Below are positions 1 through 64,000 of a DNA stretch of 64,000 nt, piece by piece (positions within the stretch are counted from its first letter, which is position 1; each line of letters begins with the position of its first letter). The DNA lies in contig JBKAGP010000001.1 of NCBI GenBank assembly GCA_046290465.1, positions 4,416,001 to 4,480,000 on the forward strand, given 5' to 3'. This DNA is from Planctomycetota bacterium (GTDB lineage: Bacteria > Planctomycetota > UBA1135 > UBA2386). The position numbers were made by a program, and so were the translations under genes. Under the pieces are notes generated by a model. That model did not search any database. It saw only the letters and a list, made by a program, of their open reading frames with translations, and had not been told where the DNA came from.

Positions 1-594
1 GACGAGCCAGTCGGCGGAGTAGGCGAGCACGATGAAGCCGGCGCTCAGCAGCAGCGTGTGGATCAGCCAGCCGCGCGGCGTCGCCGGCGGTCGCTCCTCC
101 TGCAGGCCGAGCGCCTTGCGCTCGCGCCGTTCGCGCGCCAGCAGCTGGCCGACGAACACGACCAGCACCGTCAGCATGATCGCCGCGTGCCAGCGGGCCA
201 GGAACGAGCCGAAGAACGGCAGGCACAGGATCGCCGTCAGCAGCATCATGAAGCCGAGCTCGAACCAGCGCGTGCTCAGCTTGATCGAGCGGATCGCGGC
301 CGTCACCCCGACGATCAGCAGGATGTTCGCGATGTTGCTGCCCATGACGTTGCCCATCGCCAGGTCGGCGTGGTCGTCGGCCGCGGTCAGCGTCACCAGC
401 AGCTCCGGCAGCGACGTGCCGATCGACACCAGGGTCAGGCCGACGGCCATCTGGCTCATGCCCATGGTCAGCGCGATCCAGACCGCACCGCGCACCAGCA
501 GCTCGGCGCCGACGACCAGGCCGACGAGGCCGACCAGCACGGCGAGGATCGGGTAGTCGCTCGCCCAGGTCGGGTGATCCGCGAACAGAAGCAT
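1..594 (-). CDS. Calcium/sodium antiporter family protein (YrbG/CaCA-like), 3' end outside window
   Basis: Manual translation from ATG at 594: MLLFADHPTWASDYPILAVLVGLVGLVVGAELLVRGA...GLTLVSIGTSLPELLV...AMGNVMGSNIANILLIVG. Contains the alpha-repeat motifs GTSLPE and GNxxGSNIAN. Not in the ORF track because it runs off the edge. Confidence 0.9.
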   Translation of the reverse strand, partial: MLLFADHPTWASDYPILAVLVGLVGLVVGAELLVRGAVWIALTMGMSQMAVGLTLVSIGTSLPELLVTLTAADDHADLAMGNVMGSNIANILLIVGVTAAIRSIKLSTRWFELGFMMLLTAILCLPFFGSFLARWHAAIMLTVLVVFVGQLLARERRERKALGLQEERPPATPRGWLIHTLLLSAGFIVLAYSADWLV

Positions 595-690
595 GCGCGC
601 ATCCTACGCGGCGCGCCGCGAGACACCCGACATTTGCGCGCGCCGGTGATCGGCTCCAGATCGCCGGTGCCATCGGCCGATCAGAGCGTC

Positions 691-1413
691 ATGCGCGCGT
701 TCCGAACGTTGGCGCTGCTGAGCTGCCTGGTGCTCTGCGGCTGTCTGGAAATCGAACAGACGATCACGCTGAAGGCCGACGGGTCGGGCACGCAGACCGT
801 GAAGATGGATCTGCGCGACAGCCTGATCAAGGAGCTGCGCCAGCGGCAGCCGGCGGCGCGGCTGGGGGAGTCGGGCGACCCGACCGCGGTGTTCTACGAG
901 CAGAAGACGCGCACCGAACTGACGGCCGCCGGCCTGGAGCTGACCGCGCACAAGGTCGAGCAGAAGGGCGGCCACCGCACCGTCGACCTGACCGCGTCGT
1001 TCGGCGACTTCGAGACCCTGCGCAAGAGCCCGCTGTGCGGCTCGTCGGCCGAGTGGGAGCTGGTCGAAGGGCCGAAGCGGGGACTCGCCAAGCTGACGCT
1101 CTACCCGCAGGGCAAGGTCGCCTGGCAGCAGGCGCGCGCCCGCGCGGCGAAGATGCAGGACCAGCTCGACCCGGTCGCGGAGGAGTTCTTCCGCAAGCGG
1201 CAGGCGCAGCTGAAGGGGCTCGACGTCGCGTTCCGGTTCCGCGTGCCCGGCAAGGTGCTGGTCTGGACCAAGAACATGGAGAAGGTCTCGGATCACGAGG
1301 TGCTGGCGCGGGTTACCGCATCCCAGATCAAGACCCCGAAGGACCTCGTGCGGCGCCTGGCACCCCGCTATGAGCTGATCTTCGACGCGCGCGGCACCGA
1401 GCTGTTCGAGTAG
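691..1413 (+). CDS. Putative lipoprotein (LppM/DUF3153-like)
   Basis: MRAFRTLALLSCLVLCGC lipobox-like signal followed by 'ITLKADGSG'. Start moved from 58 to the ATG at 691. Confidence 0.65.
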   Translation: MRAFRTLALLSCLVLCGCLEIEQTITLKADGSGTQTVKMDLRDSLIKELRQRQPAARLGESGDPTAVFYEQKTRTELTAAGLELTAHKVEQKGGHRTVDLTASFGDFETLRKSPLCGSSAEWELVEGPKRGLAKLTLYPQGKVAWQQARARAAKMQDQLDPVAEEFFRKRQAQLKGLDVAFRFRVPGKVLVWTKNMEKVSDHEVLARVTASQIKTPKDLVRRLAPRYELIFDARGTELFE

Positions 1414-1480
1414 CCGCGCCTTACCGTTTCGGCTGCGAAACGGTCGGCCCGCGAGGCCGCGAGAAACCTCGGAACAGGCC

Positions 1481-1505
1481 GGAACCCGCCTGGGACGCAG
1501 GCGTT
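1481..1505 (+). promoter_or_regulatory. Candidate ECF sigma-dependent promoter (GGAAC-N17-GTT)
   Basis: GGAAC at 1481-1485 and GTT at 1503-1505, about 90 bp upstream of the VIT gene. Confidence 0.3.
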
Positions 1506-1593
1506 CGGCCCCGGCGCGGTACGCCTTCTGCCACGCCGGCCAACGCCGGCAATCCCGGCCGGCACTCCCTGCCGGTGACCTCGAGGTTCTCCA

Positions 1594-4032
1594 ATGACCC
1601 GTCTGTTCCAGACCTTCGCGTTCCTTCTCTCCGCGCCACTGATGGCGCAGGGCCTGCTGATCGGGCCCGACCCGCAGGCCGCGACGACGACCACGCCGTC
1701 GACGTCGCACACGACCCGGCCCGGCGTGCACATCACCAGCACCAAGGTGCACGCCAAGATCGTCGACGGCGTCGCGACCACGACGATCGACCAGGTGATC
1801 CGCAACAACGGCAACCGCATCGCCGAGGGCACCTGGTTCCTGCCATTGCCGGCGGGTGCGGTGGCCGACGCGTTCACGATGAGCGTCGGCGGCAAGGAGA
1901 TCTCGGGAGAGGTGCTCGACGCCGGCCAGGCGCGCAACGTCTACGAGTCGATCGTGCGCCGCCGCCGCGATCCGGGGCTGCTCGAATACGCCGGCGAAGG
2001 CATGCTGCGCGCGCGCATCTTCCCGATCCCGGCCAACGGTGAGGTCGGCGTCACGGTGCGGCTGCGGCAGGTGATCCAGCCGACTGGCGGGATGTACGAG
2101 TGGAGCTGGCCGTTGCGCGTGGCGCGGCTCGGCGATGCGAAGTCGGGGCCGATCGGTCTGCAGGTCGAGATCGAGTCGCAGACGGCGCTCAGCTCGGTCG
2201 TCACGCCGCACCCGGGCGCCGAGGTCAAGCGCAGTGGTGAGCACAAGGCACTGGTCAGCGTCGAGGGGGCGAACGGCGACTTCGAGGACCTGCGCGTGCT
2301 CTACGGCCTGACCACGCAGGAGTTCGGCCTGCACCTGCTGCCCTACCGGATGAAGGGCGAGCCGGGCTACTTCACGGCCCTGCTGTCGCCGCCGCGCACG
2401 CTCGCCGACGCCAAGGTCCCGCCGCGGCTGGTGCAGCTGGTCGTCGACACGTCGGGCTCGATGAAGGGCGACAAGATCCAGCAGGCCAAGGCGTCGCTGG
2501 GCACGTTCTTGAAGAGCCTGCGCGAGGAGGACGAGTTCCAGATCCTGACGTTCAGTTCGGCGGTGCAGCCGTTCTTCGAGGCGCCGCGCAAGGCGACCGC
2601 GGCGAACGTCGAGGCCGCGCTGGCGCGCGTCGGCACGCTCGAGGCGATGGGCGGCACCAACATCGGCGACGCGCTGCAGGCGGCGCTCGATGCGACCGCG
2701 CCCAAGGACGACGGTCGGGCGCTGCTGCCGCAGATCATCTTCATCACCGACGGCCAGCCGACGGTCGGCCTGACGCGGCCCAACCAGATCCTCGAGCTGA
2801 CCCGGCAGGCCGACAAGGCCAAGGCGCGCATCTTCGCGCTCGGCGTCGGCGACCAGATCGACGTGCGTCTGCTCGACGACCTGGTCGAGCAGCACCGTGG
2901 TGCGCGTGACTTCGTCGGCAACAAGGAGAAGATCGAGGCCAAGGTCGACGCGCTGTGCCAGAAGATCTCGCGGCCGGCGCTGACCGACGTGAAGGTGCAG
3001 TTCGTCGGGCTCGACGCGTTCCAGTCGCACCCCGACAAGACGCGGGACCTGTTCTGTGGCGAGATGATGCAGATCGTCGGTCGCTACCGCAGCACCGGCA
3101 CGCACACGGTCGTCGTGACCGGCAAGCAGAACGGCGTCGAGAAGCACTACGAGTTCTCGGTCGACTTCCCGGAGGCGTCGGCGAAGCACTCGTTCGTGCA
3201 GACGCTGTGGGCGCGCCAACACGTGGCGTCGCTGCTCGACGAGATCCGTCGCAACGGCCAGAAGCGCGAACTGATCACCGAGGTCCGTTCGCTGGCGACG
3301 CGCTACGGCATCGTCACGCCCTACACGTCGCAGCTGATCGTCGAGGAGGGCATGCGCCTGGCCGGTGAGGTGCCGCAGCCGCAGCGCCGCTACCGTGGTC
3401 CGGGCGACAGCACGCCGCGTTGGGGCGATCGACGCGGAGGTCGGGTCGCGCTGGGTGGCGGTGGTGGTGGTGCCACCGGTGGGCCGTCGGGTCCGGGTGC
3501 TCCGGCGCCTTCGGGTCCGTCGACGGGCGGGCCGACCGGGTCGGCCGGTGCTCCCGCTGCGAGTGGTCCGATCACGGGTGGCCGCGGCCTCGCGGACCTC
3601 GGCCGCGCCCGCACCGGTCGCAACGCCGTCGAGGAGAGCAAGGCGCTGAAGCCGGCGGCCGACGACTTCTACCTCGGCAGCACGCGTCAGGCGAAGAAGA
3701 AGGGTTCGGCTCCGGATGGCGAGGCCGACGATGCCAAGGATCGCGAACTGATCGTGCGGGCCGTGGGCCGCGTGTTCGTGCGGGTCGGCGAGGACCTGGT
3801 CGAACAGGGGCTGCCGAAGGAGTGGCGCAGGCAGGTCGTGGTCGTCGAGGCGTTCTCGAAGGCCTACTTCGAACTGCTGAAGCAGAAGCCGGCGCTCAGC
3901 AAGATCCTGGCGCTCGGCGAGCGCGTCGTCTTCCGCGACGGCAAGCGCATCGTGCACGTGAAGCCGGCGAAGCCGGTCGAGCCCGCCAAGGGTGCGGAGC
4001 AACCGGCCGAGAAGAAGGCCGTGATCAAGTAG
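1594..4032 (+). CDS. Secreted VIT + von Willebrand factor A domain protein
   Basis: Signal peptide; VIT domain (ATTTIDQVIRN..EG.W.LPLP..A..F...GE); vWA MIDAS DTSGS...GGTNI...ITDG; Gly/Pro-rich linker near the C-terminus. Confidence 0.9.
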   Translation: MTRLFQTFAFLLSAPLMAQGLLIGPDPQAATTTTPSTSHTTRPGVHITSTKVHAKIVDGVATTTIDQVIRNNGNRIAEGTWFLPLPAGAVADAFTMSVGGKEISGEVLDAGQARNVYESIVRRRRDPGLLEYAGEGMLRARIFPIPANGEVGVTVRLRQVIQPTGGMYEWSWPLRVARLGDAKSGPIGLQVEIESQTALSSVVTPHPGAEVKRSGEHKALVSVEGANGDFEDLRVLYGLTTQEFGLHLLPYRMKGEPGYFTALLSPPRTLADAKVPPRLVQLVVDTSGSMKGDKIQQAKASLGTFLKSLREEDEFQILTFSSAVQPFFEAPRKATAANVEAALARVGTLEAMGGTNIGDALQAALDATAPKDDGRALLPQIIFITDGQPTVGLTRPNQILELTRQADKAKARIFALGVGDQIDVRLLDDLVEQHRGARDFVGNKEKIEAKVDALCQKISRPALTDVKVQFVGLDAFQSHPDKTRDLFCGEMMQIVGRYRSTGTHTVVVTGKQNGVEKHYEFSVDFPEASAKHSFVQTLWARQHVASLLDEIRRNGQKRELITEVRSLATRYGIVTPYTSQLIVEEGMRLAGEVPQPQRRYRGPGDSTPRWGDRRGGRVALGGGGGGATGGPSGPGAPAPSGPSTGGPTGSAGAPAASGPITGGRGLADLGRARTGRNAVEESKALKPAADDFYLGSTRQAKKKGSAPDGEADDAKDRELIVRAVGRVFVRVGEDLVEQGLPKEWRRQVVVVEAFSKAYFELLKQKPALSKILALGERVVFRDGKRIVHVKPAKPVEPAKGAEQPAEKKAVIK

Positions 4033-4072
4033 CGCGCTCGCAGTCGGGCGCCGGCCGCGCGACGATGCCGAC

Positions 4073-4408
4073 ATGATCGGCATCGCGCGCTGGCTGTTCA
4101 CGTTGGTGGGAGGGGTGCTGGTCGGCGCCGGCCTCGTGCTGCACGGCCAGGTCGCGCTGGCGCGCTACATGCGCGACGAGGTCGACAACACGTTCTTCCT
4201 GTGGCGCGCGCTGGGCGAGGCGACGTTCGTGTTCCAGGGCGGTGAGACGCGGATGGCGCTCGCCATGTCCGAGGTGCCGCCCGAAGCGCTGCATCACAGC
4301 GACCGCGCCGCGTGGGTGCTGGTCATCGTCGGGGGGCTGGTCGCGCTGACCGGCCCGCTGCTGCGGCGCGGCCGCGGCGGCAGACCGCAAGCCGCCAGGA
4401 AGCGCTGA
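4073..4408 (+). CDS. Hypothetical small membrane protein (two hydrophobic segments)
   Basis: 111 aa, hydrophobic N- and C-terminal stretches, follows the VIT gene by 40 bp. Confidence 0.6.
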   Translation: MIGIARWLFTLVGGVLVGAGLVLHGQVALARYMRDEVDNTFFLWRALGEATFVFQGGETRMALAMSEVPPEALHHSDRAAWVLVIVGGLVALTGPLLRRGRGGRPQAARKR

Positions 4409-4500
4409 TCCGTCGGTCTGCGTCCCGCAGGCGCTGGTTCGCCCCGCGGCGGGAGTCGTTGCGCCCGCGACGGCCGGAGCCGGTCCGTGAGGCCTCGTCC

Positions 4501-4543
4501 CGGAACCACAGAGTTGCGGACCAGAGTTGCGGAACCAGAGTTG
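4501..4543. repeat. Three imperfect direct repeats, core CAGAGTTG (13-16 bp units)
   Basis: cggaaccacagagttg / cggaccagagttg / cggaaccagagttg between convergent genes. Confidence 0.7.
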
Positions 4544-4548
4544 CCGAC

Positions 4549-6327
4549 TCAGACGTCGCGGAACTTGCCGCCGTTCTCCTTGGCCATGCGGCGCATCAGC
4601 TCCTTGGGGGTGAGGCTCATGCCGCGTTGCTGGGCGGCGACCTGGGGGGGCGTCTCGGAGCTGATGAAGACCGTGTTGATGCGCACTTCCTTGAAGCGGT
4701 TGACCTCCTGCGTCAGGCGCAGGATCTCGACCGGGTCGATGACGTCGCCGACCGAGGGCGCGCCGTCCGACAGCAGGAAGATCTCGTCGACGGTGGTCTC
4801 GTAGTGGTTGCCGTAGACCAGCGTCTTGATGCCGAGCGCCTTCTCCATGCCGCTCCACAGGTTGGTGCCGCCGAGCGGGCGCAGCTTCTCGACGAACTTG
4901 GCGAACCGCTGCTTGTTGCGCTTGTTGGCCGGGATCAGGTCCTTGTTCCAGGCTTCGGCCTCGTCGTCGCCGTTGAACGTCACCAGGTTGAACTGCGCGT
5001 TCGGCGCGAGGCCGTCGACCGCCTTCATCAGCTCGCGCTTGGCGTAGTCGAGGCGGCGCAGCTTCTTGCCGCCGTCGTTCATCGGCCAGTCCATGCTGCC
5101 GGACAGGTCGAGGATGAACACGACGCGCGTGCCCTCGACCGGGATGCCGACGAACCCGGCGGCCGACGTGCCCGAGCTTGGCTTCGTGTCCGAGGTCGGC
5201 GTCGTCGCGACGACCATCTTGTCCTGCTCGCGGTCCCACAGCTCGCGCCACTTGTCGGGCTGGTCCGCCGAGAACACCGCGCCGGTCATGCCGACCAGCA
5301 GCTCATGCGCCTTGAACTGCAGCAGGCCGGACAGCCGGCCGTTCTCGACGTCCTTCGGGTTGTCGCGGAAGCGCTCGAGCACGGCGATCAGCGCCGGCAC
5401 GGCTTCGACCGAACGGAAGTCGTCGAGCAGCCGGACCAGCACCATGTCGGCGCGCCAGGTGGTGCGGCCGAGCGCCGAGATCGCGGCGCGCACCGCGTCG
5501 CGCGCGGTCGGCGGCGGCGGCAGCGGCTTCTCGTCGGCCTTCGGCGCGTCGTCGCGCAGCTTGCCGCGATTGCGCTTGTCCTCTTCCTTGCGGCGGTGTT
5601 CGCCGTAGATCTTGCGCAGCGCCTTGGCGGCAGTGACCAGCACCGCGTCGTCGGCTTCGTTCTCGAGCACGCCGATCAGGGCCTTCTGCGACGCGGTGTC
5701 GCCGATGTGCTCGAGCGCCTGCACCGCGTGCAGCCGCGTGACGACGTCGTCGTCGCCGAGCGCACCGGTGATCACCTCCGCGTAGGCTGGATCGCCGATG
5801 TGGCCGAGACCGAGCAGGGCCGCAGCGCGCAGCGCCGACGCGCCCTTGCGCACCTTCCACTCGCCGCGCGCGCCGGCCGCCAGCTCGTCCTTCGCCGGCT
5901 TGCCGCCCATCTTGGCGAGCGCCGCCAGCGCCTTCGAACGCACGCTGTAGGGCGCCATCGCGTAGGTGTACTTGCCCTTGTCGTCGAGCCCGACCGCGGC
6001 CACCTCGGCGATCGCGCGCGCCGCTTCGGCGTCGTTGCGCTCGGCCAGCACCTTGAGGATCAGCTCGAGGTCGCCGGCCCAGGTCGGGTTGCCGAGGTCG
6101 TTCTTGTCGCGGACCTTGTACTTGAGCGCGACCGACTTCTTGCCGAGCGGCTGCGGGCTACGGAAGTCGATCCGGCCCTTGCGGTAGAGCTTCATCCACG
6201 CGTCGAGCGCCTTCAGCGGTCGGGCGTCGGAGCCTTGGACGTGGTGGACGACGGGCGCCGTCGCGGGGCGCTCGACGGGCGTCGTGGGGGCGACGCAGCA
6301 GATCGTGGCGAACAGGAGTGCGAGCAT
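4549..6327 (-). CDS. HEAT-repeat + C-terminal vWA domain protein, probably exported
   Basis: Hydrophobic N-terminus MLALLFATICC; HEAT-like repeats (RAAALLGLGHIG, RLHAVQALEHIG); vWA DLSGSM...GGTNL...LSDGAP. Confidence 0.85.
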   Translation of the reverse strand: MLALLFATICCVAPTTPVERPATAPVVHHVQGSDARPLKALDAWMKLYRKGRIDFRSPQPLGKKSVALKYKVRDKNDLGNPTWAGDLELILKVLAERNDAEAARAIAEVAAVGLDDKGKYTYAMAPYSVRSKALAALAKMGGKPAKDELAAGARGEWKVRKGASALRAAALLGLGHIGDPAYAEVITGALGDDDVVTRLHAVQALEHIGDTASQKALIGVLENEADDAVLVTAAKALRKIYGEHRRKEEDKRNRGKLRDDAPKADEKPLPPPPTARDAVRAAISALGRTTWRADMVLVRLLDDFRSVEAVPALIAVLERFRDNPKDVENGRLSGLLQFKAHELLVGMTGAVFSADQPDKWRELWDREQDKMVVATTPTSDTKPSSGTSAAGFVGIPVEGTRVVFILDLSGSMDWPMNDGGKKLRRLDYAKRELMKAVDGLAPNAQFNLVTFNGDDEAEAWNKDLIPANKRNKQRFAKFVEKLRPLGGTNLWSGMEKALGIKTLVYGNHYETTVDEIFLLSDGAPSVGDVIDPVEILRLTQEVNRFKEVRINTVFISSETPPQVAAQQRGMSLTPKELMRRMAKENGGKFRDV

Positions 6328-6394
6328 CTCGGTGGAGGCCGGCTGGGAGCCGGCAGGCCCCACTCTAGCCAGGACCGCCGCCGAGTTGCGCGCG

Positions 6395-7567
6395 TCAGCG
6401 ACCTTCGTGCACTTCGATCTCGAACGTCACCTGTCCCTGCTCGCCGAACATGCGCAGCAGGGTGTCGTGGCGCACGACCTCGCTGCGCGGCGCGACCCAG
6501 CTCGGGCCGCAGCTGCTCTCGACGACCTTCATGTTGGGCAGGATGGTCGTCATCGAGCCGTGCAGGTCGCTCATGTCGCCGAACACGACGAACAGCTTCG
6601 GGAAGACCTCGGGCCGGCGCGTGTTGAGCTCCTTGAGTTCGAGCTGCTCACGCTGCGGGTCGCTGGCGACCGGCAGGCCGATGTACTTGGTCACGTTGGC
6701 GAGGCGGCGTCGTTCCAGCGCCGGGCCGTAGAAGCGCTCGATGTCCTCCTCCGGCGCGTGCTCGGACAGGCTGGGCACCCGCTCGAGCCAGGTCACGGCG
6801 AAGTCCAGGTCGCGCTGCAGGTCGGCGTCGCGGATGAACAGCCGCTCGCGTTCGCGCAGGTCGATCAGCAGCTCGCCGAAGTCCCGCAGTTCGCTGGCGT
6901 TGTCGATGACCCGGCGGATCGCGGCGACGCGGTTGCTGTCCGGATCGCGCATCATGCGCATGCCGATCGACGCCTCGTGGTAGCGCTGCTCCAGCTGGTT
7001 GGCCGCCTCGCGGGCCAGCACCTGCATCGTCAGCGGCTGTGCGTTGGAGAATAGCGGGTTGCTGGTGAGCGCCGGGCTGGCCGAACGCATGTGCTGGCGC
7101 GGCTGCAGGCCGCTCGGGCCGCGGTCGTTGCTGGCCAGCGTCTCGTGCGGGCGCGGCTGCATCGTGCCGCCGTCCACGTCGGGATTGCTGCGGGCGATGT
7201 CGTGGCCGGTCGACGGCGCCGGGTCGTCCTTCTGCAAGAACGTCACGCCGATCAGCAGCGCGGCGGCGGCGGCGGCGCCGGTCAGCCCGTAGCGCACCTT
7301 GGTCCAGATGGCGACCGGCTCGTGGAACACCGCGTCCGGGGTGCCTTCGCCGGCGTGGATGCGCTCCCACAGGCCTTCGCGGAACTGGTGGCCGACCTCG
7401 GTCGGCTTCAGCGACAGCGTCAGGTTCTGGGCGGCCTGGAGCTCCTTCCAGAACTGGCCGCAAGACTCGCACGACTCGGCGTGGTCGAGCACGACAGCGC
7501 GGCGACCCGACGGCAGACGGCCGTCGAGGCACTGGGACAGTTCGTAGCGACAGGTGTTGCAGTTCAT
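6395..7567 (-). CDS. Zinc-finger (ZAS, zf-HC2) anti-sigma factor with TM helix and large C-terminal domain
   Basis: MNC...LDGRL...HAESCESC (HxxxCxxC); TM AAAAAALLIGVTF; directly downstream of an ECF sigma. Confidence 0.85.
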   Translation of the reverse strand: MNCNTCRYELSQCLDGRLPSGRRAVVLDHAESCESCGQFWKELQAAQNLTLSLKPTEVGHQFREGLWERIHAGEGTPDAVFHEPVAIWTKVRYGLTGAAAAAALLIGVTFLQKDDPAPSTGHDIARSNPDVDGGTMQPRPHETLASNDRGPSGLQPRQHMRSASPALTSNPLFSNAQPLTMQVLAREAANQLEQRYHEASIGMRMMRDPDSNRVAAIRRVIDNASELRDFGELLIDLRERERLFIRDADLQRDLDFAVTWLERVPSLSEHAPEEDIERFYGPALERRRLANVTKYIGLPVASDPQREQLELKELNTRRPEVFPKLFVVFGDMSDLHGSMTTILPNMKVVESSCGPSWVAPRSEVVRHDTLLRMFGEQGQVTFEIEVHEGR

Positions 7568-7583
7568 TGGCTGTGTGTCGTCC

Positions 7584-8144
7584 TCACACCTTGATCAGGC
7601 GACTGACCAGCGAGGTGAAACGTTGGCGCGCGCGGAACAGGCGCGTCGAGACCGTCTTGACCGGGCAGCCCATCACGGCGGCTGCATCCTCGTAACTCAT
7701 CCCTTCGACTTCGCAGAGCAGGAAGGCCTCCCGGAACTTGGTCGGCAGCTCCGCGATTGCCTGCTCGATCGCCTCCTGCGCCTCGCGGGTCTCGGCGACC
7801 TCGTCGGGCTGCTCGCTGGTGCCGTCCTGCGGCGTGAACGGCTGCTCGTCGTCCTTCTGCAGGTCGCGGAACAGGCTCAGCTTGAACTTGCGGCGACGCA
7901 GCTGGTCGAGGCACAGGTTGCGCGCGACGCGGAACAGCCAGGGGCGGAACGCGGCGGTCGGCACCTGGTTGAGGTGGCGGTAGAGCGCCAGGAATGCGTC
8001 TTGCGCGACGTCCTCGGCGGCGATCGGGTCCCCGAGCAGCCGGCTCGCGTAGGCCTTGAGGCTGTCGGCGTGCTCGGCCAGGGCGCGATGGTAGGCGACC
8101 ATCGTGACCGGATCTGGCTGGTACTCGGTGTTGGACTGGGCCAT
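7584..8144 (-). CDS. ECF-family RNA polymerase sigma factor
   Basis: AAEDVAQDAF, FRPWLFRVARNLCLD, region 4 EGMSYEDAAAVMGCPVKTVSTRLFRAR. Confidence 0.95.
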   Translation of the reverse strand: MAQSNTEYQPDPVTMVAYHRALAEHADSLKAYASRLLGDPIAAEDVAQDAFLALYRHLNQVPTAAFRPWLFRVARNLCLDQLRRRKFKLSLFRDLQKDDEQPFTPQDGTSEQPDEVAETREAQEAIEQAIAELPTKFREAFLLCEVEGMSYEDAAAVMGCPVKTVSTRLFRARQRFTSLVSRLIKV

Positions 8145-8287
8145 GCGAGAGGGGTTCGGGACGGATTCCGCAGCCTCAGGGTATCATCGGCTGTGGATAG
8201 ACCTTGGAGGACGGCAACGGTGGGGGGAAACTCCTTGGACGGCGAAAATCGCTCGCTGCAGCGAGGTTCGGCCTAATCGAGGATCCC

Positions 8288-9160
8288 ATGAGCCGCACCG
8301 ACCGCGCCACCCGTCCGTTCCTTGCCATCGCCGCCACCGTGCTCGCGGTGCTGCCGGGGTGCACGCACCGCGCGATCGATCAGGTCGACGGCGCGCTGCC
8401 GATCCCGGCGGGGGTCACGTCGATCCGGGTCGAACTCGAGAACGGCACCCTCGACGTGGCGCCGCCCGAGGGCGCCGAGCAGGCCGCGCAGCTCACCTAC
8501 ATGGGCGGCGTGCGCATGGACGCGGCCGACGACCAGCAGCTGCAGCAATTGGTCGCCAGCCGGCACCAGCTGGTCGCCGCCGTCGACGCCGAGGACCCGA
8601 CGGTGCTGGTCGTTCGCGGTCCGCAGCTGCCGGCCGGGGTGCAGGGCATGATCGCCTACGAAGGCCACATCCGCGTGCCGGTCGCGATGCCGCTCGAGGT
8701 CGTCGTCGCCAACAACGGCCACGTCACGCTGGTCGGACGGCGCGCGCCATCCAAGGTGCGCACGCGCCGCGGCGACCTGCGGTTCGACGACTGCCGGGCC
8801 GCGATCAAGGCGACCACCGGACAGGGCAACGTGATCGCGTACGACCACCGTGGCGACCTCGACGTGCGCAGCCAGGGCGGCGACATGCAGGCGTTCGTCG
8901 TCGAGCCGGGCGAGGTGCTGACGCTCAGCACCGGCAAGGGCACGGTGCAGTGCCACGTCCCCGAGTCGATCGATTGCCGTGTCGAAGGTCGCGCCGAGAT
9001 CGGCCGCATCGGCAACGATTTCGAGTTCGACGTCACCAAGCCCTCGCCATACAGCGCGGCGATGACCGGTATTCGAGGGGGCGGAAGGACTAAGGTCGTC
9101 CTCCGCACCGCCGCGGGGCACATCGCGATGCGCCGCCTGCAGCCGCGCAAGTCGGACTGA
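8288..9160 (+). CDS. Lipoprotein with DUF4097/adhesin-like beta-strand repeats
   Basis: Signal ending LPGC; repeated 'T..G.V/I' beta motifs (TRRGDL, TGQGNV, SQGGDM, TGKGTV, TAAGHI). Confidence 0.75.
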   Translation: MSRTDRATRPFLAIAATVLAVLPGCTHRAIDQVDGALPIPAGVTSIRVELENGTLDVAPPEGAEQAAQLTYMGGVRMDAADDQQLQQLVASRHQLVAAVDAEDPTVLVVRGPQLPAGVQGMIAYEGHIRVPVAMPLEVVVANNGHVTLVGRRAPSKVRTRRGDLRFDDCRAAIKATTGQGNVIAYDHRGDLDVRSQGGDMQAFVVEPGEVLTLSTGKGTVQCHVPESIDCRVEGRAEIGRIGNDFEFDVTKPSPYSAAMTGIRGGGRTKVVLRTAAGHIAMRRLQPRKSD

Positions 9161-9407
9161 GAACGTCGTTTCTGTCTGACAAACCGGTCAAAGCGGCGGT
9201 CGTCCCGTTACCCGCGGACCCGCTGGCGCTAGGGCGCGGGGGACCAAAGATCCCGGCTTCCATTCGGAAATGTCGGCAGGTACCTCACGTCTTCGCCCAC
9301 GTCGCGTAGCAACCAACTCGCCCCCAAGACCCCTGACCCCAAGCTGCCCGAAGCCGCATTTGCGGATCGCTGCTGCAAATGCCCCCGCACGGGTGGACCG
9401 ACCACTC

Positions 9408-9821
9408 ATGACTCTCGGCAAACGACTGCTCGTCTACTCCGCCCAAGACCCGAACGCACAAGGCCTCACCAAGGTCACCGCAGAATGGGGATGCATGGTC
9501 TCGACCTGTTCGTCGCTCGACGAACTGCGCGGCCGCATCGAGGGGGCCGAGTTCGACTTCGTGCTCTGCGAGCCCTCGACCGACCTCAAGCAACTCATCG
9601 CCGAGAACTCGATCGACGAGACCCTGCAGATGCCGCTCGCGGAGATCGAGAAGCGCCACATCATGCGCGTGCTGTCGTCCACCGGCGGCAACAAGACGCG
9701 CGCTGCGCGCATCCTCGGCATCGACACGAAGACGCTCTACAACAAGCTCAAGGCGTACAAGTCGTCGGAGGAGCTGGCCCGCAAGCGGATGAGCCAGCAG
9801 CCGGGGTCGGTGGCCATCTGA
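9408..9821 (+). CDS. Fis-type HTH regulator with truncated receiver-like N-terminus
   Basis: LAEIEKRHIMRVLSSTGGNKTRAARILGIDTKTLYNKLK is a clear HTH_8; N-terminus resembles REC beta1-beta3; no AAA+ domain. Confidence 0.85.
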   Translation: MTLGKRLLVYSAQDPNAQGLTKVTAEWGCMVSTCSSLDELRGRIEGAEFDFVLCEPSTDLKQLIAENSIDETLQMPLAEIEKRHIMRVLSSTGGNKTRAARILGIDTKTLYNKLKAYKSSEELARKRMSQQPGSVAI

Positions 9822-9966
9822 GACCCCCTCAGCCTCTCCAAATCGACGACGCGTCGGATCGGTGCCATCGGCGGTCCGGCTCGCGTTCGTCCGGTGATCG
9901 ACGCCGCGCCGCATTTCATGGGGTAGGGTTTTTCGGCGCGCCGATTCCGGCAGCCGCCCTGTGCCC

Positions 9967-10221
9967 ATGGAACGCGTCGACAGCCTGATCGCCGAACTCT
10001 CCGTCCGCCACAAGAACGCCGACCCGCGGTTCCTGGCGGCCGTCCGGCCGATGGTCGTCTCGATCCTCGACCCGGCCACCCCCGAGGACGCGCGCGTCCC
10101 CCTGCTCGAGATGCTCGCCGAGACGTTCGAGCGGGACGTGCAGATCCGCGACAACTGCGCGGCCGCGCGCGAGGCCTTCCAGGCCTGGATCGAGGCGATC
10201 AAGCGCCTGCTGCGCGGCTGA
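9967..10221 (+). CDS. Hypothetical helical protein (84 aa)
   Basis: GC3-biased codon usage typical of real genes in this window; no motif recognised. Confidence 0.6.
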   Translation: MERVDSLIAELSVRHKNADPRFLAAVRPMVVSILDPATPEDARVPLLEMLAETFERDVQIRDNCAAAREAFQAWIEAIKRLLRG

Positions 10222-10429
10222 GAATGCCACACTCGCGGCCCTGGCCGTCCCACTTCTGGAGTCTGCGAACTTCTTCGCACCGTCCGGTTTCGGGGGAAAC
10301 GGCGATGCGACCGGCGCCGCCCCATCACGCGCCCTGCCAGACCGTCCGCTGCGCTGCCGACGTGTCCTCATGCGACCGCGCGGCGCGCCGAGAATGGCCC
10401 TGTCGACGACGCGCGAGGACCGCACACCG

Positions 10430-10493
10430 GAAGCCGCGACGGGCCATGATTCGCCGACTTCGATCCTTTGCCTGCAGTGCCCGTCGCGGCTTC
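10430..10493. repeat. Perfect 15-bp inverted repeat with 34-nt loop upstream of prfB
   Basis: GAAGCCGCGACGGGC (10430-10444) and GCCCGTCGCGGCTTC (10479-10493), followed by TACTTTTT. Confidence 0.75.
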
Positions 10494-10561
10494 TACTTTT
10501 TCCGCGCTGCACCAGCACACGCTGGAAACCCCGATGGCGACGCGCCAACATGCTTCGCCCC

Positions 10562-11672
10562 ATGGGTCTGCAAGAACACCAGGAAGTTCTGAAGGCGGCC
10601 GAAGAGCGGCTCCAATCGCTCAAGGTGTCTCTTTGACTACGTTCGCCGCCACCGTGAACTAGCCGACATCGAGAACCGGATGACGCAGCCGGGCTTCTGG
10701 GACAACCCGGAGAACGCGCAGAAGATCGTCCAGGAAAAGAAGTTGTGCGTCAACGTGGTCGAGCCGATCGACCGCCTGACCCAGGTCATCGAGGACGGCA
10801 ACGTGCTCGTCGAGCTGGGTGCCGAGGACGCCGCCAGCGTCGAGGACGACCTGGTCGCCGCGCGCAAGCAGCTGGACGAGGGCATGGACGCCCTCGAGTT
10901 CCAGCTGATGCTCGGCGGCGAGCACGATGCGTCCAACGCGATCGTGACGCTGCAGCCCGGCGCCGGCGGGGTCGACGCCTCGGACTTCGCCGAGATGCTG
11001 CTGCGCATGTACGTGAAGTGGGCGGGCCGGCACGACTACGACGTCGAGGAGCTCGACTTCCAGAAGGCCGAGGAGGCCGGCATCAAGAACGTCACCGTCA
11101 TCATCAAGGGGCCGTATGCCTACGGCCGGATGAAGGCGGAGCAGGGCGTGCACCGGCTGGTGCGGATCTCGCCGTTCGACGGCCAGGCGCGGCGGCAGAC
11201 GTCGTTCGCGTCGGTCGAGGTGGTGCCCGAGCTCGAGGACGACCTCGCCGTCGAGATCCGTAAGGAGGACCTTCGGGTCGACACGTTCCGCGCGTCCGGC
11301 GCCGGCGGCCAGCACGTCAACAAGACCGAGTCCGCGATCCGCATCACGCACCTGCCGTCCGGCATCGTGGTGTCGTGCCAGGCCGAACGCAGCCAGCACA
11401 AGAACCGCGACTCCGCGATGAAGACGCTGCGCTCGAAGCTGTTCCAGCTCGAGCAGGCCAAGCGCGAGGAGGAGCTGGCGAGCTTCTACGGGGACCGCGG
11501 CTCGATCAGCTGGGGCAACCAGATCCGCAGCTACGTGCTGCAGCCCTACCAGATGTGCAAGGACCTGCGCACCGAGATCGAGACCTCGGACGTCTCCGGT
11601 GTGCTCGACGGCGACGTCGACCCGTTCATCGAGGGCTACCTGAAGAAGAGGAAGGACGAGGCGAAGTCATGA
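10562..11672 (+). CDS. prfB: Peptide chain release factor 2, programmed +1 frameshift
   Basis: ORF1 [24 protein letters not shown] ends CTT TGA C (10631-10637). The +1 frame continues [26 protein letters not shown] and GGQ motifs present. Confidence 0.97.
10622..10637 (+). promoter_or_regulatory. RF2 autoregulatory frameshift cassette (internal SD + CTT TGA C)
   Basis: AAGGTG-TCT-CTT-TGA-C matches the conserved prfB shift site. Confidence 0.95.
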
Positions 11673-13249
11673 GGCGTGCGCTCCTGTCGGTAACGGACAA
11701 GCAAGGCATCACCGAGTTCGCGCGGGGGCTGGCCGAGGCCGGCTTCGCGCTGCTGTCGACCGGCGGCACGCGCCGTGAGATCGCGGACGCGGGCGTCGAG
11801 GTGCAGGAGGTCGCGGACTACACCGGCTTCCCCGAGATGATGGACGGTCGCGTCAAGACGCTGCACCCCAAGGTGCACGGCGGCCTGCTGGCGCGTCGCG
11901 ACGACGACCAGCACGTCGCCGCGATGGGCGAGCACGGCATCGACGCGATCGACCTGCTGTGCGTCAACCTCTACCGCTTCCGCGAGACGGTCCGTCGCCC
12001 CGGGATCGGCCGCAACGAGATCGTCGAGAACATCGACATCGGCGGCCCGGCGATGATCCGCAGCGCCGCCAAGAACCACCAGAGCGTCGCGGTCGTCGTC
12101 GACCCCAACGACTACCCGGAGGTGCTGCGTCTGCTCAAGGAGCACGAAGGCACGCTGCCGCCCGACTTCCTGCGCAAGCTCGCCGCCAAGGCCTACGCGC
12201 ACACCGCGGCCTACGACGCGGCGATCGCGCAGTGGTTCGACGGCGAACGTCGCGCGATGTCCGGCGAGCCGTTCTTCTCGCGCAACATCGCCTACTCCGC
12301 CAGCAAGGTCGCCGACCTGCGCTACGGCGAGAACCCGCACCAGAAGGCGGCGTTCTATTCGCTCGGCAACCCTGGCCCGAGCCTCGCCAACGCCAACCAG
12401 CTCGGCGGCAAGGAGCTCAGCTACAACAACATCCTCGACGCCGATGCGGCGATGAAGCTGGCGTTCGAGTTCTCGCGCACCAGCTGCGTGCTGGTCAAGC
12501 ACAACAATCCGTGTGGCACGGCGGTCGCCGACGACCTGCCGCGCGCGTTCGAGCTGGCGCTGTCGGGGGACCCGGTGTCGGCGTTCGGCGGCATCCTCGC
12601 GACCAACCGCACCTTCGACGCCGCGACCGCCAAGGCCGTCGTCGACAGCGGCACGTTCCTCGAGGTCGTGGTCGCGCCGTCGGTCGAACCCGAAGCCGTC
12701 GCCGAGCTGCAGAAGGCCAGGTGGGGTCCCAACGTGCGGGTGCTCGACCTCGGCGGCGCGCCGGACACCACCCAGCGTCACCGCTTCGTCGCGCGCCAGG
12801 TCAGCGGCGGCTTCCTGCTGCAGACCGCCGACATCCCGCCGCAGGCTCCGTCCGACGAGGTCGCGACCAGGCGCGCACCGAGCGACGACGAGAAGAAGGC
12901 GCTCGAGTTCGCCTGGCTGGTCTGCAAGCACGTCAAGTCCAACGCGATCGTGCTCGCGCGCACCGCCGAGGACGGCGCGTGCCTGACCGTCGGCGTCGGT
13001 GCCGGCCAGATGAGCCGCGTCGACTCCGCCAAGATCGCCGTCGACAAGGCCGGCGAACGCAGCAAGGGCTGCGTCGTCGCCAGCGACGCGTTCTTCCCGT
13101 TCGCCGACGGCCTGCTGGTCTGCGCCGAGGTCGGCGCGACCGCGGTGATCCAGCCGGGGGGCAGTAAGCGTGACGCCGAGGTCGTCGCCGCCGCCGACAA
13201 GCACGGCATGGCGATGTGGATGACCGGCCAGCGCCACTTCCGTCACTAG
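11669..13249 (+). CDS. purH: Bifunctional AICAR transformylase/IMP cyclohydrolase
   Basis: RALLSVTDK, GRVKTLHPKVHGG, ENIDIGGP, LRYGENPHQ, KHNNPCG, SDAFFPF, IQPGGS; ATGA overlap with the prfB stop. Confidence 0.97.
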   Translation: MRRALLSVTDKQGITEFARGLAEAGFALLSTGGTRREIADAGVEVQEVADYTGFPEMMDGRVKTLHPKVHGGLLARRDDDQHVAAMGEHGIDAIDLLCVNLYRFRETVRRPGIGRNEIVENIDIGGPAMIRSAAKNHQSVAVVVDPNDYPEVLRLLKEHEGTLPPDFLRKLAAKAYAHTAAYDAAIAQWFDGERRAMSGEPFFSRNIAYSASKVADLRYGENPHQKAAFYSLGNPGPSLANANQLGGKELSYNNILDADAAMKLAFEFSRTSCVLVKHNNPCGTAVADDLPRAFELALSGDPVSAFGGILATNRTFDAATAKAVVDSGTFLEVVVAPSVEPEAVAELQKARWGPNVRVLDLGGAPDTTQRHRFVARQVSGGFLLQTADIPPQAPSDEVATRRAPSDDEKKALEFAWLVCKHVKSNAIVLARTAEDGACLTVGVGAGQMSRVDSAKIAVDKAGERSKGCVVASDAFFPFADGLLVCAEVGATAVIQPGGSKRDAEVVAAADKHGMAMWMTGQRHFRH

Positions 13250-13258
13250 GCGCGTCGC

Positions 13259-13630
13259 ATGGTTGCCCAGAAGGACATCCAGCGCGCCGCCAGGGACGTG
13301 CTGCTCGGTGCGTCGATGCGCCAGGTGGCGCACGAGTATCGCGAACGGCTGATCGAGGACTTCGGGTTCCGGCCCGAAGAGGTCACCCAGGACACGTTCA
13401 AGGACGAGGTCGGCTCGTTCATGCGCGCGCTGGCGCGCCACCTCGGCGACCGGCACCAGGGCGACGCGCGCGTCGGCGAGGCGCTCGAGACGTGGATGCG
13501 GTTCACCGACCACTACGAGGCGTGGGACGCGCTGCTCGCCGGCGCGTTCGACATCGAGGGGCGCGAAGCGCTGATCCGTCGCGGTCGTATGCTGTTCCCC
13601 GGGCCGTTGACGCGGCACTGGGACGAATGA
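13259..13630 (+). CDS. Hypothetical protein
   Basis: 123 aa, typical codon usage, stop overlaps the yggS start (ATGA). Confidence 0.7.
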   Translation: MVAQKDIQRAARDVLLGASMRQVAHEYRERLIEDFGFRPEEVTQDTFKDEVGSFMRALARHLGDRHQGDARVGEALETWMRFTDHYEAWDALLAGAFDIEGREALIRRGRMLFPGPLTRHWDE

Positions 13631-14316
13631 CGTCGATCGCCGACAACTTCCACGAGGTGCGGGCACGGATCGCCGCGGCCTGCGCTGCCGCCGAGCGTGA
13701 CCCCGACGAGGTACAGCTGTTGGCGGTCAGCAAGTTCCATCCGACCGCAGCGGTGCGCGAGGCGATGGCGGCGGGGCAGCGACGGTTCGGCGAGAGCCGC
13801 GTGCAGGAGCTGGTCGCCAAGGCCTCCGACCTGCAGGAGGACGACGACGTGCGCTGGCACCTGATCGGCTCGCTGCAGACCAACAAGGTGCGCGACGTCG
13901 TGCACGTCGCCAACCTCGAGTTGGTGCACAGCGTCGATCGTCGCAAGCTGGCGAACGCGCTGCAGCAGGAGCTCGAGCGCGCCGGCCGCCAGCTCGACGT
14001 GCTGCTGCAGGTCAACGCGTCGGGTGAGGAGCAGAAGCACGGCTGCTCGCCGGACGACGCCGCCGCGTTCCTCGAGCACATGCAGTCGCAGTGCACGGCG
14101 CTGCGCTGCCGCGGCCTGATGGCGATGGGGCCGCTCGCGGGCGCGTCGCGGCCGGTGTTCGACCGCGTCGTCGCGCTGCGAGAGCAGCTGCGGGCTCGTT
14201 CGGGTCTGCCGCTGTTGACGCTCAGCCTCGGCATGTCCGGCGATCTCGACGAGGCGATCGCCGCCGGTTCGACGATGGTGCGGATCGGCACCGCGCTGTT
14301 CGGCGCCCGCGATTGA
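13627..14316 (+). CDS. yggS: YggS family pyridoxal phosphate homeostasis protein
   Basis: LLAVSK, FGESRVQE, WHLIGSLQTNK, LSLGMSGD, STMVRIGTALFG. Confidence 0.95.
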   Translation: MTSIADNFHEVRARIAAACAAAERDPDEVQLLAVSKFHPTAAVREAMAAGQRRFGESRVQELVAKASDLQEDDDVRWHLIGSLQTNKVRDVVHVANLELVHSVDRRKLANALQQELERAGRQLDVLLQVNASGEEQKHGCSPDDAAAFLEHMQSQCTALRCRGLMAMGPLAGASRPVFDRVVALREQLRARSGLPLLTLSLGMSGDLDEAIAAGSTMVRIGTALFGARD

Positions 14317-14347
14317 GCGCGCCGCGCGCGTGCCGTACCGTGCACGC

Positions 14348-15109
14348 GTGGCGACCAAGAAGACATCCAGGAAGAAGGCCGCCGCCAAGGCTGCCGCGAC
14401 CATCGCGCCGTCGGGGCCGCCGCCGGCGCGCGACGAACTGCTCCAGCGGCTGCAGCTGGCGATCCCGAAGCCGGAGTGCGAGCTCGACCACACCGACGGC
14501 TACACGCTGTTGATCGCGACGATCCTGAGCGCGCAGAGCACCGACCGGACCGTCAACACCGTCACGCCGGTGCTGTTCCAGAAGTGGCCGACGCCGGCGG
14601 CGCTGGCATCGGCGCCGCGCGAAGACGTCGAGGAGGTCGTGCACCGCACCGGCTTCTTCCGCAACAAGGCCAAGGCGATCCAGGGCGCCAGCCTGGCGAT
14701 CCACACCGAACACGGTGGTGAGGTGCCGCGCGATCTCGACACGTTGATCAAGCTGCCCGGCGTGGCGCGCAAGACCGCCAACGTCGTGCTCGGGGTCGCC
14801 TACGGCATCCCGTCGGGCATCGTCGTCGACACCCACGTGACGCGGGTCAGCCAGCGGCTCGCGCTGACGAGCGAGAAGAACGCCGAGAAGGTCGAGCGCG
14901 CGCTGTGCGAGCTGTTCGACCGCGACCAGTGGATCGACAGCGGCCACCGGATCCTGCTGCTCGGCCGCTACGTCTGCCTCGCCAAGAACCCGGATTGCGG
15001 CAACTGCCCGATCAACGAGATCTGTCCGTCGCGCGTCGCCGAGCCGATCGGGCCATGGCAAGATCGTGCCGCGCATACCGCCGAACTGGTCGCGAGGCGC
15101 GGCGCGTGA
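14348..15109 (+). CDS. nth: Endonuclease III
   Basis: ILSAQSTD, HhH LPGVARKTANVV, VDTHV, 4Fe-4S loop C-x6-C-x2-C-x5-C. Start could be the GTG at 14330 or 14348. Confidence 0.95.
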   Translation: MATKKTSRKKAAAKAAATIAPSGPPPARDELLQRLQLAIPKPECELDHTDGYTLLIATILSAQSTDRTVNTVTPVLFQKWPTPAALASAPREDVEEVVHRTGFFRNKAKAIQGASLAIHTEHGGEVPRDLDTLIKLPGVARKTANVVLGVAYGIPSGIVVDTHVTRVSQRLALTSEKNAEKVERALCELFDRDQWIDSGHRILLLGRYVCLAKNPDCGNCPINEICPSRVAEPIGPWQDRAAHTAELVARRGA

Positions 15110-15855
15110 TCGAGTTCCGGTCCGTTCGCAAGGTGTTCGTCGGGGACGACGGACGCGAGCACGTCGCGCTGCGCGACGTCGACCTGCGCATCGAGACCGG
15201 CGAACTGCACGTGCTGATCGGCACCAGCGGCTGCGGCAAGACCACCACGCTGCGGCTGGTCAATCGGCTCGAGGAGGCGAGCGACGGCGAGGTGATGGTC
15301 GGCGGCGTCGACGTGCGCACCGAGGACCCGATCGCGCTGCGCCGGCGCATCGGCTACGTGATCCAGACCGGTGGGCTGTTCCCGCACTGGAGCGTCGCGC
15401 GCAACGTCGGCACGCTGTGCGAACTCGAGGGCCACGCCGCCGAGCGCATCGAGGCGCGCACCCGCCAGCTGCTCGACCTGGTCGGGCTGCCGTTCGAGAC
15501 GTTCGGTCGGCGGTTGCCGCGCGAGCTGTCCGGCGGCCAGCGCCAGCGCGTCGGCATCGCCCGCGCGCTCGCTCTGGAGCCCGAATACCTGCTGCTCGAC
15601 GAGCCGTTCGGCGCGCTCGATCCGATCACGCGTGCCGAACTGATCGAGGAGCTGCGGCCGCTGTTCGCCGAACTCGGCAAGACCGTGCTGCTGGTCACCC
15701 ACGACCTCGCGGAGGCGTTCGCGCTCGGCGATCGTGTGACGCTGATGGACGGTGGCCGCGTCGTGCAGACCGGCGTCGAACGGGACTTCCTCGAGCGGCC
15801 GGCCGAGCCGTTCGTCGAGCGCTTCGTCGCCAGCGTGCGCGGGGGTGGGCGATGA
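15106..15855 (+). CDS. Osmoprotectant-type ABC transporter ATP-binding protein (ProV/OpuBA-like)
   Basis: Walker A GTSGCGKTT, IGYVIQ..GLFPH, LSGGQRQR, LLLDEPFGALDPITR. Confidence 0.92.
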   Translation: MIEFRSVRKVFVGDDGREHVALRDVDLRIETGELHVLIGTSGCGKTTTLRLVNRLEEASDGEVMVGGVDVRTEDPIALRRRIGYVIQTGGLFPHWSVARNVGTLCELEGHAAERIEARTRQLLDLVGLPFETFGRRLPRELSGGQRQRVGIARALALEPEYLLLDEPFGALDPITRAELIEELRPLFAELGKTVLLVTHDLAEAFALGDRVTLMDGGRVVQTGVERDFLERPAEPFVERFVASVRGGGR

Positions 15856-17438
15856 GGCTCGCGCTGATGCTGCTGGCGCTCTCCGCGTCCCTTTGCGCGC
15901 AGACCACGATCCGGGTCGGCAGCAAGAAGTTCGCCGAGTCCGCGATCCTCGCCGAGCTGATGGCGCAGATGATCGAGCAGCACACCGAGTTGACGGTCGA
16001 GCGCCGGCTCAACCTGCAAGGCACGATGCTGTGCTGGCAGGCGCTGCAGTCCGGCGAGATCGACCTCTATGCGGAGTACACCGGCACCGGCTGGGCGACG
16101 ATCGTCGGCCGCACCGACAAGGTCACCGATCCGCTGCGCGCGTTCTTCGAAGTGCGCCGCTTCTGCCGCGACGAGCACGACGTGCACTGGCTCGAGCCGT
16201 TCGGCCTCAACAACACCTATGCGCTGGCGATGCGCGAGGACCGCGCGGTCGAGCTCGGCGTCAGCCGCATCTCCGATCTGATCCCGCACCAGGCGTCGCT
16301 GCGCGCCGGGTTCGGCGGCGAGTTCGGCGAACGCGCCGACGGCTACCGCGGCCTGCAGCAGGTCTACGGCCTGCAGCTCGGCGAGGTGCGCGTCGTCGAG
16401 CATGCGCTCGGCTACGAGGCGATCGCCGCGGGCCAGCTCGACCTGATGGACGTCTACTCGACCGACGGCAAGCTGCTGCGGTTCGAGCTGCGGGTGCTCG
16501 AGGACGACCGCCGCTTCTTCCCGCCGTACAACGCCGCGCCGATGGTGCGCGGCGCGACGCTGCGCCAGCACCCGGAGATCGAGGGCGCGCTCGGCCGGCT
16601 CGCGTTCCGGCTGCCGGACCACGACGCGCAGGCGCTCAACTACCTGGTCGAGGCCGAGGGCTTCACGGCGCGGCAGGTCGCGCGCGCGTTCCTCGAGGTC
16701 GAACAGTTGGTCGAAGGCCTCGAGGAGTCGGTCGCTGCCGAGAAGGCGCGGGCCGCGTTCCTGCGGGTTCGACGCGCGCCGCCGGCGCCCGGCGCCGCAG
16801 CCGCCCAGCGACCGGGGTTCTTCGGCACGCTGCAGCGCTCGTGGGGCAAGCTCGGCGAACGAGTGCTGCAGCACCTGCTGTTGACGCTGGCGGCGGTCGG
16901 TCTCGCCTGCGCGCTGGCCATCCCGCTCGGAGTGCGCATGGCCGCCGCCCCGCGCCTGCGCGCGGCGCTGCTGGCGTTCGCCGGGGTCGTGCAGACGATC
17001 CCCAGCCTGGCGCTGCTGGTGTTCCTGATCCCGCTGTTCGGCCTGAGCGCGTGGTCGGCGATCACCGCGCTGTTCCTCTACGCGCTGCTGCCGATCCTGC
17101 GCAACACCTGCACCGGCATCCTCGGTGTGCCCATGGACCTCGTCGACGCGGCGCGCGGCATGGGCATGCGCGACCACGAGATCCTGTGGAAGGTGCAGCT
17201 CCCGCTGGCGATGCCCACGATCCTCGCCGGCGTGCGCACCGCGACGGTCATCAGCATCGGCTTCGCGGTGCTCGCGGCGTTCATCGGCGCGGGCGGTCTC
17301 GGCGGCTTCATCGTCGATGGCCTGGCACTCAACGACATGTCGCTGCTGCTGCTCGGGGCGATGCCGGCGGCGGCGCTCGCGGTGCTCGGCGACCGGTTGC
17401 TCGGTCTGCTCGAACGCGCGCTCAGTCCGCGGCTCTGA
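15852..17438 (+). CDS. Glycine betaine/choline-type ABC transporter, fused substrate-binding + permease
   Basis: VGSKKFAES, YAEYTGTG, GLNNTYAL, FFPPY (OpuAC-like) followed by QTIPSLAL...LLPILRNT..G...DAARGMGM (permease). Confidence 0.92.
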   Translation: MRLALMLLALSASLCAQTTIRVGSKKFAESAILAELMAQMIEQHTELTVERRLNLQGTMLCWQALQSGEIDLYAEYTGTGWATIVGRTDKVTDPLRAFFEVRRFCRDEHDVHWLEPFGLNNTYALAMREDRAVELGVSRISDLIPHQASLRAGFGGEFGERADGYRGLQQVYGLQLGEVRVVEHALGYEAIAAGQLDLMDVYSTDGKLLRFELRVLEDDRRFFPPYNAAPMVRGATLRQHPEIEGALGRLAFRLPDHDAQALNYLVEAEGFTARQVARAFLEVEQLVEGLEESVAAEKARAAFLRVRRAPPAPGAAAAQRPGFFGTLQRSWGKLGERVLQHLLLTLAAVGLACALAIPLGVRMAAAPRLRAALLAFAGVVQTIPSLALLVFLIPLFGLSAWSAITALFLYALLPILRNTCTGILGVPMDLVDAARGMGMRDHEILWKVQLPLAMPTILAGVRTATVISIGFAVLAAFIGAGGLGGFIVDGLALNDMSLLLLGAMPAAALAVLGDRLLGLLERALSPRL

Positions 17439-18333
17439 TCGCCGCGCGCAGTTCGGCGGCTGCGGCGTGCCAGCTGCGCGGCTCGGCGGTCCGTCGGCGC
17501 CGCGGCGGCGGATCCGCTGCCAGCGCCCGCAGCCTGGCGCGAACGTCGTCGTCGTTCGCGTCGGGCGGCAGCAGCGCGCGCGACCGATCGTCCCCGAACG
17601 TCGCCAGCTCGCCGGTGTCGAGTCCGAACAGGACCAGCCCCGCGGCGACGCCCTCCGCCGCCGCCATGCCGAACGACTCGCTGCCGCTCAACGATGCGAA
17701 TACGTCGTGCTCCCGGTAGAGCTCGGCGAGCCGCTCGACCGGCACCGCGTCGAGCACGGTGACCGGTAGCCCCGCGGCCTCGCGGCGCAGCGCCGTGACC
17801 TCACCGGGGTCGCGCGTCATGCTGCCGACCAGGGTCAGCCGCCACGGCGTCGTCAGCGCGCGCAGCATCGCGACCAGCCGCCGCTGGCCCTTGGCCGGAC
17901 AGATCGTGCCGGCGCAGACGAACGCCAGCGTCGGGTCGCCGCGCCGCGGCTGCGGCGTGAAGCACCCGTCGATGCCGGGGCGCACGATGTCGACGCGCCG
18001 CGCCGCCGCGGCGACGGCGCTGGCGGTCGGTTGGCCGGTCGCGACGACGTGCAGCGGAGCCTCGGACCACGGCGTGCGCGCCGGCACCATGTGCAGCAGC
18101 GCGGTGACGTTCGGCGGCAGCGGTGCGTCGAGCAGGTCGGCGAACCAGCCGTCGACGATCACGGTCGCGTCGGGTTGGCCGCGCTGCAGCAGGCGCACGC
18201 AGCGCCGCAGCTCGGGCGGCGCGACCTCGACGCGGCGCGCGGCCGGTCCGAGCGCAGCGACGATGCGTTGCTGGTAGCGGAAGCCACCCGACGGCAGTCC
18301 TTCCGGCCGCGGTGGCTCCAGCAGCACGATCAA
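17422..18333 (-). CDS. Glycosyltransferase family 4
   Basis: SGGFRY, GTICPAKG, ESFGMAAAEG. The TTG start overlaps the upstream stop. Confidence 0.88.
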   Translation of the reverse strand: MIVLLEPPRPEGLPSGGFRYQQRIVAALGPAARRVEVAPPELRRCVRLLQRGQPDATVIVDGWFADLLDAPLPPNVTALLHMVPARTPWSEAPLHVVATGQPTASAVAAAARRVDIVRPGIDGCFTPQPRRGDPTLAFVCAGTICPAKGQRRLVAMLRALTTPWRLTLVGSMTRDPGEVTALRREAAGLPVTVLDAVPVERLAELYREHDVFASLSGSESFGMAAAEGVAAGLVLFGLDTGELATFGDDRSRALLPPDANDDDVRARLRALAADPPPRRRRTAEPRSWHAAAAELRAAIRAAD

Positions 18334-18725
18334 CCGATCGGCCCCTCGTAGCTCGCCCACGCGACCCGACTCTCCTCGAGCGTCACCCGCAGCCCGCCGA
18401 CGAACGAGCCGTCGAACGCCGCGCAGACCTGTCGGTGCACCCACTGCGCGAGGAACTCGGTCGTCGTGTTGTTGCCGGCGAACTCCGGCAGGTCGTCGAG
18501 GTTGGTGAACCGCAGCGGGTCGAGCACTTCTTTCAGCGTCTCGGTCGCCAGGCCGATGTCGACGACGATGCCGTGCGCGTCGAGCCGGTCGGCCACGTAT
18601 TCGGTGATGACCTCGTAGGTGGCGCCGTGCAGGCGCTGCGCCGGCCCGAACACCTCGCCGTTGAGGCTGTGCGCGATCATCACGTGGTCCTTGACGGCGA
18701 CTCGGAACGCGGCGGGGTGCTTCAT
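18330..18725 (-). CDS. 6-pyruvoyl-tetrahydropterin synthase/QueD family paralog (COG0720, PTPS-IV-like)
   Basis: MIAHS...FGPAQRLHGATY...NLD...NTTTEFLA...LEES. Lacks the QueD CxxxHGH motif. Confidence 0.9.
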   Translation of the reverse strand: MKHPAAFRVAVKDHVMIAHSLNGEVFGPAQRLHGATYEVITEYVADRLDAHGIVVDIGLATETLKEVLDPLRFTNLDDLPEFAGNNTTTEFLAQWVHRQVCAAFDGSFVGGLRVTLEESRVAWASYEGPIG

Positions 18726-18734
18726 GGCGGCAGT

Positions 18735-19703
18735 CTATCGGTGTCGGAGCACCGGGCAGAGGGAGGCGAGGCGCGATTCGTACAGCGCCGCGAACGTCGC
18801 CGGCGCCTCGGCGAACGGCACCGGCTCGTCGAGCAGCAGGTCGAGGTGGTGGTCCAGCAGCAGGTCCAGAACGGCGCGGCGACGGGCGGTGTGGCCCTGT
18901 TGGCGATGGCTGCGTGCGATCGTCCCGACCTGCGACGCGACCAGGCGCTTGCGCTGCGAATGGAAGGTCCCGCCCAGCCGGATCGACACCGGCTGGTCGC
19001 CGTACCACGACAGCTCGACGACCTGACCTTCGAACGCGACCGCGTCGATCGCGAGCTGCAGGCCGGACGCGCTGGCGCTCGTGTGCAGCGCGTGGCGGAA
19101 CGTGCCGCGCGGCACCTCGTCCGGTGCCGCGACGTCGGTCACCCACGGCAGCGCCGCGGCCCGCCGTCGCCGCCGTTCGTCGACGTCGACGACCAGCACG
19201 TTGCCGAGGTCCAGATCCTTCGCCAGCACGAACGCGCACAGCAGGCCGACCGCGCCGGCACCGACGATCACGGTGCGTTCGCCCGGTTCGACGCCGGCGT
19301 CCCAGACGGCGTTGCGCGCCGTCTCGAGGTTGGGGAACAGCGTCGCGCGGGCGTCCGGGACGCCGTTGGGCAGCCAGACGAGTTCGTCGTGGGCCACCAC
19401 CGCGTGCTGTTGGTGCGGACGCATCACGAACGCACGGCGGCCGGCGTCGACGCCATCGCACACCTGCCCGACGAAGCTGTAGCCGTAGAGCAACGGCAGC
19501 GTGAAGCTGCCGAGCATGCCGCGGCAGGCCATCTCGTCGGCGAGCGACGTCGGCACGCGACCGAGCCCGACCAGCCGTTCGGTGCCGGGGCTGATGCCGG
19601 TGCACGAGGCCGCCAGCGTGACCTGGTCGTCGCCGGCCGCCGGCAGCGGCACCTCGCGCAGCGCGCCGCGGCCCGGCGCCTCGATCCAGTATCCGAGGGT
19701 CAT
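18735..19703 (-). CDS. Zinc-binding alcohol dehydrogenase-like (MDR) oxidoreductase
   Basis: GISPGTE, YGYSFVG, ETARNAVWD, GAGAVG, ELSWYG...LGG.FH..R..L..SQVG. Confidence 0.88.
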   Translation of the reverse strand: MTLGYWIEAPGRGALREVPLPAAGDDQVTLAASCTGISPGTERLVGLGRVPTSLADEMACRGMLGSFTLPLLYGYSFVGQVCDGVDAGRRAFVMRPHQQHAVVAHDELVWLPNGVPDARATLFPNLETARNAVWDAGVEPGERTVIVGAGAVGLLCAFVLAKDLDLGNVLVVDVDERRRRRAAALPWVTDVAAPDEVPRGTFRHALHTSASASGLQLAIDAVAFEGQVVELSWYGDQPVSIRLGGTFHSQRKRLVASQVGTIARSHRQQGHTARRRAVLDLLLDHHLDLLLDEPVPFAEAPATFAALYESRLASLCPVLRHR

Positions 19704-20683
19704 GTGCGCGGTCGGCAGGTCAGCAGCACGTGGCCGTCGAGCATCGCGTGGTCCATGTGCACGTGCAGGCCGTCGTCGACGTGGTCGACGGCGGGGAGGC
19801 GCAGGCTCGGCAGCCCGGACCCCAGCACCAGCGCCGCGATGTGCACCTGCAGCAGGTCGACCTGGCCGGCATTCAAGAACGACGACAGCACCCCGGCTCC
19901 GCCTTCGAGGTAGATCGAGTGCACGCCGCGTTCGCGCAGGCGCGCGAGGATCGTCTCGGGGGCGAGCTGTCCGTCGACCGCGGCGATGCGATGCACCCGC
20001 ACGGCGTCGCCGACGTCCAGGGTCGGGCGCATCTCGTCGACGAACACGTCGCATCCGGGCGCCTGCATCAGCGAAAGCTTCGGGCCCTCGGTCAGCGCAC
20101 GGCCGCGGCCACTGATCACGACCCGTCGCGGGTCGGTGCCTTCGACGTGGCGGACCGTGAGCTTGGGGTCGTCGCGCAGCGCGGTGGTCGCGCCGACCAT
20201 CACGCCGTCGAGCAGCGCGCGCATGCGGTGGGCATGGTGTTGGTCCGCGTCGTTGCCGATCCACTGCGACTGGCCGTTCTCGCACGCGATGCGGCCGTCG
20301 ATCGTCTGCGTCACGTGACCGGCGACGAAGCTGGCGCCGCGTCGCCGGGCCCGTTCGGCGCCGATCAGCACCGGCAGGTAGACGCGCGCCGCGGTCGCCA
20401 TCGCCGGATCGAGCGGCGTTGCGCGCTTCTGTTGGATGTCCGGCAGGCCGCGCGCGTCGGTCCGGTAGACGGCCGTCGCGGTGGCGGCGTGCGCGGCGTC
20501 GGCGGCGCCGGGCTCGAGTTCGGCCAGCAGCGAGCCGCTCGTCGCCGCGGCTCGAGACGACGCCGGTTCGCAGCGCCAGCCGTCACGCGGCACGAACGTC
20601 ACCGCGTCGGCGCCGTCGCGGAACCGTTCGCGCGCGGCCAGCAGCGCGGGCCAGGGCAGATCGTCGGAGAGGTCGCAGTTCAT
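19700..20683 (-). CDS. RibD C-terminal-like reductase with N-terminal extension
   Basis: QTIDGRIA..G.SQWI, HRMRA..DGVMVGATT...DDPKLTVR, YLEGGA. No deaminase HAE/PCxxC motif. Confidence 0.88.
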   Translation of the reverse strand: MNCDLSDDLPWPALLAARERFRDGADAVTFVPRDGWRCEPASSRAAATSGSLLAELEPGAADAAHAATATAVYRTDARGLPDIQQKRATPLDPAMATAARVYLPVLIGAERARRRGASFVAGHVTQTIDGRIACENGQSQWIGNDADQHHAHRMRALLDGVMVGATTALRDDPKLTVRHVEGTDPRRVVISGRGRALTEGPKLSLMQAPGCDVFVDEMRPTLDVGDAVRVHRIAAVDGQLAPETILARLRERGVHSIYLEGGAGVLSSFLNAGQVDLLQVHIAALVLGSGLPSLRLPAVDHVDDGLHVHMDHAMLDGHVLLTCRPRT

Positions 20684-20842
20684 CGCAGGTGTGCGCGAGT
20701 TGCGGCGCGGATCGTATCGCCGCCATCGCACCGCGTCGCTGCCGCCGGCGAGGTCGGCAAGGATGCGTTGCCGTGGCGCCGTCGAGACTCCGTCGATCGG
20801 GCGTCGGGATCCCGATCGTGGTGTCGGGGTATGCTGTGAGCG

Positions 20843-21541
20843 GTGGCTTCGAACCCGCTGGGAATCTGGTCGCGCCTGCAGGCGCTGGTCTGGGGCGCGG
20901 CGCTCGTCTGGCTCGCGCTGTTCTCCGCGCCCGCAGGCGGCCGCTTCTACGTCGCAGCCGGCGCCTGTGCCAGCATCGCGACGCTCGCCTGCGTGCTGCG
21001 CGTGCCGTCGACGCCAGCCGACGCGGTCACGTTGCTGCGCGCCCTGCTGCTGGCGATGGCCACCTGCGCCCCGGACTGGCCGGGGCTGGATGCCTTCTCG
21101 ACGTGGATCCTGTTCGCGGTCGCAGCGATGCTCGATCTGGTCGACGGCGCGGTCGCGCGCCGCTTCGGGGCGAGCGATCGCGGCGCCGTGCTCGACATGG
21201 AGGCGGACCAGCTGTCGGTGCTGTGCCTGTCGTGCTCGGTGGTGTTCGGCGGTGGGGCCCCGCATGTGCTGCTGCTGCCGCTGATGCGCTACGCCTTCGT
21301 GCTGGCCGCGTGGTGCGCGGCGTTGCCGGCCAACGATCCGAAGCCCGTCGACGGCGACAACCACCGCGGCCGGCTGGTCTGTGCCGTCGTCGTCGTCGTG
21401 CTGCTGCTGGCGCTGCTGCCGGGCACGCCGCGCTGGACGGCCGACATGCTGACCGGGTCTGCCGTGCTGCTGCTGACCTGGTCGTTCGCAGGCGACTGGG
21501 CGTTCTTGTTCGCGCGCCGCGGACGGGAGGCCCGTTCGTGA
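20843..21541 (+). CDS. CDP-alcohol phosphatidyltransferase family protein
   Basis: Signature DLVDGAVARR...GAVLDMEAD (DxxDGxxAR...GxxxDxxxD); multiple TM segments. Confidence 0.9.
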   Translation: MASNPLGIWSRLQALVWGAALVWLALFSAPAGGRFYVAAGACASIATLACVLRVPSTPADAVTLLRALLLAMATCAPDWPGLDAFSTWILFAVAAMLDLVDGAVARRFGASDRGAVLDMEADQLSVLCLSCSVVFGGGAPHVLLLPLMRYAFVLAAWCAALPANDPKPVDGDNHRGRLVCAVVVVVLLLALLPGTPRWTADMLTGSAVLLLTWSFAGDWAFLFARRGREARS

Positions 21542-22155
21542 ACGCGCCCGAACTCGTGTTGCTCGCCGCCTACGCATCGTTGCTGGTCGAACTGGTGGCG
21601 TTTCCGATCCCGAGCGAGGCCAGCGTCGTGCAGCTCGTCGGCCCCAACGGCGGCGGCGACGCACCGGCCTTGCGCGCCGCGCGCGCGTCGTCGCTGCCGG
21701 TGCGCGTGCTGCGCTACCTGCTGCCGACGGCCGCCTGTGTCGCGTTGTTCCTGCTCCCGCTGCTGGTCGTGTTGGTGCCGTCGACGCGCACGGCCCTGGC
21801 GCCGTGGAGCCACGAAGGTCTGCTCTGGCCGGGCATTGCGCTGGTCGTCGTCGGTCGCGCGGTGACGTTCTGGTCGGTGCTCGACCTGCGCGCAGCCAGG
21901 CGCCGCGACGAGCTGCCCGGCGGCGCGTTCCTGCGCTCGCGCAACCCTGGGCTGGTCGGCATGTTCGTCATGTACGCCGGTCTCTGTGTCGCCGTCGGCG
22001 GCCCCTGGCTGTGGCTCGGCGCCCCGCTCTACCTGGCCAACATGCATGTGCGCGTGCAGCTCGAGGAGGCCAGCCTCGCTGCGCGTTACGGGGCTTGCTG
22101 GCGGGACTATGCCCGCCGCGTGCCGCGCTACCTGCCGTTCTCCGGACTGCGTTGA
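21538..22155 (+). CDS. Isoprenylcysteine carboxyl methyltransferase/PEMT-like membrane methyltransferase
   Basis: RSRNPG...EEASLAARYG..WRDYARRVPRY; GTGA overlap with the previous gene. Confidence 0.85.
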   Translation: MNAPELVLLAAYASLLVELVAFPIPSEASVVQLVGPNGGGDAPALRAARASSLPVRVLRYLLPTAACVALFLLPLLVVLVPSTRTALAPWSHEGLLWPGIALVVVGRAVTFWSVLDLRAARRRDELPGGAFLRSRNPGLVGMFVMYAGLCVAVGGPWLWLGAPLYLANMHVRVQLEEASLAARYGACWRDYARRVPRYLPFSGLR

Positions 22156-22159
22156 TCCC

Positions 22160-22879
22160 GTGCCCGCACCTCCCGTAGCCCAGGACGACGTCGCCGCCTG
22201 GTTCGACGCCACCTACCGCAAGAAGGGGCTCCGCTACCTGCGGCCACCGCGCGCCTACCCGATCTTCCTGCAGCTGCTCGACCTTCAACGCGGCCACCGC
22301 CATCTCGACGTTGCCTGTGGCCCGGGCATGGTGTTGCGCGCGGCCCGCGAGCGCGGCATCGAGGCGAGCGGCGTGGACCTTTCCGAAGCGGCGATCACGC
22401 TCGCGCAGGAGTTGCTGCCGGGGATCGATGCGCGGGTCGGCAACGCCGAGCAGCTGCCGTTCGACGACGGCACCTTCGATGGCGTCACGTGCGTCGGCTC
22501 GCTCGAGCGCTTCCTCGACCGCGAACGCGCGCTGCGCGAGATGGTGCGGGTCGCCCGCCCGGCCGCACGGTTCTGCTTCTTGGTCCGCAACGCCAGCACG
22601 CTCGTCTGGCGCGTCTGGCGCGAGGGCCTGGGCCACCGCGAGGTCGACGGGCACCAGGATGCACAGACGCTCGACGACTGGCGCACATTGTTCGTGCGCT
22701 GCGGGCTGCGCGTCGTGCGCGTGCTGCCGGACCAGTGGCCGCGCCAGCGATGGCGGCAGCTGCTGCCGGGCCAGCGACCCGGACCCGGTCGGCGCGAGCG
22801 CGTCGCCGGTTCGTGGTTGCCGTTGCGATGGTGCAACGAGCTGGTGTTCGTGTTGGAGCGCAGCGAGCTCGATGGCTGA
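22160..22879 (+). CDS. Class I SAM-dependent methyltransferase
   Basis: HLDVACGPG, GVDLS, NAEQLPFDDGTFD, ALREMVRVARP. Confidence 0.9.
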   Translation: MPAPPVAQDDVAAWFDATYRKKGLRYLRPPRAYPIFLQLLDLQRGHRHLDVACGPGMVLRAARERGIEASGVDLSEAAITLAQELLPGIDARVGNAEQLPFDDGTFDGVTCVGSLERFLDRERALREMVRVARPAARFCFLVRNASTLVWRVWREGLGHREVDGHQDAQTLDDWRTLFVRCGLRVVRVLPDQWPRQRWRQLLPGQRPGPGRRERVAGSWLPLRWCNELVFVLERSELDG

Positions 22880-23738
22880 GCGCGGCGCGGTTGCCCTCTA
22901 CGAGTCGCTTGCCCGCTTCCAGTGGCGGCGCGCCCGTCGCGGCGTCGCGCCGGACGCGCTCGAAGGCCTCGAACTCCGCAAGCGTCTGCTGCCACCGGGC
23001 AGCGCCGACGGTCCCGACGACGGCGGCGAAGGTCTGGATCGCTGGCTGCGCGGGCTGGCTGGCGGCTGCGACGGTGCGCGGGTGCTCGACCTCGGCTGCG
23101 GCTTCGGGGTGTCGTTGTTCCGCGCGCTCGATGCCGGAGCCAGCGCCGCCGTCGGGATCACGCCGAGCAGCTACCAGGTCGCGCGCGCCGGCGAGGTCGC
23201 GAACGCGCGCGGCGTGCGGGCGCGGGCGACGTTCGAGGTGCGCTCGATGCACGCGGCGCTGCCGCCGGCGGACCTGGTGCTGGCGATCGAGGCGCTCGGG
23301 CACACCTTCGAGCTGGCCGACGTGTTGCACAACGTCGCCACAGCGCTCGGTGGTGGCGGCCGCTTCCTGTGGCTCGAGGACGTGCTCCGGGACGACCCGG
23401 GCGAAGATCCGGGCCAAGATCCGGACGTGCGTGGCCTCGCTGCCGCGTGGAGCTCGCCGCCGTTGCGCAGGGCCGCTGGTTGCGACGCAGCGCTGCGCGC
23501 CGCGGGCCTGCGCGTCGTCGACGAGTTCGACCTGACCGGGCAGGTGGCCCGGCGTGAGGTCACCGCGATCGACCGTTCGCTGCGGCGGCTGCGCGGGCTG
23601 CTGCGGCTCACGCCGTTGCCGTTCGCCCGCCGCATCCTGCGCGCATTCGTCGGCGGCCTGCACCTCGAACGGCTCTACGCCCGCGGCCTCGCCTGCTACC
23701 GTCTGGTCATGACCGAACGCACACGGGACCGCGCATGA
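22872..23738 (+). CDS. Class I SAM-dependent methyltransferase (sterol/tocopherol MT-like)
   Basis: VLDLGCGFG, GITPSSYQV, DLVLAIEALGH. Confidence 0.85.
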   Translation: MAERGAVALYESLARFQWRRARRGVAPDALEGLELRKRLLPPGSADGPDDGGEGLDRWLRGLAGGCDGARVLDLGCGFGVSLFRALDAGASAAVGITPSSYQVARAGEVANARGVRARATFEVRSMHAALPPADLVLAIEALGHTFELADVLHNVATALGGGGRFLWLEDVLRDDPGEDPGQDPDVRGLAAAWSSPPLRRAAGCDAALRAAGLRVVDEFDLTGQVARREVTAIDRSLRRLRGLLRLTPLPFARRILRAFVGGLHLERLYARGLACYRLVMTERTRDRA

Positions 23739-25378
23739 TCCGACGCTTGCTCTGGTGGCTGTTGGCCCTGGCTCCGCTGTTCGCGGCGATCGGCTGGGCG
23801 ATGTTCTCGGCCGTGTTGCCCGAGGCGCACGCCGCGCGCGAGGCGCTCGGCGACCTGCGCACCACCTGGTCGTTCGCCGATTGGGACCGGACGGACGGCG
23901 GGCCGCTGCACGTCGTCGCGCGGCTGCTGCACCTCGCGGCGCTGCACGTGCCCGGCGCATCGGTGCGGTCTGTCGTCTGGCTCAACGTGCTCTGCGCGGT
24001 GCTGATCGGGTCGACGCTGTTCTCGATCGCGCGGCGATCGTTCCCGTCGGCGAAGTTCGCGTCCGGGCCGCTGCTGATCGCCACGATCGGCCTGCTGGTC
24101 TCGTCCCCGGCCCACGGCAGCAACTGGCTGCACGGCCAACGGGTCGGCGCGTTCCTGGCGCCGCTGCTGCTGGTCGTCGGCCTGTCGTGGCTGCAGGGGC
24201 AGGGCCGCTTCGTGCTGCGTGCGACCGGTGCGCTGCTGCTCGCCGGTCTGGCGCCGCTGTGCCACGCCAACGGCATCGCCGTGTTCCTGGCGATGGTGCC
24301 GGCGCTGTTGGCGCGCTGTCGCAGCGGCAGCACGATCTCGGCGATGGCGTGGCTCGGCGTGTTGCTGGTCGTCGGCAACCTCGCTGCCTGGTACGCGCTG
24401 CGCACGGCCGACGCGTTCGGCGTCGTCGGCGCCGATCTGCTGCACCGCGTCAGCAGCGAACCGCGCGAGATGCTCGGGCTGCTGTTCGCCGAGACCGGCC
24501 GCGCCTGGCTCGACGTCTGGCCGGCGACGCGGATCGACGAGCAGGCGATCGGCCTGTTCAGCTGGTTGCTGCCGGCGCTGCTGATGATCCCGGTCGGCCG
24601 TCGTGACGATGCCGCCCGCCTGCAGGCGGCGCCGTGGTGGGGCTGCCTGTGCTTCGGCCTCGCGGTGACGTTGGTCGCCGGCTTCCGCTACGAGCTGCAG
24701 CCGCCCGTCGGCACGATGCGCGAGGCGACCTACGGCGCGTTCTTGCTGCCGCTCGGGGCCGTCGGTCTGCTGGCGACGCGGTTCGGCGCGTCGCTGCTGC
24801 CGTTCGCCGCGGGCGCGTTCGCGGTGCTGGGCGTGCAGGACTGGCACGGTGGGCTCGAGCAGCTGCGCATCGCGAGGACGCGCGCGGTGCGGGCGGTCGC
24901 CGAGGTCGCGATCGACCCGCAGGGTGTGACGCGGGTGTTCGGCTCCGAGGCCGTGCAGCAGCAGCTGGTCGCGCGCGGCTGGATCCCCGACGAAGCCCCC
25001 ATCGACGCGCGCACCGCTGCGGTCGCCGCGGTGCCACGGCGTCCAGAGGTCGGTCGGTCTACCGGCGGTCGGTCTGCTGGCGGTCGCGTCGACCAACTGC
25101 GCGGGACGGTGCGCAGCTCGCTGCGCGGCGTCACGCCGAGCTGGCTCGGGGCGGTGACCCGGCAAGGGGACGGCGACCCGCAGCTGGTCGCGCAGCACTG
25201 GCCCGACTTCGAAGGCGTCGGCCGCGACGTCGCCTGGAGGATCCCGCTCGATCCGCCGCTGACCGACGGCGTGCGGGTGCGGGTCGTCGCCTGGCTGCCG
25301 GAGGAGCGCGCGTTCGCGGCGGTCGGCCCGCGGTATGTCGTCAGCGGCGGTGCCCTCACGGTCGATAACGGACCGTGA
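23735..25378 (+). CDS. Polytopic membrane protein with C-terminal soluble domain
   Basis: Many hydrophobic segments in the first ~370 aa; 4-bp overlaps with both neighbours. Confidence 0.75.
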   Translation: MIRRLLWWLLALAPLFAAIGWAMFSAVLPEAHAAREALGDLRTTWSFADWDRTDGGPLHVVARLLHLAALHVPGASVRSVVWLNVLCAVLIGSTLFSIARRSFPSAKFASGPLLIATIGLLVSSPAHGSNWLHGQRVGAFLAPLLLVVGLSWLQGQGRFVLRATGALLLAGLAPLCHANGIAVFLAMVPALLARCRSGSTISAMAWLGVLLVVGNLAAWYALRTADAFGVVGADLLHRVSSEPREMLGLLFAETGRAWLDVWPATRIDEQAIGLFSWLLPALLMIPVGRRDDAARLQAAPWWGCLCFGLAVTLVAGFRYELQPPVGTMREATYGAFLLPLGAVGLLATRFGASLLPFAAGAFAVLGVQDWHGGLEQLRIARTRAVRAVAEVAIDPQGVTRVFGSEAVQQQLVARGWIPDEAPIDARTAAVAAVPRRPEVGRSTGGRSAGGRVDQLRGTVRSSLRGVTPSWLGAVTRQGDGDPQLVAQHWPDFEGVGRDVAWRIPLDPPLTDGVRVRVVAWLPEERAFAAVGPRYVVSGGALTVDNGP

Positions 25379-26985
25379 ACCCGACCTGGTCCTGGCGCCG
25401 CGTCGTGGGCCTGGTGCTCGCGCTCGCCTGGCTGCACACGCTCGCGGTCCTGCCGTTGCACGACCCGGCCCTGTGGGCGACTGCCGCCACCGCGCTGCCG
25501 CCGGACCTGCTGCTGTTGCTCGCGGTCGCCGTGATCGGCGGCGCCGCCGGCTGGCCGAAGCGGATCGCGCACGTCGCCGCGTTCGGCATGTTGGTGAGCA
25601 CGTTCTCGCGGGTCTGCGAGGTCGTCAGCGTGTTGGCGTTCCAGAAGGCGTTCGAGCTGGCCGACCTGCCGCGCCTGCACGGACTCTTCGACGCGTGGGC
25701 CAACAAGGCGCCCACCTGGGAGCGCTGGGCCTGGGGTGGTGCGTTGGTCGCCCTGGTGGTCGTGCTCCTCTGGGTGACGTCGCGGGCGTTCCGCGCGGTC
25801 GCGCGAACGGCGATGCGGCCGCGGGTCGCCGGCTGCTGGTTGTTCGTGCTGCAGGCGTTGGTGCTGCTCGGGCTGCTCTGCCCGCAGCGTCCGTTCGAGC
25901 CGTCGCCGCTGCGTCTGCTGGCGGGCAGGTCCTGGGACGCGCTGCGCCTGTGGATCGACCGGGACGCGGTGCTGGCGCCGCTGCGGCTGGAGATCGCCGC
26001 AGGCGAACGCCGCATGCGGGAGACGCCGCACGACCTGCAGCGGCTCGACGGCGCCGACGTCTACCTGCTGGTGCTCGAGTCGTACGGGCGCGTGGCGCTG
26101 CGGCACCCGCAGACCGGACCTGACGTGCGCGCGCTGCTGGCCGGCTTCGAAGCGGACCTGCGCCGCCGCGGCCTGGCTTCCTGCAGCTCTGCGATCGCGC
26201 CGGCGGTCAAGGGCGGCGGCTCGGGGCTGGCGCACGCGGAGCTGCTGACCGGCGTGCGCGTGCCCACCGAACGGGTGCGTGCGATGCTGATGCAGAGCGG
26301 CCTGGTCGCGCTGCCCAAGCGCTTCCGCGAAGCCGGCTACGGGACCTTCGAGCTGTTGCCGGGCATGCCGATCCACTGGCCGGAGGGCGACGCGTTCTAC
26401 GGCGTCGATCGTTCGATCATCCAGAGCGAGCTCGGGTACGACGGCACGCGCTACGACTTCGGCCAGATGCCCGACCAGTTCGCGCTGCAGCGTCTGCTCG
26501 AACGGGTCGTGGTGCCGGCCGAGCGACCGGTGTTCGCGATGTTCGTCGGCGTCAGCAGCCACGCCCCCTGGTCGGCGATCCCGCCGTTCGTCGACGACTG
26601 GCAGATCGACGAACGCACGTTCCTCGGCGGGCCCGCCACGACCCACGACGTGCAGTACCTGTCGATGTTCCGCGACCCCGACGTGCTGCCGGCCTATGTC
26701 GACTCGCTCGGCTACGTGCTGCGCACGAGCTTCGGGTTCGCCGCGCGTCTCGAGCGCCCGTCGATCGTGGTGGTGCTCGGCGACCACCAGCCGCCGATCG
26801 CGGCGTCGGTCTCGCCGCCCGACCGGAGCTTCGACGTGCCGGTGCACCTCGTCAGCAACCGTCCCGAGCTGCTGGATCCCTGGCGCGCGCAGGGCTTCAC
26901 CGACGGCCTCGACGTGCCCGATGCGACCGTGGCCTGGCCGATGGCCGAGTTCGCGGTGCGGCTGCTGCGCGCCTATTCGCGCTGA
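25375..26985 (+). CDS. Membrane-anchored sulfatase/LTA-synthase-like (alkaline phosphatase superfamily) protein
   Basis: About 5 N-terminal TMs, then LLVLESYG, GGGSGLAH, SSHAPW and LGDHQP metal-site motifs. Confidence 0.8.
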   Translation: MNPTWSWRRVVGLVLALAWLHTLAVLPLHDPALWATAATALPPDLLLLLAVAVIGGAAGWPKRIAHVAAFGMLVSTFSRVCEVVSVLAFQKAFELADLPRLHGLFDAWANKAPTWERWAWGGALVALVVVLLWVTSRAFRAVARTAMRPRVAGCWLFVLQALVLLGLLCPQRPFEPSPLRLLAGRSWDALRLWIDRDAVLAPLRLEIAAGERRMRETPHDLQRLDGADVYLLVLESYGRVALRHPQTGPDVRALLAGFEADLRRRGLASCSSAIAPAVKGGGSGLAHAELLTGVRVPTERVRAMLMQSGLVALPKRFREAGYGTFELLPGMPIHWPEGDAFYGVDRSIIQSELGYDGTRYDFGQMPDQFALQRLLERVVVPAERPVFAMFVGVSSHAPWSAIPPFVDDWQIDERTFLGGPATTHDVQYLSMFRDPDVLPAYVDSLGYVLRTSFGFAARLERPSIVVVLGDHQPPIAASVSPPDRSFDVPVHLVSNRPELLDPWRAQGFTDGLDVPDATVAWPMAEFAVRLLRAYSR

Positions 26986-26987
26986 CG

Positions 26988-28036
<1,049 letters not shown>

Positions 28037-28040
<4 letters not shown>

Positions 28041-28828
28041 CGGATCGGGAACCACTGGCGCCGGAGCAGGAACAGCACGACCGCCGACACCAGCAGCAGG
28101 ATCATGCTCAGCGCGATCGCGGCCGACGGCTGCGATTCGAGCGCGTGGAAGACGGCGAGCGGCATCGTGCGCGTGCGTCCCTGAAAGCTGCCGGCGAACG
28201 TGATGGTCGCGCCGAACTCACCGAGCGCCCGCGTCCAGGCGATCAGCAGGCCGGCGCGCAGCGTCGGCGCGATCATCGGCAGCGTGACCGTGCGGAACGC
28301 GCGCCACGGCGTCGCGCCGAGCGTCTGGGCCGCGTCGGCGTAGCGGCGGTCGAAGCCGCGCAGGCCGCCCTCGACCGTCAGCACGAAGAACGGCATCGCG
28401 ACGTAGGTGGTCGCGAGCACCACCGAGCAGGTCGTGAACGGAACCTCGACGCCGAACCAGCGACCGAGTGCGCCGCCGAGCACGCCGTTCTGTCCGAACG
28501 CGAGCAGCAGCGCGATGCCGCCGACGATCGGCGGCAGCACCATCGGCAGCGTCGTGATCACGCGCACGATGCTGCGCAGGGCGCCGTCGCCGTGGGCCAG
28601 CCAGGTCGCGAGCGGCAGCCCGAACCCGACGCACAGCAGCGCCGACGCCAGCGAGCACTGTAGCGACAGCCACAGCGCCGCGACGGTCTCGTCGGCGACC
28701 AGCAGCTCGCCGAGTTCGGCCCACGGCGCTTCGACCGCGAGGCCGACCAGCGGTGCGGCGAACAGCACGACCGAGACGCCGGCGATCGCGACCAGCCAGC
28801 GCGGCAGCGGTGTGCGGTGGTGCCTCAT
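28037..28828 (-). CDS. modB: Molybdate ABC transporter permease
   Basis: LPMVLPPIVGG, RALGEFGATITFAG...TRTMPL. Confidence 0.92.
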
Positions 28829-29655
28829 GGCGCGGGGAACCCGTGCTGTGCGAGGATGCGTCGGCCTTCGGCGCCGAGCACGAACGCGACGAAGGCGTGG
28901 CCACCGTCGGTCCGATCGCCGCCAGACGTGGCGACGATCGGGTAGGTCGCGACGACGTCGTGGTGGGCGGGCAGCTCGACCGCGTGCAAGCGCTCGGAGG
29001 CCGCCAGGGCGTCGGTCCGGTAGACGATGCCGGCATCGGCGACGCCGAGCTCGATCTTGCTGACGATCGCGCGCACGCTCGGCTCGTCGGACGCGGAGGT
29101 CACGGCGACGCCGGCGCGGGCCAGCGCCTCGCGCGCGTAGCGGCCGGCCGGCACCGCCGGCGCGCACAGCAGGCAGGTGACGTCGTCGCGGCTCAGGTCT
29201 GCGAGCCCGGTGACGTTCTTGGGGTTGCCCGGGCGGGTGACGATCACCAGCGAGTTGCCGGCGAACGGGCGCGGCACGCCGGCGGCACGGCTGGCGTCGA
29301 CGACGCGCTGCATCTGGATGTGGTCGGCCGAGGCGAACACGTCGGCCGGCGCACCTTCGCGCAGCTGCAGCACCAGCTGCGGCGTGCCGGCGCAGTGCAG
29401 GTCCAGGCGCAGCTCGGGGTGACGTTCGCCGAACGCGCGCGTCAGCTGCTCGAACGGCGCGGTCAGCGACGCCGCCGCGAACACCCGGACGGTCGGACGT
29501 GCATCGCCGCGGCAGCCGGCCAACAGCAGGGTGGCCAACAGCAGCGTGGCCAACAACAGCGTGGCCAACAACAGGGTGGCCAATCGCAGGGTGCAGGTCC
29601 GCTGGCTGTCGATCCGCAGCACGCCGGCCAGCGACCTGGCGGTCGCGGTCGGCAT
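28825..29655 (-). CDS. modA: Molybdate ABC transporter substrate-binding lipoprotein
   Basis: LAGC lipobox, VFAAASL, GAPADVFASA, VPAGRYA, DAGIVYRTD. Start uncertain. Confidence 0.88.
   Translation of the reverse strand: MPTATARSLAGVLRIDSQRTCTLRLATLLLATLLLATLLLATLLLAGCRGDARPTVRVFAAASLTAPFEQLTRAFGERHPELRLDLHCAGTPQLVLQLREGAPADVFASADHIQMQRVVDASRAAGVPRPFAGNSLVIVTRPGNPKNVTGLADLSRDDVTCLLCAPAVPAGRYAREALARAGVAVTSASDEPSVRAIVSKIELGVADAGIVYRTDALAASERLHAVELPAHHDVVATYPIVATSGGDRTDGGHAFVAFVLGAEGRRILAQHGFPAP
29518..29592. repeat. Five 15-bp tandem repeats encoding (ATLLL)n in the ModA signal peptide
   Basis: ggccaacagcagggt / ggccaacagcagcgt / ggccaacaacagcgt / ggccaacaacagggt / ggccaatcgcagggt. Confidence 0.9.
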
Positions 29656-29743
29656 CCGGGGTGACGGCGTTCGGCCCATGGAGGTCCCTAGATACCGCAC
29701 CGCCGGATCGGGCGCAGCGGTTTCTTGGGCCACCCCGGAACGC

Positions 29744-29759
29744 CTTACTTACAAGTAAG
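29744..29759. promoter_or_regulatory. Candidate TetR operator CTTACTT-AC-AAGTAAG
   Basis: Perfect 7-bp AT-rich inverted repeat 13 bp upstream of the SDR-TetR operon, in a very GC-rich background. Confidence 0.7.
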
Positions 29760-29772
29760 TATCACGGCCGCC

Positions 29773-30549
29773 ATGAGCAAGCAAGCTTCGTTCGCGAACC
29801 AGCGACTCCTCGTCCTCGGCGGCACCAGCGGCATCGGCCTCGCGGTGGCGCGACAGGTCACACAGGCCGGCGGCAGCGCCGTGCTGGTCGGCCGGACCGC
29901 CGACAAGGCGGCGGCTGCCGCCGCCGCGCTGTCGCCTTCGGGTGACGTCACCGCGTTCGCGCATCCGCTCGACGATCGCGACGCGCTGCCGGCGCTGCTG
30001 CAGAGGCTCGACGCAGAAGGGCCGTTCGACCTGCTGGTCAACGCCGCCGGCGTGTTCGCGCCGAAGCCGTTCCTCGAGCACGAGGCGGGTGACTACGACC
30101 GCTACCTGGAGCTCAACCGCGGCACGTTCTTCGCGACCCAGCACATCGCCCGGGCGATGAAGGAACGCGGCGGCGGCGCGATCGTCAACATCGGTTCGAT
30201 GTGGGCGAAACAGGCGGTCGCGGCGACGCCGTCGTCGGCCTACTCGATGGCCAAGGCCGGTCTGCACGCGATGACCCAGCACCTGGCGATGGAGCTGGCC
30301 GGCGCCGGGATCCGCGTCAACGCGGTCTCGCCGGCGGTCGTCGAGACCCCGGTCTACGAGGCCTTCATCCCCAAGCACGAGGTCGCCGCGGCGCTGAAGG
30401 GCTTCGACCCGTTCCACCCGATCGGTCGCATCGGCGTGCCGGACGATGTCGCCAGCGCCGTGACGTTCCTGCTGTCGGACCAGGCGGCGTGGGTCACCGG
30501 CGCGATCTGGGACGTCGACGGCGGCGTCATGGCCGGCCGCAACCAGTGA
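29773..30549 (+). CDS. SDR family NAD(P)-dependent oxidoreductase
   Basis: [18 protein letters not shown] (YxxxK), [12 protein letters not shown]. Confidence 0.95.
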
Positions 30550-30588
30550 CCGGTGCACGGCAGCGGCGCGAGCGGGTAAGAAGGAGCC

Positions 30589-31176
30589 ATGAGCGTCAAG
30601 CGCGCAGCCTCCGGTATCGGCACCAAGCAGCGCATCCTCGAGGTGGCGACTGGGCTGATGCAGGCGCGCGGGTTCCACGGCTTCACGTTCCACGACGTCG
30701 CCGCGGAGCTCGGGATCAGCCACGTCGCCGTGCACCATCACTACAAGACCAAGGCGGCGCTGGTCGAGGCGGCGATGCTCGCCTACACCGAACGGTTCTC
30801 GGCGGAGCTCGAGCAGATCGCGGCGTCGGGCGAGCAGCCCGAGGACCAGCTGCGCAGCTACGCGGCGCTGTTCGACGCGGTGGTGCAGAGCGGCGACCGT
30901 GTCTGCCTGTGCGGCGTGCTCGCCGCCGAGCTGGCGACGCTGCCGGCGCCGGTGCAGCCCGCGGTGCGCGCGTTCTACGACGCCAACGAGGCGTGGCTGG
31001 CGCGCGTCATCGGCCGGCACGTCGGCAAGCGCAGTTCGTCGGCACGGGTGCAGCAGATGGCCAAGGCGTTCCTGTCGCTGCTGGAGGGCGCGATGATCAG
31101 CGCGCGCGCGTTCGGCGATCCGGCGCGGCTGTCGTCGGCGGCGCAGTGGTGGATCGACACGCTACCGGCGGCATGA
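30589..31176 (+). CDS. TetR/AcrR family transcriptional regulator
   Basis: RGFHGFTFHDVAAELGISHVAVHHHYKTKAAL HTH; CLCGVL in the ligand domain. Confidence 0.93.
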   Translation: MSVKRAASGIGTKQRILEVATGLMQARGFHGFTFHDVAAELGISHVAVHHHYKTKAALVEAAMLAYTERFSAELEQIAASGEQPEDQLRSYAALFDAVVQSGDRVCLCGVLAAELATLPAPVQPAVRAFYDANEAWLARVIGRHVGKRSSSARVQQMAKAFLSLLEGAMISARAFGDPARLSSAAQWWIDTLPAA

Positions 31177-32507
31177 AGGGCCCCGTCACCGTCGTCTGGG
31201 CGCACCGCCGCACCGGCAAGTTCGCGCTCTACGTGCTGACCGGTGCGCTGTCGACCAACCCGCGCACCCGGGACGTGCCGCTGGTGTTCGCCAACGGCGT
31301 CGACGCAGTCGTCGCGGCGATCGAGGCGGCGCGTGCCGACGGCCACCGCGTGCTGGTCGGCTGGTCGTTCTACTCGCCGGACTTCGCGCAGATGCGCGAC
31401 GAACACCGTCAGGTGCGCGCGCGCGTCGACGACCCGATGGTCTGGCACGTGGCCGGTGGCGTGCACGCATCGGCCGAGCCGGAGGGCACGCTGCGCGCCG
31501 GCTTCGACCTCGCGGCGGTCGGCGAAGGCGAGCAGCTGATCCAGGACCTGGTGCTGGCGCTGCTCGACGGTGTGCCGCCGCAGCAGGTCGCCGGCATCGC
31601 GTCGCTGCGCGATGGCTCGCTGCACAAGAACGGCCGTGCCGACCGCATCGTGCTCGACGACTACCCGCCGTTCGGCCCCGATCACGGCCGCTTCGGCCCG
31701 ATCGAGATCACCCGCGGCTGCATCTACGCGTGCCGCTTCTGCCAGACGCCCTACTTCGCAGGTGCCAGCTTCCGGCACCGTTCGGTCGACAACGTGCGGC
31801 ACTGGGTGCGCTTCCTGGTCCGACGCGGCTTCCGCGACTTCCGCTTCCTGACCCCGACGTCGATGAGCTACGGCACGTCGACTGCCGAGCCGGACCTCGA
31901 TGCGATCGAGGCGCTGCTGGCCGGCGTGCGCGAGGACATCGGTCCCGATCGCAAGCTGTGGTTCGGGACGTTCCCGAGCGAGGTGCGGCCGGAGCACGTC
32001 AGCGGCGCGGCGCTGCAGCTGCTGCGGCGCTACGTGTCGAATCGATCGCTGATCGTGGGTGGCCAGTCGGGCAGCGACCACGTGCTCGCGCACAGCGCCC
32101 GCGGGCACGACAGCGACACCGTAGAACGCGCGGTCGCCCTGTGCGTCGAGCACGGCTTCGTGCCGCACGTCGACTTCCTGTTCGGCATGCCCGAGGAGAC
32201 GGCCGACGACGTCGAGGCGACGCTGCAGCAGATGGATCGTCTGGTCGCGGCCGGGGCGAAGGTGCACGGCCATACCTTCATGCCGCTGCCGGGTACGCCG
32301 TTCCGTCGCGCCGCGCCGGGTGCGCTGACCGACGCGGTGCGGCTGCGGCTCAAGAACCTCGCGTCGAAGGGCTCGCTCTACGGCCAGTGGGAGCAGCAGG
32401 AGCGCACCGCGCGGGAGATTGCCGCCCGTGGGATTGCCGCCCGGGATGTTGCCGCGCGGGATGTTTCCCCCCGGGAGATCGGCACTCAGGACAGCCAGCG
32501 CAGGTAG
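31173..32507 (+). CDS. B12-binding domain/radical SAM protein (TIGR04013-like)
   Basis: AGGVHASA..., GEGE, EITRGCIYACRFCQT (CxxxCxxC), FGTFPSEVRPE, HTFMPLPGTP. Confidence 0.88.
   Translation: MKGPVTVVWAHRRTGKFALYVLTGALSTNPRTRDVPLVFANGVDAVVAAIEAARADGHRVLVGWSFYSPDFAQMRDEHRQVRARVDDPMVWHVAGGVHASAEPEGTLRAGFDLAAVGEGEQLIQDLVLALLDGVPPQQVAGIASLRDGSLHKNGRADRIVLDDYPPFGPDHGRFGPIEITRGCIYACRFCQTPYFAGASFRHRSVDNVRHWVRFLVRRGFRDFRFLTPTSMSYGTSTAEPDLDAIEALLAGVREDIGPDRKLWFGTFPSEVRPEHVSGAALQLLRRYVSNRSLIVGGQSGSDHVLAHSARGHDSDTVERAVALCVEHGFVPHVDFLFGMPEETADDVEATLQQMDRLVAAGAKVHGHTFMPLPGTPFRRAAPGALTDAVRLRLKNLASKGSLYGQWEQQERTAREIAARGIAARDVAARDVSPREIGTQDSQRR
32411..32485. repeat. Five degenerate 15-bp tandem repeats in the radical SAM C-terminus
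   Basis: Encodes REIAA-RGIAA-RDVAA-RDVSP-REIG. Confidence 0.75.
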
Positions 32508-32923
32508 GCGAACACGCCGCCGCCGACCATCGCGCCGATGACCGTCGCCGCGACCAGCAGGAACAGCAGCTTCTGCGCGACGGTCAGGTCGTCGGCCGGT
32601 GCCTCGCCGGCGAGCCGTTCGCGGACCAACGACGCCCACCACGCCGGCAGGAAGAAGAACGGCACCAGCCCGGCGACGATCGCGACCCAGACGACCTCGA
32701 CGTCGGGGCCGACGAACATCCCCAGCACGACGAACAGCGCCGCGAGCAGGCCGTAGACGACCGCGAACAGCAGGTAGTCGCCCAGCGTGCGCTGCTGCGA
32801 CGAGACCTCGCCGCACTCGGTGCACGAGATCGCGATCAGGTTCGGCCGCGGGCTCTGCATGCCGAGGTAGACGCGCAGCAGCGGCTGCGAGGCGCCGCAC
32901 CGTGCGCAGGTCGCGTGGGACAT
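32486..32923 (-). CDS. Hypothetical membrane protein with N-terminal CxxC...CxxC
   Basis: CARC...CTEC followed by three hydrophobic segments. Confidence 0.65.
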   Translation of the reverse strand: MSHATCARCGASQPLLRVYLGMQSPRPNLIAISCTECGEVSSQQRTLGDYLLFAVVYGLLAALFVVLGMFVGPDVEVVWVAIVAGLVPFFFLPAWWASLVRERLAGEAPADDLTVAQKLLFLLVAATVIGAMVGGGVFAYLRWLS

Positions 32924-32963
32924 GCGGGCAGGAGAACCCGCGGCGCACGGGCTCGCAAGCCCC

Positions 32964-33812
32964 TCAGGCGCGCGCCACCAGGCCGAACATCAGCGGCATC
33001 GCCGGCATGCCCGCCGGCATTCCGAAGCGGCGGCCGTCGAGCTTCTGCATGCCCTCGAACGGCTTGCAGCCGTTGCTGTACGGATACTCGCGGAACGTCT
33101 CGACGCGCAGGCCGGCGTCGGCGACGGCCTGGATGGTCTGCGCGATGGTCCACTGGAAGCCGAACGAACGCTCCGGGTTGCGAAAGCCCTCGACGCCGCG
33201 GTCGAAGCCCGACGGCGCCAGGTCCTCGCCGACGTAGTCGTTGACGCCGCTCTCGTCGAGCGCGCCGTCGAGGAAGTACGGCTCGACCAGCGCGCCGCCG
33301 GGCCCGTAGCTCCAGACCATCGGGTGGAACTCGAGCAGCACCAGCCGGCCGCCCGGCCGCAGCACGCGCCGCACGCCGCGCGCCCAGCGCGCCAGGTCGC
33401 ACAGCCAGCCGACGACGCCGTAGCTCGCGAACGCGGTGTCGAAGCGCTGCTCGGTCTGCTCCAGCCAGTCGAACACGTCGGCGCGGTGGAACGTCGCGGC
33501 GATCCCGCTCGCGTCGGACAGCTCGCGTGCGAACGCGACCGGCTGGTCGCCGATGTCGACGCCGGTGACGCTGGCGCCCAGGCGCGCCAGGCTCAGCGAG
33601 TCCTGCCCGCAGTTGCACTGCAGGTGCACGACGTCGGTGGCGGCGACGTCGCCGAGCAGTTCGAGTTCGTCGGAGAACAGCGTGCTGCCGCCCTCCCGCA
33701 GGAACCGGGCCTGGTCCTGCTTGTGGCTGTTGTGGGCCGTGGTCACCGCGTTCCACGAACGTCGGTTCTGCTCGTGGAACGCGCGGCGCTGGTCGTCGTC
33801 GAAGCCGGACAT
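32964..33812 (-). CDS. Class I SAM-dependent methyltransferase
   Basis: NRRSWN, HLQCNCGQDSLSLARLGA.VTGVD, W...LRPGG.L.L.EFHP. Confidence 0.92.
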   Translation of the reverse strand: MSGFDDDQRRAFHEQNRRSWNAVTTAHNSHKQDQARFLREGGSTLFSDELELLGDVAATDVVHLQCNCGQDSLSLARLGASVTGVDIGDQPVAFARELSDASGIAATFHRADVFDWLEQTEQRFDTAFASYGVVGWLCDLARWARGVRRVLRPGGRLVLLEFHPMVWSYGPGGALVEPYFLDGALDESGVNDYVGEDLAPSGFDRGVEGFRNPERSFGFQWTIAQTIQAVADAGLRVETFREYPYSNGCKPFEGMQKLDGRRFGMPAGMPAMPLMFGLVARA

Positions 33813-33837
33813 GGTTGTCGCTACGATCGCACAATCG

Positions 33838-34530
33838 ATGGCCGAACGTGACCTCTACGCGCCGATCAAGTCGTTTCTCGAGCGCCAGGGCTACGAGGTC
33901 AAGGGGGAGATCGGGGAGTGCGACATCGTCGCGGTGCGCGGCGACGAGCCGCCGGTCGTCGTCGAGCTGAAGCTGCAGCTCAACCTGTCGCTGATCCTGC
34001 AGGCGGTCGACCGGCTGGCGGTCAGCGACTGCGTCTACGTCGCGTTCCGCGTCGGCAAGAAGCACAGCGCGTCGTGGCGGCAGCGCGGCAAGCAGGTCAA
34101 GAGCCTGCTGCGGCGGCTCGGCCTCGGCCTGTTGACGGTGACGGCGCGCGGCAAGGTCGAGGCCGTGCTCGACCCCGGCCCGTACCGGCCGCGGGTCGTC
34201 GCCCAGCGCCGTTCGCGGCTGCTCAAGGAGTTCGCCGAACGCGTCGGCGACCCGATCGCTGGCGGCTCGGCGACGCAGAAGCGCATGACGGCCTACCGCC
34301 AGGACGTGCTGCGCTGCGCCTGCGAACTGCAGCGCGCCGGCGTGACCAAGGTCAGCGTGCTCGCCGAGCGCACCGGCGTCGAACGCGCCGGCCCGATCCT
34401 GCGCGACAACCACTACGGCTGGTTCGAGCGGGTCGAGAAGGGTCACTACCAGCTGACGCCGAAGGGCGAGGGCGAGCTCGGCGACTGGGCCGACGCGATC
34501 GAGCAGATCGAGCGCGTCGCGTCCGAGTAG
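33838..34530 (+). CDS. DUF2161 family putative PD-(D/E)xK-type protein
   Basis: E.DLY.PIK.FLE.QGYEVKGE, ELKL, MTAYRQ, ILRDNHYGWFERV..G.Y.LT. Confidence 0.88.
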   Translation: MAERDLYAPIKSFLERQGYEVKGEIGECDIVAVRGDEPPVVVELKLQLNLSLILQAVDRLAVSDCVYVAFRVGKKHSASWRQRGKQVKSLLRRLGLGLLTVTARGKVEAVLDPGPYRPRVVAQRRSRLLKEFAERVGDPIAGGSATQKRMTAYRQDVLRCACELQRAGVTKVSVLAERTGVERAGPILRDNHYGWFERVEKGHYQLTPKGEGELGDWADAIEQIERVASE

Positions 34531-34553
34531 CGACGCGGTATCGTGGGGCCGCC

Positions 34554-35258
34554 TTGCCGTCCCCACGCTTCCGAACGACCCGCTGGTCGATGGTGCTCGC
34601 CGCCGCCGGCCCGTCCGATCCCGGCGCCAAGCTCGCGCTGCGCGAGCTGTGTGAGGTCTACTGGTATCCGCTCTATGCGTTCTTGCGGCGCGATACGGTC
34701 GCGGAAGCCGACGCGATGGACCTCGTGCAGGGGTTCCTCGCCGACGTGCTCGAGCGCGGCGAGCTGGGCGCCGATCCGGACCGGGGGCGGTTCCGTTCGT
34801 ACATGATCGGAGCGCTGCGCAACTACCGCAGCAACGTGCGGCGCGCGGCGGCGACGCAGAAGCGGGGCGGCAACCTGCAGGCGTTCGGCCTCGACGACGC
34901 CGAGGCGCGCTACCGTCACGAGCCGGCGGACACCGACAGTCCCGAGGTGCTGTTCGAGCGGCGCTGGGCGACCACACTGATCGATCGCGCGATCGGCAGG
35001 CTCGAGCACGAGTATCGCGACCGTGGTCGGGGGGCGGTGTTCGAGGCGCTCGAGGACACGCTCGCCGGCGGTGCCGTCGCCAGCTACGCGCAGAAGGCGG
35101 CGGCGCTCGGCATGACCGAGAGCGCGGTCAAGGTCGGCGTGCACCGGCTGCGCGCCCGGCTGCGCGAACTGCTGCGCGAGGAGGTCGCCCAGACCGTGCG
35201 CGAGCAAGAGGACGTCGACGACGAACTGAAGCGCCTGTTCGCCGCCCTGGCGGGCTGA
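34554..35258 (+). CDS. ECF sigma factor of the Ser/Thr-kinase-associated type
   Basis: FRTTRWSMV, LCEVYWYPLYAFLRR, DRGRFRS, QKRGG, FERRWA, AVKVGVHRLR. TTG start inferred. Confidence 0.88.
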   Translation: MPSPRFRTTRWSMVLAAAGPSDPGAKLALRELCEVYWYPLYAFLRRDTVAEADAMDLVQGFLADVLERGELGADPDRGRFRSYMIGALRNYRSNVRRAAATQKRGGNLQAFGLDDAEARYRHEPADTDSPEVLFERRWATTLIDRAIGRLEHEYRDRGRGAVFEALEDTLAGGAVASYAQKAAALGMTESAVKVGVHRLRARLRELLREEVAQTVREQEDVDDELKRLFAALAG

Positions 35259-35332
35259 TCCAAGCCGGAGCAGGAAAATGTCGCCCGCCGTGTAACCATC
35301 GTCGCAAACCGGTTCATGACCCTCTGAACCCG

Positions 35333-36804
<1,472 letters not shown>

Positions 36805-36808
<4 letters not shown>

Positions 36809-36891
36809 TGGGCAAAGCCCCGTCCGCACGCGTACACGCCGCTTCCGCGATCACGGTCGGCAGCGCGTCCACTACATGGACGCGCTCCTAG
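36805..36891. repeat. 83-bp CTAG-bounded palindromic repeat element, copy 1 (REP/BIME-like)
   Basis: CTAG-TGGGCAAAGCCCC...AGCGCGTCCACTACATGGACGCGCTC-CTAG; near-identical to the two copies at 59268-59437. Confidence 0.92.
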
Positions 36892-37994
36892 ACGTTGAAA
36901 CGGAAGTGCAGCACGTCGCCGTCCTGCACCACGTATTCCTTGCCCTCGATGCGGTACTTGCCGGCGTCGCGCGCCGCGGCCACGCTGCCGCACTCGATCA
37001 GGTCGTCGTAGGCGACCGTCTCGGCCTTGATGAAGCCGCGTTCGAAGTCGCCGTGGATCACGCCCGCCGCCTTCGGCGCGGTGTCGCCCTCGCGGATCGT
37101 CCAGGCGCGCACCTCCATCTCACCGGCGGTGAAGTAGGTCCGCAGGCCGAGCAGGTGGTAGGTCGCGCGGATCAGCGCGCCGGTGCCGCTCTCCTCGACG
37201 CCGAGGTCCTCGAGGAACGCCTTGGCGTCCTCGTCGGACAGGTCGATCAGCTCGGCCTCGATCTGCGCCGAGATCACGATCGTCTCGCAGTTGAGCGTCT
37301 GCGCGGCGTAGTCGCGCACCTTCTGCACGTAGGGGTTGTCGGCGGCGGTCGCCAGCTCGTCGTCCTTGACGTTGCAGGCGAAGATCACCGGCTTCATCGT
37401 CAGCAGCTGGAAGTGCCTGGCGATCTTCTGCTCGTCGGCGCTGAGGTCGCACAGGTAGGCCGGCTTGCCGTCGTCGAGCAGCGGCTCGAGCTTCTCGAGG
37501 ATCGGCATCTCGGCGACCGCGTCCTTGTCGCCGCGCTTCTTCAGCTTGGCCTGCTTGTCGATGCGCTTCTGCACCGACTCGAGGTCGGCCAGCACCAGCT
37601 CGGTGTTGATCACCTCGATGTCGCGGACCGGATCGACCGAGCCCGACACGTGGTGCACGTCCTCGTCCTCGAAGCAGCGCACGACCTGCACGATCGCGTC
37701 GACCTCGCGGATGTGGCTCAAGAACTTGTTGCCGAGGCCTTCGCCCGCGGCGGCGCCGGCGACCAGCCCGGCGATGTCGACGAACTCGATCGTCGCCGGA
37801 ATGACCTTGGTGGTCTTGGCGATGACGCGCAGCGGCTCGAGGCGGCCGTCCGGCACGGTGACGACGCCGACGTTCGGGTCGATCGTGCAGAACGGGTAGT
37901 TCGCCGCCTCCGCCTTCTGGGTGCGGGTGATCGCGTTGAACAGGGTCGACTTGCCGACGTTGGGCAAGCCGACGATCCCTGCCTGGAGCACCAT
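36888..37994 (-). CDS. ychF: Redox-regulated ATPase YchF
   Basis: [33 protein letters not shown], ends HFRFNV. Confidence 0.98.
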
Positions 37995-38977
37995 CAGCCG
38001 TTGGCGACCACTTCCTGGATCGCCTTGGTCAGGGCCGGGACGATCTCGAAGGCGTCACCGACGATGCCGTAGTCGGCGACCTTGAAGATCGGCGCATCGG
38101 CGTCCTTGTTGATGGCGACGATCGTGCGCGCGGTGCGCATGCCGGCGAGGTGCTGGATCGCACCGCTGATGCCGATCGCGAAGTAGAGCGGCGGGCTGAC
38201 GACCTTGCCGGTCTGGCCGACCTGCTCGCCGTGCGGACGCCAGCCGGCGTCCACGACCGCGCGCGACGCGCCGACCGCGGCGACCCCCGGGCCGAACGCG
38301 GCCGCGAGCTCCTCGATCATCTTGAAGTTCTCGGGCTCCTTGAGGCCGCGGCCGCCGGACACGACGACCTTGGCTTCCTGCAGCGGCGTCTTGTCGCCGC
38401 CGGCCGCGATGATCTCCTTGACGACCGACAGCAGGTCGCCGGCCGGCGCGTCGACCTTCGACACCTCGGCGCCCGAGCCACCGCTGGCGGCGGCGAAGTT
38501 GTTGGGGCGCACGGTCGCGCAGAACGGCGACTTCGTCGCCTTGACGGTCAGCGTCGCCTTGCCGGCGAACACCGGCTTCTTGGCGCCGAACGAGCCGCCT
38601 TCGCAGCTGACGTCGACGACGTCGGTGATGATGCCGGTCTCGAGCAGCGCCGACACGCGCGGCAGCAGGTCCTTGCCCATGGCCGTGTGGGCCATCAGCA
38701 CGGCCGCGCCGTCGTTGGCCTTGACCTGTTCGGCAATGGCCTTGGCCCAGGCGTCGCCCGAGTAGTTCTCGAACGAGGCGCCGTCGATGGCGATGACCTT
38801 GCTGGCGCCGCTGTTGCCGAGTTCGGCGGCGGCGGCGTCGATGCCGTTGCCGCAGGCGATCGCGACGACCTGGCCACCCGAGCCCTGCGCGAGCTGCTGG
38901 GCGGCGGTGACGGCTTCGAGGGACGGGCGCTTCAGGGAGCCGCCACGAACCTCGGCGATGACGATGATGTTGCTCAT
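37994..38977 (-). CDS. etfA: Electron transfer flavoprotein alpha subunit
   Basis: [38 protein letters not shown]. Confidence 0.96.
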
Positions 38978-38996
38978 TGGTTGGGTCTCCCTTGGA

Positions 38997-39749
38997 TCAG
39001 ATGGCCTTGGCTTCGTTGCGCAGCAGCTCGATCAGCGCCGGCACGGCGGCGGCGCCTTCGCCGACGATCTTGCCCTCGGCGCGCGCCGGCGGCAGCTCGA
39101 GCGACACGATCTCCATCGCGGCGGCGGGCAGCTCGGCGGCGACTTCCTCGAGCGGCTTCTTCTTGGCGGCCATGATGCTCTTGAGGTTGGCCGGCTTCGG
39201 CTCGTTGAGGCCCTTGTTGCAGCTGATCACGGCCGGCGTCTTGCAGGTCACGACCTCGCGCGCACCCTCGATGTCCCGCTCCGCGGTGAACGTGCCGTCG
39301 GCCAGTTCGAGCTTGCTGACCTCGGTCACGCAGCCGTAGCCGAGGCGCGCCGCGAGGTTGGCGGCCATCTGGTTGTTGTCCGAATCGGTCGCCTGCTTGC
39401 CGCACAGCACGATCTGCGCCGGGTTGGCCTGCAGCCAGGCAGCGAGCGCCTCGGCCGTCGACGCACCGTCGTAGATCCACTGGTCGGTCGTCAGCATCAC
39501 GGCCTTGTCGGCGCCGCGCGCCAGCGTGCTGCGCATCTCCTTCTGGGCGTCCTTGGGGCCGATCGTGACGGCGGTCACGGTGCCGGTGCCGAGCTGCTCC
39601 TTGAGCAGGCGAGCCTGCTCCAGGGCGAACTCGTCGTAGGCGTTCATCTCGAACGTCACGCCAGTGGTATCGATCGACTTGCCGTCAGCGGCGATCTTGA
39701 TCGCCGTGTCGGTCGCCGGAACACGCTTGATGCAGACAACAATGTCCAT
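38997..39749 (-). CDS. etfB: Electron transfer flavoprotein beta subunit
   Basis: MDIVVCIKRVP, MNAYDEFALE, GKQATD, LNEP...IMAAKKK. Confidence 0.96.
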   Translation of the reverse strand: MDIVVCIKRVPATDTAIKIAADGKSIDTTGVTFEMNAYDEFALEQARLLKEQLGTGTVTAVTIGPKDAQKEMRSTLARGADKAVMLTTDQWIYDGASTAEALAAWLQANPAQIVLCGKQATDSDNNQMAANLAARLGYGCVTEVSKLELADGTFTAERDIEGAREVVTCKTPAVISCNKGLNEPKPANLKSIMAAKKKPLEEVAAELPAAAMEIVSLELPPARAEGKIVGEGAAAVPALIELLRNEAKAI

Positions 39750-39927
39750 GGTCGGCTCTGGGAGGTCCTCGGAGGGGTTTCCGCGAGATTTGCGGGCGAA
39801 CAGTCTACAGAGGCCAATCTCGGGTTCGACCTCAAATTGCGGGGGCGAGGCAAGCCTTGGGCTCGCCGGGACTTGCGCCATGCCGAGCAGCCGATGGCAG
39901 CGCCGGCTCGCTACACTCGCCGGCCGC

Positions 39928-40446
39928 ATGGATGACCGACCACGCACGCGTCCCTACGCGCGCATCGAGCGCGAGCGGCGGTTCGCGCTCGACGCGCTGC
40001 CGGAGGCAGTCGATCCCGGGGACTACGAACGGTTGCGCGACACCTACGTCGCGGGCGCGGATCTGCGCCTGCGGCGAATCGAAGCGCCGGACGGCACGTT
40101 CGTGCAGCTGAAGCTGGGCCAGAAGAAGGCCGACCCGGATGCGCCCGACGATCCGCGCCGCCGGGAGATGACGACGTTCTACCTGCGCGAGGACGAAGGG
40201 CGCGTGCTCGGCACGCTGCCGGGCGCGCGCTCGGTCAAGCGCCGCTACCGGCTGCGCGAGCAGGGCCGCACGTTCTGCATCGACGTCTACGAGCAGCCCA
40301 CGGCGGCGGCGGGCACGATGGTCGCCGAGGTCGAGTGCGACGCCGACGACGAACTCGACGCGATCGCGATGCCGGCGTGGGCGACGCGCGAGGTGACGAC
40401 GGACGAGCGGTTCTCCGGGGCGAGGCTGGCGCGCAGTCGCGCCTGA
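39928..40446 (+). CDS. CYTH-like (triphosphate tunnel metalloenzyme) protein
   Basis: IERERRF, LRLR, KRRY, IDVY, AEVE, EVT.DERFSG. Confidence 0.8.
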   Translation: MDDRPRTRPYARIERERRFALDALPEAVDPGDYERLRDTYVAGADLRLRRIEAPDGTFVQLKLGQKKADPDAPDDPRRREMTTFYLREDEGRVLGTLPGARSVKRRYRLREQGRTFCIDVYEQPTAAAGTMVAEVECDADDELDAIAMPAWATREVTTDERFSGARLARSRA

Positions 40447-40449
40447 GCG

Positions 40450-41487
40450 TCACGCCAACGGCGCGAACTCGACCTTGTGCGCCTCGCCGACGACCTCGCG
40501 CACGTAGCGCGGCACGCCGAAGCCGGGCAGGCGCCGGCGCAGTTCGGCGATCAGCTGCTGGCCGCGTTCGACCGGCACCTCGAAGTGCTGCGCCCCGGCG
40601 ACCGGGTCGAGCTGGTGCAGGTAGTACGGCATCGTGCGCACGTCGAGCAGGCGGCGGGACAGTTCGGCCAGCGTGTCGGCGTCGTCGTTGATGCCGTGCA
40701 GCAGCACCGTCTGGTTGAGCACCGGCACGCCGCACCGGACCAGCCGCAGCAGCGCGTCGCCGCAGCTGGCGTCGATCTCGGCCGGGTGGTTGCTGTGCAC
40801 GACCACGGTCGGTGCCAGGCGGGTCGTGCCGAGCCAGCCGAGCAAAGCGTCGTCGATGCGGTCCGGGATCACGATCGGCAGCCGGGTGTGGATGCGCAGC
40901 CGCCGAACGTGCGGGATCGTCTCGAGCTGCCCGACGAGTTCGGCGAGCCAGCGGTCGGGGCGCATCAGCGGATCGCCGCCGGACAGGATCACCTCCTCGA
41001 GGTCCTCGCTGCGACGGATCTCGTCGAGGGCGGGCTGCCACTGGGCCAGGCCGGCCGGGCTGTCCTCGTAGGGGAAGTGGCGGCGGAAGCAGTAGCGGCA
41101 GGCGATCGCGCAGACGCCGGCGACGATCAGCAGCGCGCGGCCGTGGTACTTCTGCAGCAGCCCCGGCGCCTTGACGGCCTCGCCCTCGCCGCACGGGTCG
41201 GTGACGTAGCCCGAACCCGCATCCGCCAGCTCCGATGCGATCGGCAGCACCTGCGCCAGCAGCTGGTCGTGCGGATCGCCGTGCCGCATCCGGGCGACGA
41301 ACGCCTCCGGTACGACCAACGGAAACTGCGCCGCGGCGCGCCGTGCGCCTTCGCGCAGCGAGTCGGGCAGTCCGAGTCGCTCGAGCAGCGCGTCCGGGTC
41401 GCGGATCGCGCGGCGCAGCTGGTCCCGCCAGCTGCCGCGCTCGGGGCGCGGCTCGGCGTTCGGATCGGGTCGGATTTGGCGTTCCAC
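40450..41487 (-). CDS. epmB: EF-P beta-lysylation protein EpmB (lysine 2,3-aminomutase)
   Basis: CAIACRYCFRRHFPY, ILSGGDPL, LRIHTRLP, LNQTVLL, PYYLHQLD. Confidence 0.95.
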   Translation of the reverse strand: MERQIRPDPNAEPRPERGSWRDQLRRAIRDPDALLERLGLPDSLREGARRAAAQFPLVVPEAFVARMRHGDPHDQLLAQVLPIASELADAGSGYVTDPCGEGEAVKAPGLLQKYHGRALLIVAGVCAIACRYCFRRHFPYEDSPAGLAQWQPALDEIRRSEDLEEVILSGGDPLMRPDRWLAELVGQLETIPHVRRLRIHTRLPIVIPDRIDDALLGWLGTTRLAPTVVVHSNHPAEIDASCGDALLRLVRCGVPVLNQTVLLHGINDDADTLAELSRRLLDVRTMPYYLHQLDPVAGAQHFEVPVERGQQLIAELRRRLPGFGVPRYVREVVGEAHKVEFAPLA

Positions 41488-41527
41488 TGGCGGCGGTGGG
41501 GTCGTTTCGCTAATCGTTCTTGCCGCT

Positions 41528-42100
41528 ATGGCTTCCTACGGCACGAGTGATTTCAAGAAGGGCCTGAAGGTCCAGATCGAGAACGAACCCTACCTGATGG
41601 TCGATCTCGAGTTCATGAAGCCGGGCAAGGGCCAGGCGGTCTACCGCGTGCGGCTCAAGAGCCTGACCACCGGACGCGTCGTGGACAAGAACTATCGCAG
41701 CGGCGACTCGCTCGAGGCGGCCGACGTCGAGGAGAAGACGATGCAGTTCCTCTACAAGGACGCCACCGACTTCCACTTCATGGACGGCGAGACCTTCGAG
41801 CAGTTCCAGGTCGGCGTCGACGCGGTCGGCGACGCGGCCAAGTGGCTCAAGGACGAGATGCAGTGCGACGTCGTGATGTGGAACGGCTCGCCGATCACCG
41901 TGACGCCGCCGGCGCACGTCGAGATGACCATCACCTACACCGAGCCCGGCGCCAAGGGCAACTCGACCGGCAACGTGCAGAAGCCCGCGACCATCGAGAC
42001 CGGCGCGGAGCTGATGGTGCCGATCTTCATCAACGTCGACGACGTCGTGCGCGTCGACACGCGCACCGGCGCGTACGTCGAGCGCGTCTCCAAGGGCTGA
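41528..42100 (+). CDS. efp: Elongation factor P
   Basis: FMKPGKGQA loop, KPATIETG, VDTRTG.Y.ER. Confidence 0.98.
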   Translation: MASYGTSDFKKGLKVQIENEPYLMVDLEFMKPGKGQAVYRVRLKSLTTGRVVDKNYRSGDSLEAADVEEKTMQFLYKDATDFHFMDGETFEQFQVGVDAVGDAAKWLKDEMQCDVVMWNGSPITVTPPAHVEMTITYTEPGAKGNSTGNVQKPATIETGAELMVPIFINVDDVVRVDTRTGAYVERVSKG

Positions 42101-42114
42101 GCGCGGGCCGGCCG

Positions 42115-43068
42115 TTGGCTGCCGACCCGATCGCGGTGCTGCGCGAACGCGCGGCGCTGGTCGCCCGGACGCGCGCGTTCTTCGCGGCGCGCGACGTGCT
42201 CGAGGTCGACACGCCGCTGCTCGGCGACGGCCTGGTCGTCGAGGCGCACATCGACCCGATCCCGTGCCGCGTGCGGCTCGGTGCCGAAGGCGAGGTCGCG
42301 CGTCACCTGCTGACGTCGCCCGAAGCGCCGATGAAGCGGCTGCTCGCGGCCGGCTCGGGGCCGATCTACCAGTTCGCCCACGCGTTCCGCGACGGGGAGG
42401 TCGGCCGTCGGCACGCGGTCGAGTTCACGATGCTGGAGTGGTATCGGCCGGGCTTCGACCATCGCGACCTGATGGGCGAGGTCGAGGCGCTGGTGCAGGA
42501 GCTGCTGCCGGGCGCCGGCCACGGGTCGTTCGAGCGGTGTTCGTACCGCGAGCTGTTCGTACAGAAGGTGCAGGTCGATCCGTTCGCGACGTCGCTGCCG
42601 GAGCTGCGCGCGGCCTGTGCCCGGGTCGGCGTCGACGTTCCCGACGGCTTCGACGACGGCACGCTCGACGACGCGCTCGACCTCCTGCTGGTCAGCCACG
42701 TCGAGCCGCGGCTCGGCCGTGGCCGGCCGCTGTTCGTGCACGGCTATCCGCCGTCGCAGGCGGCGCTGGCGCAGGTGCGCAGCGACGGCGACGGGCCGCC
42801 GAGCGCCGACCGCTTCGAGCTCTACGTCGACGGCGTCGAGCTCGCCAACGGTTACCACGAACTGGCCGACGCGGACGAGCAGCGGCGCCGCTTCGAGCAG
42901 GCCAACCGCGACCGCATCGCGCTGGGCCGCCCCGCCCTGCCGGTCGACGAGGATCTGTTGGCCGCGCTGGCCGCCGGCCTGCCGCCGTGCGCCGGCGTCG
43001 CGCTCGGCTTCGACCGTCTGGTCATGCTCGCGCTTGGCCGCGATCGCATCGACGACGTGCGGCCGTGA
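42115..43068 (+). CDS. epmA: EF-P lysyl ligase EpmA (GenX/PoxA)
   Basis: EVDTP, TSPE..MKRLL, FRDGE.G.RH..EFTMLEWYR, RFELY..G.ELANG, GVALGFDRL; no anticodon-binding domain. Confidence 0.95.
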   Translation: MAADPIAVLRERAALVARTRAFFAARDVLEVDTPLLGDGLVVEAHIDPIPCRVRLGAEGEVARHLLTSPEAPMKRLLAAGSGPIYQFAHAFRDGEVGRRHAVEFTMLEWYRPGFDHRDLMGEVEALVQELLPGAGHGSFERCSYRELFVQKVQVDPFATSLPELRAACARVGVDVPDGFDDGTLDDALDLLLVSHVEPRLGRGRPLFVHGYPPSQAALAQVRSDGDGPPSADRFELYVDGVELANGYHELADADEQRRRFEQANRDRIALGRPALPVDEDLLAALAAGLPPCAGVALGFDRLVMLALGRDRIDDVRP

Positions 43069-43162
43069 CCGCGCGGCGCGTGGCCTGCCGGCCCGGTTCC
43101 GCCTCGGGGTATGTGCGGGCGCGGGGGCTTGTCGTCGCGCGCGTCGGTGCGATCCTGTTCGC

Positions 43163-44776
43163 ATGAACCTCGGACGCGCGGCCGCCACGGCCGCCCTCGC
43201 CCTCGCTCCTCTCGTCGATCACGCCCGCGCCCAGGACCCCGGTCTGCGCGTGGCGCAGCCGATCGGCAACTTCGCGACGCAGCTGCTCGACTCGTCGGGG
43301 GCCGTCGTGCACCAGTGGTTCGGCGGCGGCAACCTGACCGCGCACGTCGCGCCAGACGGCACGCTGCTGCGTGGCCGCCAGGCGTCCGCGATCCCGGTGC
43401 CGGGCCAGACCGGCGGCGTGCAGCGCATCGCGTTCGACGGCACGGTGCTGTGGGACTACTCGCTCGACGGTCCGTTCCTCTACGGCCACCACGACCTCGA
43501 GCCGATGCCGAACGGCAACGTGCTGGTCATCGTCTGGGAGCGCTACACGGTCGCCGACGCGATCGCGCAGGGGCGTGACCCGGCGCTGATCAGCGGCACC
43601 GACTGGCTGCCCGACGGCCTGATCGAGCTGCAGCCGACCGGGCCGACCACGGCCGACGTCGTCTGGCAGTGGCACCTGATCGACCACGTGATCCAGGACT
43701 TCGACGCCAGCAAGCCCAACTTCGGCGTGGTCGCCGACCACCCCGAGCTGCTCGACATCAACTACCCGCAGGTCACGCTGACCGACGGCGACTGGAACCA
43801 CGCCAACGGCATCGACTACGACCCGATCCACGACCTGATCGCGATCAGCGTGCGTTCGCAGAACGAGATCTTCATCATCGACCACTCGACCACCACGGCC
43901 GAGGCGGCCGGGCACACCGGCGGCGCGCGCGGCCGCGGCGGTGACATCCTGTGGCGGTGGGGCAACCCGGCGGCCTACCGCGCCGGCACCGCCAACGACC
44001 AGCAGCTCGACGGCCAGCACGACCCGCGGTTCGTGCCGCCGGGCTACCCGGGTGCGGGCCACCTGACGCTGTTCAACAACCGGCACACGCCGACCGAATC
44101 GGCCGTCTACGAGCTGGTGCTGCCGATCGACGCAGCCGGCAACCTGTCGATCGATCCGGTCACCGGCACCTACGGGCCGGCCGCGCCGGTGTGGCAGTTC
44201 GCCGAACCGGGCTTCTTCTCCAACGTCACGTCGAGCGCCGAACGCCTGCCCAACGGCAACACGCTGATCTGCAGCGGCACGCAGAACCGCGTGTTCGAGG
44301 TGACGCCGGCCGGCCAGACCGTGATGAGTTACGTGCACCCGGCGTCCAACCTGATGTTCCAGGCCAACTACGTCGACCGCACGATGTGGACCAGCCAGGA
44401 GCAGCTGTCGATCACGGGCGACCAGGTCGACTTCGACCACCTGCTCGGCACCGCGCAGGCCAACCGCTACGCGCTGCTGCTCGGTTCGCTGTCGGGGCGC
44501 AGCCCGGGCACGCTGCTGCCGGGCGGCACGCTGCTGCCGCTCAACGCCGACTTCCTGACCGACGCGATGGTGACGCAGTGGAACACCGGCGTGTTCGTCG
44601 ACACGCTGTGCCTGCTCGACGCCAACGGCGCCGGCGCGTCGACGGTGCTGGCGCCGCCGAACGTGATCCCGCCGGCGCTGATCGGGCTGACGCTCGACTT
44701 CGCCCACGTCGTGTTCGACGGCTCGCTGCAGGTCGTGCACGCGAGCAACGCGGTGTCGGTCGAGCTGGTGCAGTAG
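43163..44776 (+). CDS. Secreted arylsulfate sulfotransferase (ASST)-like beta-propeller with extra C-terminal domain
   Basis: Signal peptide ending ARAQ; HHD, DWNHAN, ILWRWGNP, QHD, RLPNGNTLI. Confidence 0.85.
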   Translation: MNLGRAAATAALALAPLVDHARAQDPGLRVAQPIGNFATQLLDSSGAVVHQWFGGGNLTAHVAPDGTLLRGRQASAIPVPGQTGGVQRIAFDGTVLWDYSLDGPFLYGHHDLEPMPNGNVLVIVWERYTVADAIAQGRDPALISGTDWLPDGLIELQPTGPTTADVVWQWHLIDHVIQDFDASKPNFGVVADHPELLDINYPQVTLTDGDWNHANGIDYDPIHDLIAISVRSQNEIFIIDHSTTTAEAAGHTGGARGRGGDILWRWGNPAAYRAGTANDQQLDGQHDPRFVPPGYPGAGHLTLFNNRHTPTESAVYELVLPIDAAGNLSIDPVTGTYGPAAPVWQFAEPGFFSNVTSSAERLPNGNTLICSGTQNRVFEVTPAGQTVMSYVHPASNLMFQANYVDRTMWTSQEQLSITGDQVDFDHLLGTAQANRYALLLGSLSGRSPGTLLPGGTLLPLNADFLTDAMVTQWNTGVFVDTLCLLDANGAGASTVLAPPNVIPPALIGLTLDFAHVVFDGSLQVVHASNAVSVELVQ

Positions 44777-44839
44777 CGGGGCTCGAGTTCGTCAGCGCGC
44801 CGGTGCCGTTGACGATCCGCAAGTGACCGAAGCCGCGGC

Positions 44840-45718
44840 TCAGACCGAGTCAAGGCCGTCGATCCAGCACGGGCCGGCGGGCGGCATCGCCGCGCGCACC
44901 ATCGGCCCGGGCACGGCGATCTCGTCGAGCACCTGCGCCTGCAGCCGTTCGCGCAGTTCGACACGGTAGGGCGGCAGCAGCAGCGCGCATTCGATCTGGT
45001 CGGTGCAGTGCATCGCGGCCGGGATCAGTCGGGCGAGGTCCTCGTCGCTGCCGCCGAGCTCGTGCCAGTGGCCCTGCAGATCGGCGCCCTTGCCGGTGCA
45101 GGCATAGGCAACCGCTCGGCCGTCGCGTTCGAGCACGACGGTGGTCATGCCGGGCGTCGTCAGCAGCGTCGACATCGTGTGCACCGAACGTTCGATGTGG
45201 CGTGGCTTGTGGAGGTGCAGTCCGTGCAGCGCGTGGTGGTCGCGGATGTCCGCCAGGCGCACGCCGTCGAGCTCGCGCCGCGGCCGACGCGCCAGCAGCA
45301 GGCAGGCGTCGTCGCCGGTCTGCACGAAGCCGTGGCGGGCGTAGAGTTCGGGACGTTCGGCCCACAGCAGCACCTCGTCGACGGCGTCGTCGAGCGAGGC
45401 GAGCGCTGCCTGCAGCACCTCTCCGGCGAGGCCGCGGCCGCGCAGCGCCGGGTCGGTGGCGACCGAGCCGAGCAGCGCGACCTCGCGGGTGCCGTCGCGG
45501 TCCCGCAGCGTCGCGGTGCGGTAGGCGCAGTGGCTGAGCAGGCGGTCGCCGTCGGTCAGCACGAAGAACGCGCCGGCCCCGTCGTTGCGGTACAGCTGCG
45601 GCCAGGTCTGCTGCACGCCGTAGACGGCGCCGTCCAGCAGCCACTGGTCGAGCAGCGGCAGGAACTCCTGCACCTGTTCGCGGTCGAGGCGCCGCACGCT
45701 GTCGGTCAGGGCGCTCAC
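44840..45718 (-). CDS. GNAT family N-acetyltransferase
   Basis: LGSVATDPALRGRGLA acetyl-CoA motif, LYARHGF; GTGA overlap with the upstream gene. Confidence 0.85.
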   Translation of the reverse strand: MSALTDSVRRLDREQVQEFLPLLDQWLLDGAVYGVQQTWPQLYRNDGAGAFFVLTDGDRLLSHCAYRTATLRDRDGTREVALLGSVATDPALRGRGLAGEVLQAALASLDDAVDEVLLWAERPELYARHGFVQTGDDACLLLARRPRRELDGVRLADIRDHHALHGLHLHKPRHIERSVHTMSTLLTTPGMTTVVLERDGRAVAYACTGKGADLQGHWHELGGSDEDLARLIPAAMHCTDQIECALLLPPYRVELRERLQAQVLDEIAVPGPMVRAAMPPAGPCWIDGLDSV

Positions 45719-45984
45719 GACATGTGCTTGCGGAACGCTTCTTCGAGCTTCTGCCGCAAGTCCATCGCGGCGACGAAGCCGTCGTCGGCCGTGCGCAGCG
45801 CCTCCTGCAGCGTCTCGGGGGTGTCGACCTCGTCGGCCTTGGGCTGTTCGGCGGCCAGCTTCTGCAGCCGTTCGAGCAGGTCCTGGAACCGCGGCGAACC
45901 TTCCGTCGCCGATGGCGCCGCGGCGGTCGGGGCCACCGCCGCGGTCGAGCCGACCGCGGGGTCGATGCGTGGGATCTCGCTCAT
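45715..45984 (-). CDS. Small protein, divergent FliE-like
   Basis: FQDLL...A..TADDGFVAAMDLRQKLEEAFRKHM resembles the FliE C-terminal helix pattern; coupled to flgL. Confidence 0.55.
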   Translation of the reverse strand: MSEIPRIDPAVGSTAAVAPTAAAPSATEGSPRFQDLLERLQKLAAEQPKADEVDTPETLQEALRTADDGFVAAMDLRQKLEEAFRKHMS

Positions 45985-47408
45985 CGCAGGAACCCTTGCA
46001 GGCTGGTCTGCAGCACGCGGGCGCTGACCTGCAGCGCCGTCTGGTAGGACAGGTCCTGACGCTGCAGCTCGAGGATCGACTCGGCGATGTCGGTGTCCTC
46101 GACCAGCGACAGCGACTCGGCGCGCGACACGCGCAGGCCCTCGACGCGGTTCTGCAGCACGTCCATGCTCGACGAACGGAAGCCGAGCTCGCGCAGCCCG
46201 TCGAGCACCGCATCGTGCGCGCTGTCGACCTCACCGAGCAGGTCGCCGATGCGGTCGCGCACGCCGGCGTCGGAGATGTCGCCGTCGTTGACGAGGATAT
46301 CGCGCAGTTCGGCCAGCGTCGTGAACACGTCGAAGGTGCCGCCGTACTTGACGTCGACCACGCCGGTCTGCACCAGGTTGCTCGGGTCGAGGTAGAGCAT
46401 CGAGCCGTTCTCGCTGTTGCGCACCGGTGCGGGCCCGGTGCCGAACAGGTCGACCTCCCGCTGTGTCAGGCCACCGTCGGTCGACAGGTTGGCCTTCGAC
46501 GTGAACGAGCCGGTCGTCGTCGCCGGCACCCCGGTCACGGTCAGCGCGATCTCGCGACCGTCCGCGGTGCGGAACTGGCCGTCGGTCACCGGCACCGGAA
46601 GCGCCGGGCCGCCCTCGATGCTGAGGGTGTCCGGACCGGTCGTGAACACGTAGTTCAGCTGGCCGAGCGCGGTGGTGTTGCCGCTGCCCGCGGTGATCTC
46701 CGCAGGTGCGTCCGTGTGCAGCCCGGCGAACGTGATGTCGAGCTGCGCGAAGCCGATCCCGGTGTCGCCCGAACCGAACGACGCGATGCCGGTCTCGTTC
46801 TCGCCGAAGGCCGGCGAGAACGTCGTCGCGGTGCGGTCGCGCGACAGGAAGATCGAGTCGCCCGGCACGTTGAGCCCGGTCGTCACGCCGGGCGCGACGT
46901 CGACCTCGAGGCTGTCGCGGTTGCCGCTGTAGACGGCGCGCGTGCGGCCGCCGACGGTCTCGAGGCGGAACGGCTGCGAGCCGGTCTCGGTGCCGCCGAA
47001 CAGGTAGCGGTCGCCGCGTCGGCTGTTGGCGATGCCGAGCATCTGGTCGAGCAGCTGGTCGACCTCGGCCGCGACGCTCTGGCGGTCGCTGTTGCTGAGC
47101 GTGCCGTTGGCCGCCTGCGTGGCGAGCTCGCGCACGCGCTGCATGATGCTCGAGCCGTCCTCGAGCGAGGCGGTGCTGGTGTTGAGCGTCTCGCGCGCCA
47201 GCGACACGTTGTTGCTGAGCTGCTCGAGATCGCGGATGTCGCCGCGCAGCGGCAGGATCCGCAGCGCCGCCGCCGGGTCGTCCGACGGCCGGTTGACCCG
47301 GCGGCCGGTCGCGACCTCGGTCTGCAGCTGCGAATAACGGAACAGGCCGCGCTGCATGTCGAACAGCGCGCGCGAGTAGAGCGTTCCTTGTGTGATCCGG
47401 ATCGCCAT
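45981..47408 (-). CDS. flgL: Flagellar hook-associated protein 3
   Basis: MAIRIT, TGRRVNRPSDDP, ANS..GDRYLFGG, C-terminal YQTALQ...SLQGFLR. Confidence 0.93.
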   Translation of the reverse strand: MAIRITQGTLYSRALFDMQRGLFRYSQLQTEVATGRRVNRPSDDPAAALRILPLRGDIRDLEQLSNNVSLARETLNTSTASLEDGSSIMQRVRELATQAANGTLSNSDRQSVAAEVDQLLDQMLGIANSRRGDRYLFGGTETGSQPFRLETVGGRTRAVYSGNRDSLEVDVAPGVTTGLNVPGDSIFLSRDRTATTFSPAFGENETGIASFGSGDTGIGFAQLDITFAGLHTDAPAEITAGSGNTTALGQLNYVFTTGPDTLSIEGGPALPVPVTDGQFRTADGREIALTVTGVPATTTGSFTSKANLSTDGGLTQREVDLFGTGPAPVRNSENGSMLYLDPSNLVQTGVVDVKYGGTFDVFTTLAELRDILVNDGDISDAGVRDRIGDLLGEVDSAHDAVLDGLRELGFRSSSMDVLQNRVEGLRVSRAESLSLVEDTDIAESILELQRQDLSYQTALQVSARVLQTSLQGFLR

Positions 47409-47410
47409 GC

Positions 47411-49771
47411 CTACCTCCCCAGGTTGATCAGCACGTCGGTCATCTCCTGCGCGACGCTGATGAATCGCGCGGCCGCCTCGTACGACTGCTGGTACTTCAG
47501 CAGGTCGACCATCTCCTCGTCGATGTTGACGCCCGACACCGACTCGCGGTCGGCCTCGAGCTGTCCGAGCAGCTGGTTCTGGGCGTCGAGCGCGCTGCGC
47601 GCGGCCGACGTCTCGAAGCCGATGTCGCCGACCAGGTCGGCGTAGAAGTCCTCGATCGTGTTCGAGTCGAGTTGCGACAGATCGCGATCGCGCAGGCCGA
47701 TCATGCGCGACAGGTTGCCGGCGTCGCCGGTCGCCGCGCCGAGGCCGGCGGCGAGGCGGTCGGGGTTGCCGAGCAGGCTCTCGTTGACCCGGATGTCCGC
47801 GGCCGAGGAGCCGAGGAAGAACGCGTTCATGCCGGTCGCGACCAGGATGTCGCTGGTGTCGCTGTCGGCGAGCGCGTCGAGCGCGAACACCTGACCGTCG
47901 GTCGCCGAGATGTCGCCGGCGCCGAACGAGACGCGGATGCCGTTGCCGAGCGCGATCGGTTCGCCCGGTTCGTACTCACGGCCGACGTCGAGCGTCGTGA
48001 CCAGCTGGCCGTTCTCGTCGAGCACGCGGACCCGCAGGTTGGGGCTGAGGCCGATCGTGCCGTCGCCCTCCGGAACGAACGTGAACTGCTGGTTGTCGAG
48101 GCCTTCGTACGATCCCTCGATCGAGACCTCGATCGGGTTGTCACGGCCGATCGCGGTGGTCGTCGACAGCCCGAGGTCGGTCAGCACCGCGCCGGCGCCA
48201 CCGTTGGTCAGCGTCAGCTCGGACGTGTTGCCGCCCTGGTTGCTCTGGATCACCAGCCGCCCGCCGACCGACGACGCCGTCGCCGCCGTGCCGAGGTCGT
48301 TGTTGATCGCGGCGGCCAGCTCGTCGGCCGTCGCGGCCCCGGGGTTGGCGAAGTCGGTCGCGTCGAGCGTCACGGTGGTCAGCGTCGGCGACGAGGCGGT
48401 GCCGGTGGTCACGTCGAAGCTGACCGGGAACGTCTGGCCCGACAGGTCGTACGGCTCGGCCGCGGTGCTGCCGATCGTCGGGTTGATGCCGCCGAACGTG
48501 CCGCCGTCCGGGTTGGGATCGAGCTGCGGCGAGAAGTCGAAGCCGTAGCCGCTGTCCGAGCTGATGCGCAGGCGGCCGGTCGGGTCGATCGACGCCGAGA
48601 TGTGGTCGATCGCCGAGACCTCGCTGGCGAAGTCCTCGAGCGTCATCGTGTTGGGATCGATGTCGATGCGCGTGCGCTCGAGTTCGCCGGTCTGCGTGTT
48701 GGTCACCGACACGTAGAGCTCGCCCTGCTCGACCGGGAACGCGAAGCCGGCCTGCGCCAGCAGCTCGTCGCCGATCACGCCGTCGCCGTCGCCGTCGACC
48801 GCGCCGTAGGACGCGACCAGCGACTGGAACGGACCCGACGCCGGCATGCCGGTCGAGTGCAGCCGGTTCCACTCGAGGATCGTGCTGCGCGCCAGTTCGT
48901 CGAGGCGCGACGTGAAGCCCGGCAGACCACCCTGTTCCTGGCGGATCAGCGCGGCGATGCGGCCCTCGTTGACCTGCGACGGCGCGCGGTTGTCCCCGAC
49001 GTAGAGCTCGGTCGTGCCGGCGCTGTTCTTGCCGACGCGCAGCTCGGTCGCGCGGCCACCGGCGACCACCAGGTTGCCGCCGACCAGCAGGTCGACGCTG
49101 CCCGACGAACGTTCGATCGCGCGCGTGTCCAGCAGCTTGCCCAGCTCCTTGACGTGCTGGGAGCGCGTGTCGCGCAGGTCGTTGGCGTCCGAGCCGTTGG
49201 CCTCGGCCGAGATGATCTGTTCGTTGAGCCGCGCGATCGCCTGGGTGCGCTGGTTGACCTGGCGCGTCAGCCCGCGGACCTCGTCGAAGGTGCTGCCGCC
49301 GAGGTCGCCGAGCCGCTGCGAGATCAGGTTGAACTGCTGGCTCATGGTGCTGCCGGCCTGGATCAGCCCGCCGCGCAGCGCGCGGTCGGACGGATCGGTG
49401 CGCAGCTGGTCGAGCGAGCCGAACAGGTCCTTGAACGAGTTGGACAGGCCCTCGTCCGGCTCCGCGAAGATGCTCTCGATCTCGCGGTAGCGCATGTCGT
49501 CTAGCTCGGCCGCACCGACCAGTCCCAGCTGGAACTGCAGGCGTCGTTCGAGGCCCTCGTCGACCAGGCGCGAGATGCCGTTGACGTCGACGCCGCTGCC
49601 GATCTGCAGGTTGCCGCCGATGCCGTACGACAAGGCGGTGCCGAGCTCGACGCGCTGGCGCGAATAGCCGGGGGTGTTGGCGTTGGCGACGTTGTTGCCC
49701 GCCGTCTGCATTCCTAGCTGGGCGGCCTTCAGGGCAGCCAGGCCAGATCCGAATCCGAAACCGAAGCTCAT
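47411..49771 (-). CDS. flgK: Flagellar hook-associated protein 1
   Basis: GNNVANANTPGYSRQ, ANDLRDTR, SGVNIDEEMVDLLKYQQSYEAAAR. Confidence 0.95.
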   Translation of the reverse strand: MSFGFGFGSGLAALKAAQLGMQTAGNNVANANTPGYSRQRVELGTALSYGIGGNLQIGSGVDVNGISRLVDEGLERRLQFQLGLVGAAELDDMRYREIESIFAEPDEGLSNSFKDLFGSLDQLRTDPSDRALRGGLIQAGSTMSQQFNLISQRLGDLGGSTFDEVRGLTRQVNQRTQAIARLNEQIISAEANGSDANDLRDTRSQHVKELGKLLDTRAIERSSGSVDLLVGGNLVVAGGRATELRVGKNSAGTTELYVGDNRAPSQVNEGRIAALIRQEQGGLPGFTSRLDELARSTILEWNRLHSTGMPASGPFQSLVASYGAVDGDGDGVIGDELLAQAGFAFPVEQGELYVSVTNTQTGELERTRIDIDPNTMTLEDFASEVSAIDHISASIDPTGRLRISSDSGYGFDFSPQLDPNPDGGTFGGINPTIGSTAAEPYDLSGQTFPVSFDVTTGTASSPTLTTVTLDATDFANPGAATADELAAAINNDLGTAATASSVGGRLVIQSNQGGNTSELTLTNGGAGAVLTDLGLSTTTAIGRDNPIEVSIEGSYEGLDNQQFTFVPEGDGTIGLSPNLRVRVLDENGQLVTTLDVGREYEPGEPIALGNGIRVSFGAGDISATDGQVFALDALADSDTSDILVATGMNAFFLGSSAADIRVNESLLGNPDRLAAGLGAATGDAGNLSRMIGLRDRDLSQLDSNTIEDFYADLVGDIGFETSAARSALDAQNQLLGQLEADRESVSGVNIDEEMVDLLKYQQSYEAAARFISVAQEMTDVLINLGR

Positions 49772-49790
49772 GGGGGTGGCTCCTCGTGTC

Positions 49791-50321
49791 TCACATGCGG
49801 CCGTCGACCAGCTGGCCGGCGGCGTTGGGTCCATTCAGGTTGCGGGCGCGCCGGTCGTAGCCGGGCGTGCGCGCGTTCTTGGCCGCGCCGAGCACCTCGG
49901 CGCCGATGCCGGACTGCGCGTTCTCAGCGAACTTCAGCAGCCGTTGCCCGAGGGTCGTCTCGGTGCGCACGAGCTTGGCCAGGCGGGTGACCTGGTCGGA
50001 GGCATCGCGCAGCGAGCGTGCCTGCTGCGACGGCAGTGCCGCCGCGATGCGGGTCACGTTGACGTGCAGCTCCTCGGGGCGCGCGCCGGCGGGGGTCGGC
50101 AACGCCTGGCGCAGGCGCTTCAGCAGGCCGCTGCGACGGTCCTCCTCGCCGGCGAGCTGGTGTGAGAGCTGTTCGATCTGCGACGACGGCGCGAGCACGT
50201 CGGGGCGGATCGAGATCCAGGCCGCGCGGCGCGCCTGCAGCGCGTCGAGCAGCTGTTGCAGCAGCGCCCGCGTGGTGCGGAACGACTGCTCGAGCTGGGT
50301 CGCATCCTCAGAGAACGACAT
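49791..50321 (-). CDS. flgN: Flagellar export chaperone FlgN-like
   Basis: Helical protein between flgJ and flgK; C-terminal YDRRA...LVDGRM. Confidence 0.7.
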   Translation of the reverse strand: MSFSEDATQLEQSFRTTRALLQQLLDALQARRAAWISIRPDVLAPSSQIEQLSHQLAGEEDRRSGLLKRLRQALPTPAGARPEELHVNVTRIAAALPSQQARSLRDASDQVTRLAKLVRTETTLGQRLLKFAENAQSGIGAEVLGAAKNARTPGYDRRARNLNGPNAAGQLVDGRM

Positions 50322-50709
50322 CGAAACCTCCGTTGGTCGTGGCCTTGGCGGCCATCCATTGCTCCTTGGCCGCGACGCGGCGCAGCTTCTCGGCTGCCTC
50401 CCGGTCGGGCTCGATCGCGCCGTGGCGCTCCATGTCGGCCATCAGCGACGACGCGATGCCGATGCCGCCCGAGCGGGCGAGTTCGTTCGCGACGTTCTGG
50501 TCGAACCAGCCGGCGTAGGTGTCCGCGCCGGGTCCCTTGCCGAACATGCCGCCCTCGCCGCCGAGCGAAGAGGTCGAGCGCAGCGCGCCGACCAGCGTCT
50601 TGACGAACACGGCCTCGAACTGGTTCGCGACCTTCTCCGCCTTGCTGCGCTCGTTCTGCGCCGCGTCCTGCGGCTTGAGCGACATCGTCTCGATGGCGAG
50701 GGTGTCCAT
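50308..50709 (-). CDS. flgJ: Rod-binding FlgJ-like protein (no muramidase domain)
   Basis: VANQFEAVFV...DTY..WFDQ.VA..LA..GGIGIA; 133 aa. Confidence 0.82.
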   Translation of the reverse strand: MDTLAIETMSLKPQDAAQNERSKAEKVANQFEAVFVKTLVGALRSTSSLGGEGGMFGKGPGADTYAGWFDQNVANELARSGGIGIASSLMADMERHGAIEPDREAAEKLRRVAAKEQWMAAKATTNGGFDVVL

Positions 50710-51974
50710 CACTGCACCTCCAGATCGGCGTGCAGGAAGCCGCCCTGGTCGAGGGCGACGAACACCTGCACGAGCTGCGCTGGCGTCAGGCCGAGCGCCT
50801 TCAGGTTCTGCAGCAGGTCTGCGACCGTGGCCCCGCCGCCGCCGATCGGCTGCAGCTCGGTGCTGTTGGTCTGGGCCTCGACGCGCGATCGCCCGACGCG
50901 TTCGGTCGTGCCCTGCGCGAGCGCGTTGGGCTGCGACACGAAGTCCTCCTCGACGATGGCGATGGTCAGCTCGCTGAGGCCGACGACGCACGGGCTGATC
51001 AGCACGCCCTCGCCGGCCAGCACGGTGCCGCTGGTCTGGTCGATGGTGACCTTGGTCGGGTTCTCGACGGCGACGCGCACGTTGCCGATCAGGCCGAGCA
51101 CCTGCATGGCGTTCTCGCTGGTGCGCTGCTCGAACGGCATCTCGATGCGAACCAGCGACGGGTCGACCGCCGAGATCTTCATGCCCATGCCGGCCAGCGC
51201 GGTGGTCACGCCGCTGGCGACCGACGACGAGTTGAACGGGCTCGGGTTGAGCAGGCGCAGCTCGAGCGCGCCCGACTCGCTGAAGAACGACGACTCCATC
51301 GGTCGCACGACCAGGCCGCCGTTGAGCAGGTGCGCGGTCGCGTTGGGGTTCTTCTGCACCGACGCGTTCTGGCCCTTGGCGGTGAAGCCCGCGACCGTCA
51401 GCGGCCCCATCGCGACGACGTAGTCCTGGCCGTCGACGCCGCGCAGCACGGCGCGCAGCAGCTGGCCGCCGCGCAGCGACTGCGCGTCGCTCAGCACCTG
51501 GCACTTGACGTCGAGGCGCGTGCCTTCCTTGGCGAACGGCGGCAGCTCACAGGTCAGCGAGACCAGCGCGGTGGTACCGCCGGTGACGTCGCCGATCGTC
51601 AGGTTGAGGTCGTGCTGCTTGATGAAGTTGAGGATCGCCTGCCGGGTGCCGCGGTCGCTGGCGCCCTGGCCCGGCACCAGGCCGGAGACCAGGCCGACGC
51701 CGGTCAGCATGTGCGGCATCATGTTGGCGACCTTGGTGACGCTGCTGATGCGCGGCGACAGCACGGTCTGGCCGAGGCGGTTGAGGCGCACCGGCGCGAG
51801 CGGGCTGATCGTCGGCTCCTGCGTCGGAGCAGGCGCGGGCAGCGGCGTGCCGGTCGGGTCCTGGTTCGTCAGCGGCGTCTGCGGCTGGCCGCCGGTCGGC
51901 GCCTGCGCCACCGCGAACGTCGTCAGCAACGTCGCGAGCGAGCAGCGAATCTTGTCGGCGAAGGTAAAGCGCAT
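50709..51974 (-). CDS. flgI: Flagellar P-ring protein
   Basis: LTGVGLVSGL, LPPFAKEG, SLRGGQL, TSGTVLAG, L.ALG.TP..LVQ...G.LHADL. Confidence 0.93.
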   Translation of the reverse strand: MRFTFADKIRCSLATLLTTFAVAQAPTGGQPQTPLTNQDPTGTPLPAPAPTQEPTISPLAPVRLNRLGQTVLSPRISSVTKVANMMPHMLTGVGLVSGLVPGQGASDRGTRQAILNFIKQHDLNLTIGDVTGGTTALVSLTCELPPFAKEGTRLDVKCQVLSDAQSLRGGQLLRAVLRGVDGQDYVVAMGPLTVAGFTAKGQNASVQKNPNATAHLLNGGLVVRPMESSFFSESGALELRLLNPSPFNSSSVASGVTTALAGMGMKISAVDPSLVRIEMPFEQRTSENAMQVLGLIGNVRVAVENPTKVTIDQTSGTVLAGEGVLISPCVVGLSELTIAIVEEDFVSQPNALAQGTTERVGRSRVEAQTNSTELQPIGGGGATVADLLQNLKALGLTPAQLVQVFVALDQGGFLHADLEVQ

Positions 51975-51992
51975 CGTCGTTCCTCCGAGGAT

Positions 51993-52619
51993 CTAGAAGG
52001 GCCACGCGGCCCAGACCAGCGTGTCGAAGAGTTGCCCGATCGGGCCGCGGGTGACCTGACGCGTGTTGGCGCCTTCGCCGGTGATCGCGATGCGGGCGTC
52101 GGCGACCATCGCGCTGCCGATGGTGTTGGCGGGGGTGACGTCGAGCGGGCGGACCAGGCCGCTGATGCGCAGCGTGCGGGTCTCGTCGTTGAGCTTGACC
52201 GAGCGCGTGCCGGCGACGACCAGGTTGCCGTTGGGCTGCACGTCGAGCACCACCACGGCGATGCTGGCGCGCACGTCGCTGTTGGTGTTCTGCTTGGCCT
52301 CGCCGTTGAAGTCCTGCTCCTTGCGGATGTCGATGCGCGGCAGGATGTTCTCGTTGAACGTCTTGTTGCTCAGCGAGTAGGCCTCGAGACGCGCGGCCAG
52401 CGAGGTGTCGTTGCGGCGCTCGACCTTCTCCTCGTTGCGGACCTGCGTCTGCTCCTGGATCATCACGGTCAGGATGTCGCCGACGTGGCGGGCGCGCTGG
52501 TCGGCGATCGACGCGATGCGCACGCCGGCTTTGCGGTAGGGGTTCTGGGCCGCGACGTTCGCGGCGAGGGCGCCGACGCAGAGCGCGAGCGTGAGGGTCT
52601 TGCTCAGGGTGAAGGTCAT
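51993..52619 (-). CDS. flgH: Flagellar L-ring protein
   Basis: D.RA..VGDILTV.I.E, V.PNGNL.V.G, SGLVRP.D....NTI.S..VADARI. Confidence 0.92.
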   Translation of the reverse strand: MTFTLSKTLTLALCVGALAANVAAQNPYRKAGVRIASIADQRARHVGDILTVMIQEQTQVRNEEKVERRNDTSLAARLEAYSLSNKTFNENILPRIDIRKEQDFNGEAKQNTNSDVRASIAVVVLDVQPNGNLVVAGTRSVKLNDETRTLRISGLVRPLDVTPANTIGSAMVADARIAITGEGANTRQVTRGPIGQLFDTLVWAAWPF

Positions 52620-52627
52620 GGTGGGCT

Positions 52628-53593
52628 CTACGGGTTGACGACGACCAGGCCGGGGCCGTGCACGACGCCGGTCATCTGGGTGCGGGAGTTCATGTTGGTC
52701 AGGCGGATGCGGCCGGCCAGCGGCGCGTCCTCGTTGGCCATCGCCTTGGCGGTGACCTTGACGCGACCGCGCGTCAGCACGACCGTGACGATGTCGCCCT
52801 TGCGGATGACGGCCGGCGGCGCGATGTCGCCGAGCGTCAGGCGCTGGTTGGGGCGCAGGTTCTTGCGCGCGGTCATGCCGGCGATCTGGTCCATGCGGGC
52901 CAGGAACAGGCCGGACGACTGCGCCATCGGCTCGCGCGCGATGACGATGTTGTCGGGGCCGAGCGGCTGGTCCTTGGCGATGGTGCCGGTGGTCTTCAGC
53001 ACCTGGTGGAAGCGCTGCAGCTTGTAGCGCAGCGGCACCTTCTTGAAGAGCTCGCCGTCGACCAGGATCTCGACGTCGACGATCGCCGACGTCAGGTTGG
53101 TCTTGGTGCCGCGCACGCGGGCGCGCAGGTCCTGGCTGACGCGGCCCGGCGGCGCCTTCATGCGGCGTACGCGGATCGGCGCCTCGAACTCGACGTCGCC
53201 GCCTTCGATCGCCAGCTGCGCCTGCAGCGCGGCGGTCGCCGAGTCGAGCATGTCCTGCTGCGGCACGTCGACCGACAGACCCTGAACGACGACTTCGTTG
53301 CCGCCTGACAGCTTGACCGTCTTGAGCTGCACGCCGGCCGCGGCGAGCGCCTGGATCACGTCGGTGCGCGAGACGGCGCGCGAGAAGCCGTTGACCGGCG
53401 CGGGGCCGAACCGGATCTGGCTGATCGCGAGCGTCTGCGCGTTGGTCGGGGTGATCTCGCAGAGATCGCCGATCGTGACGTGCAGACCGCGAACGGTCGT
53501 GGCCGGCTTGATGCGCAGGTCGGGCTGCGCCGGCGGATCGTCGCCGCCGCCGCCGCTTAGCACGCAGACCGTCAAGATGGTGAGCAGGTTCAT
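52628..53593 (-). CDS. flgA: P-ring formation chaperone FlgA
   Basis: SAF-like region and VIRKGDIVTV...A.A...IRLTN..S; located between flgG and flgH. Confidence 0.88.
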   Translation of the reverse strand: MNLLTILTVCVLSGGGGDDPPAQPDLRIKPATTVRGLHVTIGDLCEITPTNAQTLAISQIRFGPAPVNGFSRAVSRTDVIQALAAAGVQLKTVKLSGGNEVVVQGLSVDVPQQDMLDSATAALQAQLAIEGGDVEFEAPIRVRRMKAPPGRVSQDLRARVRGTKTNLTSAIVDVEILVDGELFKKVPLRYKLQRFHQVLKTTGTIAKDQPLGPDNIVIAREPMAQSSGLFLARMDQIAGMTARKNLRPNQRLTLGDIAPPAVIRKGDIVTVVLTRGRVKVTAKAMANEDAPLAGRIRLTNMNSRTQMTGVVHGPGLVVVNP

Positions 53594-53615
53594 GGTCGTT
53601 CTCCTTGGTTCGCGA

Positions 53616-54410
53616 TCAGCGCGACAGGTTGGTGGCCGTGGACAGCATCTGGTCGGATGCCTGGATCGCGCGGCTGTTCACCTCGTAGGCGCGCTGCGCG
53701 ACGATCAGGTTGACCAGCTCGTTGACGATCTGGACGTTGGAGCGCTCGATGAAGCCCTGCTTGAGCAGGCCGAGGCCGTTGCTGCCCGGCGTGCCGGTGG
53801 TCGGTTGGCCCGACGCCTCGGTCGGACGCATCACGTTGGCGCCGACCGCGAGCATGCCGCTCGGGTTGATGAAGCGGTGGATGTTGAGCTGGCCGAACTG
53901 CGTCGACGTGTCGGGCGAGCCGGCGGTCCGACCGCTGACGCGGCCTTCCGGGTCGATCGAGATCTCGAGCAGGTCGGACGGCACCGTGACTTCGGGCGTC
54001 AGGATGTTGCCCGCGCCGGTGACCAGCTTGCCGTCGGCGTTGAGGTGGAAGTTGCCGTCGCGGGTGTAGCCGGTCGAACCGTCCGGGAGGATGACCGAGA
54101 AGAAGCCGTCGCCGTCGACGGCGACGTCGAGGCTGCGCTCGGTGATCTCGAGCGTGCCGGTCGTGAACACCTTGGTGGTGCCGTTGAGGCGCGTGCCGGA
54201 GCCGATCTGGGTGCCGATCGGCACCGCGGCGTCGCCGGCGCCGCGCGCCAGGCCCGGCGACTGCAGCGTGACGTAGAAGAGGTCTTCGAAGGACGCCTGC
54301 GACTTCTTGAAGCCGGACGTGTTCACGTTCGCGATGTTGTTCGCGATCATGTCGACCATGGTCTGCTGGGCCTTCATGCCCGTGGCGGTCGTGTAGAGGC
54401 TCTTGAGCAT
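53616..54410 (-). CDS. flgG: Flagellar distal rod protein
   Basis: SLYTTATGM.AQQ...IANNIANVNT.GFKK, YTRDGNF, SNV..V.ELV.LI.AQRAYE.NS. Confidence 0.96.
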   Translation of the reverse strand: MLKSLYTTATGMKAQQTMVDMIANNIANVNTSGFKKSQASFEDLFYVTLQSPGLARGAGDAAVPIGTQIGSGTRLNGTTKVFTTGTLEITERSLDVAVDGDGFFSVILPDGSTGYTRDGNFHLNADGKLVTGAGNILTPEVTVPSDLLEISIDPEGRVSGRTAGSPDTSTQFGQLNIHRFINPSGMLAVGANVMRPTEASGQPTTGTPGSNGLGLLKQGFIERSNVQIVNELVNLIVAQRAYEVNSRAIQASDQMLSTATNLSR

Positions 54411-54417
54411 CTCGGGG

Positions 54418-55158
54418 TTACCTCAACATCTGGGTGATCATGTTTTCCTGGAGCTTGTTCACGCCCGTAAGGGCCCGTTGGGTGGCCGAGAAGCCGCGTT
54501 CGACGGTGATCATCGCGACGAGCTCCTGCAGGCTGTCGACGTTGCTGCCTTCCAGGTAACCCTGCTGCAGTCCGTCGGCGGCTTGCTTGCCTTGTTGGTT
54601 GGTGGGGTCGACGTAGAGGCTCTTGCCGATCGGGATCAGCGCGTGCGGGTCGTCGAGTTCGACCATCGCCAGCGGGCCCCATTGCTGGCCGCTGCTCGGG
54701 TCGCTGATGGTGCCGTTGGGCGAGAACGCCAGGTCGGTCGGCGTGGCGTCGCCGGCGCCGAGCTGGATCGGCAGGCCGTCCTTGTTGAGCACGCGCAGTC
54801 CGTCGCGCGTGGTCAGGTGGCCGTCGGTCGCGATCTGCAGCTGGCCGTTGCGGGTGTAGAACGAGCGGCCGGTGCCGTTCTGCACGCGCAGCCACTGGTC
54901 GCCGGCGATCGCGACGTCGAAGCGGTTGCCGGTCTCCTTGAGCGAGCCGCGCTGCATGTCGGACTGCTCGACGTAGTCGACCGCCGACAGCTCGCGGTCG
55001 AGCAGCGAGTGGAACCGGTTGCCGGTGTCCTGCGCGATCGCCGCACGACGCTTGAAGCTGGTCGTGTCGACGTTCGCCAGGTTGTTGGCGATGGCCGCCT
55101 GCTTCTCCGCGAGGAAGGTCAGGCCGCGCACCAGGGTGTTCTCTGCGTATCCGGTCAC
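54418..55158 (-). CDS. flgF: Flagellar proximal rod protein (FlgF-type)
   Basis: IANNLANVDT..FK, ETGN.FDVAI, YTRNG, QGYLEGSNV; located between flgE and flgG. Confidence 0.85.
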   Translation of the reverse strand: MTGYAENTLVRGLTFLAEKQAAIANNLANVDTTSFKRRAAIAQDTGNRFHSLLDRELSAVDYVEQSDMQRGSLKETGNRFDVAIAGDQWLRVQNGTGRSFYTRNGQLQIATDGHLTTRDGLRVLNKDGLPIQLGAGDATPTDLAFSPNGTISDPSSGQQWGPLAMVELDDPHALIPIGKSLYVDPTNQQGKQAADGLQQGYLEGSNVDSLQELVAMITVERGFSATQRALTGVNKLQENMITQMLR

Positions 55159-55160
55159 GA

Positions 55161-57149
55161 CTACCTCACGATGTTCATGAGTTCCGAGAGGATCTCGTCG
55201 GTGGTCGTGATGACCCGGGAGTTGGCCTGGAAGCCGCGCTGGGCCTCGATCAGGTTGACGAACTCCTGGGCGATGTCGACGTTGCTGTTCTCGAGCTGGC
55301 CCGCCCGGACGGTGCCGGCGCCGGCCGCGTTGGCGGTCGTCGCGATGGCGTCGTCCGAGTTGGGCGACTCGACGAACAGCGTGTCCCCCTGACGGACCAG
55401 GCCGCCCTCGTTGCTGAACATGCTGATGCGCAGCTGCTCGAGCACCTGGCTCTGGCCGTTGCTGTAGAAGCCGACCAGTTCGCCGCTGTTGTTGAAGCCG
55501 ACGTTGAGCAGCGAGCCGGCGCCGAAGCCGTCCTGGTCGACCGCCGCGACTGTGGTCGCGTTGCCGAGCATCGCGATGCCGTCGAACTGACCCGACGTGC
55601 CCAGGTCGACGGTGACGTTCTGCGCCTGCGCGATGCCGTTCCACGCGAACGACAGCTGGTTGGTGCCGCCGCCGATGACGTTGAACGAACCGTCGTTGTT
55701 GAAGCGGATCTGGCCGATCGAGCCCTGCGTGATCGTGCCCTCGTTGCTGTCGATCTCCGCCTGCATATCCCAGATCGTCGAGTCCTGGGTGTTGCGCGTG
55801 AACGTCATCGTGACCGGGTGCGTGCGCCCCTGGCTGTCGACGACGTCGATCGAGGTGACCGCGGTGTCCGGGCCGGTGCCCTGCTGCGCGACCTCGAAGC
55901 TCGGCCAGCTGGCGCCGCCGGTGTTGCCCGAGACGTCGCCGATGAACAGGCTCATCTCGGCCTCTTCCTTGTCGGTGGCGGTCAGCTGGATGTTGCCGTC
56001 CGGCGTCAGCGACGCGGTCGCCTGGTTCGAGTCGATGGTGTTGTTGATGAACGTGATCAGCTCGGCGAGCGTGGTGCCGTCCTGGTTGCCGACGCCGGCC
56101 GTGCCGTAGACGAACGTGTCCGAGAACGCCGTGCCGTCCGGGTTGGTGCCGCTGATCGTGATCGCCTCACCGGTCTGGTAGGGCGCCGTGCGCGCGGTCA
56201 GCTCGTTGAGGTCGGTGGCGCCGACGGCGACCGCCTCGGTGCCGGACTCGAGCGTGGTGTTGATGCCGAGCGTCTGCAGCAGGCTCGACGACGACGAGCC
56301 GTTGTCGAACTTGATCGTCGCGCTCGAGCCGAGTTGCACGGTGTCGACCGTGACCGTGCCGGCGACGTCGTCGCCGGTCGCGTTGATGCCGTTGAGGTTG
56401 GCGTTGAGCCACGTCGCGACCTCCGACGGCAGCGTCGGGCCCGGCGTGAACGGCGCCGCGTTGGGCACCTGGATGCTCTGCTGGGCGCCGCCGTTGACCG
56501 ACACCAGCATGGTCTCGCCGACGTTGCCTGACAGGTCGAACGACGGCGCGCTGGCACCGGTCGCGGTCGCCGTCTTGGTCGCGGCGGTGCCCGAGTTGAG
56601 CGGCACGTTCGACTCGACGATCTCCTCGAGCGGGCCACCGACCTCGGCCGGCAGGCTGCCCTGGAACGCCACCGAGGTGGTCGCCTGCGCCGGCAACGTG
56701 TCCGACGTCGGCACCGTGATGTTGCCGCCCGAAGCGCTGACGACCCGCAGGCCGGTGCGCAGGTCGACCAGCGAACGGTTGGCGTCGATGCCGAACGAGC
56801 CGACGCGCGAGTAGAACGTCTGCGAGCCGTTGGTCATCGTGAAGAAGCCGCGACCCTGCAGCGCGACGTCCATCGAGCGGCCGGTGTCCTGCAGCGTGCC
56901 CTGGCTGGTGTCGGTGTCGACCGACGCCATGAACGCGCCGGTGCCGATCTGCAGCGGGTTCTGGCCGCCGAAGTTGCCGTTGGGGCCGGATCCGGCACGC
57001 ACGGTGAAACTCAGGATGTCGCTGAACGTCGCCCGCGAACCGCGGAAGCCCGGCGTGCTGACGTTCGCCAGGTTGTTACCGATGACGTCGATGTAGGTCT
57101 GGTGGACGCGCAGTCCCGACAGGCCCGTGTAGAGTGCGGTGCTGACCAT
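55161..57149 (-). CDS. flgE: Flagellar hook protein
   Basis: IGNNLANVST.GF, DSQGRTH, LENSNVDIAQEFVNLI.AQRGFQANS; 662 aa with a large insertion. Confidence 0.95.
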   Translation of the reverse strand: MVSTALYTGLSGLRVHQTYIDVIGNNLANVSTPGFRGSRATFSDILSFTVRAGSGPNGNFGGQNPLQIGTGAFMASVDTDTSQGTLQDTGRSMDVALQGRGFFTMTNGSQTFYSRVGSFGIDANRSLVDLRTGLRVVSASGGNITVPTSDTLPAQATTSVAFQGSLPAEVGGPLEEIVESNVPLNSGTAATKTATATGASAPSFDLSGNVGETMLVSVNGGAQQSIQVPNAAPFTPGPTLPSEVATWLNANLNGINATGDDVAGTVTVDTVQLGSSATIKFDNGSSSSSLLQTLGINTTLESGTEAVAVGATDLNELTARTAPYQTGEAITISGTNPDGTAFSDTFVYGTAGVGNQDGTTLAELITFINNTIDSNQATASLTPDGNIQLTATDKEEAEMSLFIGDVSGNTGGASWPSFEVAQQGTGPDTAVTSIDVVDSQGRTHPVTMTFTRNTQDSTIWDMQAEIDSNEGTITQGSIGQIRFNNDGSFNVIGGGTNQLSFAWNGIAQAQNVTVDLGTSGQFDGIAMLGNATTVAAVDQDGFGAGSLLNVGFNNSGELVGFYSNGQSQVLEQLRISMFSNEGGLVRQGDTLFVESPNSDDAIATTANAAGAGTVRAGQLENSNVDIAQEFVNLIEAQRGFQANSRVITTTDEILSELMNIVR

Positions 57150-57189
57150 TGGTGGGTGTGCTCTCGGTGGTTGTCAGATGAGGTCGCTG

Positions 57190-57633
57190 CTACTGCGCGG
57201 CGGTGATGCCGAGCACCGAGCGCATGTCGATCTCGTCGCCGCCCTCGAGGCGCAGCCGCACGTCGCCGGTCTCCGCGACGAACACGCTGGTCACCTTGTC
57301 GGAGCCGGTGCTGCCGTCCTCGGCGAGGTACTCGACGCTCTGGCCGAGCAGCGCGCTGCCCTGGCTCAGGCCCTGAGTGCGCGCGAGCACGCCCTGGTAG
57401 TCGAGCAGCTTCAGCATGTTGCTGTTGAGCTCACGCTGCTCCTCCATGTTGGAGTAGCTCGCCATCTGCGTGTTGAAGCTCTCGCTGTCGACCGGCTCGA
57501 ACGGCGTCTGGTTGCGGAGCTGCTCGGTCAGCAGCTGCAGGAACTGGTTGTCGCCGTAGCTGGCCTCCTGCGTGCTGAGCACGCCGATGCCGCCGGTGTT
57601 GTTGAGGTTGTTGATGTTGAATGCGCTGTCCAT
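57190..57633 (-). CDS. flgD: Flagellar hook capping protein
   Basis: FLQLL.EQL.NQ.P.EP......QMA..S..E, LLGQSV. Confidence 0.9.
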   Translation of the reverse strand: MDSAFNINNLNNTGGIGVLSTQEASYGDNQFLQLLTEQLRNQTPFEPVDSESFNTQMASYSNMEEQRELNSNMLKLLDYQGVLARTQGLSQGSALLGQSVEYLAEDGSTGSDKVTSVFVAETGDVRLRLEGGDEIDMRSVLGITAAQ

Positions 57634-57644
57634 GGCTCGTTCCC

Positions 57645-58670
57645 CTATGCCCAGAAATCCAGTCCTTCTGCGGTGATGTAGCCGCGCTGTCGCGGTGCCG
57701 AGGCCGCGTCCTCGGCGAAGTCGTCGTGCGCGGCCGCGCCGGCGTCGCCCTGGGCGTCGCGTGCGGCCTGCTGCCGTTCGAAGTCCTCGCGCGTCTGCAC
57801 TTCGGCGCCAGTGACCTCGAGGCCGTTCTCCGCGAGCGTCGTCTTGAGCTCTTCGATGTGGCGCTGCAGCAGCTGCGCCATGTCGTTGCGCTCGGCGGCG
57901 ATCAACAGCGTCAGCTTGTTGCCGCCCTCGACGGTCATGCGGAGGTCGAGCTGGCCGAGCTCCGGCGGCTGCAGGCGCATGCGCATCTCGCCACCGTCGT
58001 CGTTCAGCTTCATCATGATCTGCTTGAAGACCGAGTCGCGCGCCTGCTCGAGCATCTGCATCGAGTGCGCGCTCTTGGTCGCGTAGCCGGTCTGCACGCT
58101 CGCCGCCTTCGGCGGGGTGCTGTTGGCGAACTGCGCGTTGGAGGCCCCGCGAACGGTCGGCTCGACGGCGCGTGCGGCGGCCGGTCCGGCCTGCTGCTGT
58201 GCCTGCGCGTTGGCGACGAGCGTCTGCTGGGTGCCGTGCTGCGCGTGGAACGCGGCGGTCATCAGCGGCTCGTTCTGCTGAGAAGAAGTGCGGGGAGAGT
58301 CGGTTCCTTTGCCGGCAGTCTTGTTCTGCTGCTCCGGCTCTCCCCGGCGAATGCTCTCGGTGACGTCGGCCTGCTCGTCGAGCGGCGCCGCCTCGGTGTC
58401 GTCGACGTCGGCGGCGGCGTCGGTCGGGTCGCTCTCGTCGGCGGCCCTGCTGGGCTCGATGTCGTCGACGTCGCGCTCGATCTGCTTGTCGGTCGGCGCC
58501 TCTTCGACGCGATCGGGAACCTCGGCCTCGACGTCGCTCGGCTCATTGGCAACGGAGTCACGCAGCAGCCGATCGAAGCGATCGTCCTGCTGGGGACGCA
58601 TGGAGGCCGCCACCGGGATCCCCATGGGGTCCGATTCGACACGACCTAGCTGGATGTTCGGAATCGCCAC
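57645..58670 (-). CDS. fliK: Flagellar hook-length control protein
   Basis: Acidic low-complexity N-terminus, then MRLQPPELGQL and LKTTLAENGL. GTG at 58670 chosen because it follows an AAAGGAGAG RBS. Confidence 0.9.
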   Translation of the reverse strand: MAIPNIQLGRVESDPMGIPVAASMRPQQDDRFDRLLRDSVANEPSDVEAEVPDRVEEAPTDKQIERDVDDIEPSRAADESDPTDAAADVDDTEAAPLDEQADVTESIRRGEPEQQNKTAGKGTDSPRTSSQQNEPLMTAAFHAQHGTQQTLVANAQAQQQAGPAAARAVEPTVRGASNAQFANSTPPKAASVQTGYATKSAHSMQMLEQARDSVFKQIMMKLNDDGGEMRMRLQPPELGQLDLRMTVEGGNKLTLLIAAERNDMAQLLQRHIEELKTTLAENGLEVTGAEVQTREDFERQQAARDAQGDAGAAAHDDFAEDAASAPRQRGYITAEGLDFWA

Positions 58671-58699
58671 AATGCTCTCCTTTGCCTGCACTTGGAGAG

Positions 58700-58716
58700 A
58701 GCACCGGGCGTGCCAA
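58700..58716 (-). promoter_or_regulatory. Sigma54 (-24/-12) promoter of the fliK-flg operon
   Basis: Minus strand reads TTGGCACGCCCGGTGCT versus consensus TGGCACG-N4-TTGCW. Confidence 0.75.
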
Positions 58717-58789
58717 GCGGATCCGCGGACGCGCTACCTACGGTGGCGCCGGCGAAACCGGCCCTCGGGGGAGCGATCTGGCGTGGGGG

Positions 58790-58849
58790 CGGCACGATCT
58801 GCCGATCCGGGGGGCGGCAGGATCTGCCGCAGCCGGCAGGATCTGCCGG
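58790..58849. promoter_or_regulatory. Three palindromes CGGCA-N5-TGCCG, candidate enhancer sites
   Basis: 58790-58804, 58815-58829 and 58834-58848, about 90-150 bp upstream of the sigma54 -12 element. Confidence 0.55.
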
Positions 58850-58903
58850 CCGCCGCGGACCGTCCGTTCGCTGCGTCGTTCGACACTTTTCGAGGTTCGC
58901 CTC

Positions 58904-58930
58904 TCAAGTCGTCGGGCGGCCTGCCGATGA
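58904..58930 (+). promoter_or_regulatory. Sigma28 (FliA) promoter of flgM
   Basis: TCAA-N15-GCCGATGA versus consensus TAAA-N15-GCCGATAA. Confidence 0.78.
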
Positions 58931-58962
58931 TCCTCTTGCACCACCCTTACGAGAGGTCGCAC

Positions 58963-59271
58963 ATGGACATCCGCAACGTAGGCAACCAGGGAAACGTCGA
59001 CCGCATCGGCGAGCGCAACAAGCGCACCGACGCGAAGCGCGCCGAGACGGCGCCGACCGTTCTCCGTGGTGACGACGCCACGATCAGCAACACCGGTCGC
59101 GAGACCGCCGCTGCCATCGAGCAGCTCACCGAGCGCGCGAAGTCGGACGACGGCGATCGCGACGCGCTCGTCGCCGCCGCCAGGCAGAAGCTGCTGTCCG
59201 GCGAACTCGACACGCCCGCGGTGTTCGCGGCGACGGCCAACCGCCTCGCCGAGCGCGGCTTCCTCAGCTAG
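58963..59271 (+). CDS. flgM: Anti-sigma28 factor FlgM-like
   Basis: 102 aa; MDI, D.ATIS..G, DR.ALV...RQKL.SGE pattern; GAGAGG RBS and sigma28 promoter upstream. Confidence 0.72.
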   Translation: MDIRNVGNQGNVDRIGERNKRTDAKRAETAPTVLRGDDATISNTGRETAAAIEQLTERAKSDDGDRDALVAAARQKLLSGELDTPAVFAATANRLAERGFLS

Positions 59272-59437
59272 CGGGCAAAGCCCCGTCCGCACGCGTACAC
59301 GCCGCTTCCGCGATCACGGTTGGCAGCGCGTCCACTACATGGACGCGCTCCTAGCGGGCAAAGCCCCGTCCGCACGCGTACACGCCGCTTCCGCGATCAC
59401 GGTCGGCAGCGCGTCCACTACATGGACGCGCTCCTAG
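59268..59437. repeat. Tandem dimer of the 83-bp CTAG-bounded element (copies 2 and 3)
   Basis: CTAG at 59268, 59351 and 59434 (83-bp period); units differ from copy 1 by 1-2 nt. Confidence 0.93.
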
Positions 59438-60474
59438 CGCTTGTCCGCCGCCGTCGACGGCCGCGCATACGCGATGCCGTCCGGCCCCTTGCGGGTGTCG
59501 ATGCGATCGACGACCTCGGCCTTCTGCAGGTCGACCACGGCGACGAACTCGCCGCGCGCGCACGCGACGTAGGCGCGCCGACCGTCGCTGCCGGTGACCA
59601 CGCCGAGCGGTAGCGAGCTCTGTTCGCTGCGGTCGCCGTGGATCGACACCTCGCGCAGCAGCGTGCGCCTGGCCGTGTTGAAGATCATCAGTTCGCCGCT
59701 CTCGGCGCACGTCACCAGCACGTGCGCGCCGTCGGGCGTGAACGCGACGCGGAACGGCACCGAGCCGGTCGCCAGCGTCGCGATGATCTTGCGTTGCTTC
59801 GCCGACACGATCGCCAGCGTGTCGTCGGCGCGATTGGCGACCCACGCGTCCCCGGTGACGGGGTGCACGGCCATGCCCTCGGCACCCTTGCCGGTGGCGA
59901 TCGGCGCGGGCGCGAGGTCGCCCGCCGGCCGCGCCAGGTCGAAGAACGTCACGGTCCCGTCGACGACGCTGGTCGCCGCCGCGTGGCGGCCGCCGGTCGC
60001 GACCGAGACCATGTGCATCGACGGTTGTCCGGTCGGCCAAGAAGCCTCGACCGCGCCGGCGCGCACGTCGACGCGCAGCAGCCGGCGGGTCGTCTCGCTG
60101 GTTACGACCACGTCGTGCGCCGACACGAACTGCACGCCGTGCGGCCGCAGGAACTTCTTGTCGCGATCTTCACCCGGGCGCGGCAGGTCGATCGTGCGCA
60201 GCACCTTGGCGGCGACGACGTCGACGACGGTCAGCGTGTGTCCGGGCTTCTGCGTGCCGTAGTCGGTCACGACCGCGGTGTGTCCGTCGGCGGAGACCGC
60301 GACCTCGTGCGGACCGACGCCGGTGCCAAGCCTGGCCACCTCGTGGCCGTCGACGACGTCGAAGATCGACAGCGTGTGCTCGGCCTTGTTGCAGACCAAC
60401 AGCCGGTCGCCGGGTTGCTGGGCGTCGAGCGGCAGCGCGCAGAGCGCGATGGTCAGCAGGTTGAGGCGGCGCAT
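59434..60474 (-). CDS. Secreted YncE/YVTN-type beta-propeller protein
   Basis: Signal peptide ending LDAQ; repeats TGVGPHEVAVS, TGKGAEGM, TGSVPFRV, GPDGI. Confidence 0.87.
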   Translation of the reverse strand: MRRLNLLTIALCALPLDAQQPGDRLLVCNKAEHTLSIFDVVDGHEVARLGTGVGPHEVAVSADGHTAVVTDYGTQKPGHTLTVVDVVAAKVLRTIDLPRPGEDRDKKFLRPHGVQFVSAHDVVVTSETTRRLLRVDVRAGAVEASWPTGQPSMHMVSVATGGRHAAATSVVDGTVTFFDLARPAGDLAPAPIATGKGAEGMAVHPVTGDAWVANRADDTLAIVSAKQRKIIATLATGSVPFRVAFTPDGAHVLVTCAESGELMIFNTARRTLLREVSIHGDRSEQSSLPLGVVTGSDGRRAYVACARGEFVAVVDLQKAEVVDRIDTRKGPDGIAYARPSTAADKR

Positions 60475-60652
60475 TGGCGGACTACTACGCAATGGCTGAC
60501 GTCGGCGCGAACCGCGCGTCCGAAACCCTGCGTCCGCTACCCTGCGTCTGCCCCGGCCGGGTTGCCACGGGTCGGGCTGCCACGGGTTGGGCGTCGGGGG
60601 GTTGGTCCCTCCGCCCCAGCCGTTAAAACAGCCTTTGCCCCTCCCGCCCGCG

Positions 60653-62689
60653 ATGCACCTACCTGCGCCGTTCCGTAATCCGCTGCTGGTGGCAGCGCTG
60701 CTGTCGATCCCTGCCCTGAGCCTGCCGGCCCAGCAGCAGGCGCCTGCTGCATCCCAGCAGGGTGACGAGGATGCGCTGCAGAAGAAGATCGACCAGGCGA
60801 TCAAGGACTACGAGAGCGTGCGCAAGGACCGCGACAAGCTGGTCCAGCGGCGTCGGCTGCTCGGCTGGCTCGGCGAGATCGACCATCCGCGCGTCACCAA
60901 GTACCTGCGCAACGAGCTGAAGAACCTCGCCCGCTACTCGTCCGGCACCCATGTGATCGAGGCGCTCGGCAAGGTCACGCGCGAAGGCACGCAGGACGAC
61001 CTGCGGCGGGCGCTGTTGGCGGGCAACTCGCACCACTCGGTGCGCATCGCCGCGGTCAAGGCGTTGGTCGGGTTTGGCGACGAGGCGACCGATGCGCTGA
61101 TCGAACTCGCGTACGAGACCAAGAACGGTCGCGCGCGCGGTGGCCTGCTGCAGGGACTGTCGGCGTGCGACTCGGCCAGGATCCGGCGCGAGCTGGCCCG
61201 CTTGATGACCGACGGCGACCACGCGCACCGCCGCTACCTGCTGCTCAACACCGCGTCGATCAAGGGCGATCCGGTCATCGACCGCGCGCGCGAGCAGTGC
61301 GTCAAGGAAGGCAACCTGATCGTGTCGTCGACGGCGTGGCGCCTGCTCGCCGAGCAAGGCAACTCGCGTGCGATGGCGCTGACGCTCGACGTCATCGAGC
61401 GCGTGTTCGACACCCCGGACGCCGCTTCGGCGGTCGAGCTGATCCGCGGCCTGGCGGCGGTCGGGGATCCGGACTTCTATCCGGCCTTGCTGCGCTACGG
61501 CGCGGTGCGCGGCGGCGGCGTCCGGCAGGCGCTGCAGGTCGCCGCAGGCCATGCGGCCAGGCAGCCGGAGCTGATCGAATACCTGATCGAGGAAGGGCTC
61601 GAGTCCGACAGCAAGGCGGAGCGCGCGGCGGCCAAGGCGCTGCTCGCCAAGGCGCCGGCGTCGGCGCTGCAGCCGCTGGTCGAGAAGGTGCGCAAGCAGC
61701 TGCGGCGCAACCGCAAGCGGGTGCTCGACATGGCGGCGGGCTTGCAGGAGCTGCTCGCCAAGGATCCGACCTGGGTCCAGGACCTGGCGTCGCTGGCGGC
61801 GGCGTCGGACCTCGAGAGCCGGCTGCTCGGCCTGTCGATGCTGCTGGAGATGGGCTCGCCCGCGGCGATCACGTCGGCGCAGAAGTACACGCGCAACCGC
61901 GCCTGGGAGCTGCGTTCGCTGTCGTTCCGCTACCTGGCGAAGAACCGCGACGTGACGTCGATCCCGTTCTTGATCGCGCGCTACGGTTCCGAGGACGGCC
62001 GCCTCAAGCAAGAGCTGGAGACGGCGTTGTTCGTGCACACCGGCACGCGCTGCTGGTCACGCAGCGACTGGAGTCGCTGGTGGCGCAAGGAGAAGGAGGG
62101 GTTCGTGCTGCCGCACCCCAACAGCGTCCGGGGCGGTGGTTCGACGACCGGCGGCAACACGATCAGCTACTACGACATCCCGCTGGTCAGCTCGCGCATC
62201 GCGTTCGTGGTCGACCACAGCGGCTCGATGAAGTCGCGCGTCGGCACCGACCGCAAGCGGACCCGACTCGATGCCGCCAAGGAGCAGCTGCGCCAGGTCG
62301 TCAAGGCGCTGCCGAAGACGCACAAGGTCAACCTGATCCTGTTCGAGAGCAACGTGACGTCGGTGTGGAAGGAGATCACGCGATTGACCAGCAGCAACCG
62401 CAAGGAGCTGCTCAAGGAGGTCGACAAGATCCCGTATGCCGGCGCCACCAACACGTTCGGCGGGCTCGAGCTCGCCTACCAGGATCCGGAGGTCGACACG
62501 ATCTACCTGCTGACCGACGGCCAGCCGTCCGCCGGCAAGGCGATCGACGCAGCCGACATCCTCGACGAGGTGCAGCGGATGAACCGCGTGCGCCAGATCG
62601 TCATCCACTGCATCTCCGTCGGCCGCGACTCCACGCTGATGCGCGACCTCGCAGCCCTGACCGGCGGCACCTACAAGAAGGTCCAGTAA
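60653..62689 (+). CDS. Secreted HEAT-repeat + C-terminal vWA domain protein
   Basis: Signal peptide ending LPAQ; helical repeats; YYDIP..S.RI.FVVDHSGSM...GATN...LLTDGQP. Confidence 0.85.
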   Translation: MHLPAPFRNPLLVAALLSIPALSLPAQQQAPAASQQGDEDALQKKIDQAIKDYESVRKDRDKLVQRRRLLGWLGEIDHPRVTKYLRNELKNLARYSSGTHVIEALGKVTREGTQDDLRRALLAGNSHHSVRIAAVKALVGFGDEATDALIELAYETKNGRARGGLLQGLSACDSARIRRELARLMTDGDHAHRRYLLLNTASIKGDPVIDRAREQCVKEGNLIVSSTAWRLLAEQGNSRAMALTLDVIERVFDTPDAASAVELIRGLAAVGDPDFYPALLRYGAVRGGGVRQALQVAAGHAARQPELIEYLIEEGLESDSKAERAAAKALLAKAPASALQPLVEKVRKQLRRNRKRVLDMAAGLQELLAKDPTWVQDLASLAAASDLESRLLGLSMLLEMGSPAAITSAQKYTRNRAWELRSLSFRYLAKNRDVTSIPFLIARYGSEDGRLKQELETALFVHTGTRCWSRSDWSRWWRKEKEGFVLPHPNSVRGGGSTTGGNTISYYDIPLVSSRIAFVVDHSGSMKSRVGTDRKRTRLDAAKEQLRQVVKALPKTHKVNLILFESNVTSVWKEITRLTSSNRKELLKEVDKIPYAGATNTFGGLELAYQDPEVDTIYLLTDGQPSAGKAIDAADILDEVQRMNRVRQIVIHCISVGRDSTLMRDLAALTGGTYKKVQ

Positions 62690-62735
62690 CCGGTCCGCAA
62701 GGTCTGTTCCGGGAGCAGACCTTACCGACCGCGGC

Positions 62736-63537
<802 letters not shown>

Positions 63538-63545
<8 letters not shown>

Positions 63546-64000
63546 TGGTGAGGGTTCGCGTTCGTTGCAGGGCGGTCTTGAGGGCGTTGCGCGTCGCGTC
63601 GCTGGCGGCGAGCAGCGGCAGGCGCGGTGCCGACCAGGCCATGCCGGTCAGCGCCAGCGCGGCCTTGATCGGAATCGGGTTGGGTTCGAGGCAGAGCGCG
63701 TCGAACAGCGGTAGCAGGTCCGCGGACCGGGCGCGCGCGGTCTCGAGGTCGCCGGCCCGCGCCGCCGCGACCAGGTCGCGCATCGGCTCCGGAACGACGT
63801 TGCCGGCGACCGAGACGACGCCGTGGCCGCCGACCGCAAAGGTCGGCAGCAGCAGCGCGTCGTCCCCGGCGAACAGCAGCTTGCCTTCGGGCAGCTGCGC
63901 GGCGATGCGCTGGATCTGCACGAGGTCGCCGGACGACTCCTTCGATGCGATCACGTTCGGCAGCTGCCACAGCTCGGCCATCGTCTCGGCGGTCAGGTTG
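63538..64000 (-). CDS. dapA: 4-hydroxy-tetrahydrodipicolinate synthase, 5' part outside window
   Basis: PNVIASKESSG (Schiff-base Lys), GDD, GVVSVAGN, EPNPIPIK, RLPL; directly upstream of dapD. Confidence 0.92.

Follow-up and report, generated by a model that had tools for sequence, protein, structure and literature searches.

A conserved ten-gene PTPS-IV cluster in Planctomycetota and its possible role in making a phospholipid-linked pterin-like glycoside

Cyanopterin and other pterin glycosides are soluble compounds with a glycosylated GTP-derived ring, and cyanopterin is also O-methylated. We know of no route to a pterin glycoside or to vicine that uses a CDP-alcohol or LtaS-type enzyme. 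Vicine is described in the available part of bioRxiv 10.1101/2020.02.26.966523 as a glycoside branching from DARPP. In the PTPS family, the motifs CxxxHGH, CxxxxxHGH and ExxHGH belong to PTPS-I/II/III (PMC5041015, available part), and FGPAQ is the signature of PTPS-IV, with RibD_C and GCH II (PF00925) as neighbours (PMC5445326, available part). The PTPS-IV subfamily has stood as an orphan for more than 10 years. Section 5 of PMC5041015 states that PTPS-IV acts in F420 synthesis, citing unpublished work. As the original prediction had held, no identified product of PTPS-IV clusters was found in print. For the cluster presented here we propose, with confidence just short of even, that a pterin-like glycoside would be phosphatidylated and its phospho-head group then moved to an envelope glycan, the chemistry of every step being assigned from family membership and residues.

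Gene content and conservation of the cluster

The window, a stretch of 64,000 nucleotides from a Planctomycetota bacterium, harbours a left (-) and a right (+) operon diverging from a 159-bp gap, with the following features:

17422..18333, minus strand: GT4 (GT-B) glycosyltransferase, 303 aa (Pfam Glyco_trans_1_4, E 3.7e-12)
18330..18725, minus strand: PTPS-IV (COG0720 subfamily IV), T-fold, 131 aa (FGPAQ motif, SCO6650/3D7J match)
18735..19703, minus strand: zinc-free BchC-like medium-chain dehydrogenase (MDR), 322 aa (NCBIfam BchC, below cut-off)
19700..20683, minus strand: RibD_C pyrimidine-nucleotide reductase with Rib7/ArfC-like specificity site, 327 aa (Pfam, E 6.9e-32)
20711..20716, minus strand: possible -10 hexamer TACGAT of the left operon, weak (TANNNT in related loci)
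20830..20835, plus strand: -10-like hexamer TATGCT of the right operon (TANNCT conserved in related loci)
20843..21541, plus strand: CDP-alcohol phosphotransferase, 232 aa (Pfam, E 1.2e-9)
21538..22155, plus strand: PEMT/ICMT-family membrane methyltransferase, subtype marker, 205 aa (Pfam PEMT, E 1.1e-4)
22160..22879, plus strand: class I SAM methyltransferase MT1, 239 aa (Pfam Methyltransf_11, E 6.4e-21)
22872..23738, plus strand: class I SAM methyltransferase MT2, RebM/AtmM/MitM-like, 288 aa (profile matches)
23735..25378, plus strand: membrane protein of GT-C fold carrying an Ig-like domain at its C terminus, probably accessory, 547 aa (AlphaFold model, fold comparison)
25375..26985, plus strand: predicted LtaS/GacH/EptA-type phospho-head-group transferase, 536 aa (residues, model, Foldseek)

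The ten ORFs were confirmed at these positions and preferred to shadow frames by a codon-model gene caller, in agreement with the original prediction of a ten-gene divergent cluster with overlapping genes. The gene caller placed the MT1 start at 22328 (short); relatives support the GTG at 22160. The eight intra-operon junctions comprise six overlaps (five of 4 nt, one of 8 nt) and gaps of 9 and 4 nt. Pfam matches were above cut-off for GT4, PTPS, RibD_C, CDP-OH_P_transf and both class I methyltransferases, and below it for ADH_zinc_N (E 0.003), PEMT (E 1e-4) and Sulfatase (E 0.006); the membrane protein 23735-25378 had no Pfam match. The hexamer TATGCT ends 7 nt before the GTG start of the right operon, and TANNCT is found there in 16/16 related loci, whereas only 0.4% of random windows of 30 nt contain it. 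A complete sigma-70 site including a -35 element was not found for this operon, and its transcript is likely leaderless, judging from sequence. Upstream of the reductase gene, some TANNNT is present in 14/16 related loci, at varying distance and as a count without its own control.

The ten genes form a genuine cluster of a type that is widespread in bacteria, here in a conserved planctomycete version, and their order is conserved across a Planctomycetota family. We compared 22 loci from planctomycetes, each centred on a PTPS relative and many of them cut off by contig ends. Genes were found for RibD (20), MDR (21), the CDP enzyme (19), PEMT, MT1 and MT2 (17 each), the sulfatase-like protein (11) and the membrane protein (10). 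This recurrence exceeds chance, and the co-occurrence of both operons in other genomes was borne out. MDR, GT4, CDP-alcohol and LtaS-type neighbours are shared with PTPS-IV loci of other phyla. The cluster belongs to a subtype that possesses a PEMT-like and two class I methyltransferases in place of the usual single methyltransferase, which in 43 of 58 other PTPS-IV loci is an unrelated (canonical) one. The same trio turns up again in metagenomes whose GC content spans 28-75%; of the 64 metagenome loci with the PEMT-like gene, 57 also contain MT1.

The left operon and the entry metabolite

The assignment of the PTPS paralogue to PTPS-IV is supported by its FGPAQ signature, also found in 82/85 relatives, and by its sole PDB match, SCO6650/3D7J of Streptomyces coelicolor (E 1.8e-34). 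The same operon carries the RibD_C gene, two genes upstream of it. Residues H19, H33, E90 and E118 are present in 85/85 sequences, and we take E90 and E118 to anchor the ring. Ala occupies the Cys/Glu motif position in 85/85, and the third His is never present (A/I/S at the last His). PTPS-I/II/III identity (QueD, BH4, folate) was rejected on the missing motif Cys/Glu and last His; the QueD model scored 40 bits against the window protein, with a cut-off of 89.

The RibD-like reductase is present as predicted, as a RibD_C protein lacking the deaminase domain (neither HxE nor CxxC was found). Its best PDB match is the archaeal DARPP reductase 6P8C. R155, T167, D171 and E260 are found in 58/58 sequences, and the Lys152 position is H/Q/S/R in 58/58, never K, being His123 in the window protein. 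Bacterial bifunctional RibD was rejected as an identity since both the deaminase domain and the Lys at the Lys152 site are missing. The Lys152 site selects deaminated versus 2-amino substrate, Thr versus Lys being the only pair compared there (PMC3631187, available part). Without the uracil-selecting Lys, this reductase probably retains the 2-amino ring, and the reductase and PTPS residues together suggest that the pathway probably keeps it. The TIGR01508 score (78.8, cut-off 186) indicates that the enzyme would work like ArfC rather than be ArfC.

The RibA paralogue expected in a PTPS-IV setting is missing. No GCH II was found in this copy of the cluster, and the one GCH II domain of the genome, in the housekeeping RibBA, lies ~650 kb away. 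GCH II is inside the cluster in 4/22 planctomycete PTPS loci; only 3/61 genomes possess a second copy, each time within the cluster, and deeper relatives (L039, L040, L041) carry GT4-GCH II and GT4-GCH II-HAD fusions. The cluster GCH IIs and the RibBA of this genome share the same Tyr, which presumably has a role in making DARPP. Because GCH II is absent from the cluster, DARPP is probably borrowed from the housekeeping RibBA and is the likely entry metabolite.

The dehydrogenase had been labelled zinc-dependent, and this label does not hold. Its best NCBIfam match is BchC (E 7.9e-13), far below cut-off, and S38, T41, E42 and Y73-G74-Y75 are found in 61/61 sequences. Ser38 and YGY stand at what we take to be the zinc-ligand positions (Cys, GHE) of zinc enzymes; a zinc-dependent MDR alcohol dehydrogenase was rejected on these replacements. 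The GT4 has a shortened N-terminal domain and an EX7E motif at residue 217.

These genes could only back up known F420, riboflavin, folate or queuosine pathways, a reading that we consider very improbable and that is already largely refuted for this lineage. The F420 role given in the available part of PMC5041015 is the one function found in print, the genome has no FolB match, and none of its three PTPS has the CxxxHGH QueD motif. However, CofD was found in 0/61 genomes, among them all 19 with full-length PTPS-IV, none of which has it, and this genome (94% complete) has no CofE, CofC, or CofG above cut-off; an F420 role in this lineage was rejected as no CofC, CofD or CofE was found. Moreover, the genome encodes RibBA and a full deaminase-reductase RibD, its FolE adjoins an ExxHGH (PTPS-III-type) gene, and QueC is present in 59/61 genomes versus 19/61 for full-length PTPS-IV. 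This gene-content comparison agrees with the earlier view that the cluster enzymes do not merely fill riboflavin, folate or queuosine steps.

The right operon and its predicted lipid-linked steps

The predicted CDP-alcohol phosphotransferase has an intact DxxDGxxAR...GxxxDxxxD motif (D98, D101, G102, A105, R106, G114, D118, D122), and across 34 sequences each of these residues shows at least 85% conservation; no named-subfamily cut-off was reached. The Atlas neighbours of the PEMT-like protein are all PEMT, and its SRNP, MH, EE and RY motifs are invariant in 11 sequences (25-59% identity to the query). MT1 reached no curated family. MT2 matched the profiles of AtmM 6UV6 (E 5.1e-35), MitM (1.1e-32) and RebM 3BUS (2.5e-32). 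The first His of the RebM ESLHH motif is replaced in 25/25 MT2 sequences, with the second His kept and Asp170 invariant; we take the His-Asp of RebM/AtmM to be the catalytic pair.

The original prediction of up to three methylations needs amending: it is only a gene count, and MT2 is closest to the sugar O-methyltransferases AtmM and RebM, and to MitM, rather than to choline-type N-methyltransferases. The three enzymes could instead N-trimethylate an amine to give a choline-like zwitterionic head group (e.g. on released aminoribitol), with loss of the heterocycle. The joint occurrence of the trio across genomes of 28-75% GC and a weaker match of MT2 to phosphoethanolamine N-methyltransferase (E 1.8e-19) are consistent with this. 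We judge it improbable, given the far better AtmM, MitM and RebM matches, the single unrelated methyltransferase with which most other PTPS-IV loci work, and the conservation in PTPS-IV of those residues that should bind the ring.

The polytopic membrane protein is present as predicted and has a GT-C fold. Its AlphaFold model (pLDDT 88.2) gave only GT-C or GPI-transamidase structures among the top 19 VIA matches (best Z 14.5, rmsd 5.0, 336 aligned). In the first external loop, distant relatives possess PxxD(E/Q)W (Asp in 92% of 60), while the subfamily found here has Pro-Glu in its place (Glu in 98% of 58; Glu30 kept). The gene is retained alone in genomes without the cluster and missing from half of the loci that are intact. 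A core role in the pathway is therefore improbable, and the protein is probably a dispensable, accessory passenger.

The LTA-synthase/sulfatase-like protein was borne out by fold and by an intact predicted active site. E235, S283, H396, D470 and H471 are invariant in 21 sequences, the equivalence to LtaS residues being drawn from motifs, not a superposition. Foldseek matched its model (pLDDT 91.4) to LtaP 4UOP (E 2.4e-9), then LtaS, GacH, EptC and EptA, and on this modelled fold it is a predicted LtaS/EptA-type phospho-head-group transferase, a group in which we also place OpgB. All 17 genomes with the full-length gene also possess PTPS-IV, split clusters included, and 0 of 42 genomes without full-length PTPS-IV have a full copy, these genomes being kin and not independent.

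The membrane lipid might itself be the end product; rather than export the new head group, the LtaS-type enzyme would then remodel this lipid or use phosphatidylglycerol to place ordinary glycerophosphate on the glycoside. LtaP, LtaS and GacH, whose solved structures are nearest in fold, transfer glycerophosphate, presumably with phosphatidylglycerol as donor, and no gene for acceptor-glycan synthesis was found in this copy of the cluster. On the other hand, a dedicated CDP-alcohol enzyme would be needless with phosphatidylglycerol as donor, and 17/58 other PTPS-IV loci have an OpgH-like glucan synthase gene, which points to a glycan acceptor (LPG_synthase_TM genes are found in 12/58). We regard this outcome as rather unlikely.

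The product of the left operon and the methyltransferases could also be soluble, namely a methylated glycoside of a pterin or pyrimidine that serves as pigment, protectant or cofactor. The lipid genes would then form a separate module with only loose linkage. CDP and LtaS-type genes were absent from the examined DNA near PTPS-IV of Thermoanaerobaculia (L051, L067, L074) and cyanobacteria (L042-L044, L047), which shows that not every PTPS-IV locus has the lipid arm. The Thermoanaerobaculia loci have GCH II, RibD, MDR, PTPS-IV, GT4, MT1, MT2 and an EamA transporter nearby, with no CDP or LtaS-type gene within 20 kb, and vicine offers a precedent from DARPP (bioRxiv 10.1101/2020.02.26.966523, available part). 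Against this stand the restriction of the LtaS-type gene to genomes with PTPS-IV in this family and 18 long loci from metagenomes that represent the subtype, some of them near-duplicates, where the CDP gene was found in 15 and the LtaS-type gene in 14, in several gene orders. We consider a soluble product unlikely.

Proposed pathway and comparison with known systems

In the favoured route to a lipid-linked glycoside, housekeeping RibBA would supply the riboflavin-pathway intermediate DARPP, which RibD_C would reduce without deamination to a 2-amino ribityl phosphate. The zinc-free MDR may then oxidise a hydroxyl of the ribityl chain; if C2' were the site, the 5-amino group would be able to close a ring of the dihydroneopterin type. 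PTPS-IV would bind the 2-amino-4-oxo ring and, through non-classical chemistry, either close the ring or trim the side chain. The alcohol would be freed by a phosphatase, which relatives carry as a fused HAD; GT4 would add a sugar, and MT2/MT1 would methylate the glycoside, MT2 probably at a sugar oxygen. The CDP-alcohol enzyme might join the glycoside to CDP-diacylglycerol and the PEMT-like enzyme methylate the lipid-bound form. After flipping, the LtaS-type enzyme would use Ser283 to hand the head group on to a glycan of the envelope, beyond the cytoplasmic membrane. Wzx-like genes are found in 7 non-planctomycete loci of the trio subtype; four Wzx queries found no flippase match in this genome. 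Against this route, the genome already encodes FolE, which makes an indirect way to plain neopterin seem superfluous; the ring could be a different one.

More doubtful is the specific proposal of a pterin-bearing phospholipid made FolE-independently in several phyla (by GCH II, reduction, re-oxidation and ring closure), as donor decorating an envelope glycan with methylated pterin glycoside phosphate. If this proposal is true, a nucleotide-derived heterocycle would serve as cell-surface substituent and PTPS-IV would have a role other than F420; the model as a whole, should it hold, would represent a membrane lipid and envelope modification of a new class. This copy narrows the problem, as the lost GCH II points to DARPP entry and the residues to a kept 2-amino ring. 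Genome profiles set the core gene (LtaS-type transferase) apart from a passenger (GT-C gene), and the narrowed pathway is testable in vitro with four soluble enzymes.

Similar to the SCO6650 (3D7J) neighbourhood of PTPS-IV, the cluster possesses FGPAQ and a RibD_C neighbour. It differs in having no PF00925 GCH II, creatininase, LPG_synthase_TM, OpgH or canonical methyltransferase, and in carrying the PEMT-like/MT1/MT2 trio and the GT-C gene instead. The reductase resembles fungal Rib7 and archaeal ArfC in standing alone, in lacking Lys at the specificity site, and in retaining the phosphate-binding Arg together with the catalytic Asp and Glu. Unlike those, it has His or Gln where they have Thr or Asn and a variable N-terminal extension of ~110 aa without deaminase motif, and the genome also encodes a separate complete RibD. 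RebM/AtmM sugar O-methyltransferases and MitM are the best profile matches over most of the MT2 length, but MT2 lacks the first His of ESLHH. The membrane protein shares its fold with the GT-C superfamily (Pmt, AftB, ArnT, AglB/STT3), whereas its loop Asp is replaced by Pro-Glu in the cluster subfamily and the cluster probably does not need the gene. LtaS/LtaP, GacH and EptA/EptC share with the predicted transferase the N-terminal membrane helices, an alkaline-phosphatase-type domain, and the Glu, hydroxyl nucleophile, His and Asp-His; at 9-16% identity, it differs in its Ser nucleophile and its link to a GTP-derived pathway. Cyanopterin, other pterin glycosides and vicine share the glycosylated GTP-derived ring, but are soluble, unlike the lipid-linked product proposed here.

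Organisation and conservation of the divergent cluster

All ten open reading frames of the original prediction are present as given, and a codon-model caller chose them over many shadow frames in a region of 73% GC. They form two operons:

17422..20683, minus strand: GT4, PTPS-IV, medium-chain dehydrogenase (MDR) and RibD_C reductase
20843..26985, plus strand: CDP-alcohol phosphotransferase, PEMT-like methyltransferase, methyltransferases MT1 and MT2, GT-C membrane protein and LtaS-type (sulfatase-like) protein

Six of the eight junctions within the operons overlap by 4-8 nt, and the remaining two are gaps of 9 and 4 nt. The two operons begin at 20683 (-) and 20843 (+), and 159 bp lie between these start codons, as had been described. 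A TANNCT hexamer was found directly 5′ of the CDP gene start in 16/16 related loci, all of them kin, versus 0.4% of random 30-nt windows; this suggests that the right operon may have a leaderless transcript. The intergenic alignment of the 16 loci contained no conserved elements beyond -10-like hexamers, and a sigma-70 scan of the gap found no full site. Rfam at gathering thresholds detected zero RNA families across the window, and therefore no known riboswitch in the divergent gap.

The nearest loci are Planctomycetota MAGs without exception, and the order of the cluster genes is kept among related loci. With tblastn, 22 planctomycete loci, each around a PTPS relative and many cut by contig ends, contained MDR (21/22), RibD (20/22) and the CDP enzyme (19/22); the counts were 17 for each of PEMT, MT1 and MT2, 11 for the sulfatase-like gene and 10 for the membrane gene.

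On either side of the cluster, and oriented towards it, lie an Opu-type osmoprotectant ABC transporter (15106-17438) and a Mod-like ABC transporter (26988-29655). In five genomes (G001, G002, G009, G013 and G014) the two adjoin each other directly, without an intervening cluster. Genome G002 also carries a decayed copy (L007/L025), with a truncated MDR and the other cluster genes gone. Elsewhere in the window, EF-P with EpmB- and EpmA-like neighbours (40450-43068) and a flagellar gene block (45981-59271), both recognised by eye from translations, are ordinary.

The left operon and known pterin and flavin pathways

The PTPS paralog was correctly placed in PTPS-IV, and the window protein has the FGPAQ motif, given as the PTPS-IV signature in PMC5445326. 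Its sole match in the PDB was SCO6650/3D7J (E 1.8e-34). Among its relatives, H19, H33, E90 and E118 are kept in 85/85; the same 85 sequences have Ala at the position of the PTPS-I/III Cys or Glu and lack the last His of HGH. From this residue pattern, PTPS-IV should bind a pterin-like ring without classical PTPS chemistry.

No deaminase motif was found in the reductase, in which R155, T167, D171 and E260 are present in 58/58 sequences. The Lys152 position is occupied by H (34), Q (21), S (2) or R (1) in these 58, and by Lys in the genome's own RibD. PMC3631187 compared Lys and Thr at the specificity site: with Lys the deaminated substrate is preferred, with Thr the 2-amino one. Residues 1-110 of the reductase (ORF 20683-19700) form a variable N-terminal extension with a conserved Trp-containing helix and without deaminase motifs.

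The dehydrogenase had been described as a Zn-dehydrogenase. A zinc enzyme was rejected, with Ser38 and YGY present in 61/61 sequences where zinc MDRs carry their Cys and GHE ligands. Its best family match, BchC, is far under the cut-off. The GT4 protein keeps the EX7E motif.

GTP cyclohydrolase II (GCH II) had a match in 59/61 genomes, with a second copy in only three, every one inside the cluster; the single GCH II domain of the window genome is within the housekeeping RibBA. In other loci the domain is fused to GT4 (L039) or forms three-domain GT4-GCH II-HAD proteins, HAD being a hydrolase (L040:7392-9782 and L041:10396-12885). Hits in the same order were seen in L107. A Tyr reportedly linked to formation of the 2-amino riboflavin-pathway intermediate DARPP is common to these GCH IIs and RibBA and absent from two actinobacterial cluster copies. 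In a quick, midpoint-rooted MDR tree without a clade test, the window belonged to a clade of 18 rows (SH-aLRT 96) whose only member with a nearby GCH II is L032, and the fused forms lay outside. The simplest reading would be that GCH II was lost from the window's lineage of clusters, a direction given by parsimony because of the kind of tree used. GT4 is followed in L032 (3486-4910) and L138 by a 474-aa membrane protein that has no match in Pfam; in L032 a stand-alone GCH II comes after it. A third RibA of S. coelicolor has a function unrelated to flavin, according to PMC13151069.

The cluster might alternatively serve a known pathway. PMC5041015 assigns PTPS-IV to F420 synthesis, from cited unpublished work. 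Nonetheless, CofD was found in 0/61 genomes, and in the window genome neither CofE nor CofC gave a match, and CofG gave none over the cut-off. That genome does possess RibBA, a complete RibD, and FolE adjoining a PTPS of the ExxHGH type; FolB was not found in it. QueC is present in 59/61 genomes versus full-length PTPS-IV in 19/61. With Cof genes not found, RibBA, RibD and FolE present and QueC differently distributed, we rejected a role as QueD or in the folate, riboflavin or F420 pathways. That the enzymes are a back-up that only complements known riboflavin, folate or queuosine steps is highly improbable. In the window genome both other PTPS genes are ExxHGH without Cys, and QueC lies beside a FolP-like gene, as judged by eye (G000:C1:5838003 (L101), 5582341 (L103) and 6472691).

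The right operon and its methyltransferase trio

Two assignments of the original prediction stood here: the CDP-alcohol motif is intact, and the sulfatase-like protein is of the LtaS/EptA type by fold and residues. E235, S283, H396, D470 and H471 are present in 21/21 sequences of the latter, and its predicted model (pLDDT 91.4) matches the folds of LtaP (E 2.4e-9), LtaS, GacH, EptC and EptA. The identity comes from this fold search; with the sulfatase-like alignment, a profile search of the PDB had LtaP as its sole hit, at E 0.17. The full-length LtaS-type gene was found in 17/61 genomes, all within the 19 with full-length PTPS-IV, split clusters included. It is lacking from two PTPS-IV genomes, G002, with the decayed cluster, and G005, which is 81% complete. 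Both genes are in pieces in G034 (L019), PTPS-IV in two frames and the LtaS-type gene as fragments. A DndB-domain gene is convergent on the LtaS-type gene in L027, L028, L033, L034 and L036.

The membrane protein has the GT-C fold in its predicted structure: each of the 19 highest-ranked structural rows is a GT-C or GPI-transamidase chain (best match Z 14.5, rmsd 5.0, 336 aligned). The motif in its loop is unlike the one in distant relatives. The protein had a match in 25/61 genomes, six of them without a PTPS-IV match. Beside all seven lone copies inspected the other cluster genes are absent, and six share chromosomal neighbours, by eye. The gene is also absent from 20/40 loci carrying PEMT, MT2 and the LtaS-type gene, some of them mutual duplicates. 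We treated it as accessory, and rejected two roles for it, that of a core step and that of the flippase. A DndB-like gene adjoins the lone GT-C gene of G015; a gene similar to the B12-binding radical SAM gene at 31173-32507 follows that of G004.

The closest solved relatives of MT2 are AtmM (E 5.1e-35), MitM and RebM, and the first His of the RebM motif is replaced in 25/25. Phosphoethanolamine N-methyltransferase stood behind at 1.8e-19; a choline-like head group, as another reading of the cluster, is improbable. Family and relative searches with MT1 found no informative characterised relative. Neither MT1 nor MT2 is an orthologue of the single methyltransferase of the common PTPS-IV cluster type (best blastp E 0.13).

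That methyltransferase is present in 0/22 planctomycete loci and 43/58 others, and the PEMT-like gene in 17/22 and 0/58, respectively. The PEMT alignment recovered 64 metagenome loci (28-75% GC), of which 57 contain MT1 and none the canonical methyltransferase, LPG_synthase_TM, OpgH or creatininase. Eighteen loci of at least 8 kb, near-duplicates included, contain MT1 (18), PTPS-IV (16), MDR, RibD, CDP and MT2 (15 each), the LtaS-type gene (14) and GCH II (1). Source labels of the subtype loci include Pseudomonadota, Gammaproteobacteria, Acidobacteriota and Psychroserpens. One Psychroserpens protein shows 78% identity to the PEMT of subtype loci L162 and L168. The common cluster type occurs in Marinobacter, Roseibium and Nisaea species. 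Another PTPS-IV variant, in three loci from Thermoanaerobaculia/Acidobacteriota (L051, L067 and L074), combines MT1 and MT2 with a third methyltransferase, a multicopper-oxidase-like gene, EamA and a GINT1_N-domain gene (Pfam-checked in L051), and lacks CDP and LtaS-type genes within 20 kb.

Candidate route and comparison with known systems

From the gene identities, residues, folds and co-occurrence observed, we infer the following chemistry. The pathway would start from DARPP, available from RibBA, and contain a dephosphorylation. DARPP would be reduced and then oxidised again on the ribityl chain, and cyclisation would yield a pterin-like ring. The resulting compound would lose its phosphate, gain a sugar and methyl groups and be phosphatidylated; its phospho-head group would finally be moved to an extracytoplasmic glycan. 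The whole route is tentative, with a chance we put slightly below even. Against it, some PTPS-IV loci are without lipid genes, neopterin is already made by FolE in the window genome, and neither a flippase nor an acceptor gene was recognised there. Four queries did not find in that genome the Wzx-like flippase carried by seven non-planctomycete subtype loci. Two other readings are unlikely: a soluble glycoside as the product and, slightly less likely still, a terminal lipid or the transfer of plain glycerophosphate.

In the literature covered, outside which lie most subscription journals and the primary papers, no report was found of the cluster's product or of the subtype with three methyltransferases. 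Earlier publications cover the PTPS-IV family and some of its neighbourhood. New here are the test of the F420 role, the probable loss and the fusions of GCH II, the separation of core genes from passengers, and how widely the methyltransferase trio occurs.
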